Of a stretch of DNA of 30,104 nucleotides, positions 1-30,104 are shown piece by piece (the first letter of the stretch is position 1; the number at the start of each line of letters is the position of its first letter). The notes beneath the pieces were generated by a model. The model saw only the letters and a list, made by a program, of their open reading frames with translations, was not told the DNA's origin and did no database searches. Both the position numbers and the translations under genes were made by a program. The stretch is from an uncultured Opitutales bacterium. GTDB taxonomy: Bacteria; Verrucomicrobiota; Verrucomicrobiia; Opitutales; CAYWEO01. The DNA is taken from positions 1 through 30,104 of the forward strand of contig CAYWEO010000012.1 in the NCBI GenBank assembly GCA_964457855.1, written 5' to 3'.

Positions 1-354
1 TCACTCCTAAACCCCTTGGCAAGAAAAAAATGCGGGTTTTTTTAGGGAAATAAAAGCTACTCTCTGCGCCTAAGCAAACTGGGTAGTTTCGACCACTTTC
101 TGTGCCTGCATCTACCGACTCACGAACTGATCCTGTAATTTGTTTTCAAAGACAACCCGGTTGCTGAAGATGCCGGATCGATGGGCCTCTTTGCAGGGAT
201 TTTCGCCTACACTTGATTTCCTGCGCCGAAGGGTTGCTGTTGACGACTTTCCGGATTGGCAACGCATCAAATGTGTCAAAAAAAGCTTGTGGAGACGCAT
301 CTATAACGTTGGGGGCGAGGGCTACTTCTCAGTTTTCTCAAAAAATTTATTTTT

Positions 355-395
355 CACAAAAAAACCAGCCCGGCGGTTTTGCTTGGCCGAGCTGG
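355..395 (-). terminator. Rho-independent terminator of CC-LRR paralog 1
   Basis: The minus strand reads CCAGCTCGGC-caagcaaaacc-GCCGGGCTGG followed by TTTTTTTGTG (10-bp stem with one G-U pair). It lies about 120 nt downstream of the stop at 516. Confidence 0.65.
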
Positions 396-408
396 GGGGT
401 AGGGGTTT

Positions 409-441
409 CCGCTAGCGCTCGTAATGGGCTAGCGGAGGGGG
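409..441. repeat. Conserved 3'-flank motif of CC-LRR genes, copy 1 (hairpin ccgctagc/gctagcgg around gctcgtaatgg, then G-run)
   Basis: ccgctagcgctcgtaatgggctagcggaggggg lies between the paralog 1 stop and its terminator. The central gctcgtaatggg and the trailing gcggaggggg recur at 4162-4197. Confidence 0.7.
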
Positions 442-515
442 TTGTTTTTTGATAACCTTGCCCCTAATTTCTATTTTTTCGGTTCTATTCCTGATGTCTA
501 TTTAGGTGGCTTGGT

Positions 516-2270
516 TTATTTACTATTACTAAGCACGATCCACTTGCGCTCTGTTTGATTCGTGGTGTTGTTGAATGTCGCGATTTCCAGTTTTCTGCCA
601 CTCTTATTTTTTACTTCGTCTGCAGTTAATAACTCGGATACCTCAAATCCTACGTTGGATAAAGCACTGCGCAAATACGGTATATTGTCGCAACTACTCT
701 TGGTTATGCCAACAAACGCAAGCTTTGGATTCTGCTTGATTAAGTTCGCCATTCCGCTAGGCGTGAGGGTGGCTCCAGTGCAATATTCTACGCCTATCGA
801 TTCCAGACTATTGTATTTGGATAATGCGTTGAGCGAACCGTCAGCGATAGAGGAATAGGCTAGGTTAACGACTATGACATCGAGGTTCGCCATTCCCTCT
901 GTCACAGCTTTATGCGTCAGCGCGGAACCCACTTGAGAAAAATCAATCCAATCTAAATTCTTGCATTGCTTAGTTAAATGGATAACATCCTCATCTTGGA
1001 GTTTATCTTTGCCGTTATTGTTTACGTCACGACAAGAATTGCTCAGGTCTACCTTAAGTACATTATGGCAATTGTCTGCCAATGTATTGACGACTTCCCG
1101 TGTTAAGCGAAGGCAATTATTAAACGCAACACTTTGCGTATTTTTATACTTTTCAAAAATAGGACAAATACTGGCGTCTGTAACGATGCAATTTTTTTCA
1201 CCTTGTTGAATTGCTATCTTTAATGGCAACTGGGCGCATTCGCTTTCGTTAAAGAATGATGGAAGGAAGATTTGGAAGAACCCTTGAATTTTTTCATCGG
1301 TAGTAGTCGCTGGGAAGATAAAGGAGTTTTTTTCAATGTCCTTTTCCAGCATGTCCTTTATTTTATTATATGTATTTTCGTCATTCTTTAGAACTCCCTC
1401 AAATGTCTTTTTATCCAATTTTGCGACATCTTTGTAGTTAATGACAACCTTTCCGGATTCCTCGTTGTACGCAGACAAAATGTCCTTAATCACCTTTCTC
1501 ACGAGCTGCACTTTCGCGTCATTTCCATTCAGCGACTGGTTTGCGAATGCGTTATTGTTCGAGCTCGAACCGCCACTGTAAGCAGATTGTTCGATCGATA
1601 TTCCTTGATCTTGGAGGCCGTAACTGAGGTTTTGAGGTGCTTTAAACTCTAAATTCAGATTTGATGAATTCAGAATATTGTTGTTGTTGTTAAGACTAAT
1701 ACCTGAGGGGGTTTGGCTAGACTGCACGTCAGATCCTTCAGGCGCGCCAATAATGGCGTTGAGTGCGCTTTTATTGCCAGCAATGGTATACCCCTTTGAG
1801 CGGAAATAGCGCATGCATTCTATCGCGTCTTTTTTCGCGTCTTGGACCTGCTCTTCGTCGCCACCAGAAATGTCTTTCACGGAGTTCAGAAAGGAAGCCC
1901 ATTGCAAAGGATTCACAACCATCTTTTTGGCGTTATGACGCATCGTGCAAAGCGCCTTAACAGACGGGTAACATTCCTCTAGCGTTGCTAAACGTTCCAA
2001 CATTTCCAAGTCCTTACTGTTCAAACTCGACAGATTCGACTGCAAAAACATCTGCGAGTTCGACAGATTGAAAGTCGAACTCTGCGGATTGGTATTCGCA
2101 AAGAATGAATTCTGATTCTGCGGACTAAAGAAAGAGCCATTCAGTTCCTCTTTCTCGTTCTTTTTCATGGCGAAACCGCCAGTGGTGAGCGATCCTGCGA
2201 TCACTGACCCGATAATGAGATTTTTTAGAGTATTGTTCATAAAATGTTGTGTTTTAGATAACAACAACAC
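516..2270 (-). CDS. Exported eukaryote-like cysteine-containing LRR (CC-LRR) protein, paralog 1 of 3, with N/S/Q-rich low-complexity regions
   Basis: 584-codon ORF. The start is ambiguous: GTG 2270 has GAGGA 5 nt upstream, and in-frame ATG 2240 gives MNNTLKNLIIGSVIAGSLTTGGFA. That signal-peptide-like N-terminus has DNA 57/66 identical (hand alignment) to that of paralog 2613..3956. The C-terminal half is built of cysteine-containing LRR units (NCLRLTREVVNTLADNCHNVLKVDLSNSC; LTKQCKNLDWIDFSQ). It is collinear with 4245..5336 (FFQIFLPSFFNESECAQLPLKIAI vs LFKIFLPCFFDSKERAKLPLSVAI). Confidence 0.75.
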   Translation of the reverse strand: MLLLSKTQHFMNNTLKNLIIGSVIAGSLTTGGFAMKKNEKEELNGSFFSPQNQNSFFANTNPQSSTFNLSNSQMFLQSNLSSLNSKDLEMLERLATLEECYPSVKALCTMRHNAKKMVVNPLQWASFLNSVKDISGGDEEQVQDAKKDAIECMRYFRSKGYTIAGNKSALNAIIGAPEGSDVQSSQTPSGISLNNNNNILNSSNLNLEFKAPQNLSYGLQDQGISIEQSAYSGGSSSNNNAFANQSLNGNDAKVQLVRKVIKDILSAYNEESGKVVINYKDVAKLDKKTFEGVLKNDENTYNKIKDMLEKDIEKNSFIFPATTTDEKIQGFFQIFLPSFFNESECAQLPLKIAIQQGEKNCIVTDASICPIFEKYKNTQSVAFNNCLRLTREVVNTLADNCHNVLKVDLSNSCRDVNNNGKDKLQDEDVIHLTKQCKNLDWIDFSQVGSALTHKAVTEGMANLDVIVVNLAYSSIADGSLNALSKYNSLESIGVEYCTGATLTPSGMANLIKQNPKLAFVGITKSSCDNIPYLRSALSNVGFEVSELLTADEVKNKSGRKLEIATFNNTTNQTERKWIVLSNSK

Positions 2271-2352
2271 TTTTTCCTCTTAACGCAGAGCTTGTCAAAC
2301 CTTTTGCTGCTCTTCGCAAATAAATAACAACAACAACACGCGCAACTACGAG

Positions 2353-2400
2353 TACTTTTTTTAACTTTTTTGGCAACTCACAAACGACGCCACAAAAAAC
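2353..2400. repeat. Conserved inter-paralog block (terminator tail plus downstream leader), copy 1
   Basis: actttttttaacttttttggcaactcacaaacgacgccacaaaaaacc aligns almost base for base with 4082-4130. Confidence 0.75.
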
Positions 2401-2425
2401 CAGCCCGGCGTTTCGGCCAGGCAGG
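2392..2425 (-). terminator. Rho-independent terminator of CC-LRR paralog 2
   Basis: The minus strand reads CCTGCCTGGC-cgaaac-GCCGGGCTGG followed by TTTTTTGT (one mismatch, one G-U pair). The right arm and T-tract are identical to the 355..395 terminator. Confidence 0.6.
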
Positions 2426-2517
2426 ATGTGTGTGGATTATATTTCTCTTATTTAAGTACTATCTTGAAGTTTTTTATGATTCCGGGTGATTTATCCATAT
2501 CGTATGGACCCACCGAT

Positions 2518-2548
2518 CAGTTTGTGTCCTTTATCCAAACACAAACTG
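2518..2548. repeat. Perfect 10-bp inverted repeat, function unknown
   Basis: cagtttgtgt (2518-2527), an 11-nt loop, then acacaaactg (2539-2548). It lies 65 nt downstream of the paralog 2 stop, with no adjacent T-tract on either strand. Confidence 0.5.
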
Positions 2549-2612
2549 ACCATTTTACACTTTGACAGCCCCTCATCGAAGCATCTGTAAGATCGCAACA
2601 GCCACGATTTAA

Positions 2613-3956
2613 TCAGAAGTCACCGCGGTAGAATGTTTTCTCTTTCGTGCTATTATCATTTCCTATGAACGTAATCTTGCGCTTTTTGGCATTACTTTGC
2701 TTCTCTATAGGCACCCAGAACCATGTTAGCAAATTGGATAGGTCATTATCCATAAACTGCAAATTACCTAACTTCGTGTCTTTTAAGTACACAGTGCGTA
2801 ATCGACTGCAATTCGTAATGACGCTGGCAATTGCCTTCACCGAGAAGCTGTTATTATTGCTTAAGTTAAGATAAACTAGCTTTTGAAGGGATGGAGACAT
2901 GTAAGCAATTACCTCATCGTTTAGAACATTAGGTCCTAGACCGTCCAATAAAACATTGACCAAGGAAGGACAATTTGTGCACAGTTTTTTAATGGATTCC
3001 GAATCAATCTTGCCCCCCATTAGACTGATAAATTTCAACGTCTTACTTTTAAGGTTCTGTATGGATTTACCGGCAAGCTTTTTCCATCCACACAAGTACA
3101 ATGCTTGCAGGTCCTTACAGTTTGATAACTTCTCAAACAACTCCGGATGACTTGAAAGATTGTCACAGCTAAAGTTCAGATTAAGAATCTGCAACTTACT
3201 GCAATTTTTTTGCAGTGCCTTGATAAACTTATCCGTAACAGCGCTCGGGCAGGAATGTAGTACGATTTGTTTAAGTTTGTTGCCTTCTTGTACCAAATTC
3301 TCCAAATGACTCTCTGGTGTCAGCTTGCTGCAACTGTTGCACAAATCAAGAACTTCTAAAACAAAATTAGGACAATTGCTTGCAAGTTCGACAATAAAAT
3401 TATCCGTAACAGCCTTTTCGCAGGAATGTAGTACGATTTTTTTAATACCCTTAAATTTTTTGACTATGGTGATGAGGGCAAATTCGGTAAGGCTCGACTG
3501 TTCGTTGGGAGCCGCACCTGCATTGAAAGATAGCTTTAATGGCAGAGTGGCCAATTCTTGGCTATCAAAGAATAAAGACAGGGAATCGAAAAACCACTTA
3601 ACTTCTTTCTCAGTAGTGTCTTTCGAGAAAAGTATGAAGGCGTCAGTTTCCATTATGATATTTCGCAATTTATCCTTCAACTTATTGAAAACAGTAGTAC
3701 TGTCTGAACTAGGAAGATTGTTCAAAGCTTCAAATTTGTCCGGTTTGAAGAAATCCACAAAACTGTCACAAGTAATCACGCCTCCAGGTAGCAGGGCGTC
3801 CACCATCTCGGCTATCTTATTAGTTCTAGCGATGTCCTGAGTGATGACAGTCAAAGCATTCTTGATCTGATTAAACGACTGCATCCCAAACCCGCCAGTG
3901 GTGAGCGATCCGACGATCACTGACCCGATTAATAGATTTTTTAGATAATTTTTCAT
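2613..3956 (-). CDS. Exported eukaryote-like CC-LRR protein, paralog 2 of 3
   Basis: The ORF track gives 2613..4031. I prefer ATG 3956: GGAG lies 5 nt upstream, and MKNYLKNLLIGSVIVGSLTTGGFG matches the paralog 1 N-terminus. CC-LRR units are textbook: KKIVLHSCEKAVTDNFIVELASNCPNF, LEVLDLCNSCSKLT, KQIVLHSCPSAVTDKFIKALQKNCSKLQILNL, LSNCKDLQALYLCGWKKL. It shares the pre-LRR block FFDSLSLFFDSQELATLPLKLSF with the other two paralogs. Confidence 0.8.
   Translation of the reverse strand: MKNYLKNLLIGSVIVGSLTTGGFGMQSFNQIKNALTVITQDIARTNKIAEMVDALLPGGVITCDSFVDFFKPDKFEALNNLPSSDSTTVFNKLKDKLRNIIMETDAFILFSKDTTEKEVKWFFDSLSLFFDSQELATLPLKLSFNAGAAPNEQSSLTEFALITIVKKFKGIKKIVLHSCEKAVTDNFIVELASNCPNFVLEVLDLCNSCSKLTPESHLENLVQEGNKLKQIVLHSCPSAVTDKFIKALQKNCSKLQILNLNFSCDNLSSHPELFEKLSNCKDLQALYLCGWKKLAGKSIQNLKSKTLKFISLMGGKIDSESIKKLCTNCPSLVNVLLDGLGPNVLNDEVIAYMSPSLQKLVYLNLSNNNSFSVKAIASVITNCSRLRTVYLKDTKLGNLQFMDNDLSNLLTWFWVPIEKQSNAKKRKITFIGNDNSTKEKTFYRGDF
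3104..3446. repeat. Intragenic tandem duplication (171-bp / 57-codon period) within CC-LRR paralog 2
   Basis: Block 3231-3275 (atccgtaacagcgctcgggcaggaatgtagtacgatttgtttaag) matches block 3402-3446 (atccgtaacagccttttcgcaggaatgtagtacgatttttttaat). They are 38/45 identical and offset by exactly 171 nt. They encode LKQIVLHSCPSAVTD and IKKIVLHSCEKAVTD. Confidence 0.8.
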
Positions 3957-4081
3957 ATGAACTCCATTTTTGTTGAATGTGATTGATATACAATTGCAAC
4001 CTGCCCCCTTGAAAAGGAAACCGATACGCAACTACGAACACTGTCTGCGCGAAAAAACACCTTGTCAAGGATTTGCGGGTG

Positions 4082-4130
4082 ACTTTTTTTGCAACTTTTT
4101 TGTAACTCAAAAACGACGCCACAAAAAACC
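4082..4130. repeat. Conserved inter-paralog block (terminator tail plus downstream leader), copy 2
   Basis: actttttttgcaacttttttgtaactcaaaaacgacgccacaaaaaacc; see 2353-2400. Confidence 0.75.
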
Positions 4131-4160
4131 CCAGCCTGGCGTTTTTTCGCCGGACTGGGG
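4122..4160 (-). terminator. Rho-independent terminator of CC-LRR paralog 3
   Basis: The minus strand reads CCCCAGTCCGGCG-aaaaaa-CGCCAGGCTGGGG followed by TTTTTTG (13-bp stem with one mismatch and one G-U pair). It lies about 85 nt downstream of the stop at 4245. Confidence 0.65.
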
Positions 4161-4161
4161 G

Positions 4162-4197
4162 CCGCTAATGCTCGTAATGGGCTGGCGGAGGGGGGGG
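4162..4197. repeat. Conserved 3'-flank motif of CC-LRR genes, copy 2
   Basis: ccgctaatgctcgtaatgggctggcggagggggggg lies between the paralog 3 stop and its terminator. The stem is degraded but the loop sequence and G-run are retained. Confidence 0.7.
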
Positions 4198-4244
4198 TAT
4201 GGAGGATTTTTGATTGTTTTGTTTTACGCTATTACGCTATAATG

Positions 4245-5336
4245 CTATAGTACGAGCCACTCGTAGCCTTGGTTGAATGGGTAGTCGCAGTTCGTGGTCA
4301 CTTTGATCTTTCTTCCCGTCGCGCGTTCCGCATCATCGTCGTAGTGAAAACGGTAGACATTATTAATGCCTAGTTTGAGTAACCTCTGAGACAAAGACCA
4401 CATACAATTGCAAGAACTGTTGGTGAGTCCAAAGAAGTTCAGCGTGGGGCATCCCAGGACGAATTTCGCAATCATGTCGACTGTCAGCAGCTCATCCTTA
4501 CACTCTTCTATGCTAAGTTGCCTGATTTCCTTATTGTGGCTGAGCAATGACTCAAGGGAATAGTCGCTGATATTGGCGCCGTTCAAGCAAACAGCCCGCA
4601 CATCTTTTAGTAGGCTGATTCCATTGATAACGGCAGCATCTGTTAACTTAGAGGCTTTTTGGCTGAGATCAATTCTCACTAAACGCTTGCAATGGCGTGC
4701 TAGTTGGATGACATCTGCATCTTGCATGGCATGCTTGCCCATATGGACCAAATCGCAACAAGAATTGTGGAGCACGGCGCTCAGCAAATTGTGGCAGTGG
4801 GCGGACAAATTGTGCATGAATTTATTGGTGACGTTGCCGCAGTCATACAAAAATATGTTTTCTAAATTTTTATAGGTTGTGGCAATGTAACACATGCTGG
4901 CGTCCGTTATTGAGGAGCCCTTGGTGTCTTTTTCTCCCCCAATCGCGACACTTAGTGGCAATTTGGCGCGTTCCTTTGAATCAAAAAAACAGGGGAGGAA
5001 GATTTTGAAAAGTCCAAGAATCTCTTTGTCTCCTGTGCCTTTGGGGAAATTAATGACGTTTTCCTGAAGGGTTTTCTCTAACATTTGTTTTATTTTATGC
5101 TTCGCATTTTTGTCGGCTTTCAGGACGTGCTGTAAGGCGTGTTCATCTAACTTGGAGATGGTTTTGAGGTCGAGGTAAAGAGGGTGTCCTGGTGAATCGC
5201 TGTTTAGTAGATTTGTAACAACTTCTTTAGCGAGTTCTTGTTTTACGTTATTCTGTTTGACGATGGAAACTCTCTTGATGTTCTTTATTTTTTTTGCTTT
5301 TGATTTCTTTTTAGGTTTTGATGGTATTATGCTCAT
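4245..5336 (-). CDS. Eukaryote-like CC-LRR protein, paralog 3 of 3, polybasic (NLS-like) N-terminus instead of a signal peptide
   Basis: 363-codon ORF starting at ATG 5336, with a sigma70-like promoter about 90-120 nt upstream. There is no hydrophobic N-terminal segment; the N-terminus reads MSIIPSKPKKKSKAKKIKNIKR. CC-LRR units include NIFLYDCGNVTNKFMHNLSAHCHNL, LARHCKRLVRIDLSQKASKLTDAAV and LSIEECKDELLTVDMIAKFVLGCPTL. Confidence 0.8.
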   Translation of the reverse strand: MSIIPSKPKKKSKAKKIKNIKRVSIVKQNNVKQELAKEVVTNLLNSDSPGHPLYLDLKTISKLDEHALQHVLKADKNAKHKIKQMLEKTLQENVINFPKGTGDKEILGLFKIFLPCFFDSKERAKLPLSVAIGGEKDTKGSSITDASMCYIATTYKNLENIFLYDCGNVTNKFMHNLSAHCHNLLSAVLHNSCCDLVHMGKHAMQDADVIQLARHCKRLVRIDLSQKASKLTDAAVINGISLLKDVRAVCLNGANISDYSLESLLSHNKEIRQLSIEECKDELLTVDMIAKFVLGCPTLNFFGLTNSSCNCMWSLSQRLLKLGINNVYRFHYDDDAERATGRKIKVTTNCDYPFNQGYEWLVL

Positions 5337-5426
5337 ACAATGGTGGTTTGTGTTAATAATGTGGTTGGTAACCTCTCTGAGTCGGCTAGTGTGGTGCGAC
5401 CGGTTGAATAGAAAGGCAAGGCACTC

Positions 5427-5455
5427 ATTCTATTACAAAAGAAACACTTTGTCAA
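5427..5455 (-). promoter_or_regulatory. Sigma70-like promoter for CC-LRR paralog 3
   Basis: The minus strand reads TTGACA (5455-5450), a 17-nt spacer, then TAGAAT (5432-5427). It lies about 90 nt upstream of ATG 5336, in the gap after the exonuclease gene. Confidence 0.55.
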
Positions 5456-5530
5456 TACGAAAATTTTTGCACAAACCCAAAATGATAAGCGGCAAGGGCT
5501 CCCTTTTAGGTGTTGTTCGGTTTGTACGCC

Positions 5531-6208
5531 CTAAAGCGTCGGGAGTCGTTCTTGAGAGAAGTCGTGCCAGCGTAGGCGGGAGTTGGGGAAGCTCAAGAAG
5601 AAAAAGTGTTTGGGGAGCAAGTGGTTGCAGCTGGGCGTCTGGAGGATTTTCTGGAACAAAAGTGCAGATGCGAGGGCGTCGTAAAGGGCACAGTGCGCCT
5701 TTTGGCGATTCTTTGGACAAAGGCGCTGAGAGAGTTGGGTTAATGTGTCCTTTAGCTCGAAATGGCGGATGAGCCCCATGAGTTTGTAGTCTTTCAAATT
5801 AGGGAACAAATTTTGGTAGATAAACAGCGTGTCGATCCACGGCCCCCAGTCGATTTGGGACGTGTTTGGGCTGAAAAATGAGGGGACTTTCCCGACGTAC
5901 GGCCATGCCTCTTTGATAAGAGAATTCTCCGACGCGGCGTTGTGGGCGGCAAACGGACCGATTTTGCGCAAGCGTTTGAAGACGATAAAATCGTCAGAAA
6001 ATGGGGGAAAGTTCTGCGCAATTTGGGTTTTAATGCCATGAATGCCGTATTCGATGGGCGGAATTGGGTGGGTCGGTGCGCATAAACGCGTTAAGACGTT
6101 GTCAATCTGCCTGTTTCTCAATGCTACGATTCCATATTCCACGACTCCTGAGGTCTTGCTGCCCTCGAAATCGATGAAATGAACAACTGTTTTTTCCCAA
6201 CTCTGCAT
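5531..6208 (-). CDS. DEDDh-type 3'-5' exonuclease (DnaQ/epsilon-like domain protein)
   Basis: 225-codon ORF. The three exonuclease motifs are readable in order: HFIDFEGS (Exo I, D-x-E), FAAHNAASEN (Exo II-like, acidic residue apparently Glu) and AHCALYDALA (Exo III, H-x4-D). Confidence 0.65.
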   Translation of the reverse strand: MQSWEKTVVHFIDFEGSKTSGVVEYGIVALRNRQIDNVLTRLCAPTHPIPPIEYGIHGIKTQIAQNFPPFSDDFIVFKRLRKIGPFAAHNAASENSLIKEAWPYVGKVPSFFSPNTSQIDWGPWIDTLFIYQNLFPNLKDYKLMGLIRHFELKDTLTQLSQRLCPKNRQKAHCALYDALASALLFQKILQTPSCNHLLPKHFFFLSFPNSRLRWHDFSQERLPTL

Positions 6209-6257
6209 GATTGACTTTCTTAGAGAAGAGCATTGTGATAATCTTCTTTAGAACGCA

Positions 6258-7685
6258 ATGAAAAAAGCTTTTTTTGGAGCCCTGATCGGATATTTTGTAA
6301 GCGGGGCCAGTGTTTTTGGTAACGGAATCAACGCAGATCCCCTCGCGGTCAATGCCATTCCGTGGGCTAACTACCTCGCAACGGCTTTATTTATGGGAGC
6401 GATTCTGCACACGTTTCTGACGGTAAAGATTCAGCATTACGTGGAGCATTTTTCGAAAAAATATCCCGTTGATGCGCAACCATTTGGGCTCAAAATCGCG
6501 CACTTTTTAGGCGAAGTTGAGGTCGTATTTGGCCTGTGGGTTTTACCGTTGTTGGTTGTTCTAACGTTTTTCAAGAGTTGGGAGTCGGCCGCAAACTATA
6601 TCGGATCGCGGCATTACGGGGAGCCTCTGTTTGTCATCGTGATCATGTGTATTGCGTCGTCCAAACCCATCTTGAAGGCGGCGGAATTTTGCTTAAAGCA
6701 CGTGGCAACGTTGGGGAATCAGACGGTGAGCGCCTGGTGGATGGCGATTTTGGTTTTGGCGCCGCTGTTGGGATCTCTCATTACTGAACCAGGTGCTATG
6801 ACGATTGCGGCCTCGTTGTTGGCGAAAAAGTGCTTTGATGTCGATGATGCGGACGGCACAACAGCGTCTTCGCGGGCTTTCCGTTACGCGACGTTGGGAT
6901 TGCTCTTCGTAAACGTTTCCATTGGGGGCACTTTGACGCATTTCGCTGCTCCACCCGTCCTAATGGTTGCGCGGACGTGGAATTGGAATACCCTCTTCAT
7001 GCTCAAGCACTTCGGTTGGTTGGTAGTGCTGGCAATATTCTTATCGACAACGTTTTATGGGATCTTGTTCCGAAAAGAGCTCGGGCGGTTAAACGCCTGC
7101 AAGAGAAGGCGTGAGGAAGGGGATTCTGTTCTTGCTGAGCCTGCCATGCCCCTGTGGGTGATTGGCGCGCACGTGATTTTCCTGTTATGGACTGTTTTTA
7201 ATGTCCAATATGTCCCGTTATTTATGGGAGGATTCCTCTTTTTCCTCGCCTTTGTGCAATCGACGCCCGCTTATCAGGAGCGTTTAAAATTGAGGGAATC
7301 GATTCTGGTGGGATTCTTCTTGGCCGGCTTGGTGATTCACGGAGGTCTCCAAACATGGTGGATAGAACCCCTCATCGGACGCGCAAGTGAGGCAATGTTG
7401 TTCTACGGAGCAACGTTTTTGACGTCCTTCAACGATAACGCTGCGATCACATACTTGGCGTCCTTGGTGCCATCATTCGCGGGACAACTGAATCTGCAAA
7501 CGGCCGTCGTTGCCGGCGCGGTGACAGGAGGCGGATTGACGGTCATCGCCAACGCGCCGAATCCCGCTGGACAGTCGTTGCTAGCACGCTACTTTAAGGG
7601 GGGGGTTTTGCCTTTATGGTTATTTCTGGGCGCCGTTCCGCCAACGATCATTGTGATTCTTTGCTTTCGCTGGATCGGGCGCTAG
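6258..7685 (+). CDS. Polytopic inner-membrane permease, possibly of the ion-transporter (ArsB/NhaD-like) superfamily
   Basis: 475-codon ORF with roughly a dozen hydrophobic segments by eye. LITEPGAMTIAA and SFNDNAAITYLA / VIANAPNPAG resemble the paired re-entrant loop motifs of IT-superfamily transporters. The family assignment is tentative. Confidence 0.6.
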   Translation: MKKAFFGALIGYFVSGASVFGNGINADPLAVNAIPWANYLATALFMGAILHTFLTVKIQHYVEHFSKKYPVDAQPFGLKIAHFLGEVEVVFGLWVLPLLVVLTFFKSWESAANYIGSRHYGEPLFVIVIMCIASSKPILKAAEFCLKHVATLGNQTVSAWWMAILVLAPLLGSLITEPGAMTIAASLLAKKCFDVDDADGTTASSRAFRYATLGLLFVNVSIGGTLTHFAAPPVLMVARTWNWNTLFMLKHFGWLVVLAIFLSTTFYGILFRKELGRLNACKRRREEGDSVLAEPAMPLWVIGAHVIFLLWTVFNVQYVPLFMGGFLFFLAFVQSTPAYQERLKLRESILVGFFLAGLVIHGGLQTWWIEPLIGRASEAMLFYGATFLTSFNDNAAITYLASLVPSFAGQLNLQTAVVAGAVTGGGLTVIANAPNPAGQSLLARYFKGGVLPLWLFLGAVPPTIIVILCFRWIGR

Positions 7686-8227
7686 ATTGTATTTTTCGGC
7701 TGATTTAGAAGCGCAGCTATTTTCTTTGCTGTGTCTACCACTTCTTGATCGAGCGCTTCCTTGGCTGAGTGTTTTGCGAGATCTGCCATGAAATCGAGAA
7801 CCTCTTCATGGCCCTCTCGCTTGGCTTTGAGTGCCGCTAACTCAGCTTCTGCGTGGGCATTTAAGAGATCAACCGTACTGATTTCGGCCGCCCGCGACGT
7901 ATCTTCACACGCGTGTGACTCAATGTGTGGTTTGAGACTCACAGTATAGGTTTCCTTGTCGATCTTAACGCTTCCATTGCTCGCAAGTTTGTTCATGACG
8001 TCCGTAGCTGCTTCTAGAGAGATGGGCTTTTCGCTCTGCAATTTCTCCTTTAAAATCGAGACAACCTTATCAAATTCCGGCTTGCTTTCCCTGATACGTT
8101 TCTCGTATAAGCTGTCGCAATCGCTTTCAAATTTCTTAAGCTCTGTCTCTGAAGCCTTTTTTTGAACTGGATTGGGATCGGTGTTATTTATATAAGCTGG
8201 TTGTGATTGTACTGATTGTATTGCCAT
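7682..8227 (-). CDS. Hypothetical acidic, helical/coiled-coil-like protein (181 aa), no recognised family
   Basis: Uninterrupted ORF filling the gap between the permease and murJ. It has no signal peptide or TM segment, and shows helical heptad-like stretches (AEAELAALKAKREGHEEV). Its stop shares the palindrome CTAG (7682-7685) with the convergent permease stop. Confidence 0.5.
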   Translation of the reverse strand: MAIQSVQSQPAYINNTDPNPVQKKASETELKKFESDCDSLYEKRIRESKPEFDKVVSILKEKLQSEKPISLEAATDVMNKLASNGSVKIDKETYTVSLKPHIESHACEDTSRAAEISTVDLLNAHAEAELAALKAKREGHEEVLDFMADLAKHSAKEALDQEVVDTAKKIAALLNQPKNTI

Positions 8228-8308
8228 AAAAAATATAGAGTATTCTCATTAATTCTATTGCATTTTTCGCAATAGTCAAAAAAACTTTAATAAAAAAATC
8301 CTCCTATT

Positions 8309-9859
8309 GTGCACTTAAGAAAAATGTTAACGTTATTCTGGGGAGTTCTCGCTTCACGGATCTTTGGACTTGCTCGCGATGCCTTGATATTCACGTATTT
8401 AGGCGTTTCTGAATGGAGTTCAGCCTTCGTGTTGGCGTTTACTTTGCCGAACCTCTTCCGACGTTTACTCGGCGAGGGGGCTCTGACGTCGGCGCTAATT
8501 CCTGTGTTTTCAGGGGTGTTTGTCGCAAACGGTAAAGAGGCTGCTTTTAGCGTCCTAAATAAGGTGATTGCGCGGTTTTTGGGAATTATTTGTGTGGTAA
8601 CGGGCATCGTGGTGGTTGCTTTGTTGGCCGTGAAATACATTCCTGGCCTTCCCGAGCGTTGGTATTTGGGGGCGGAATTGGCGGAAATTCTTATGCCGTA
8701 CATGGGAATGATCTGTTTGGCGGCAGTAGTGAGCGCGTTGTTGAATATTTTGGATCATTTTGGATCGCTCGGTTTGTCGGCGGTTTGGCTCAACGTGAGC
8801 ATGATCGCGAGCTTGTACGTTGGAGGGAAATGGTTTCAGCACGATCCCAAGCGGCAAGTGGAATGTTTGTGCGTGGGGGTGCTGGTGGGAGGCGTCCTGC
8901 AGTTATGGATTCCCGCCCATCAGCTCTGGAAACGCGGCTGGAAATGGCATTTTGACGGCGGTCGTTGCGAGGAAATGAGCCACGTCGTGCGCCTGTTTTT
9001 GCCGGGGGTTCTTGGTGCAGCTGTCTTTCAAATCAATCTCCTGTGCGGGCGCCTGATTGCATTTTCGATGGATGCTACAGCGACGTCTGTGCTGTATTTG
9101 GTGAATCGCTTTATGGAATTACCGCTTGGCCTCTTCGTTTTCGCAATCACAACGGTGGTTTTCCCCACTTTGGCAGTTGCGATCGCGAAATGCAGCTGGG
9201 GGGCCGTTGCGGATCACTATAGACGGGGATTATTGTTGGTCCTAGGCATGACAATTCCCGCGGGTGTTGGGATGGCGGTTTTGCGTAACCCGATCATCAG
9301 TCTCTTCTTCGAGTGGGGGAAGTTCGGGGCTCAGGACGTAAACGCTTGCAGCCCACTGTTTTTAATCTTTGCGTGGGCCTTGCCATTTTACGCACAAACG
9401 ACGTTTGTGACGAGGGGATTCCATGCGATGAAGGATACGGTAACGCCCGTCAAAATCGCCTTTAAAGTGTTTGCGCTCAATATTTTTCTATCGCTTGCAA
9501 TGTATCGCTTAGGTGTCGTTGGATTAAGCCTCGCCAACGTTTTTTCAACCATCTTTCACGGGATCTGTTTGCAACGGGCGATTTCGCGGAGGAACGAGGC
9601 GTTTCATTTTACGGGTTTGTGGCGGCCGATCGGACGGATGATCCTTGCGGCGATTCTGATGGGGGTGGTTTGCCAGGGAATTTTGGCGATCATGCAGGTT
9701 GAGGAGGCACCGTCTAAGTGGTTGCTGGTGAGATCGTTAATGAGTGTCATTGCTTGCGGATCTGTCGTGTATGGTCTGTCGTTGTACTTATTACAAGCGC
9801 CAGGCAAACGGAAGTTGTTATGGGCAGGAATTCGGGAAATTTTTATCAAAAAGGTATGA
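8309..9859 (+). CDS. murJ: Lipid II flippase MurJ (MviN family)
   Basis: Polytopic protein of about 510 aa. The N-terminal LASRIFGLARDALIFTYLG...FTLPNLFRRLLGEGALTSALIPVF matches the MurJ signature region (E. coli SRVLGFARD...[24 protein letters not shown]). The start is either GTG 8309 (ORF track) or ATG 8324. Confidence 0.85.
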   Translation: MHLRKMLTLFWGVLASRIFGLARDALIFTYLGVSEWSSAFVLAFTLPNLFRRLLGEGALTSALIPVFSGVFVANGKEAAFSVLNKVIARFLGIICVVTGIVVVALLAVKYIPGLPERWYLGAELAEILMPYMGMICLAAVVSALLNILDHFGSLGLSAVWLNVSMIASLYVGGKWFQHDPKRQVECLCVGVLVGGVLQLWIPAHQLWKRGWKWHFDGGRCEEMSHVVRLFLPGVLGAAVFQINLLCGRLIAFSMDATATSVLYLVNRFMELPLGLFVFAITTVVFPTLAVAIAKCSWGAVADHYRRGLLLVLGMTIPAGVGMAVLRNPIISLFFEWGKFGAQDVNACSPLFLIFAWALPFYAQTTFVTRGFHAMKDTVTPVKIAFKVFALNIFLSLAMYRLGVVGLSLANVFSTIFHGICLQRAISRRNEAFHFTGLWRPIGRMILAAILMGVVCQGILAIMQVEEAPSKWLLVRSLMSVIACGSVVYGLSLYLLQAPGKRKLLWAGIREIFIKKV

Positions 9860-9863
9860 TGTT

Positions 9864-10991
9864 ATGTCAGAATTTATAGGAGAATCGATTAAAGTGATGG
9901 GTGTCGGAAACGTCGGGTTGCGTGTCCTGCAAAGTATTGACAGAGAAGATGTTTGTGCGAGCGTGTTGCATACGGACGTGCGTGCGCTGGAGCAGGTTGC
10001 GTTGGCGTTGCCGAAAAATGTCAAAAAAGTCCTCTTGGGACGTTCGTTGCTGCACGGTTTGGGTACGGGCGGTGATGTGACGTTGGGGAATGCCGTTGGA
10101 GAGGCTGAGAGAGAGGCGATCGAGGCTGTCATCGGCGATGCGAAACTCCTCTTTCTTGTCGTTGGCTTGGGGGGCGGCACGGGATCGAGTTTGGGGCCTC
10201 TGATCGCGAAATTGGCGGTTTTGCGTGGGGTTTACGTCTTTGCTTACGCTCTTTTGCCGTTCGAGTTTGAGGGGAAAAAGCGCTTTGAAGTCGCCAATCA
10301 TGCCTTGAAGGAGCTGGAATCCGTTTGCGACGTCGTGATTTGCCTGCAGAACGACTTTCTGTTGAACGGACGCGGGCATAATGTGCCGCAGGATACCCTT
10401 GTCTTGGAAGCATTTGAGTGCGCGCACAAGTGGATTTGGAACGGCATCAGAGGGATTATTCAAGTCGCTCGCGGAGAGGGACTTTTGCTGGGAGATCAAC
10501 GAGCGCTCTTGAACTTTCTAGATGCTGCGAAAAACGAACAGTGCGTCTTTGGCGTTGGTTCTGGAGCAGGAAAAGATTGCGAACGCGTTGCACTGGAACA
10601 GCTTCGGCAGTGTCCCTTTTTTGTTTTGCGCAATGACTGGAAAATTGCCCATGCGGTCATTGTGTTAAGGAGTGGGAAAGATTTTACGCAAGTGCGTGCG
10701 ATGGAATGCGCTAAGAAAATTACTGACCTGTTCGGCATCGGCGAGCAAAGAATCTTTTGCTTGGAAATTGATGAACATGCGCAGCAAGTGCTTGATGTGT
10801 ATATCATTGGCATCGCTAAAGAGCAGTTCCGCATGGGCGGGCGGTATTGCCTATATTCCGAGGATACGGTCGGCTGGGAGCTGCTTGTCTCTGGCAAACA
10901 GGACGTGGCAAGTTGGCAAGAAGGCCTTCTGAGAGAGGTGGATATGGACGTCCCCACCTACATGCGTTTGAATATTCCTTTGTCTCGGTAA
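9864..10991 (+). CDS. ftsZ: Divergent FtsZ-family (tubulin-like GTPase) protein, translationally coupled to murJ
   Basis: ATG 9864 lies 4 nt after the murJ stop (TGA 9857-9859); the longer ORF from 9744 overlaps murJ and is rejected. It is collinear by eye with E. coli FtsZ. Matches are IKVMGVG, HTD (NTD), GLGTGGDVTLG (T3), GLGGGTGSS at 10164-10190 (tubulin signature GGGTGxG), LPFEFEGKKR (T5), QNDFLL (T6) and C-terminal DVPTYMRL at 10947-10970 (cf. DIPAFLR). The T1 loop reads GVGNVG (9900-9917) instead of GVGGGGGN. The T7 position reads LGDQRA (10488-10505) instead of NVDFAD. Confidence 0.8.
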   Translation: MSEFIGESIKVMGVGNVGLRVLQSIDREDVCASVLHTDVRALEQVALALPKNVKKVLLGRSLLHGLGTGGDVTLGNAVGEAEREAIEAVIGDAKLLFLVVGLGGGTGSSLGPLIAKLAVLRGVYVFAYALLPFEFEGKKRFEVANHALKELESVCDVVICLQNDFLLNGRGHNVPQDTLVLEAFECAHKWIWNGIRGIIQVARGEGLLLGDQRALLNFLDAAKNEQCVFGVGSGAGKDCERVALEQLRQCPFFVLRNDWKIAHAVIVLRSGKDFTQVRAMECAKKITDLFGIGEQRIFCLEIDEHAQQVLDVYIIGIAKEQFRMGGRYCLYSEDTVGWELLVSGKQDVASWQEGLLREVDMDVPTYMRLNIPLSR

Positions 10992-11003
10992 AGGCGGGAA
11001 ATT

Positions 11004-11088
11004 CCGGAGAACCCTATTTTTGCAAACAATGGGTTCTCGTGGACCCTCTGGACTCTTCAAAGAAAACTCTTATTCGGCAGGCATTTTT
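11004..11088. repeat. Compound palindromic repeat, truncated copy (H1 hairpin + spacer + left half of H2)
   Basis: It begins 13 nt after the ftsZ-like stop. H1 is ccggagaaccctatttttgcaaacaatgggttctcgtgg, the spacer is ccctctggactcttcaaagaaaactcttatt, and then only cggcaggcatttttg follows (left arm of H2). Confidence 0.7.
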
Positions 11089-11163
11089 GTATTTTCGCTT
11101 GACAAGTTGGTAATTATACTAAACGCATAATCGTATAAAATTTAACAATACAGGAGTTTTGAT

Positions 11164-12720
11164 ATGAATAGAGCCCATTTACTAAAAAAAGTCGTTATCG
11201 GTGCGTGTGCGTGTTTATGCACGATTATCGGCATGTCATCGGCATCTGCGATGAAGAAAATCGAATGGAAGGAAAATGCCAAAATCGTGAATTCGGAAGA
11301 GGCTAAAGAAGAAAATAGTAAGAAATGTATGGTGAATGTCTTGGGCGATGTTTGGATTTTTTTTAACGAGAATTCGCTCTCGAAAAATACGTTCTCGAAG
11401 AATAAGTCCCAGAGGAGGAGATTTGACAAGTTCCAGAAGAAGAGATTTAAGATAACCTATACGATGACAAAAGAACATGGCGATCAATTCCGCAAATGGC
11501 TCAACAACGGTACTTGGCTCGAAACGAGTGCTGGTACGTCGGAATTTTTTACCGCTTCGCAATGGTATGCTAAGAACGATAAAGAATGGATTAAATTGTC
11601 GAGCGAATCGAAGCATGAGAAGTCTAGATACGAAGTGTTGAGCGAGCCGTTAAAGCAGACGTCATTGGATAAGTGCCTCAAGGGCATTCGCAATTTTTCT
11701 TTAGGCAATACTGCAGAGAAGCAGATACTTGGGTTAGTCATGCCGGATATGGAATGGTTTAAGAATGCGATATTGAAGCAATGTATCCATTGCAAGGAGG
11801 TTTGCCTTTCTGGAAACGTATTTGATCAGGGCGGGGACGGTTGGTGGTTTGAGCTCTCGGAAGTTCTCAATGAGGGACTATGGCATGTCCTTAAATCTAT
11901 GGAGCTGAAAAAACTGACACTTTGCTGTTACCTACGTGAAGATCTTTTGGATTCGTTTTTGAGGAAGTCCTTATTAGCTCGCGACAATAACGTTCCTAGC
12001 GTTCCCTGGAAGTTTTTTGGCCAACTTGAACAGGTGACGTTAGTTCTGAAGGGTTGTAAAAACGGTCGAAAAATCTTTGACCCTTATCAGCTTATTACGT
12101 TCGGGTCCATAAGTGGAAGTGGATATAGTAAAGTCAGATCTTGGTTAAAGCTCGATTTTAGCCAATGTAAAAAACTAAAAGAGTTAAAAATCTATGCACA
12201 TGGAATAAAATTCAACGAGACAATTTTGGAGACCATTCCGGAATCTATTGAAGTGTTGGAATTGCATTTTTGGAACAGTGCCATTGATTTTCGTTCCTTT
12301 CAGAAATTTAAAAATCTCAAAAATCTCAAGAAGCTTAATTTGTGGTTGTATGGCCCTAAGTCGGAAATTTATAAATTTAAAGGAATCGGAACGATGGAAA
12401 ATTTGGAAGAGCTTGGAGTTTTCTTGAGTGAAGAGGCTTTGGATAAGATTAAAACGGAATTTTTAAGTCCTATTAATGAATTGAAAAATCTGAAGAAGCT
12501 AAGACTCTGCAATTTTAAAATATCGGATGAAGATAGCTTCTACTCTTTCTTAGAGAAGTTTCCAAATCTCGAAAAACTCTTAGTGAATGACGCTGTTTTC
12601 GGTAAAAATATGTCTCTTGCGGAAAATCAAAACACATTGCGAATAAATTACTTGGCCAATAAGAGTTGCAAAATTAAGAGCAAATTTAAGCACGCGGCCA
12701 AAAACAAGTTTATAGAGTAG
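11164..12720 (+). CDS. Exported LRR-like protein, family 2, paralog A
   Basis: AGGAG lies 7 nt upstream of ATG 11164. The signal peptide is MNRAHLLKKVVIGACACLCTIIGMSSASA/MKK. The C-terminal third has leucine-rich repeats with xNLxxLxL cores (FKNLKNLKKLNLWL, MENLEELGVFL, LKNLKKLRLCNFKI, FPNLEKLLVND). It is collinear with the two downstream paralogs (LDFSQCKKLKELKIYA...IEVLELHF). Confidence 0.75.
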   Translation: MNRAHLLKKVVIGACACLCTIIGMSSASAMKKIEWKENAKIVNSEEAKEENSKKCMVNVLGDVWIFFNENSLSKNTFSKNKSQRRRFDKFQKKRFKITYTMTKEHGDQFRKWLNNGTWLETSAGTSEFFTASQWYAKNDKEWIKLSSESKHEKSRYEVLSEPLKQTSLDKCLKGIRNFSLGNTAEKQILGLVMPDMEWFKNAILKQCIHCKEVCLSGNVFDQGGDGWWFELSEVLNEGLWHVLKSMELKKLTLCCYLREDLLDSFLRKSLLARDNNVPSVPWKFFGQLEQVTLVLKGCKNGRKIFDPYQLITFGSISGSGYSKVRSWLKLDFSQCKKLKELKIYAHGIKFNETILETIPESIEVLELHFWNSAIDFRSFQKFKNLKNLKKLNLWLYGPKSEIYKFKGIGTMENLEELGVFLSEEALDKIKTEFLSPINELKNLKKLRLCNFKISDEDSFYSFLEKFPNLEKLLVNDAVFGKNMSLAENQNTLRINYLANKSCKIKSKFKHAAKNKFIE

Positions 12721-12759
12721 ATTGCAATAGTTAAAATTTAACAATATAGGAGTTTTTAT

Positions 12760-14616
12760 ATGACTATCGTTTATTTATTAAAAAAAACCGCTATCGGCGC
12801 GTGCGTGTGTTTGTGCACGCTATTGGGCATTTCATCGGCATCTGCGATGAAGGAGACGCAACTATGGGAGTTTTTTCATAGATTCTTAACGGAAGATGCT
12901 CCAAAGGATATCGAGGTGCGTGATTACAAAAAGCCCTTAAAAGAGATTTTTGGCAATATGACGATTGAGGAGATTAGTATACAACTATTTGGTGATCGGT
13001 TTATGATGTCGATGATTAGTGAGGCAGGAGCTAGTCAAGATCAGGGAAATGGAAGCTGTCTAAATAATACCATCGAGTCGGAGACGATTTTCCCAGTTCT
13101 TGCTTTGACGGAAACTCAAAAAGAGAAAAATAACCAAAAGTGCCACCATTACCTTCACGATTTGAACATTCGTTTTGAGAACACAAAAGTTGTTGAGGAT
13201 AACAAAAATACATCTAATAATAAGTTGGATCTAAATCTCGGCGAAAATCCCAACGCTGTTGTTTCGTTGACGGGTTCTGAGAAGAAAAATCGCGACAAAT
13301 GTAAGCGTTCCCTTTGTGATGTGCTCATTGAGTTTAAGTCTATTACGAAATTTGAGAATAATTCTGGGCAGAAGGCCATTGTGTTTACAATCTCTGAGGA
13401 ATGCAAAGGAGACTTCAAGAAATGGCTCTGGGATGAATCAGAATTATTTCATTTTAAGCAATGGAAGAAAGAGATTGCTAAAATTAATGACCAACTCACG
13501 CGTGGCTTGTTTTTGTGCCAACTTTCTTATGACAGCGGAATGCCGATCCGTCCGGAACACCTCAAAGGAGAGTGGATGAGTCGCGTTACTCGATTTTCCT
13601 TTGGTGCGATTGAAGTTACAATGAAGCGGATTCCGGATATTGAATGGTTGATGGATGTGCTAAAGAAGTGTCCTAAGTGCAAAGAATTCAATTTGCTTTC
13701 GCACAACATCTTTAACGATGATTGTTGGTATTTAAGGCCTTTCGAGTTTCTAAATTCAGGGTTGTTAAAACAGTTGCAATTTATGCAAATTAAAAAGCTG
13801 GGGCTTTGTTTTCGTATGTATCGATCGGTTTGGAGTGACATTAAGAAATACAAGAGTCCGCCAAACGTCTATCCGCTTAAGTTCTGGAGGGAACTCGAAG
13901 ACGTTGAATTAGTTTTCGAAATGTCATTGTATTGGGCGCCAACACTTTTTGTGGGCGATCTTTTTGTGGGCGATTATACTTTCAATGATGGAAACAAACT
14001 TAAAACCGAAAGTTACAAAAAACACCTAGAGCTCGATTTCAGTCAATGTCTTTTCCTTAAAAAACTAACCATTTACGCTCCCGACGCGCGCTTTACTGAA
14101 GAGATTTTGGCAACCATACCAAATAACTCCCTTGAAGAGCTTGAGTTGCATTTTACAGTCAAGGACGAAACAGATTTCAGCTGGTTAGCAAGGTTCAAAA
14201 ATCTCAAAGTGCTTCGTCTGTGGCTTTATAAATATGACGTTTGGCAACTGAAGTTTAAAGGTCTCACAAATCCAAAACTCGAGAAGCTCGTTATATGCAT
14301 GGATAGCCATTGCTCCAAAGGTCGAAGTATTAACATTGAGCGTTTTAATTTTCTAAAAGGACTGAAAAACCTCAAGAAATTGACATTGGGTAATATCTGC
14401 TTTAAAAAGCCGGAAGATTTCTACAATTTGTTGGAGAATATGAAGGAAAAAGGTATCTCTCTGAAAAAACTTTTATTGACTAACCAAGTCTTGGATCGAG
14501 ATATCACAAGCGAGACAAATGAAAGCATATTGCGCGAGATTTACATTCCTGAGGACTGTATAATAAAGAACACGTTTAAAAATGAAGGTAAAAACTCTTT
14601 TGTAGGAGAAGAGTAA
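12760..14616 (+). CDS. Exported LRR-like protein, family 2, paralog B (N-terminal Cys module duplicated)
   Basis: AGGAG lies 7 nt upstream of ATG 12760. The signal peptide is MTIVYLLKKTAIGACVCLCTLLGISSASA/MKE. There are two copies of the module LT-x4-K-N-x2-KC...D(V/L)xIxF (LALTETQKEKNNQKCHHYLHDLNIRF and VSLTGSEKKNRDKCKRSLCDVLIEF). The C-terminal repeats include FKNLKVLRLWL, LKNLKKLTLGNICF and ELDFSQCLFLKKLTIYA. Confidence 0.75.
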   Translation: MTIVYLLKKTAIGACVCLCTLLGISSASAMKETQLWEFFHRFLTEDAPKDIEVRDYKKPLKEIFGNMTIEEISIQLFGDRFMMSMISEAGASQDQGNGSCLNNTIESETIFPVLALTETQKEKNNQKCHHYLHDLNIRFENTKVVEDNKNTSNNKLDLNLGENPNAVVSLTGSEKKNRDKCKRSLCDVLIEFKSITKFENNSGQKAIVFTISEECKGDFKKWLWDESELFHFKQWKKEIAKINDQLTRGLFLCQLSYDSGMPIRPEHLKGEWMSRVTRFSFGAIEVTMKRIPDIEWLMDVLKKCPKCKEFNLLSHNIFNDDCWYLRPFEFLNSGLLKQLQFMQIKKLGLCFRMYRSVWSDIKKYKSPPNVYPLKFWRELEDVELVFEMSLYWAPTLFVGDLFVGDYTFNDGNKLKTESYKKHLELDFSQCLFLKKLTIYAPDARFTEEILATIPNNSLEELELHFTVKDETDFSWLARFKNLKVLRLWLYKYDVWQLKFKGLTNPKLEKLVICMDSHCSKGRSINIERFNFLKGLKNLKKLTLGNICFKKPEDFYNLLENMKEKGISLKKLLLTNQVLDRDITSETNESILREIYIPEDCIIKNTFKNEGKNSFVGEE

Positions 14617-14660
14617 ACATTGAAGAGAAAGAAAACAAAAACGAGCTTATAAAGTAAGGG

Positions 14661-14708
14661 TTCCGCTCACTCTCTCAACCGTCACAACGTTCTCGATGTG
14701 GCGGGTTT
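14661..14708 (-). pseudogene. Relic of the 3' end of a rumA/rlmD gene between LRR-like paralogs B and C
   Basis: The minus strand reads acc cgc cac atc gag aac gtt gtg acg gtt gag aga gtg, encoding TRHIENVVTVERV. This is identical to the last residues of the live gene (16574-16612). There are 34/39 nt identities, and all 5 differences are synonymous third positions. Confidence 0.75.
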
Positions 14709-14747
14709 TTTTGGGATGGGCCTCGCGTGGCGGGCTTTTTGAGGGTT

Positions 14748-14786
14748 GTCTCGCGAGGATTGGCGGATTTTCGTGAGACTTTTTTT
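14748..14786 (+). terminator. Rho-independent terminator after LRR-like paralog B
   Basis: GTCTCGCGA (14748-14756) pairs with TCGTGAGAC (14771-14779) in a 9-bp stem with one G-U pair. The loop is 14 nt, followed by T7 (14780-14786). Confidence 0.65.
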
Positions 14787-14850
14787 ATATTTACGCATTT
14801 AATTGACAGTTTCATGATTATGGTGAACTAACGATATAAGGAGTTTTTAT

Positions 14851-16551
14851 ATGAATATCGTTTATTTATCAAAAAAGGCCGCTATCGGTGTATGTTTATG
14901 CACGCTGATCGGCATTTCATCGGCGTCTGCGATGAGAGTGCGGCCGGAAGGCGATAAACGCTTTTGCAGTGTCGCTATCGTCATCGAAGACAAACTTCAG
15001 AAAGATCAGAAAGATCAGAACAATCAGAAGAGTCAGAAGGAGCAGGGTGGCGAAAGTTCCCAAACCATTGCGCTGGAAGGAGCTTCCAATGTTATCGAGT
15101 GGAAGGAAAATTCCCAACTCGTTGATTTAACGGGAGTTAGAGGGAAAAATAATCAAAAGTGCAAGGAGAAGTGCCTTTGCGATGTGTGGATTGAGTTTAA
15201 GAGTATCATGAAATTTGAGAGCGAAGGTAAGCATTCGCAGCAGAAGGGGCGCAAAACGATCTTTAAAGTCACTCCAGAATACAAACAGCAGCTGATCCAA
15301 TGGCTCTTGTCCGAATTGCGCTTTTCCAAACAATTGATTGCAGACAGCAATCGGAAGGTAGCGGACATTTTAAAGAATTCGGCAATGAAAAATGGCGTTT
15401 TGCTGATTCCCGAGTATCAGATGGATGATTTCACTAAATCATTGAAATGGATTAGCCATTTGCCTCTTCATTTGGTCAGTGATGAGGGGTCTAATAGTCG
15501 TAGTTGTTGTGTTTGGGATTTTTTCGGTAGTCAAAAGCCTGCAATCCGTGCCAAATCACTGGTCAGTCTTTTGAAAAAATGTTGGCATCTTCAAGAACTT
15601 AATGCGTGGCACCAAACTAAGCCAGACCTCTCTCTTATTTTCAGCCAAGTCCGTTTTTTTGAGGAAGAAATTCCTCAATCTGAACGTATAGATGATGATC
15701 CCATGAAGACTTTAAGCCATTGCAGTGACTGTCAATACGCCTGGTGGCTCTTTCTGAAAGAAGCGGATCAAGAAAACTTATTTCATTATTTGAGTGCCCT
15801 AAAACTGACAAAGTTGGCTCTCGGTTTTTATTGGAAGCACGAAAGTAAGAACCTAAAAACCGTGGGGGAAATCAAGCAGGTAAATTTTAAGCTTCAGCCA
15901 TTACAACACCTGAAAAGCTTACAATTGTTTATTAAGGCAGAGGACGAAGGCTCGAGTCAATTGGATTCCCTTGAATTCGATTTAAACAAATGTCCCAATC
16001 TTGAAGTGCTCGATTTACATTTTTCGGGAGTACCGTTTGGAACGGACATGCTAAAAACATCCCAACTGAGCTCTCTCAAAACTTTAAAGTTGGCGTTGCA
16101 CATGAATCACAAGACTAAAAAACAATACATGGATTTCTCTTGTTTTAAGGATTGCTCAAGTCTTGAAGTCATTCATTTGTACTTTGAATCTGGATGTCTA
16201 ACAAACCTTACATGGCTAAAAAATTTAAAAAATCTACGAGAAATCAAACTATTTATGGGCTGTCCAGTCAAGTGGTCAGTGCATGCTGCTTTCTTTCTAC
16301 CGCTGACAGAATGCAAAGAACTGAGCGTGCTCCACATCCAAAATATTCATGTAAAAGATAACAATCAATTTTATGAATTGTTGAAATCTTTCCCGTGCCT
16401 AGAAGAACTTCTCCTTGGTGAGGAAGTGGTCGATGAATATATCGGTATGAACAAAAATAAAAAGAAACTGCGGGAGAATTACTTAATCAAAAAAGAGAAC
16501 TGCCGAATCAGCGGTAAGGATAAGGTGACTGGCATCTATTATGCTAACTAG
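14851..16551 (+). CDS. Exported LRR-like protein, family 2, paralog C (with Q/K-rich 9-bp repeat tract)
   Basis: AGGAG lies 7 nt upstream of ATG 14851. The signal peptide is MNIVYLSKKAAIGVCLCTLIGISSASA/MRV. It has the shared module VDLTGVRGKNNQKCKEKCLCDVWIEFKSIMKFE. The C-terminal repeats include CPNLEVLDLHF, LSSLKTLKLAL, CSSLEVIHLYF, LKNLKNLREIKLFM and FPCLEELLLGE. Confidence 0.75.
   Translation: MNIVYLSKKAAIGVCLCTLIGISSASAMRVRPEGDKRFCSVAIVIEDKLQKDQKDQNNQKSQKEQGGESSQTIALEGASNVIEWKENSQLVDLTGVRGKNNQKCKEKCLCDVWIEFKSIMKFESEGKHSQQKGRKTIFKVTPEYKQQLIQWLLSELRFSKQLIADSNRKVADILKNSAMKNGVLLIPEYQMDDFTKSLKWISHLPLHLVSDEGSNSRSCCVWDFFGSQKPAIRAKSLVSLLKKCWHLQELNAWHQTKPDLSLIFSQVRFFEEEIPQSERIDDDPMKTLSHCSDCQYAWWLFLKEADQENLFHYLSALKLTKLALGFYWKHESKNLKTVGEIKQVNFKLQPLQHLKSLQLFIKAEDEGSSQLDSLEFDLNKCPNLEVLDLHFSGVPFGTDMLKTSQLSSLKTLKLALHMNHKTKKQYMDFSCFKDCSSLEVIHLYFESGCLTNLTWLKNLKNLREIKLFMGCPVKWSVHAAFFLPLTECKELSVLHIQNIHVKDNNQFYELLKSFPCLEELLLGEEVVDEYIGMNKNKKKLRENYLIKKENCRISGKDKVTGIYYAN
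14998..15045 (+). repeat. In-frame 9-bp tandem repeat (about 5 units) in LRR-like paralog C
   Basis: cagaaagat cagaaagat cagaacaat cagaagagt cagaaggag cag, encoding QKDQKDQNNQKSQKEQ. Confidence 0.85.
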
Positions 16552-16570
16552 GATGTGAAGAGAATTTCCC

Positions 16571-17866
16571 TCACCCCACCCTCTCGACCGTTACGACGTT
16601 TTCGATGTGGCGGGTTTGGGGGAAGAGGTCGAAGGGCTGGATCTTTTCGATGCGGAAACGGCCGGGGTAGTCTGTCAGCAGTACTTTCAGGTCGCGCGCT
16701 TGGGTATCGGGACTGCAGGAAATGTATACGATCCGTTGAGGCGCGAGGGTGATCAGTTGCTCCAGGAGCTTTTTGTCACAACCCTTTCGTGGGGGATCCA
16801 AAATGACGGCCGTTTGTAGAGGATTTTCCAAAAAGTTGGCCAGAATGCTTTCGGCCTGACCCGGTACAAACGTGCAGTTTTTGGCGCCGTTGATGCTGGC
16901 ATTGTGCGTAGCCAAACTGATGGCCTCCGGATCAATTTCCACGCCAATGACTTTTTGAAACCCTTTGTGGCTCGCAATACCGAAAATGCCGATGCCGCAA
17001 TAGATATCCAGAAGCGTTTCCAGGCCCTCCCCAGCGACTCCCTTGGCGACATACTCCACTAAGTGATTGAGAACGAAGGGGTTGTTTTGGAAAAATCCGC
17101 CTGCGTAGAACCAAAAATGCCAGGGACCAACGGTTTCGGAGACAATCGCATTGGGATCCGTCACCACTCCTTCATTGGACTTGCGGATGAGGATGGTGGC
17201 TCCTCGCTTCGGCGGTTTTTCCCAAAGACGTGAACGCGTCTCACAAAGCGCTCGATTCAGGCCTTCAATCGCAATCGCACACTCTGCAACGTCCACGAGG
17301 GCCTGCCGCGTGCCGCTTCTCAAGAACCCAATGGGGAAGCCATCGCCCCTCGGTTTTTGGAAATGAGGCGTGATTTTGGAACGGTAATGGTCCGTTTTTG
17401 GCGATCCGATGGTGGGCAGAATTTCTGTGAAAGGGAAACCTCCGATGCGTTCAAAACTGTCGCGCACGTGCTGGGCCTTCCACTTCAGCTGCTGGGCATA
17501 ATCAAGATGCTGGTACTGGCAGCCACCGCAGGTGCCAAAGTAGCTGCAGAAGGGCTTTGAGCGCCATTCTGAGGGCTCTAGGACTGCGGCAAGATCACCC
17601 TCGGAATACGTCTTATGGTTCCGGTAAATGCGTGCTGTGATCAGCTCTCCTGGGAGGGAAAAGGGCACCATGACGACCCAATTATCGACACGCCCAAGGC
17701 CGACCCCAAGATTTGTCAGGGTTTCGATACGTAGCGTGACTTCTTCGTGGTAGCTAAATGGCTGCTGGACAAAGTTTTTTGGTGGTGTGTTCACAGACGA
17801 TTTCCTGTTTAGAAAGCTTTTCGTACAATTCTTTGACGAGAGCATTTGCCCTGCAAGGCTCGACAA
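16571..17866 (-). CDS. rlmD: RumA/RlmD-type RNA (uracil-5)-methyltransferase with TRAM domain and Fe-S cysteine cluster
   Basis: It has a TRAM-like N-terminal region (EVTLRIETLTNLGVGLGRVDNWVVMVPFSLPGELITARI) and the cysteine cluster CSYFGTCGGCQYQHL. SAM-MTase motifs are LLDIYCGIGIFG and ILDPPRKG, with nucleophile region VYISCSP. The ORF-track start 17866 is TTG; ATG 17845 and GTG 17794 (AGGA upstream) are alternatives. All candidates overlap the lysC 3' end (stop 17754-17756). Confidence 0.8.
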   Translation of the reverse strand: MSSLAGQMLSSKNCTKSFLNRKSSVNTPPKNFVQQPFSYHEEVTLRIETLTNLGVGLGRVDNWVVMVPFSLPGELITARIYRNHKTYSEGDLAAVLEPSEWRSKPFCSYFGTCGGCQYQHLDYAQQLKWKAQHVRDSFERIGGFPFTEILPTIGSPKTDHYRSKITPHFQKPRGDGFPIGFLRSGTRQALVDVAECAIAIEGLNRALCETRSRLWEKPPKRGATILIRKSNEGVVTDPNAIVSETVGPWHFWFYAGGFFQNNPFVLNHLVEYVAKGVAGEGLETLLDIYCGIGIFGIASHKGFQKVIGVEIDPEAISLATHNASINGAKNCTFVPGQAESILANFLENPLQTAVILDPPRKGCDKKLLEQLITLAPQRIVYISCSPDTQARDLKVLLTDYPGRFRIEKIQPFDLFPQTRHIENVVTVERVG

Positions 17867-18947
17867 TCCATGTCAAGCGGTGTGGGAACTTAAAAATGGT
17901 TTCTTGATGATCCAGTTTGGCTTCAAATCCCTTCTCAAACATCAAATTTTCGCCGACGATGGAGACTTTAGTCACCTGATCCCGAGCGATTTGCCAGCTG
18001 AGTTTTGGGGTTTTGTGAACAAGATCCACGATAAACCCGTGATCCTCGCTGCTGAACGAGAATATGAGAGGCTTTTCTCCGCTTAAAATATCGATAGGAA
18101 TGTGCTGTTGGGCAATACCTTGAAGGAACATTTCACGCGCGATATCGGATTCGGATGAAAGCGAGCAGACATATTGGTGCTTTTTGATCGCAATTCCCTG
18201 CAAGCTGTAAAGACTGTGCATTTTTACAAACGTCCCCATGTTGCCCGTGATGTAGGAACCCACCTCGAACGCAACGTGATGCTTTTGGGCGAACTCAAGT
18301 GCCTGATGTTGCATGACTTTTGCTCCCATCGCCGCGAAAATGCAGAGATCTTTTAAGGAAACTTCGGGAATGAGTTCCGCTTCCGGGACATTGTGCGGAT
18401 CTGTGTTAAAAACGCCATCGACATCCGTGAAAATTTGACAGCAATCCGCTTGAAGGAAATGGGTGAGCGCGATGGCCGTCAAATCAGACCCGCCTCTGCC
18501 CAAAGTCGTTAAATCGCCGCTTTCTTCCGAAATCCCCTGAAATCCTGCAACGATAACAACATAACCCTGTTCGATCGCTTGCCGGATAGGAGCGGGATCG
18601 ATCCGTGTGATTTCTGCGTGACGATGGACGTTATCCGTAAAAATTTTGGCCTGGTGCGCCGTAAAAGCGATGGTTTTGACGCCCAAAGCATTTAGCGCAA
18701 TCGACAAAAGGGCACTGTTTTCCTGTTCGCCGACGCCGAGTAGCAAATCCAGCGAACGTGCATCCGGACGGTCGGAAAACTCCTTTGCCTGTTCAAGTAA
18801 ATGGTCCGTCATGCCCCCCTTTGCGGAAACGATAGTTACAACGTCATGCCCATTTATCCGTAGTTTTTGAATACGTTGGGCGATGGCTGAAATTTTTTTT
18901 GCGTTTGAAACGGATGTCCCTCCATACTTTTGAACCATTAAACTCAT
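17754..18947 (-). CDS. lysC: Aspartate kinase
   Basis: N-terminal VQKYGGTSV and TLGRGGSDLTA aspartokinase motifs, followed by a C-terminal regulatory (ACT-like) region. ATG 18945-18947 overlaps the plsY stop (ATGA overlap). Confidence 0.85.
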   Translation of the reverse strand: MSLMVQKYGGTSVSNAKKISAIAQRIQKLRINGHDVVTIVSAKGGMTDHLLEQAKEFSDRPDARSLDLLLGVGEQENSALLSIALNALGVKTIAFTAHQAKIFTDNVHRHAEITRIDPAPIRQAIEQGYVVIVAGFQGISEESGDLTTLGRGGSDLTAIALTHFLQADCCQIFTDVDGVFNTDPHNVPEAELIPEVSLKDLCIFAAMGAKVMQHQALEFAQKHHVAFEVGSYITGNMGTFVKMHSLYSLQGIAIKKHQYVCSLSSESDIAREMFLQGIAQQHIPIDILSGEKPLIFSFSSEDHGFIVDLVHKTPKLSWQIARDQVTKVSIVGENLMFEKGFEAKLDHQETIFKFPHRLTWIVEPCRANALVKELYEKLSKQEIVCEHTTKKLCPAAI

Positions 18948-19519
18948 GATTTGTGCTCACTTCCCTCCAGGAGGCGTTTGATGTTCGGGCGGTGTCGCAT
19001 GATCAGCATGGTTGCCACAAAGCAGGCAAAGAAAAAGACATCCCATCCCTTACGGAAAATAAAACAGCAGATGGGCAATGTAATCCCAAACGCCATGGAA
19101 GCGACCGATACATAACGCGTTAGTTTCCACGTTAACCACCAGATAATGGCGCCAATCAGCAGAATCCCAGGCATGAGCGCCAATACGCTACCCATCGCCG
19201 CCGAAACGCCCTTCCCTCCCCTAAAACGCAAAAAAATGGAGTAATTATGCCCCACAATGATACCAACAGCCCCAACAACGGCCATAAAATCCCCATAAAA
19301 CAGGACCAGCGGCCAAAGCGTTCCGAGGAAGCCTTTTAAAAAATCGAGTGTAAACACAATCCTTCCCGCCGTTTTCCCAACGGTTCTCTTGACGTTCGTA
19401 GCCCCCGGATTCCCACTCCCGACGCTCAAAATGTCCACACCGTAAAGTCGACTGATGATCACTGCAAAAGAGATCGAGCCGATTAGGTAGTTGGCAAGAA
19501 AGGTGAAGAAGATCCCCAT
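18944..19519 (-). CDS. plsY: Glycerol-3-phosphate acyltransferase PlsY
   Basis: 191 aa small polytopic protein. LIGSISFAVIISRLYGVDILSVGSGNPGATNVKR matches the PlsY signature (SGNxGATN). Confidence 0.85.
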   Translation of the reverse strand: MGIFFTFLANYLIGSISFAVIISRLYGVDILSVGSGNPGATNVKRTVGKTAGRIVFTLDFLKGFLGTLWPLVLFYGDFMAVVGAVGIIVGHNYSIFLRFRGGKGVSAAMGSVLALMPGILLIGAIIWWLTWKLTRYVSVASMAFGITLPICCFIFRKGWDVFFFACFVATMLIMRHRPNIKRLLEGSEHKS

Positions 19520-19547
19520 TGGAGAAAATACACGTTAAAATTAATCT

Positions 19548-20357
19548 TTAATCAAGCCCAAAATGTCGACTTGGCTGAACAAAATTGCGATTGTGCGGAT
19601 TTTGTGCAAAAAAAGCTAAAAATTGCCTCCCTTTTCCCGTTTGCGCAAGGGTGCTCGCATCCGCTGCCTTCTGGACAACGTTCAGGTTGTTTTCGTTCGC
19701 CAAATAAACGGCCTGATAACAGCTCTTGATGTCCCGAATTTCCTCGGAATTCAGGCCCCTCCGCCTAAGTCCGATTAAATTCAACCCCGAAACGCTGTCA
19801 CGCTCAGCAACCATCAAAAAATGCGGAGTGTGCTTCGTAATCGAGGCATGCCCAGCAACCATAACGCTTTCCCCAATAACGACGAATTGGTGAACGGCCG
19901 CACCCCCTCCGAAAAACGCGTAGTCTCCCACCTCCACAAATCCCGCCAACAGGGCACCATTTACGAGAATGACGTTGTTCCCCACCACGCAATCATGCGC
20001 GACGTGCGATTGCGCCATGAGATAACAATTTTCGCCAACGATCGTAAAATGGTCCCTCTGCGTTGCACGGTGGATTGTAACTCCCTCCCGAATGACCGTG
20101 TTTTTCCCGATCTTCACTCCGCTCGGCATCGTGACCTCAAACCGCAAATCCTGTGGATTCCCGCCAATCACCGCAAAGCTGTCCACCTTCACGCCCTCAC
20201 CCAAAATCGTTCCGCTACGAATAATCGTATGGCTGCCAATTGCACAATGATGCCCAATAACAGCGCCATCCTCAACGATCGCATAGGCGCCCACCGATAC
20301 CCCCTCTCCAACCTCCGCCGCACCCCCAACCAGACTGCTCGCATGCACGAAATCCAT
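19548..20357 (-). CDS. lpxA: Acyl-ACP--UDP-N-acetylglucosamine O-acyltransferase LpxA
   Basis: It has left-handed beta-helix hexapeptide repeats. SHVAHDCVVGNNVILVNGALLAGFVEVGDYAFFGGGAAVHQFVVIG closely parallels E. coli LpxA [46 protein letters not shown]. A C-terminal helical domain follows (LNLIGLRRRGLNSEEI). Confidence 0.9.
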   Translation of the reverse strand: MDFVHASSLVGGAAEVGEGVSVGAYAIVEDGAVIGHHCAIGSHTIIRSGTILGEGVKVDSFAVIGGNPQDLRFEVTMPSGVKIGKNTVIREGVTIHRATQRDHFTIVGENCYLMAQSHVAHDCVVGNNVILVNGALLAGFVEVGDYAFFGGGAAVHQFVVIGESVMVAGHASITKHTPHFLMVAERDSVSGLNLIGLRRRGLNSEEIRDIKSCYQAVYLANENNLNVVQKAADASTLAQTGKGRQFLAFFAQNPHNRNFVQPSRHFGLD

Positions 20358-20417
20358 AAACCAATAAACAACGTCCGAAAAAAAACGCGCCGTGTCGAGG
20401 GTAAAATGCGTTTTCTG

Positions 20418-20536
20418 GAGGGGGGGTATTCCGGAGAACCATTTTTTTGCAAAAAATTGGTTCTCCGGGCCTCTCCAAAAAAAACTCTTATTCGGAAGGC
20501 ATTTTTTGGCACTTTGTGCCAGAAAAATGCCTTCCG
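20418..20536. repeat. Compound palindromic repeat half-unit (G-tract + H1 + spacer + H2)
   Basis: The G-tract leader is ggagggggggtatt. H1 (20431-20468) is ccggagaaccatttttttgcaaaaaattggttctccgg. The spacer is gcctctccaaaaaaaactcttatt. H2 (20493-20536) is cggaaggcattttttggcactttgtgccagaaaaatgccttccg. Confidence 0.85.
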
Positions 20537-20732
20537 ATGTTGTTGCCCTTTAACTTATGATTTTGAGATGACAAGCAGGCGCGCGAGGTCGAGATCCTTG
20601 AGCGTATTGTGATACGTGATGAGATTGAGATCCGATGCGCAACGAACTCGCCGCTCAGAATCGAGGCCTTACCGCAACAAAAAAGAGAGCCTCACTCATG
20701 AGACCCTCCCTTTAACCTAAAGATAACTTAAA

Positions 20733-20760
20733 TTGAAACCTAAATCTTCGTTTCTAATAT
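20733..20760 (+). promoter_or_regulatory. Sigma70-like promoter pointing toward hldD, inside the repeat-bracketed 266-bp core
   Basis: TTGAAA (20733-20738), a 16-nt spacer, then TAATAT (20755-20760). The predicted leader would include the H2 and H1 hairpins (20803-20911) before ATG 20974. Confidence 0.4.
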
Positions 20761-20802
20761 AAGAGACGTCTCTTGCTAGCATTTCGTTCAAAAAAAATTC
20801 CA

Positions 20803-20911
20803 CGGAAGGCATTTTTCTGGCACGAAGTGGCAAAAAATGCCTTCCGAATAAAAATTTTTTGGCGGAAGGGTCCGGGAAACCGCCTTTTTTATAAAAAAGG
20901 GGGTTTCCCGG
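20803..20911. repeat. Compound palindromic repeat half-unit in inverted orientation (H2 + spacer + H1)
   Basis: H2 (20803-20846) is cggaaggcatttttctggcacgaagtggcaaaaaatgccttccg, 42/44 identical to the reverse complement of 20493-20536. The spacer is aataaaaattttttggcggaagggt. H1 (20872-20911) is ccgggaaaccgccttttttataaaaaagggggtttcccgg. Confidence 0.85.
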
Positions 20912-20973
20912 GAAAAGCATCCTTTTGCTTTTCTCTTGCCCTAACGAATCTATCCTGTCAATCTTTTGGGCAT

Positions 20974-21975
20974 ATGGCAAGCAAGCGGAAGAGAATTCTT
21001 GTGACTGGGGGTGCGGGGTTTATTGGGAGTGCGTTGGTGAACGAGTTGAATTGCGAGGGGCGAGCGAACATTCTTGTAGCCGATTTTTTGGGGGCTGGGG
21101 AGACGTTTAAGCATTTGATTCCGTTACGTTTTGAGGATTATATTGAGGCCGACAAGTTGCTTTCGTGGGTCCAAAATCATCCTGCACAATTGGCCGATGA
21201 GGTTCATGCCGTGTATCATCTTGGGGCGTGCGCGAACACGATGGAGCGTGACATGGGTTACCTGATCGCGAACAATTTCGAGTACACGAAGCAGTTGGCT
21301 ACGTGGGCGCTAAGGTATGATATTCCATTCGTTTATGCTTCCTCTGCAGCGACTTACGGAGACGGCTCTCAAGGAATGGAGGATTCCGCGGATGTTCTGG
21401 ACCGCTTGCGCCCCCTCAACGCTTACGCCTACTCGAAACACTTGTTCGACCAATACGCTCATCGCGCGGGAATTCTGGATCGCATCTGCGGGCTCAAGTA
21501 CTTTAACGTCTTTGGCCCCAATGAAGACCACAAGGGCGAGATGCAAAGCGTTGTCAGAAAGGCCTTTTTCCAAATCCAGACGAACGGTAAGGTACGTCTA
21601 TTTAAGAGCTATCACAAGGATTTCGCGCACGGTCAACAAAAGCGCGACTTCCTTTACGTCAAGGACGCTGTCAAAGCCACCGTGCACTGCGCAAATCAAC
21701 GCGTTACGGGCCTTGTTAACGTCGGTTCCGGCGTCGCCACCACCTGGATCGATCTCGTTACCCCCATTTTCGAGGCCCTCGACCGCCCAGTCCAAATCGA
21801 ATTCATCGATATGCCCGAGACCCTGCGCGAAAAATACCAGTACTTCACTTGCGCCAACACCCAAAAGCTGCGCTCCTCCGGCTCCCCCTCGCCCACCCCA
21901 ATCCGCCAGGCCGTCCACGACTACGTCAAAAACTACTTGCTCCCCAATCGATTTTTAGGGGATGAAAATTTATGA
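20974..21975 (+). CDS. hldD: ADP-L-glycero-D-manno-heptose 6-epimerase
   Basis: The ORF track starts at 20773, but that extension only translates the palindromic repeats. ATG 20974 gives MASKRKRILVTGGAGFIGS (Rossmann GxxGxxG). ASSAATYG, YSK, YFNVFGPNEDHKGEMQSV and KRDFLYVKD match E. coli HldD blocks (ASSAATYG, YFNVYGPREGHKGSMASV, KRDFVYVGD). Confidence 0.9.
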   Translation: MASKRKRILVTGGAGFIGSALVNELNCEGRANILVADFLGAGETFKHLIPLRFEDYIEADKLLSWVQNHPAQLADEVHAVYHLGACANTMERDMGYLIANNFEYTKQLATWALRYDIPFVYASSAATYGDGSQGMEDSADVLDRLRPLNAYAYSKHLFDQYAHRAGILDRICGLKYFNVFGPNEDHKGEMQSVVRKAFFQIQTNGKVRLFKSYHKDFAHGQQKRDFLYVKDAVKATVHCANQRVTGLVNVGSGVATTWIDLVTPIFEALDRPVQIEFIDMPETLREKYQYFTCANTQKLRSSGSPSPTPIRQAVHDYVKNYLLPNRFLGDENL

Positions 21976-21984
21976 TTCTATATT

Positions 21985-22149
21985 CGGGAACCTTTCTGTT
22001 CCATGAACAGAAAGGTTCCCGAACCCTCCAAAGAAAAGCGGTATCGGAAGGCATTTTTGCGCCTTACAGGCGCAAAAATGCCTTCCGAACAAAGATTTTT
22101 TTGGAAAGGGCCCGGGAAAACCAATTTTTGTAAAAAATGGTTTTCCCGG
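21985..22149. repeat. Compound palindromic repeat, full unit (H1-spacer-H2-spacer'-H1')
   Basis: H1 (21985-22021) is cgggaacctttctgttccatgaacagaaaggttcccg. H2 (22045-22087) is cggaaggcatttttgcgccttacaggcgcaaaaatgccttccg. H1' (22112-22149) is ccgggaaaaccaatttttgtaaaaaatggttttcccgg. The unit fills most of the hldD-holA gap. Confidence 0.9.
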
Positions 22150-22170
22150 AACGTCCTATCCTAAACTTAT

Positions 22171-23250
22171 ATGAATAACATACAATTTTTTGCGAGTCCG
22201 GATGATTTTTTAGCGGATCATGCGGCGCGTGGGGCCTTTTTGGGGGTATCTGAGGGGTGTGAGGAGTTTTGTGTGGAGGTGGTGAGTGGGTATGCGCAGA
22301 CGGTGGGGGACGTCTCGAAGCGGGTGCAGGACTGTTGTTCTGCGTTGCAAACGATACCGTTGTTTGGGGGGAGAAAAGTCGTGTGGTTTAAGAGCGTTAA
22401 CTTCTTGGCTGACAGCATCGTTGGGCGTTCTGAGGAGACGAAGCGGCAGGTGGAGGAGTGGATCGCGTTTTTGAAGCAGCAGACTTTCGAGGATTGCATC
22501 CTTATCGTGAGTGCGAGTCCTATCGATCGACGCACGCGTGCAGTTAAGTGGTTGCAGGAGAACGCCAGATTTGCCTTTCTGGAAAACGATCCCAAGGGTG
22601 TCCAGCTGGATCTCTTGGTTGATGACAGTTGCAGTACGATCGGACTTGTTTTCGAGCCCGGCGCGCGCGACATCCTTTATCAAAAGCTAAACCGCAATCC
22701 GCGGCTCGTTCTACAAGCCGTTGAAACGCTCTATTGCTACCTCGGAAAGCCTGGTATCGTCGACGAAACCCTCGTGCGAAATGTTATCGCGGACGCCCAA
22801 TCGGATGAGTTTTTCGAGGTCGTCGAGGCGTTTTATGCAGGAAATCCAAGGAATTTCCTCAAAATTCTAAAAAAATTCTTTTCTGCAACAAAAGAAATCC
22901 GTCCCGTCCTCACCGCCTTCCAAAACCGTAACCGACTCCTCATCCAACTCAAAATCCTCATCGAAGCAGGCGACCTAAAGTCTTCCTCGTCAGGCGTTTA
23001 CATCAATGCCAATACCCTAAAGGCCCTTTCTGTTAAATACTGCACCCTCTTCGGCGATTCCACCACAAAAAGCAGCTTCTGCGTCTTCTCCCAGCATCCC
23101 TTCTACCTCAGCCGTATCGCCCTCGCCGCCAACAACTTCTCCCTAAAATCTCTCCTCGACCTCCAATGCGCCCTCATCACCATCTTCCGCAAGAGCCTCG
23201 AGGGGGTTGTGCATAACCCCGTGGAGTTGTTTTTCTTAGGGACGTTATAG
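22171..23250 (+). CDS. holA: DNA polymerase III delta subunit (HolA-like)
   Basis: 359 aa. The layout is typical of HolA: an N-terminal block ending in IPLFGGRKVVWFKSVNFL, a middle ILIVSASPIDRRTRAVKWL, and a C-terminal helical domain (FFEVVEAFYAGNPRNFLKILKKFF ... RNRLLIQLKIL). The call rests on overall pattern, not on a catalytic motif. Confidence 0.6.
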   Translation: MNNIQFFASPDDFLADHAARGAFLGVSEGCEEFCVEVVSGYAQTVGDVSKRVQDCCSALQTIPLFGGRKVVWFKSVNFLADSIVGRSEETKRQVEEWIAFLKQQTFEDCILIVSASPIDRRTRAVKWLQENARFAFLENDPKGVQLDLLVDDSCSTIGLVFEPGARDILYQKLNRNPRLVLQAVETLYCYLGKPGIVDETLVRNVIADAQSDEFFEVVEAFYAGNPRNFLKILKKFFSATKEIRPVLTAFQNRNRLLIQLKILIEAGDLKSSSSGVYINANTLKALSVKYCTLFGDSTTKSSFCVFSQHPFYLSRIALAANNFSLKSLLDLQCALITIFRKSLEGVVHNPVELFFLGTL

Positions 23251-23437
23251 GGAGGGGGGGGTACCGGGAAAACCATTTTTTGCAAAAATTGGTTTTCCCG
23301 GACCCTTTCCAAAAAAACTCTTAATTCGGAAGGCATTTTTGGTCGGACCAGTAGGTCCGACCAAAAATGCCTTCCGATATGCTTTTCTTTTGAAGGGCCC
23401 GGGAAACTTTCTTTTCTTCGAAAAGAAAGTTTCCCGG
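23251..23437. repeat. Compound palindromic repeat, full unit with G-tract (H1-spacer-H2-spacer'-H1')
   Basis: The G-tract leader ggaggggggggta sits directly after the holA stop. H1 (23264-23301) is ccgggaaaaccattttttgcaaaaattggttttcccgg. H2 (23327-23376) is cggaaggcatttttggtcggaccagtaggtccgaccaaaaatgccttccg. H1' (23399-23437) is ccgggaaactttcttttcttcgaaaagaaagtttcccgg. Confidence 0.9.
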
Positions 23438-23504
23438 AATAAAACCAAGGGCTTTTTGTCAGAGAGGGTCTCTAGTTTGAGATGATAGGGACGGCTACAA
23501 AAAT

Positions 23505-23551
23505 TTTTAATTCCTGAGCGTACTGTAGTACGTGATGGGATTAAATTTTTT
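23505..23551. terminator. Interrupted hairpin with flanking T/A runs, possible weak bidirectional terminator in the holA/rpsA convergent gap
   Basis: TTTAATTCC (23505-23513) pairs with GGGATTAAA (23536-23544), and an inner CGTAC-tgta-GTACG lies between them. T7 (23545-23551) follows on the plus strand. The stem base is A/T-rich, so function is uncertain. Confidence 0.3.
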
Positions 23552-23607
23552 TGTAACGGAACCCTAGCGCTCAAAATAGACGCCCTCTCCGACAAAAAGA
23601 AAGAAAT

Positions 23608-23637
23608 CCCCAGGGGGGTGTGTTAGCCCCCTGCGGA
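23608..23637 (-). terminator. Probable terminator of rpsA
   Basis: The minus strand reads CCGCAGGGGG-ctaacaca-CCCCCTGGGG (one mismatch) followed by the T-rich atttctttcttttt. It begins 8 nt after the rpsA stop. Confidence 0.55.
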
Positions 23638-23644
23638 TGAAAAA

Positions 23645-25414
23645 TTAACGAGGAGTGACCTTTTGGGTTGCCTGGTCGAGGATATCACCGAGGTTGGAGA
23701 AATCCTGGCCGGAGGTTAGCTGATTGAAGGAGCTAATCTCTTTTTGCAACTGGGTTTCGTCGTAGTTTGCGGCCTTGATGGACAAACCGATACGGTGGGC
23801 ATCGCGGTCGATTTTGATGACGCGGGCGGAAACTTCTTGGCCGACCTTGAGGAAGTCCTTGATTTTTTCGATACGATCCTCATTGATTTGGCTGATATGA
23901 ACGAGTCCGTCAATGTCTTCGTTGAGGCCGATGAAGGCGCCATAAGAGGTGATTTTAGCGACTTTTCCGGTCACGATGTCACCGATCTTGAAGATTTGTT
24001 CAATGCGATCCCATGGGTTTTGTTGCAACTGCTTGATGCCGAGGGAGATTTTTTGCTGATCGGAGTCTACGTCGAGCACAATGGCGTCGATTTCATCCCC
24101 TTTCTTGAGAATTTCGCTCGGGTGGTTGATTTTGCGAGTCCAGCTCATGTCTGAAACGTGAACGAGGCCATCAATGCCCTCCTCGAGTTCCACAAAAGCG
24201 CCATAATTTGTTAAATTTTGCACCTTTCCGCGAACGTGAGCGCCGACTGGGTAGTTGTGTTTGACCATTTCCCATGGGTTGCTCTCTAAGTGTCGGATGC
24301 TCAACGAGATTTTTTGCTCAACGGGATTCACTTCGCAAACGACAGCCTCGAGTTCCTGGCCGATTTTGACGACGTCGCCTGGTTTATTAATGCGTTTGGT
24401 CCAAGAGAATTCGGTGATGTGCACGAGCCCCTCTACGCCGTCTTCGAGTTGAACGAAAGCGCCGTAAGGAACGAGATTGACGACTTTTCCGCGCACTGTG
24501 GCTCCCTGAGGGTAACGGGATTCGATGTTTTCCCATGGGTTTTTGTGCAACTGCTTGAGTCCGAGAGAAACGCGTTCTTTTTCGCGATCGATCTCGATGA
24601 TCATGACGTCAATTTCTTCACCGACTTTCAGGATTTCGCTTGGGTGGGAAATGCGTCCCCACGTCATGTCCGTGATATAGAGAAGGCCGTCAAGTCCATT
24701 GAGGTCGACAAAAGCGCCGTAATCCGTGAGGTTTTTGATCACGCCCTTGCAAATGTCGCCTGGCTTGATGCTGGACAGAATTTGTTGACGCTTGTCAGTC
24801 CGTTGGGATTCAATGAGTTCGCGACGGGAAAGAACGATATTTTGGCGCTCTTTATTAATTTTGATGACCTTAAAATCGTACGTTTGGCCAATGTATTGAT
24901 CCAGGTTTTTTGGAGCGACCACGTCAATTTGCGACGATGGCAAAAATGCTTGGACGCCAAGGACTTTAACGATCAGTCCGCCTTTGACCTTGGATTGGAT
25001 TTTGCCAGAGGCGATGCAGCCTTCCTCGCAAACTTTCAGGATGTTTTCCCAGTTTTTCGTTTGCTGAGCCTTGTCGTAGGAGAGAACGGGGATGCCAGAT
25101 CCGTCGTCGAGCCTCTCGATGAAAACTTCAATCGTTTCGCCAACGTGGATTTCGTCGATGACGTCCGAAAACTCTGCGATCGGAATGTGGCCTTCAGCTT
25201 TCCCGCCAATATCGACAATCACTTCCCGGTCTGGGCGGATTTCGGTGACGGTGCCGTTAACGATCGACTGTTCTTTTAATAGGTCCAATTTTGGGCCGTT
25301 TGCCAGCAACGATTCCATAATGGATACGGAGCCTTGCTTGGGTGAATTTTCCTGTTCGGAACGCATAAATAATAACCTTTTTTGCAAAAAGGGTTCAGGG
25401 TTTTCATTAAACAC
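23645..25414 (-). CDS. rpsA: 30S ribosomal protein S1 (six S1 domains)
   Basis: S1/OB repeats recur six times with the G-x-V-x-x-h-x-x-(Y/F)GAF(V/I) core, e.g. GVIKNLTDYGAFVDLNGLDGLLYITDMTWGRISHPSE and GKVQNLTNYGAFVELEEGIDGLVHVSDMSW. The start is ambiguous: ATG 25414, 25366 or 25318. MESLLANGPKLDLLKEQSIVNGTV from 25318 looks most like a typical S1 N-terminus. Confidence 0.9.
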   Translation of the reverse strand: MFNENPEPFLQKRLLFMRSEQENSPKQGSVSIMESLLANGPKLDLLKEQSIVNGTVTEIRPDREVIVDIGGKAEGHIPIAEFSDVIDEIHVGETIEVFIERLDDGSGIPVLSYDKAQQTKNWENILKVCEEGCIASGKIQSKVKGGLIVKVLGVQAFLPSSQIDVVAPKNLDQYIGQTYDFKVIKINKERQNIVLSRRELIESQRTDKRQQILSSIKPGDICKGVIKNLTDYGAFVDLNGLDGLLYITDMTWGRISHPSEILKVGEEIDVMIIEIDREKERVSLGLKQLHKNPWENIESRYPQGATVRGKVVNLVPYGAFVQLEDGVEGLVHITEFSWTKRINKPGDVVKIGQELEAVVCEVNPVEQKISLSIRHLESNPWEMVKHNYPVGAHVRGKVQNLTNYGAFVELEEGIDGLVHVSDMSWTRKINHPSEILKKGDEIDAIVLDVDSDQQKISLGIKQLQQNPWDRIEQIFKIGDIVTGKVAKITSYGAFIGLNEDIDGLVHISQINEDRIEKIKDFLKVGQEVSARVIKIDRDAHRIGLSIKAANYDETQLQKEISSFNQLTSGQDFSNLGDILDQATQKVTPR

Positions 25415-25511
25415 TTCAAATAGCCTTCAGTCCTCCTGAGAGCCGAAAAACGCTTTAGTAGACAAGAATGACGTATTTGCGTCACTACCTGCAAGCAAAT
25501 TCTTTGAGAAT

Positions 25512-26213
25512 TTAGGAATTATCTCTACTTTGGGTTGTTTTATGAATGGAGACTGCCTTGAAACACTGAGTGCTCGCGTCCCAAACCGATAAGCTTCCGT
25601 CTTTTAACGAAAAATACCAGCCGTGTAGCGTTAATTGCCCAGCGTCGACTTTTTCAGAAATCCATGGGAAACTCATTAAGTTGTTCAACGACAATTTAAT
25701 GGATTCTTTTTCGCAAAATTGACTTTTCTCATCGGGGGTCAGTCCTGTAAGCGCTTCTGCGGCTTTCCGGGCGTCGGCAGCGATGTTGACCCAGTCGGCA
25801 ATAAAACTGAACTGGCTTGGGTTTCCGCCCAAGTTTGGTTCTAGCAATGCTCGAATACCGGCGCATTGGCTGTGCCCTAGAACGATGATGTGTTTGACTC
25901 CCAAATGCTGCACTCCGAATTCGAGGGCCGCGCTTGTTCCATGCCGACTGTCACCGGTGGGTTCGTAAGGCGGAACGAGATTGGCGACGTTACGAATCAC
26001 AAACAAATCCCCCGGATCGGCATCCAGCAAAATGGCGGGATCTACCCTGGAATCGCTGCAGGCAACCATCAATGTTTTTGGCTTTTGTCCCTGTTTGGAT
26101 AGTCGGCCAAAGAGTCCCTTTTCTTGAAGGAAATAACGCGCATAAAACCTTCTATATCCGTCAATCAATGCTTGCCTAATTTGTTCAGCCATAAGGGATG
26201 TGATCGTCTCCAT
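25512..26213 (-). CDS. Beta-class carbonic anhydrase
   Basis: It has the zinc-ligand and active-site motifs CSDSRVDP and GHSQCAG, plus FVIRNVAN. The ORF-track start 26240 is TTG. ATG 26213 (METITSLMAEQ) and ATG 26192 (MAEQIRQALIDGYRRF) are the likelier starts. Confidence 0.85.
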   Translation of the reverse strand: METITSLMAEQIRQALIDGYRRFYARYFLQEKGLFGRLSKQGQKPKTLMVACSDSRVDPAILLDADPGDLFVIRNVANLVPPYEPTGDSRHGTSAALEFGVQHLGVKHIIVLGHSQCAGIRALLEPNLGGNPSQFSFIADWVNIAADARKAAEALTGLTPDEKSQFCEKESIKLSLNNLMSFPWISEKVDAGQLTLHGWYFSLKDGSLSVWDASTQCFKAVSIHKTTQSRDNS

Positions 26214-26270
26214 CAAGCTTGTTTGTATGTGGATTGGCAAGGTTTAAATGAACAGCAGAGATTTTTATGC

Positions 26271-26300
26271 TTGCGTACCCTGATGGGATAGTTCTAGAAT
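26271..26300 (+). promoter_or_regulatory. Possible sigma70-like promoter for lipase-like paralog 1
   Basis: TTGCGT (26271-26276), an 18-nt spacer, then TAGAAT (26295-26300). It lies 28 nt upstream of ATG 26328. The -35 is weak and the spacer long. Confidence 0.35.
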
Positions 26301-26327
26301 GAGAAGTAGTGCTATTCGAAATACCCT

Positions 26328-27908
26328 ATGAAGAAACGATCCCTGAGTTTAATGACCTTCTTGAGTCTGCTTGCGCTGAATGCCGTCGTCGCCAACCATG
26401 CGCAGGCAGATGACGCCATTCCGGGGTTTCATGACCCCCTTTACCAGTGTGATGCTTCTGGTCCGAGGAGCAACCCAATGCTGGATGGGGAATTGAAATC
26501 AGATGTGTGTGGGTTTGTTGACGCCTCTTATCGGCCAAATGCCTTAGAGGAACTCAAAAAAATGTATTCGTTTGAGGGTAAATTCGTGGCGTTTCCCCAC
26601 AGCCTTCATCCCATAGAGTTCAATAACAAGTGGATTTGTGGGGAGTTTTCCGGCATTCACGGATGGTATACGACCAGTCCCGAAAAGCCAGCTGGCCTCG
26701 TGGCTTATTGCATCAGCCACTCTCCGCAAAAGCCAAACGTGATAGTCGTTTCTTTTAAAGGGTCGCAATGTTTGACCACTCCAAAAGAAAGCCATGTGAA
26801 TAAAGACACCCCATGGATTTGGTGGGCGTTGTTTCAGATGTTCGGCATCAACGACAGCTGGCAAACGAATTTCAAGAGCATGAAAGTTCCCGTGCATGAA
26901 AATGAACTCGGCTTCGAAGGCATTGCGCATCAAGGGTATAAAGAAGTTGTGATGAGTCTGAAAGATTCTTTGATTGGGGCTATCGATTCCGCCATGCAAG
27001 ACATTGCAATACTCGGGCCCGACGCACTCAAAAAAACCATCATTATTGTAACGGGGCACAGTCAGGGCAGTGGCCGGGCAACGTTGGCGGCGCCGATGAT
27101 TATCAAGCACTTTGTGGAGACCGTTTATGGCCCTGGTGCGAAAAATCCCGATCTCAATGTGGGTTGGGTATACCTTTTTTCCCCTGCGCGTGCGGTTGAC
27201 CAAAAGACAGCTGCAAATATCTGCCAATCCGTCGGGGAGAATAATTGGGTGCGGCAATTCGGCACTTTTGATTTGGTGACGATTGTGGCACTTGGCGTTA
27301 AGTTTCAAGAATACAAAATCCTCAGCTCGTTGGTGAAATACGTCCTTTCAACGGAAGGAGGTTTTGTGTCCGTTGGGTATCCAGCCATGGACGACATCAA
27401 ACAGTTGCATAAAAGGTCTTTCGAGATCAGTTATGAAGCGGCAGTTCGTGTAGGAGATCAGAAACTGCAGAAAGCCTTCCGTTACTTACTGGATAACATC
27501 GATCCCATGACGCGTGAGTTGCAGAAAGTCTACGATTATCAATTGAAATTGAAACGTCTGAGTTATGGAACGGGCAAGCACTACCTTGATGACTCGATGT
27601 ACAATGCAAAGAGCTGGGTCAATCCGGCCTCTTGGAAGCGGTGGGTTCAGTATAACTGGTTTAAAGACAATCAGTTGCTATACTTTCGTCGTTATTGGGC
27701 CTATCTCGTGAAGGCGTTTGGGTATGCTGGTGCATTGCAGGCATTCATGGCGCTTAACCATTATGGCGCGGAGACGAACTACGATGGCGGCAAAAAGATT
27801 GGCGATCACTTTCTTTGGCGGATTCCCGATCCTGACACAAACGCCTGCCTCAAACGCGCGTATGAGCATGATCAGATCGAAAAAGGAGCAGGAAGGACAG
27901 ATTTCTGA
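26328..27908 (+). CDS. Exported class-3-lipase-like alpha/beta hydrolase, paralog 1
   Basis: The signal peptide is MKKRSLSLMTFLSLLALNAVVANHAQA/DD. Motifs follow the class-3 (fungal/eukaryotic-type) lipase order: VIVVSFKGSQ, IAHQGY, nucleophile elbow GHSQG (Ser codon 27060-27062), FSPARA, FDLVT (Asp candidate) and a distal NHYG (His candidate). Confidence 0.7.
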   Translation: MKKRSLSLMTFLSLLALNAVVANHAQADDAIPGFHDPLYQCDASGPRSNPMLDGELKSDVCGFVDASYRPNALEELKKMYSFEGKFVAFPHSLHPIEFNNKWICGEFSGIHGWYTTSPEKPAGLVAYCISHSPQKPNVIVVSFKGSQCLTTPKESHVNKDTPWIWWALFQMFGINDSWQTNFKSMKVPVHENELGFEGIAHQGYKEVVMSLKDSLIGAIDSAMQDIAILGPDALKKTIIIVTGHSQGSGRATLAAPMIIKHFVETVYGPGAKNPDLNVGWVYLFSPARAVDQKTAANICQSVGENNWVRQFGTFDLVTIVALGVKFQEYKILSSLVKYVLSTEGGFVSVGYPAMDDIKQLHKRSFEISYEAAVRVGDQKLQKAFRYLLDNIDPMTRELQKVYDYQLKLKRLSYGTGKHYLDDSMYNAKSWVNPASWKRWVQYNWFKDNQLLYFRRYWAYLVKAFGYAGALQAFMALNHYGAETNYDGGKKIGDHFLWRIPDPDTNACLKRAYEHDQIEKGAGRTDF

Positions 27909-28007
27909 GACACAAAAAAATGTCATGTCGAAAAAATATGTAAAAATATTACCTTGACTTATATTCGGATACATGACTTTATTTCTATCAATTAACCATA
28001 AATATAT

Positions 28008-30104
28008 ATGAAAATACACAAAAAATACACTAACGTAGCACTTGCAGTACTCTTGACGGTTGTCAATTGGGCGACTGTTGGGGCTACTATAAAGGAGCAT
28101 CAAGATACTCCTGAAAACCAAGGCACTTTTGAAAAAATTGACAAGAATGCCTTTAAAAAGCACCAAGAAATGCTTCAACAAAAACAGCCAAACATCGTTG
28201 TCAGCGAAGTAGTCGATGCGAAAGATCTTAAAATAGTGCAGAACGCGGAGAACAGCATCAAGGCAGGGGTGCAGGACTGGAAATTCAACCCCAATCTAGA
28301 CGAACCCCTTGTGATCCATGGTCGAGGTGGAAAGTTGAGCTTAAATCCTATCTACGATAAGGACTTCATGGAGCTGCTCTGTGGGTTTATAAGAAGAACT
28401 TACCTGATATCCAAACGGACGAACTTTGATGGAAAGATTGAGTTCTGTAACCCTGACATGCAAAAAAGTGTTTTTGGCGTCCAACAAGAGACTGCGCTCA
28501 CGGGATCAACCATTAACTATGGTAGTGAACGGTTTGAAGTGATTGCCATAAAGAGTTCTGTCTATTGTACGCAAGGGACGGCAATGCAAGAGAAGGCCCC
28601 TGGCGCGTTTGTGGCATTGGTTAAAGACAATCAGGAGAAATGCTTCCACATTTTTGTTTGCGTAAGAGGTTCTCAGTCAGAAAACTTTTTAGTCGGTCAA
28701 TTCAATCCAGAAGCAGGAAATTTATGGAACCCTTGGTCTGGATTTTTGCCTATAACCCAAAGGTGGGCCTTGTATCTTGCAGGTTATAAGGATCTGTTTG
28801 GACCAAGCTGGCAAAGTAACGAGTACGCGGTTGCTATCCCACTAAAGAAGGCTTTCTTTGGCATTGATGGCTTTGGTCATGCGGGTTTTGCTTCGCTGTT
28901 TGCAAGTATACAGCCAGGAGTGACGGAAGACGTCATCCAGATGCTCTACTTAATTCCCTCCTATTATTGGAAGTACGTAGTCATAAATGCTAGCGGGCAT
29001 AGTCAAGGAGAAGGGGTTGATAACTACCTAGCCCCGTACCTTGCCTCGATTTTCAAGGGCATTATTCCCGGCAAAAATCGGATTCATGCGATAGGCTTTT
29101 CATCGCCACGCACCTTTCAGGGACAACAAACGATTGATAATGCCTATGCAGCCATGGATGGTAAGGATAATGTCGTCAATATTTGTTCTCCGTTCGATGT
29201 GGTGACTAACGTAGCGCCAGGAAAGTATGCTGAGAACAATCTGATGGCGAAGCTTGCGCTTCCAAGACTGGGATTTAGCACAGGATATCTTTCATTTGGC
29301 CACTACATGTTTGTGAACACTGAAATACTTTTGAAAACTTCATTTCAGTTGAGCGCTGGAAAAGCCTCAGAAAGGGTCAAATTGCTGACCAAGCAGGCAA
29401 AAAAATGCAAAGACGTGAAACAATTGGCCATTATACAGGAAGCACTTAAGGCTGCTGAAGCGAACGTCCAAAAGTACACCAAGCTCCTAGAAGAAGCACC
29501 CAAATTGGCGGATCTTTATGGGAAGTTGTATCAATTGGATATAGAGAGTAAGAAGGTGTTCCAAGCATGGGAAAAACGTCAGAAAAAGACACAATCTTGG
29601 ACGAGCTTTAAGTCTTGGAAGAAGTGGGGTGTAGGCGTTTCCAAGGATACAGTGCAGTCTTTAAAGAATGTACTTTCGGGGAATGCGACAGAGCAATACA
29701 AGATCCTCGGTGAAATTATCAGCACCATGGGTGTTGCTAGTGGTGGCTCGCTAGGAGCAGGAGTGAAGCAGGAGATCGCGGTGTGCCACTTCGGAGTCCT
29801 CTGTTACAATAGTGACGATCCACGCGATCATGGTGGCGAGTTTTTCTATCCTGAGCTTCTCAATAGAATTTTCAAGCAAACAAGCTTTGAAGATTGTTTG
29901 AAGTGGGGACAAGAACACTACGCATTGGAAGATATCAGTGCCACGATACCTGCAAGCACTGCAACACCTACCAAATACGAGAGTTCGAAACCTCTGAAGC
30001 AAGAAACAAAAAAGATGCAACCCCTTCAGAATAACGAAAAAGTCAATGATTATCAACAATCAGAAATTAAACAAGTAAAAACCCAAGAAGTAAAAGCTTA
30101 TTGA
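28008..30104 (+). CDS. Exported class-3-lipase-like alpha/beta hydrolase, paralog 2, with K/Q/E-rich helical insert and tail
   Basis: The N-terminus is signal-like: MKIHKKYTNVALAVLLTVVNWATVGA. The motif order matches paralog 1: IFVCVRGSQS, FGHAGF, GHSQG (Ser codon 29001-29003), FSSPRT, FDVVTNV and a distal CHFG. The stop TGA is the last 3 nt of the window. Confidence 0.7.
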   Translation: MKIHKKYTNVALAVLLTVVNWATVGATIKEHQDTPENQGTFEKIDKNAFKKHQEMLQQKQPNIVVSEVVDAKDLKIVQNAENSIKAGVQDWKFNPNLDEPLVIHGRGGKLSLNPIYDKDFMELLCGFIRRTYLISKRTNFDGKIEFCNPDMQKSVFGVQQETALTGSTINYGSERFEVIAIKSSVYCTQGTAMQEKAPGAFVALVKDNQEKCFHIFVCVRGSQSENFLVGQFNPEAGNLWNPWSGFLPITQRWALYLAGYKDLFGPSWQSNEYAVAIPLKKAFFGIDGFGHAGFASLFASIQPGVTEDVIQMLYLIPSYYWKYVVINASGHSQGEGVDNYLAPYLASIFKGIIPGKNRIHAIGFSSPRTFQGQQTIDNAYAAMDGKDNVVNICSPFDVVTNVAPGKYAENNLMAKLALPRLGFSTGYLSFGHYMFVNTEILLKTSFQLSAGKASERVKLLTKQAKKCKDVKQLAIIQEALKAAEANVQKYTKLLEEAPKLADLYGKLYQLDIESKKVFQAWEKRQKKTQSWTSFKSWKKWGVGVSKDTVQSLKNVLSGNATEQYKILGEIISTMGVASGGSLGAGVKQEIAVCHFGVLCYNSDDPRDHGGEFFYPELLNRIFKQTSFEDCLKWGQEHYALEDISATIPASTATPTKYESSKPLKQETKKMQPLQNNEKVNDYQQSEIKQVKTQEVKAY

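What the first reader, a model, noticed from the sequence alone, without database searches (positions are those of the whole stretch)
9864..10991. Divergent FtsZ homolog fused into a murJ operon, with intact tubulin signature and anchor peptide but apparently degenerate T1 and T7 GTPase loops
What the sequence shows:
- A 375-aa ORF starts 4 nt after the murJ stop, so translational coupling is likely.
- It aligns collinearly by eye with E. coli FtsZ. Matches are IKVMGVG, HTD for NTD, GLGTGGDVTLG for GLGAGANPEVG, GLGGGTGSS for GMGGGTGTG, LPFEFEGKKR for KPFNFEGKKR and QNDFLL for PNDKLL.
- The extreme C-terminus DVPTYMRL resembles the conserved FtsA/ZipA-binding peptide DIPAFLR.
- Two elements needed for nucleotide binding and hydrolysis look altered. 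The glycine-rich T1 loop GGGGGN reads GNVGLR. At the T7 synergy-loop position (E. coli NVDFAD) I read LGDQRA, so the second Asp (D212 equivalent) appears to be Ala.
- The genomic context is not the usual ftsQ-ftsA-ftsZ end of a dcw cluster. The gene follows the lipid II flippase gene and is itself followed by a palindromic repeat.

Inference:
- This is either a highly derived division FtsZ or a GTPase-impaired FtsZ-like scaffold tied to septal peptidoglycan precursor export.
- If the genome belongs to a lineage regarded as FtsZ-less (Chlamydiae, most Planctomycetes), this would be notable. If it is verrucomicrobial or lentisphaeral, divergent FtsZ genes are already known.
Basis: partly seen in the sequence, partly recalled or inferred. 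Interest (0 to 1): 0.72.

Follow-up and report, generated by a model that had tools for sequence, protein, structure and literature searches.

The report
Very divergent verrucomicrobial FtsZ beside murJ
[quoted passage not shown] It comes from an uncultured bacterium of the class Opitutae (phylum Verrucomicrobiota), a group already known to keep FtsZ, so it is a modest curiosity and not FtsZ turning up in a lineage thought to lack it.

Summary
**Observation:** it holds up. Window 9864-10991 (+) is an intact 375-aa ORF that starts 4 nt after the murJ stop. It is a genuine two-domain FtsZ:
- Pfam Tubulin scores 87 bits.
- PDB FtsZ chains match at E about 1e-25.
- The AlphaFold2 model has pLDDT 87.5, and its top Foldseek hits are all FtsZ.

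**Altered motifs:** rigorous alignment confirms them. T1 reads GNVGLR. T7 reads LGDQRA, which in E. coli numbering is N207L, D209 kept and D212A.

**Organism:** it is not from an FtsZ-less lineage. Ribosomal protein S1 is about 70% identical to Opitutales and Puniceicoccales proteins. The nearest FtsZ relatives (31-37% identity) are Opitutae FtsZs at the ftsA-ftsZ end of dcw clusters.

**D212 loss:** this is a feature of the whole clade. 46 of 49 Opitutae-clade FtsZs have Thr, Ser, Ala or another non-Asp residue there.

**Changes specific to this lineage:** G20N, G21V, N24R, G111S, N186H, N207L and A211R, plus the move next to murJ. All are shared with a 51%-identical ortholog, P0002. Motif residues are more conserved than the rest of the core (75% vs 47%), and the C-terminal anchor peptide is kept.

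**Verdict:** most likely the organism's division FtsZ, highly derived and probably a slow GTPase. Whether the genome has a second ftsZ, or an ftsA, could not be tested.

The parts
8309..9859 (+). murJ, the lipid II flippase gene; upstream partner in the apparent murJ-ftsZ operon
   Evidence: Pfam MurJ scores 287 bits. TIGR01695 scores 295.2 bits against a cut-off of 235.55. The stop codon is at 9857-9859. A murJ C-terminus also lies directly upstream of the orthologous ftsZ in L081.
9864..10991 (+). Divergent ftsZ, 375 aa plus stop codon
   Evidence: The AF2 model has pLDDT 87.5 and pTM 0.82. The top 50 Foldseek PDB hits are all FtsZ, with target-normalised TM up to 0.90.
9900..9923 (+). T1 loop, residues G13-R20 (GVGNVGLR). 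Relative to E. coli: G20N, G21V, G23L, N24R
   Evidence: Alignment tables. The stretch is identical in ortholog P0002 apart from V14I.
10164..10190 (+). T4 tubulin signature, residues G101-S109 (GLGGGTGSS). The last Gly is replaced by Ser
10425..10427 (+). His188 on helix H7. This position (E. coli N186, S. aureus D187) is D or N in 42 of 49 Opitutae-clade and 34 of 37 other FtsZs
   Evidence: P0002 also has His here.
10479..10511 (+). T7 synergy loop and start of H8, residues G206-L216 (GLLLGDQRALL). Relative to E. coli: N207L, D209 kept, A211R, D212A
   Evidence: In the AF2 model H8 starts at residue 212, immediately after D211.
10941..10970 (+). C-terminal conserved peptide DMDVPTYMRL, the presumed FtsA/anchor-binding motif
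   Evidence: It matches the clade consensus DLDVPTY[LI]RRG. D362, P364 and R368 are at least 90% conserved in alignment A1.
10992..11095 (+). One copy of a dispersed intergenic repeat containing the palindrome at 11007-11038. It probably forms a hairpin
   Evidence: Other copies lie at about 20419-20506 and 23267-23341, and copies are present in relative L119.
11164..16551 (+). Block of three paralogous secreted LRR-protein genes, inserted between ftsZ and the trmA-like gene relative to L081
   Evidence: Pfam LRR hits; paralogy; GC 0.35-0.41 against about 0.5 in flanking genes; the block is absent in L081.
16571..17866 (-). tRNA (uracil-5)-methyltransferase-like gene, used as the downstream synteny anchor
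   Evidence: Pfam tRNA_U5-meth_tr. It is 64% identical to the gene that converges on ftsZ in L081.

Best explanation
This is most likely the cell-division FtsZ of an uncultured bacterium of class Opitutae (Verrucomicrobiota). The secreted LRR and lipase genes around it hint at a host-associated lifestyle, but that is inference. The gene is an ortholog of the Opitutae ftsZ that normally follows ftsA in the dcw cluster. In this lineage it has been relocated immediately downstream of murJ, is probably co-transcribed with it, and has diverged unusually far.

**Shown:**
- The two-domain FtsZ fold is predicted with confidence.
- Nucleotide-binding loops T2-T6 are largely conserved.
- T1, H7 and T7 are modified, and the modified versions are themselves conserved.
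- The C-terminal anchor peptide is conserved.
- The murJ-ftsZ adjacency is conserved in a 51%-identical ortholog.

**Inferred:**
- The protein still binds GTP and polymerises head to tail.
- It hydrolyses GTP slowly. The T7 loop inserted into the next subunit lacks the D212-equivalent acidic residue, as in nearly all Opitutae FtsZs, and additionally lacks N207.
- Its filaments are tethered to the membrane through the C-terminal peptide, presumably via FtsA.
- Operon linkage with murJ co-expresses the Z-ring protein with lipid II export.
For: **Family and fold.**

**Taxon.** S1 is 65-71% identical to Opitutales, Puniceicoccales and Opitutaceae proteins.

**Nearest FtsZs.**
- They include FtsZ of Opitutaceae TAV1 and TAV5 and of Puniceicoccales.
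- P0003, P0005 and P0076 all lie in ftsW-murG-murCB-ddl-ftsQ-ftsA-ftsZ clusters.

**Tree.** In the NJ tree the window protein (Q below) and P0002 group in 100% of bootstraps. They join the Opitutae clade in 70%.

**Characters shared with the Opitutae clade.**
- Non-Asp at position 212: 46 of 49 Opitutae-clade sequences, while 30 of 37 other FtsZs have Asp.
- Trp at E. coli position 188: 45 of 49.
- Asp-hydrophobic at positions 166-167.

**Purifying selection.** Q and P0002 are identical at 48 of 64 motif positions and 112 of 239 other core positions (Fisher p = 6.6e-5). Intact ORFs are seen in three lineages: Q with P0001, P0241 and P0002.

**Anchor peptide.** Conserved.

**Synteny.** A murJ C-terminus lies upstream and the trmA-like gene downstream of P0002 in L081.

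**Native gene.** GC of ftsZ is 0.52, like the flanking core genes.

**Literature.** The E. coli D212A mutant keeps about 7% of GTPase activity (PMC8142252). Verrucomicrobia, including subdivision 4, retain ftsZ, and ftsZ is essential in V. spinosum (PMC5303756, PMC12283558).
Against: - The gene is not next to ftsA or any other dcw gene, and none lies in the 30-kb window. A second, more canonical ftsZ elsewhere cannot be excluded.
- Q scores only 121.5 bits on TIGR00065, against a cut-off of 295.2. Dcw-located Opitutae FtsZs score 187-317 bits.
- Pfam FtsZ_C is not detected.
- Several substitutions hit positions that are otherwise nearly invariant. G21V and N207L occur in 0 of 86 comparison sequences, and N186H in 1 of 86. 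Nucleotide binding or hydrolysis may therefore be impaired more seriously than in other Opitutae.
- Placement with the Opitutae clade has only 70% NJ bootstrap support, and the stem branch is long.
Confidence: 0.72

Rival explanations
1. It is a specialised, GTPase-dead FtsZ paralog or scaffold that works with MurJ in peptidoglycan-precursor export. A separate canonical FtsZ in a dcw cluster elsewhere in the genome carries out division.
For: - The gene sits beside murJ and not ftsA, and this adjacency is conserved in L081.
- There are extra active-site changes beyond the clade norm: N207L, G21V, N186H and G111S.
- Its TIGR00065 score is the lowest of the FtsZs scored.
Against: - The exhaustive search of 1.84 billion representative proteins found only orthologs of this type as close relatives. 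After those, the next hits are dcw FtsZs of Opitutae.
- The protein shares clade synapomorphies and the C-terminal anchor peptide. That is what an ortholog would show and not what an old paralog would.
- No example of an Opitutae genome with two ftsZ genes was seen. This was not searched systematically.
Confidence: 0.15
2. It is a gene under relaxed selection on its way to loss. This would parallel the loss of ftsZ in Chlamydiota and Planctomycetota, and the motif changes would be early decay.
For: - The branch is long. Kimura distance to E. coli is 1.87 for Q and 2.18 for P0002, against a mean of 1.47 for other Opitutae.
- Catalytic residues are lost.
- The dcw linkage is broken.
- The surrounding effector-like genes suggest a host-associated lifestyle.
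Against: - The ORF is intact and of similar length in lineages that are 51% identical.
- Motif positions, including the derived ones (GNVGLR, AHK, LLGDxRA), are significantly more conserved than the rest of the core.
- The linker and anchor peptide are conserved across Q, P0241 and P0002.
- S1 of this organism is also on a long branch: 69% identity to the other S1 hits, against 77% among those hits. The speed-up is therefore not specific to ftsZ.
Confidence: 0.08

Closest known systems
FtsZ of class Opitutae (Verrucomicrobia subdivision 4), e.g. Opitutaceae bacterium TAV1/TAV5 FtsZ (EIQ00072.1, AHF89492.1) and MAG Opitutales FtsZ P0003
   Same: - Same two-domain FtsZ fold.
- Same tubulin-signature core, GGGTGS.
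- Non-Asp residue at the E. coli D212 position.
- Trp at E. coli position 188.
- C-terminal D-[LM]-D-V-P-T-Y-x-R peptide.
- Nearest clade in the tree.

   Different: - Only 31-37% identical.
- T1 is GNVGLR, where the clade has GGAGxN.
- N207L, A211R, N186H and G111S.
- The linker is short, about 40 residues, and conserved.
- Encoded after murJ and not after ftsA at the end of the dcw cluster.
- TIGR00065 score is 121 bits against 187-317 bits.
Canonical bacterial FtsZ (E. coli, B. subtilis, S. aureus; TIGR00065)
   Same: - The overall fold matches B. subtilis 2vxy, with target-normalised TM 0.90 and rmsd 2.2 A.
- The T3, T4, T5 and T6 loops are conserved.
- D209 is kept.
- There is a C-terminal anchor peptide.
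   Different: - 26% core identity to E. coli.
- Below the equivalog cut-off.
- T1 lacks three of five glycines.
- T7 lacks N207 and D212. In E. coli, D212A leaves about 7% of GTPase activity (PMC8142252).
- Not in a dcw cluster.
Verrucomicrobium spinosum FtsZ (class Verrucomicrobiia)
   Same: It is a divergent PVC FtsZ. The published work describes it as among the most divergent bacterial FtsZs, and it is essential in V. spinosum (PMC1845146, PMC12283558).
   Different: - V. spinosum FtsZ has a long C-terminal extension and lies in the dcw cluster.
- Non-Opitutae FtsZs in the comparison set, many of them verrucomicrobial, mostly keep an Asp at position 212 (NVDFND or RIGFDD).
- The window protein has a short linker and no Asp at 212.
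Beta-tubulin-type T7 loops that lack the catalytic acidic residue, and tubulin T1 loops (GQ[AC]G[NV]Q)
   Same: The T1 pattern G-polar-hydrophobic-G-x-polar, and the absence of the catalytic acidic residue on H8, resemble what is seen in tubulins. This rests on established knowledge and was not tested here.
   Different: All sequence and fold searches put the protein within FtsZ and not within tubulin, BtubA/B or CetZ. CetZ and tubulin-like PDB entries score far lower, at E 1e-5 to 1e-14.

Membership tests
Tubulin/FtsZ superfamily | Tubulin/FtsZ GTPase domain (Pfam PF00091) above the gathering score | tested here: met
   87.2 bits against a cut-off of 33, covering residues 32-168.
FtsZ (NCBIfam TIGR00065 equivalog) | Whole-protein score at or above the curated cut-off of 295.2 bits | tested here: not met
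   121.5 bits. Dcw-located Opitutae FtsZs also fall below the cut-off: P0003 223.6, P0005 223.9 and P0076 187.3 bits. A canonical FtsZ scores 433 bits.
FtsZ | Two-domain fold: N-terminal GTPase domain, helix H7, then the C-terminal FtsZ_C domain | tested here: met
   Pfam FtsZ_C is not detected by sequence. The AF2 model is confident through residue 320. Foldseek aligns 314-334 columns to FtsZ crystal structures, with target-normalised TM 0.77-0.90.
FtsZ | Tubulin signature [SAG]-G-G-T-G-[SAT]-G (T4 loop) | tested here: inconclusive
   The sequence is G-G-G-T-G-S-S. Six of seven positions fit. The last Gly, conserved in at least 90% of alignment A1, is Ser109 here and in P0002.
FtsZ | Glycine-rich T1 loop, GGGGxN | tested here: not met
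   G15-N-V-G-L-R20. G20N occurs in 6 of 86 comparison FtsZs, G21V in 0 of 86 and N24R in 5 of 86.
FtsZ | T7 synergy loop NxDxxD, which carries the catalytic Asp residues | tested here: not met
   L209-G-D211-Q-R-A214. Position 212 is also non-Asp in 46 of 49 Opitutae-clade FtsZs. N207L is seen only in Q and P0002.
FtsZ | Conserved extreme C-terminal peptide that binds FtsA, ZipA or other anchors | tested here: met
   DMDVPTYMRL against the clade consensus DLDVPTY[LI]RRG. Binding itself is not testable here.
FtsZ | Gene at the ftsQ-ftsA-ftsZ end of the dcw cluster (usual, but not obligatory) | tested here: not met
   The gene follows murJ with a 4-nt gap, and no dcw gene lies in the 30-kb window. 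The same murJ linkage is seen in L081.
FtsZ | GTP-dependent polymerisation, GTPase activity and mid-cell Z-ring localisation | not testable with these tools
   This needs recombinant protein and microscopy.
Opitutae FtsZ clade | Phylogenetic placement and shared derived residues | tested here: met
   In the NJ tree Q and P0002 group in 100% of bootstraps and join the Opitutae clade in 70%; the nearest neighbours are all Opitutae-clade sequences in 78%. Shared residues are W190, a non-Asp at position 212 and D164 followed by a hydrophobic residue. Support is moderate and the branch is long.

The most novel reading that the evidence does not exclude
In this Opitutae lineage FtsZ has become an essentially non-hydrolysing filament or scaffold. 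Two of the three T7 residues are lost, the T1 and H7 nucleotide contacts are remodelled, and new conserved arginines appear at R20 and R213. The gene has been uncoupled from ftsA and rewired into an operon with the lipid II flippase. On this reading it would be a living intermediate between FtsZ-driven division and the FtsZ-independent, peptidoglycan-precursor-driven division of Chlamydiota and Planctomycetota.
Probability: 0.12. Interest if true: 0.7.

Novelty: new variant of a known kind. Interest (0 to 1): 0.3.

Why it matters
If it is simply the division FtsZ, it extends the known range of sequences that still make a working FtsZ. It lacks N207 and D212, and its T1 loop keeps only two glycines. 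It also points to the whole class Opitutae as a natural experiment in which the 'invariant' catalytic Asp of the T7 loop is replaced by Thr, Ser or Ala while the gene stays in the dcw cluster.

That would be useful for understanding how much GTPase activity and treadmilling division really needs. It also bears on how the PVC superphylum moved towards FtsZ-less division. It does not overturn any current view, because Verrucomicrobia are already known to keep divergent ftsZ genes.

Tried and rejected
**Searches that led nowhere.**
1. Finding the source genome or close relatives in GTDB species representatives. The pattern scan returned only unrelated FtsZs at 25-33% identity.
2. Two metagenome-contig scans. 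One used patterns from the Q/P0002 alignment. The other used a degenerate DNA pattern for GNVGLRVLQ (checked by tblastn). Neither found a relative, so no longer contigs of the lineage were obtained.
3. An exact look-up of the window protein found nothing on record. Only a 1727-bp contig of the same strain (L116, 1 nt difference), a 1520-bp contig of P0002 (L081) and a 3275-bp contig of P0241 (L119) exist.
4. Pilhofer et al. 2008, the primary description of PVC dcw genes, is not held.
5. Searches of the held papers on FtsZ, Verrucomicrobia/Opitutus and the T7 loop turned up no report of D212 loss in Opitutae FtsZ. Absence from this library does not prove the finding is new.

**Readings considered and rejected.**
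- *A chlamydial or planctomycete origin.* The strong Na_H_antiport_3 hit and the LRR effector genes suggested it. S1 and FtsZ affinities rule it out.
- *Horizontal acquisition of ftsZ.* Its GC matches the core genes.
- *A palindrome specific to ftsZ.* It is a dispersed repeat.
- *Acceleration specific to FtsZ.* S1 of this lineage is also on a long branch. The ratio of FtsZ to S1 divergence is about 3.3 for this pair and about 2.6 among the other sequences compared, so the two are similar.
- *My own first reading of a D187K change at the guanine contact.* It was off by one. The relevant position is E. coli N186 (S. aureus D187), which is His here.
Full report
**1. The observation.** Window 9864-10991 (+) is an uninterrupted 375-codon ORF.
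- murJ (8309-9859) is well supported: Pfam MurJ 287 bits, and TIGR01695 295 bits against a cut-off of 235.55.
- murJ ends with TGA at 9857-9859, and the ATG follows after 4 nt.
- No promoter-like or terminator-like site lies between the two genes.
- An in-frame GTG at 9744 would extend the ORF into murJ. The ortholog P0002 starts at the position of the ATG, and the FtsZ profile alignment begins at residue 7-8, so 9864 is the likely start.

**2. Family and fold.**
- Pfam Tubulin/FtsZ GTPase domain: 87.2 bits against a cut-off of 33.
- NCBIfam TIGR00065 (ftsZ): 121.5 bits, E 4.7e-35, covering residues 7-315 and profile positions 18-320 of 353. This is far below the equivalog cut-off of 295.2.
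- phmmer against PDB sequences returns about 50 FtsZ sequences at E 1e-21 to 1e-25. CetZ and tubulin-like entries score much lower.
- An AlphaFold2 model built on a 67-sequence alignment has mean pLDDT 87.5 and pTM 0.82. It is confident through residue 320, has a low-confidence linker at 324-357, and shows a short C-terminal helix at 365-368.
- The top 50 Foldseek PDB matches are all FtsZ. An example is B. subtilis 2vxy, with target-normalised TM 0.90 and rmsd 2.2 A.
- Pfam FtsZ_C is not detected by sequence, but the C-terminal domain is present in the fold.

**3. Organism.** Ribosomal protein S1 (23645-25414, minus strand) is 65-71% identical to S1 of Opitutales, Puniceicoccales, Opitutaceae, Ruficoccus and Oceanipulchritudo. 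The genome therefore belongs to Verrucomicrobiota, class Opitutae (subdivision 4). It is not from Chlamydiota or Planctomycetota.

Published work states that Verrucomicrobia, including subdivision 4, retain ftsZ. It also reports that verrucomicrobial FtsZ is among the most divergent known and that ftsZ is essential in V. spinosum (PMC5303756, PMC1845146, PMC12283558). The window also carries ordinary housekeeping genes: lpxA, plsY, an aspartate kinase, holA, rpsA and a carbonic anhydrase.

**4. Relatives.** The word-indexed search of 5.8 billion proteins and the exhaustive HMMER search of 1.84 billion representatives agree.
- P0001 is a fragment from the same strain. Its contig L116 differs from the window by 1 nt in 1727.
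- P0241 is a 109-aa C-terminal fragment, 87% identical.
- P0002 is 361 aa and 51% identical.
- After these there is a gap down to 31-37% identity. The proteins there include FtsZ of Opitutaceae TAV1 and TAV5, of Puniceicoccales and of 'Verrucomicrobia bacterium GWC2_42_7'.
- Three of these more distant relatives were checked for context. P0003, P0005 and P0076 all lie in ftsW-murG-murCB-ddl-ftsQ-ftsA-ftsZ clusters.
- In an NJ tree on 307 core columns and 88 sequences, the window protein (Q) and P0002 group in 100% of bootstraps and join the Opitutae clade in 70%. Their nearest neighbours are all Opitutae-clade sequences in 78%.
- The stem branch is long. Kimura distance to E. coli is 1.87 for Q and 2.18 for P0002, against a mean of 1.47 for other Opitutae.

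**5. Motifs (E. coli numbering).**

| Element | E. coli | Window protein (Q) | Notes |
|---|---|---|---|
| T1 | G19-G-G-G-G-N24 | G15-N-V-G-L-R20 | G20N in 6 of 86 comparison FtsZs; G21 is Ala in most PVC FtsZs but Val in none; N24R in 5 of 86 |
| T2 | NTD | HTD | His also occurs in 7 of 37 non-Opitutae relatives |
| T3 | conserved | GTGGD | conserved |
| T4 | GGGTG[ST]G | GGGTGSS | last Gly replaced by Ser |
| T5 | conserved | PFxFEGxxR | conserved |
| T6 | conserved | ND | conserved |
| H7 | N186 (S. aureus D187) | His188 | D or N in 76 of 86 |
| T7 | N207-V-D209-F-A-D212 | L209-G-D211-Q-R-A214 | see below |

The key comparative result concerns position 212. It is Thr, Ser, Ala or another non-Asp residue in 46 of 49 Opitutae-clade FtsZs, and Asp in 30 of 37 others. 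N207 and D209 are kept in 33 and 46 of the 49. Loss of the 'catalytic' Asp is therefore a class-level trait of FtsZs that sit in dcw clusters. It is not a peculiarity of this gene.

What is specific to Q and P0002 is N207L, F210Q/R, A211R, the T1 changes, N186H and G111S.

Q also shares apparent synapomorphies with the Opitutae clade:
- Trp at position 188 (45 of 49);
- Asp-hydrophobic at positions 166-167;
- the C-terminal peptide DLDVPTYxR.

TIGR00065 scores form a continuum:
- canonical FtsZ: 433 bits;
- other Verrucomicrobia: 295-320 bits;
- dcw-located Opitutae: 187-317 bits;
- Q and P0002: 121 bits.

**6. Selection.** Q and P0002 are identical at 48 of 64 positions in the T1-T7 and H7 segments, and at 112 of 239 other core positions (Fisher p = 6.6e-5). 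The derived strings themselves are conserved:
- GNVGLRVLQ;
- LHTDVRAL;
- GLGGGTGSS;
- NDFLLN;
- AHK;
- LLGDxRA.

The linker and anchor peptide are also conserved across Q, P0241 and P0002. This argues for a functional, constrained nucleotide and interface pocket, and against decay.

The speed-up is not confined to ftsZ.
- S1 of this lineage is 69% identical to the other S1 hits, while those hits average 77% among themselves.
- S1 of the P0002 organism (P0122, from the same JGI sample as P0002) is 85% identical, against 51% for FtsZ.
- That ratio of FtsZ to S1 divergence is about 3.3. Among the other sequences compared it is about 2.6, which is similar.

**7. Context.**
- L081, the contig of P0002, has a murJ C-terminus 7 nt upstream of ftsZ (LQPADGRQWMLKGLREIFRKR against LQAPGKRKLLWAGIREIFIKK).
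- Immediately downstream in L081 is a convergent trmA-like methyltransferase, 64% identical to window 16571-17866.
- The murJ-ftsZ pair is therefore conserved in this lineage. The three LRR genes at 11164-16551 (GC 0.35-0.41) are an insertion.
- In L119 (P0241), two MFS transporter genes occupy the same position.
- The palindrome after ftsZ belongs to a dispersed repeat of about 90-100 nt, with further copies in the window and in L119. The stem shows compensatory changes. It has no Rfam match.

**8. Most likely mechanism.** The steps under points 2 to 7 are shown; what follows is inferred. The protein is the lineage's division FtsZ. It binds GTP through the intact T3-T6 loops and a T1 loop that keeps the two glycines also retained in tubulins. 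It polymerises head to tail.

It probably hydrolyses GTP slowly, because the T7 loop presented to the neighbouring subunit lacks N207 and the D212-equivalent residue. In E. coli, D212A leaves about 7% of activity (PMC8142252). It is probably anchored through its C-terminal peptide, presumably by FtsA. Co-transcription with murJ would couple its expression to lipid II export.

Rivals are a GTPase-dead paralog or scaffold with a canonical ftsZ elsewhere (about 0.15) and a gene under relaxed selection heading for loss (about 0.08). Neither can be excluded without the genome.

**9. Novelty.** This is FtsZ in a phylum known to have divergent FtsZs, so the high-interest reading (FtsZ in an FtsZ-less lineage) is refuted. 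What remains new is the degree of active-site remodelling in a conserved small lineage, the murJ-ftsZ operon, and the broader observation that Opitutae FtsZs as a class lack D212. I rate it a new variant of a known kind, with interest about 0.3.

**10. What failed.** The genome-contig scan and both metagenome-contig scans found no further relatives or longer contigs. Pilhofer et al. 2008 is not held. Whether a second ftsZ or an ftsA exists in this genome could not be tested.

Noticed in passing
Alignment; proteins P0243-P0300, P0003, P0005, P0076; loci L082, L117, L118: FtsZ of the whole Opitutae clade lacks the T7 Asp equivalent to E. coli D212. It is Thr, Ser, Ala or another non-Asp residue in 46 of 49 sequences, and the motif reads NxDFA[TSA]L. 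The three members checked still sit after ftsA in dcw clusters. Searches of the held papers on FtsZ, Verrucomicrobia/Opitutus and the T7 loop turned up no report of this.
   Followed up: partly
window 10992-11095, ~20419-20506, ~23267-23341; weaker copies near 20803-20875, 22011-22118 and 23295-23405; L119 403-648: A dispersed intergenic repeat of about 90-100 nt. It has a conserved hairpin (CCGGAGAACCC...GGGTTCTCCGG, with compensatory CCC/GGG to CCA/TGG changes) and the tail AAAACTCTTATTCGGNAGGCATTTTT. It also occurs in a related organism. It is REP/MITE-like or terminator-like and has no Rfam match.
   Followed up: partly
window 11164-16551 (+): Three tandem paralogous genes for LRR proteins with signal peptides and near-identical N-termini (MxxxxLxKKxxIGACxCLCT..SSASAM). 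GC is low (0.35-0.41), and their 5' regions are similar to each other. The block is absent at this position in relative L081 and replaced by two MFS transporter genes in L119. It looks like a variable, possibly effector-type island.
   Followed up: partly
window 516-5336 (-): A second family of three paralogous proteins of unknown function (584, 472 and 363 aa), 25-36% identical to one another. Two share an N-terminal signal-like sequence, and one has a weak F-box-type LRR hit.
   Followed up: no
window 26328-30104 (+): Two adjacent paralogous secreted proteins with Lipase_3 (class 3 lipase) domains. The second runs off the end of the window.
   Followed up: no
window 6258-7685 (+): A very strong match to Pfam Na_H_antiport_3 (PF07399): 532 bits, E 1e-159. 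It lies just upstream of murJ and is separated from it by a 181-aa minus-strand ORF (7682-8227) with no family hit.
   Followed up: no
P0242 (840 aa), P0256 (826 aa), P0271 (744 aa): Proteins in the representative library that contain two complete FtsZ modules in tandem in one polypeptide. These may be real fusions or gene-calling artefacts. They are unrelated to the window lineage.
   Followed up: no
L082 4832-6886, L117 3709-5928, L118 2270-4573: The Opitutae dcw clusters carry a fused murC-murB gene of 684-767 aa. This is the same fusion reported as essential in V. spinosum (PMC12283558).
   Followed up: no

What the first reader, a model, noticed from the sequence alone, without database searches (positions are those of the whole stretch)
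20418..23437. Family of compound palindromic intergenic repeats with conserved outer stems and copy-specific but always self-complementary inner stems
What the sequence shows:
- Five copies occur in 30 kb, all intergenic (11004-11088, 20418-20536, 20803-20911, 21985-22149, 23251-23437).
- The basic unit is hairpin H1, then a spacer, then hairpin H2. H1 has the outer clamp CCGGGAAAACC...GGTTTTCCCGG. The spacer consensus is roughly CCCTYTCCAAAAAAANCTYTTATT. H2 has the outer clamp CGGAAGGCATTTTTG...CAAAAATGCCTTCCG.
- Full copies are symmetric: H1-S-H2-S'-H1'.
- The outer stems are nearly invariant. The inner stems and tips differ completely between copies, yet each remains a near-perfect palindrome.
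- H2 tips are ggcac/gtgcc, gcgcc/ggcgc and ggtcggacc/ggtccgacc. H1 cores are attttttgcaaaaat, gccttttttataaaaaagggg, tttctgttccatgaacagaaa and tttcttttcttcgaaaagaaa.
- Three copies start 10-14 nt after a stop codon (ftsZ-like, hldD, holA).

Inference:
- This is the covariation pattern expected if the hairpin structure itself is selected or templated, in RNA or in single-stranded DNA.
- The architecture recalls REP/BIME mosaic elements, and superficially the conserved-ends/variable-palindromic-centre logic of attC sites. I know of no described family with these sequences.
Basis: seen in the sequence. Interest (0 to 1): 0.68.

Follow-up and report, generated by a model that had tools for sequence, protein, structure and literature searches.

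The report
Nested hairpin repeats between bacterial genes
An uncultured verrucomicrobial bacterium carries short non-coding DNA repeats just after the stop codons of housekeeping genes; each folds into a set of strong hairpins, and they are a new, unusually nested example of the REP/REPIN-type repeats already known from other bacteria.

Summary
The repeat family is real. The H2 clamp occurs 9 times against 0.7 expected, and a profile finds exactly the five claimed places. Full copies fold far better than shuffles (z -13 and -16).

The anatomy needs correcting. The element is oriented, not symmetric: G-run, H1a, S, H2, S', H1b. The "copy-specific" cores fall into a few inherited types, and some copies carry uncompensated mismatches.

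I found three more copies on metagenome contigs of the same or a sister organism. One shows the H2 clamp enclosing a 115-nt structured module (Y), which also lies beside two window copies.

Differences between related hairpins are mostly mirrored on the partner arm: 18 substitutions and 4 paired-indel positions against about 8 one-sided changes. Six of seven contrasts have P below 0.007. H1/H2 stems are almost purely Watson-Crick and strand-symmetric, and many compensations are transversions. This points to DNA-level maintenance. Y is G.U-rich and strand-biased, as an RNA would be.

There are no GTAG/CGTC tags, target-site duplications, attC core sites, Rfam matches or transposase in view.

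Best reading: a lineage-specific REPIN/BIME-like mosaic palindromic repeat. Its key logic (conserved ends, variable but complementary centre) is already documented for REPINs. Interest is moderate.

The parts
10992..11089 (+). Copy A, a partial and decayed copy: G-run remnant (10992-11003), H1a (11004-11042, clamp broken on the 3' arm), spacer S (11043-11074), left arm of H2 only (11075-11089, CGGCAGGCATTTTTG). It starts 12 nt after the stop codon of the FtsZ-like gene.
   Evidence: (nhmmer E 8e-25)
20417..20536 (+). Copy B, a left unit: G-run (20417-20426), H1a (20431-20468), S (20469-20492), complete H2 (20493-20536, core TGGCAC-TTT-GTGCCAG). It lies 60 nt upstream of the lpxA start on the opposite strand.
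   Evidence: (E 7e-40). Reproduced with 0 mismatches in an independent run, L045.
20560..20674 (+). Y1, a copy of the Y module: a long hairpin with conserved ends (TTTGAGATGA...GCCGCTCAGAAT), a conserved apex (TGAGCGTA-N4-TACGTGATG) and a variable but paired middle stem. It lies between the inverted units B and C.
   Evidence: (nhmmer E 5.5e-35)
20803..20911 (-). Copy C, a unit inverted relative to B: H2 (20803-20846, same core type as B with one uncompensated mismatch), S' (20847-20871), H1c (20872-20911, a derivative of H1a with one C.C mismatch). It ends 62 nt upstream of the hldD start. B and C form 98-nt inverted repeats (78% complementary) around 266 nt.
   Evidence: I1; E 8.5e-34
21984..22149 (-). 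Copy D, a full copy in minus orientation: H1b (21984-22022), S' (22023-22044), H2 (22045-22087, core GCGCC-TTACA-GGCGC), S (22088-22111), H1a (22112-22149). It fills the hldD-holA gap, starting 8 nt after the hldD stop and ending 21 nt before the holA ATG.
   Evidence: E 2e-36; z -16.2
23250..23437 (+). Copy E, a full copy in plus orientation: G-run (23250-23261, abutting the holA stop codon), H1a (23264-23301), S (23302-23326), H2 (23327-23376, core GGTCGGACC-AGTA-GGTCCGACC), S' (23377-23398), H1b (23399-23437).
   Evidence: E 1.6e-35; z -12.8
23452..23600 (+). Y2, the second window copy of the Y module (core 23473-23590). An additional outer stem extends it (CTTTTTGTC.GAGAGGG...CCCTCTC.GACAAAAAG). 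It lies between copy E and the rpsA terminator-like hairpin (23608-23632, minus strand).
   Evidence: (E 2.7e-35)

Best explanation
These are copies of a lineage-specific, non-coding, mosaic palindromic repeat of the REPIN/BIME kind, in an uncultured Opitutae-class verrucomicrobium.

Anatomy (shown). A full copy is 165-187 nt and reads G-run, H1a, S, H2, S', H1b. As a single strand it folds into three strong hairpins. Partial units (H1-S-H2) also occur. Two inverted units can bracket a third module, Y, or the H2 clamp can enclose it.

Location (shown). Copies sit in the short gaps just after stop codons, including inside operons.

How it works (inferred).
1. The unit spreads at the DNA level as a hairpin-forming single strand. 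It is handled by a trans-acting, structure-specific enzyme encoded elsewhere in the genome, as RAYT handles REPINs. It leaves no target-site duplication.
2. The arms stay complementary mainly because of DNA-level processes. One is intrastrand template switching at quasipalindromes, which copies a change in one arm onto the other. The other is that only copies which still fold can be propagated.
3. The hairpin tip is the fastest-changing part and the place where other modules become nested.
4. Effects on the host's mRNAs (3' exonuclease barriers, partial termination) are likely by-products or secondary uses.
For: - A real repeat family with strong hairpins.
- Eight copies or partial copies at distinct gene boundaries. 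Five are in the window. F (mlaE-mlaF), G (beside tpiA) and H (after mlaF) are on JGI contigs L041-L043.
- The first hairpin lies 3-22 nt after a stop codon in six of them. Both orientations relative to transcription occur (5 against 3).
- Decayed and truncated copies exist (A; mismatches in F and H H1b), as expected for a family that turns over.
- Mirrored changes far exceed chance: 18 mirrored substitutions and 4 paired-indel positions against about 8 one-sided changes.
- Of the 16 strict compensations, 9 are transversions, which have no wobble intermediate. Paired indels are also mirrored.
- H1/H2 stems have 4 G.U in 302 pairs and equal energy on both strands. That pattern is expected from DNA-level templating or recognition, not from stepwise RNA compensation.
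- Template switching that makes imperfect inverted repeats perfect is an established mechanism (PMC7202029).
- Conserved ends, a variable hairpin-forming centre and common compensatory changes are described for REPINs (PMC3116915).
- A relative, Opitutus terrae, is rich in REPs (PMC3733652).
- Copy H shows an H2-like clamp (GGACGGCAT-CGA-TTTTGAG...CTCAAAA-TCGA-TGCCGTCC) enclosing Y. This clamp differs from canonical H2 by compensated changes and a paired 3-nt insertion.
- No coding capacity or protein-family hit in ORFs overlapping the repeats.
- Short-read contigs from other runs stop in or near the repeats (L041 starts inside H2; L044 ends inside H1a at both ends). This is expected for multi-copy DNA.
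Against: - Mobility itself is not shown. There is no empty site, no insertion polymorphism and no transposition intermediate.
- No RAYT, IS200/IS605 TnpA, other transposase or integrase is in the 30 kb window, and the rest of the genome could not be reached.
- The REP hallmark tag (GTAG or CGTC) is absent.
- Only eight copies are known. Four lie within 3 kb, so genome-wide copy number is unknown.
- The H2 clamp arms are identical in 8 of 9 occurrences in the window, while the spacers diverge by 10-35%. This suggests sequence-specific constraint (a binding site), not only hairpin maintenance.
- The consistent position right after stop codons would also fit a selected RNA function.
- Template switching is inferred from the type of changes, not observed.
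Confidence: 0.6

Rival explanations
1. The elements are primarily cis-acting RNA structures selected for host gene expression. They would act as insulators, partial terminators or 3'-exonuclease barriers that set the stability of the upstream cistron, as shown for some E. coli REP/BIMEs. The repeat family would exist because the same solution was copied to many gene ends.
For: - The first hairpin lies 3-22 nt after a stop codon in six copies.
- Copies sit inside likely operons (hldD-holA, mlaE-mlaF), where a neutral insertion site is also where an RNA stabiliser would act.
- D and F both end 21 nt before the next ATG (the mlaF start at L043 705 is my inference).
- The hairpins are very stable as RNA.
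- H2 is followed 6-10 nt later by a run of 5-8 T on either strand.
- F's H2 and H's H1b tolerate G.U on one strand.
Against: - H1/H2 stems are 99% Watson-Crick and strand-symmetric.
- More than half of the strict compensations are transversions.
- Both orientations occur relative to transcription.
- No U-tract directly follows any stem. Only one of the hairpins passes a relaxed terminator scan.
- The organism has ordinary GC-stem plus T-run terminators elsewhere (2422-2403 minus, 14748-14779 plus, and after rpsA).
- Two units lie upstream of divergent promoters (B, C), where no 3' end needs protecting.
Confidence: 0.2
2. The functional unit is the Y module, a small structured RNA gene. H1/S/H2 would be its flanking signals (terminators, insulators or processing hairpins). 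The short Y-less copies (D, E, F) would be remnants left after Y was lost from composites such as B-Y1-C and copy H.
For: - Y occurs three times, each time next to or inside H1/H2 units.
- Y behaves like an RNA: 95% of cells are paired, and 10 pairs change on both sides against 3.8 +/- 1.5 in shuffles (0 of 500) and at most 2 in slid controls.
- Y has 17 G.U in 136 pairs. All three copies fold 6-7 kcal/mol better on the same strand. The consensus energy is -36.6 against -28.6 kcal/mol on the other strand.
- In copy H the H2-type clamp continues directly into Y's outer stem.
- Y's orientation relative to H1a and H1b differs between composites, as expected if the flanking inverted units flip it.
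Against: - Five of the eight element copies have no Y nearby.
- The H2 cores show no sequence relationship to Y's interior.
- There are only three Y copies, two of which are near-identical in the middle stem.
- No promoter or terminator for Y could be identified.
- Y has no Rfam match, so no function is known.
Confidence: 0.12
3. The conserved clamps are double-stranded DNA binding or uptake sites (nucleoid protein, gyrase, IHF-like, or uptake-signal pairs as in Neisseria terminators). The hairpin potential would be a side effect of inverted pairs of the site.
For: - The H2 clamp arm is identical in 8 of 9 window occurrences, while neighbouring spacers diverge.
- The stems are strand-symmetric and Watson-Crick only.
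- BIMEs bind IHF, gyrase and Pol I (established knowledge).
Against: - The distance between the two H2 clamp arms varies from 15 to 22 nt, and to about 115 nt in copy H. This is incompatible with a dimer on duplex DNA but compatible with recognition of a folded stem.
- H1 clamps change sequence while keeping pairing, which a sequence-specific duplex site would not allow.
- The clamp never occurs alone, except in the decayed copy A.
Confidence: 0.06
4. The elements are integron attC-like recombination sites that mark gene cassettes.
For: Only the superficial logic applies: conserved ends, a variable paired centre and a position at gene 3' ends.
Against: - No RYYYAAC...GTTRRRY core-site pair is in any copy.
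- No integrase is in the window.
- The flanked genes are single-copy housekeeping genes (ftsZ-like, lpxA, hldD, holA, rpsA, tpiA, mlaEF).
- Units also occur upstream of genes and in both orientations.
Confidence: 0.01

Closest known systems
REPINs / REP sequences mobilised by RAYT (TnpA-REP) transposases, e.g. Pseudomonas fluorescens SBW25 GI-GIII
   Same: - Short non-coding extragenic repeats.
- Palindromic units in inverted pairs that fold into a long hairpin in ssDNA or mRNA.
- Conserved end regions, with a less conserved centre that keeps its length and pairing; compensatory changes are common (PMC3116915).
- Singlets and decayed copies exist.
- No target-site duplication.
- Relatives in the same class (Opitutus terrae) carry many REPs (PMC3733652).
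   Different: - No GTAG or CGTC tag.
- Units are longer (38-50 nt hairpins; whole element 165-187 nt against about 70-110 nt).
- Three separate hairpins with two different end hairpins (H1a, H1b).
- The most conserved part is the central clamp (H2), not the ends.
- A G-run partner for the spacer.
- A 115-nt structured module can be nested in the central clamp.
- No RAYT has been seen, although the genome is not available.
BIMEs (bacterial interspersed mosaic elements) of E. coli and relatives
   Same: - Mosaic of several kinds of palindromic unit in alternating orientation, joined by conserved linker motifs.
- Located after stop codons and between cistrons of operons.
- Partial and composite arrangements occur.
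   Different: - No sequence similarity to PU Y/Z units or their linkers.
- Different phylum.
- Nested rather than tandem organisation.
- Protein partners (IHF, gyrase, Pol I) are untested here.
Bacterial MITEs that are long imperfect palindromes (Correia/NEMIS, ERIC/IRU, RUP, RPE)
   Same: - About 100-200 nt and non-coding.
- The whole element is an imperfect inverted repeat.
- Co-transcribed with neighbouring genes.
- Breaks short-read assemblies and creates spurious ORFs.
   Different: - No target-site duplication at the ends of D, E, F or H.
- No parent insertion sequence is known.
- The termini are themselves self-folding hairpins rather than simple TIRs.
Integron attC sites
   Same: Imperfect palindromes at gene 3' ends, with conserved outer and variable inner paired parts, recognised as folded single strands.
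   Different: The core sites R''/R' are absent, there is no integrase, the neighbours are housekeeping genes, and both orientations and upstream positions occur.
Quasipalindrome template-switch mutagenesis (Ripley model; E. coli thyA and lacZ reporters)
   Same: It provides a known DNA-level route by which a change or indel in one arm of an inverted repeat is copied onto the other arm, making the repeat perfect (PMC7202029). This matches the mirrored transversions and paired indels seen here.
   Different: It is a mutational mechanism, not an element family. Its action here is inferred from the spectrum of differences, not observed.

Membership tests
REP / REPIN (RAYT-associated) | Short (20-40 bp) imperfect palindromes, repeated and extragenic | tested here: met
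   H1 hairpins are 38-41 nt and H2 hairpins 43-50 nt. All 8 copies are intergenic. The sizes are at or just above the usual upper limit.
REP / REPIN (RAYT-associated) | GTAG (or CGTC) tetranucleotide tag at one end of the stem-loop (PMC3733652) | tested here: not met
   Of 17 hairpins examined with 8-nt flanks, none has GTAG/CTAC. One (D H1a) has CGTC nearby, and other copies of the same hairpin do not share it.
REP / REPIN (RAYT-associated) | Inverted doublet of units forming one long hairpin, with a less conserved spacer that keeps pairing | tested here: met
   D, E and F are H1-S-H2-S'-H1 inverted doublets. S pairs with S' around H2 in D. Mirrored changes are in large excess.
REP / REPIN (RAYT-associated) | A cognate RAYT (Y1 HUH transposase) gene flanked by the repeats | not testable with these tools
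   None is in the 30 kb window or the 5.7 kb of JGI contigs.
REP / REPIN (RAYT-associated) | High copy number across the genome | not testable with these tools
   There are 5 copies in 30 kb and 3 in 5.7 kb of contigs found through the repeat itself, which is a biased sample. Short-read contigs from other runs stop in or near the repeats.
MITE | Terminal inverted repeats and small non-coding size | tested here: met
   The whole element is an imperfect inverted repeat of 165-187 nt. ORFs across it have no family hits.
MITE | Target-site duplication flanking the element | tested here: not met
   The flanks of the complete copies D, E, F and H share no direct repeat of 3 nt or more (flank table).
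MITE | A parent insertion sequence with the same termini | not testable with these tools
BIME | Built from E. coli-type palindromic units (Y, Z1, Z2) and their linker motifs | tested here: not met
   H1, H2 and S bear no resemblance to the PU consensus (direct reading, compared with the consensus from my own knowledge). The organism is a verrucomicrobium. No BLAST against E. coli genomes was run.
Integron attC | R'' (RYYYAAC) and R' (GTTRRRY) core sites at the two ends | tested here: not met
   The pattern scan found no such pair in any element in the window or in L043. The only pair lies inside the holA coding region.
Integron attC | Array of promoterless cassettes next to an intI integrase | tested here: not met
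   The neighbours are ftsZ-like, lpxA, hldD, holA and rpsA, and there is no integrase.
Intrinsic (Rho-independent) terminator | GC-rich stem followed within 0-2 nt by a U-tract | tested here: not met
   Only E's H2 passes a relaxed scan. No H1 does, and T-runs lie 6-10 nt beyond H2. Ordinary terminators exist elsewhere in the window.
Any Rfam family | Score at or above the family's gathering threshold | tested here: not met
   There were 0 hits at gathering thresholds. Permissive searches returned only sub-threshold matches, mostly miRNA-precursor hairpin models, for the window region and L043.

The most novel reading that the evidence does not exclude
The system is a hierarchically nested hairpin element in which the conserved H2 clamp acts as a docking position for exchangeable inserts. 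These inserts are short palindromic cores in most copies, or the 115-nt Y module, which would be a previously undescribed structured RNA carried and flipped by the flanking inverted units. In other words, it would be a mobile, protein-free RNA-gene cassette. A related reading is that arm complementarity is kept almost entirely by replication template switching. That would make this a natural record of the process operating genome-wide.
Probability: 0.15. Interest if true: 0.75.

Novelty: new variant of a known kind. Interest (0 to 1): 0.45.

Why it matters
- It extends REPIN/BIME-like mosaic palindromic repeats to a deep, uncultured branch of the Verrucomicrobiota. This version lacks the canonical tag and has an unusual three-hairpin, nested build.
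- The two module types sit side by side and behave differently. H1/H2 are Watson-Crick only, strand-symmetric, rich in compensating transversions and show mirrored indels. Y is G.U-rich and strand-biased. A complete genome would therefore be a clean natural test of how much apparent RNA-like covariation in repeats is produced by DNA-level templating rather than selection. This is a caveat for covariation-based RNA discovery.
- In practice the repeats already distort public data. They give a 67-residue false N-terminal extension of HldD, two "hypothetical proteins" that are translations of the repeat, and short-read contigs that stop in or near the repeats.
- Y is a candidate new structured RNA.

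Tried and rejected
- **Genome-collection scan with both H2 clamp arms.** It gave 7 single hits in unrelated taxa, all chance hairpins with no H1 or S nearby.
- **Metagenome scan with a looser H2 pattern.** It gave 31 loci and again no family member. Copy F was missed because its left clamp has a C>T change.
- **Protein search with a 941-aa concatenation of repeat translations.** Nothing scored; random word matches swamped the candidate list.
- **Protein search with a profile of the six lineage-specific LRR-like paralogues, meant to reach sister contigs.** It returned only three distant LRR proteins, one of them annotated as eukaryotic.
- **Orthologous hldD loci of the nearest relatives (65% identity).** Synteny is lost and there is no trace of the element.
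- **Look-ups of holA and lpxA.** They found only contigs of about 1.2 kb identical to the window, so there is no second haplotype.
- **Viral-contig scans.** The H2R-S' junction gave nothing. The Y apex gave one hit inside a coding region without Y flanks, which is about the number expected by chance.
- **Other searches.** BLAST against plasmids found no match. Rfam found nothing.
- **Considered and rejected:** attC sites, CRISPR-like arrays, canonical terminators and coding potential. The short ATG...TGA frames in Y are not conserved as peptides. A hammerhead or group II domain V reading of the Y apex was also rejected: the core nucleotides do not fit and Rfam is silent.
- **Idea that H2 cores are leftovers of Y's stem after apical deletion.** I found no sequence support.

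Full report

Yes. The H2 clamp CGGAAGGCATTTTT (up to 2 mismatches) occurs 9 times in 30 kb against 0.71 expected. None of 100 dinucleotide-preserving shuffles reached 9. The five copies align over flank, H1, spacer and H2. An nhmmer profile built from that alignment recovers exactly those five places (E from 7e-40 to 8e-25) and nothing else in the window.

The two full copies fold far better than shuffled controls. Copy E as single-stranded DNA gives -73.2 kcal/mol (z -12.8). Copy D as RNA gives -102.1 kcal/mol (z -16.2). In both cases 0 of 200 shuffles did as well.

An independent short-read assembly from another run (L045) matches window 19536-20722 with no mismatch. Copy B and its neighbour are therefore not assembly artefacts.

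**2. Corrected anatomy**

The element is oriented, not symmetric. From one end to the other it contains:
- G-run: GGAGGGGGGG
- H1a: CCGGGAAAACC-ATTTTTTGCAAAAAT-TGGTTTTCCCGG
- S: CCCTYTCC-A7-CTCTTATT
- H2: CGGAAGGCATTTTTG-core-CAAAAATGCCTTCCG
- S': an inverted, diverged copy of S
- H1b: CCGGGAAAC-TTTCTTTTC..GAAAAGAAA-GTTTCCCGG, a different hairpin from H1a

The G-run pairs with the C-rich start of S, and S pairs with S'.

| Copy | Coordinates | State |
|---|---|---|
| D | 21984-22149 | full, minus orientation |
| E | 23250-23437 | full, plus orientation |
| B | 20417-20536 | G-run, H1a, S, H2 |
| C | 20803-20911 | an inverted unit (H2, S', H1c) |
| A | 10992-11089 | decayed; ends after the left arm of H2 |

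B and C form 98-nt inverted repeats around a 266-nt segment (I1).

A, B, D and E share one H1a core, and H1c is a derivative of it. B and C share one H2 core type. C's H2 core carries an uncompensated mismatch, H1a has a conserved T.T mismatch, and A has several one-sided changes.

**3. Organism and the search for more copies**

The neighbouring genes are housekeeping genes of a Gram-negative bacterium: a divergent FtsZ, MurJ, LpxA, PlsY, aspartate kinase, HldD, HolA and RpsA. The nearest HldD homologues are only 65% identical, and the named ones are from Opitutales, Puniceicoccales and other Verrucomicrobiota. The source contig is 30,234 nt, so it is essentially the window itself.

Exact-pattern scans of the species-representative genomes and of JGI metagenomes found only unrelated hairpins. 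Two protein-based attempts to reach sister contigs failed.

An exhaustive HMMER search with a stop-free translation of copy E did succeed. It found a 34-aa "hypothetical protein" that is a translation of another copy. Its cluster and the contigs that encode its members gave three new copies on JGI contigs:
- F (L043 514-683): a full copy between mlaE and mlaF. The same locus was assembled identically in two samples (L042, L043).
- G (L041 1-95): cut by the contig end, 3 nt from the tpiA stop codon.
- H (L043 1468-1743): a composite after mlaF.

**4. The nested module Y**

Beside B and beside E lies a second repeated module, Y: Y1 at 20560-20674 and Y2 at 23473-23590. A third copy sits in composite H (L043 1531-1648, minus strand).

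Y is a long hairpin with three kinds of region:
- conserved ends: TTTGAGATGA ... GCSGCTCARAAT
- a conserved apex: TGAGCGTA-N4-TACGTGATG, which contains a UGA/GAU internal loop
- a middle stem that is GC-rich in Y1 and YH but AT-rich in Y2, and still paired

On the three-copy alignment, 95.2% of cells are paired, against 87.4 +/- 1.9 in shuffles. Ten pairs change on both sides, against 3.8 +/- 1.5 in shuffles (0 of 500 shuffles as high) and at most 2 in the slid controls.

In composite H, Y is enclosed by an H2-like clamp: GGACGGCAT-CGA-TTTTGAG ... CTCAAAA-TCGA-TGCCGTCC. The canonical clamp is GGAAGGCAT-TTTTTG ... CAAAAA-TGCCTTCC. The position of H2's "variable inner stem" can therefore hold a whole structured module. 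Y2 is enclosed by a different long outer stem.

Y's orientation relative to H1a and H1b differs between the window composite and H. This is what recombination between the flanking inverted units would produce (inference).

**5. Covariation, quantified**

I registered the arms of related hairpins by hand from the folds and compared them in seven independent contrasts.

| Kind of difference | Count |
|---|---|
| Mirrored substitutions | 18 |
| of which strict Watson-Crick to Watson-Crick compensations | 16 (7 transitions, 9 transversions) |
| Mirrored indel positions | 4 |
| One-sided changes | about 8 (two are padding artefacts of my representation) |

Six of the seven contrasts had chance probabilities from below 5e-6 to 7e-3. 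The seventh consisted of a single unmirrored change.

Examples:
- H1b of D against E: three differences on each arm, all three compensating, none disruptive.
- H1a of B against H: five consecutive compensated pairs (AACCA/TGGTT to GGGGT/ACCCC).
- Canonical H2 against the clamp in H: compensated changes plus a paired 3-nt insertion.

So the hairpins are maintained as hairpins, though not without exception. F and H have imperfect H1b stems and A is decaying.

**6. RNA or DNA?**

On the strands as given, H1/H2 stems contain 4 G.U among 302 predicted pairs (1.3%). Their folding energies are essentially equal on the two strands. Y contains 17 G.U among 136 pairs (12.5%), and all three copies fold 6-7 kcal/mol better on the same strand. 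Y's consensus energy is -36.6 kcal/mol against -28.6 on the opposite strand.

In H1/H2, transversion-type compensations (which have no wobble intermediate) and mirrored indels predominate. I infer the following:
- H1/H2 complementarity is kept mainly at the DNA level. One route is the known quasipalindrome template-switch mechanism, which makes imperfect inverted repeats perfect (PMC7202029). Another is propagation only of copies that still fold.
- Y looks like a transcribed RNA.

The H2 cores can be related to one another by mirrored indels. The five-prime arm of E's core shares 6 of the 7 bases of the B/F-type arm in order (direct reading). This fits a fast, mirrored mutational process at hairpin tips (inference).

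**7. Genomic context**

Six copies start 3-22 nt after a stop codon: ftsZ-like 12, hldD 8, holA 0-13, mlaE 11, tpiA 3 and mlaF 22. Copies D and F sit between adjacent, probably co-transcribed genes. Each ends 21 nt before the next ATG. For mlaF this uses an in-frame start at L043 705, which I infer from the sequence. B and C lie in the divergent lpxA/hldD promoter region.

Orientation relative to transcription is mixed (5 against 3). No stem is followed directly by a U-tract; T-runs lie 6-10 nt beyond H2. Only E's H2 passes a relaxed terminator scan. Ordinary GC-stem plus T-run terminators are present elsewhere, at 2422-2403 (minus), 14748-14779 (plus) and after rpsA.

**8. What it is not**

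- There are no GTAG or CGTC tags on 16 of 17 hairpins. The one CGTC is not shared by other copies (criteria from PMC3733652).
- There is no target-site duplication at the ends of the complete copies.
- No copy has an attC core-site pair.
- No transposase, RAYT or integrase is in the window or on the small contigs.
- Rfam has no family at gathering thresholds, and only sub-threshold hairpin-type matches at permissive ones.
- No similar DNA is in the plasmid collection or in viral contigs.

**9. Interpretation**

The best-supported reading (confidence 0.6) is a lineage-specific REPIN/BIME-like mosaic palindromic repeat. It would spread as a hairpin-forming unit through a trans-acting enzyme that is not in view, landing in the neutral gaps after stop codons. 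Its arms would stay complementary through DNA-level templating and through the need to fold. Shown: the family, its architecture, its locations, the excess of mirrored changes, the strand symmetry and the nesting of Y. Inferred: mobility, the enzyme and the templating mechanism.

Rivals:
- a selected RNA stabiliser or insulator (0.2)
- flanking signals of a Y RNA gene (0.12)
- duplex DNA binding sites (0.06)
- attC-like sites (0.01)

**10. Novelty and score**

A relative, Opitutus terrae, is known to be rich in REPs (PMC3733652).

What is new here:
- an unrelated sequence family without the canonical tag
- a three-hairpin oriented architecture with the central clamp as the most conserved part
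- the nesting of a G.U-rich structured module inside that clamp

I rate it a new variant of a known kind, with interest 0.45. The most novel reading not excluded is a protein-free mobile cassette that carries a new structured RNA, or a genome-wide natural record of template-switch symmetrisation. I give that about 0.15 probability.

**11. Limits**

- Only eight element copies and three Y copies are known.
- The three extra copies were found through a translation of the S'-H1a region, so they are biased towards copies that contain H1a.
- Arm registration was done by hand.
- It is not established whether the JGI contigs come from the same strain as the window. Their modules are 90-100% identical to the window's.
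- Genome-wide copy number, the mobilising enzyme and transcription are all unknown.

Noticed in passing
window 20560-20674 (+), 23473-23590 (+); L043 1531-1648 (-): Y module: a roughly 115-nt hairpin in three copies. It has conserved ends, a conserved apex (TGAGCGTA-N4-TACGTGATG with a UGA/GAU tandem-GA-type internal loop) and a variable but paired middle stem. Ten pairs are compensated, it is G.U-rich, and it folds better on one strand. It has no Rfam match and is a candidate new structured RNA.
   Followed up: yes
window 20773-21975 (+); proteins P0001, P0125, P0127: The public gene call for HldD (400 aa) starts at a TTG inside copy C, adding about 67 false N-terminal residues; the real start is the ATG at 20974. 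Two database "hypothetical proteins" (34 and 69 aa) are translations of the repeat.
   Followed up: yes
window 516-5336 (-) and 11164-16551 (+): Six paralogous lineage-specific proteins sit in two tandem clusters. They have weak eukaryote-type (F-box-associated) LRR matches and share N-termini and 5' regions (83-92% DNA identity over the first 50-120 nt). The only database relatives found were three distant LRR proteins, one annotated as an insect F-box/LRR protein. This hints at a host-associated lifestyle.
   Followed up: partly
window 9744-10991 (+): The FtsZ homologue is very divergent: 122.9 bits against the NCBIfam equivalog cut-off of 295.2.
   Followed up: no
window 22096-22152 and 23261-23317: holA is bracketed by inverted copies D and E, whose S-H1a segments are 95% complementary over 57 nt. 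The heptamer GGACGTT/AACGTCC also lies on both sides. hldD is bracketed by C and D in direct orientation. Such arrangements could promote inversion or deletion of essential genes.
   Followed up: no
L043 1479-1495 compared with window 20442-20458: The conserved T.T mismatch of H1a appears as A.A in copy H, although S lies on the same side. This is the signature expected if the inner part of the hairpin was flipped by recombination between its own arms.
   Followed up: partly
L041 position 1; L044 both ends (window 22122 and 23290): Some short-read contigs from other samples stop inside the repeats: L041 starts inside an H2 core, and L044 ends inside H1a at both ends. L045 spans copy B intact and ends in the spacer before copy C. 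This is consistent with a multi-copy repeat fragmenting assemblies.
   Followed up: partly
window 359-387, 2394-2422, 4125-4153: A repeated GC-rich hairpin plus T-run (a canonical terminator on the minus strand) follows each of the three minus-strand LRR-like paralogues. It was evidently duplicated together with the genes.
   Followed up: partly
window 26328-27908 (+) and 28008-30104 (+): Two adjacent large proteins with class-3 lipase domains. The second runs off the end of the window.
   Followed up: no
L043 1657-1681: A perfect mini-hairpin (TTTTTTGCTCA-GCA-TGAGCAAAAAA) occupies the H2 position next to S'-H1b in composite H. It resembles H2 without its outer clamp.
   Followed up: no
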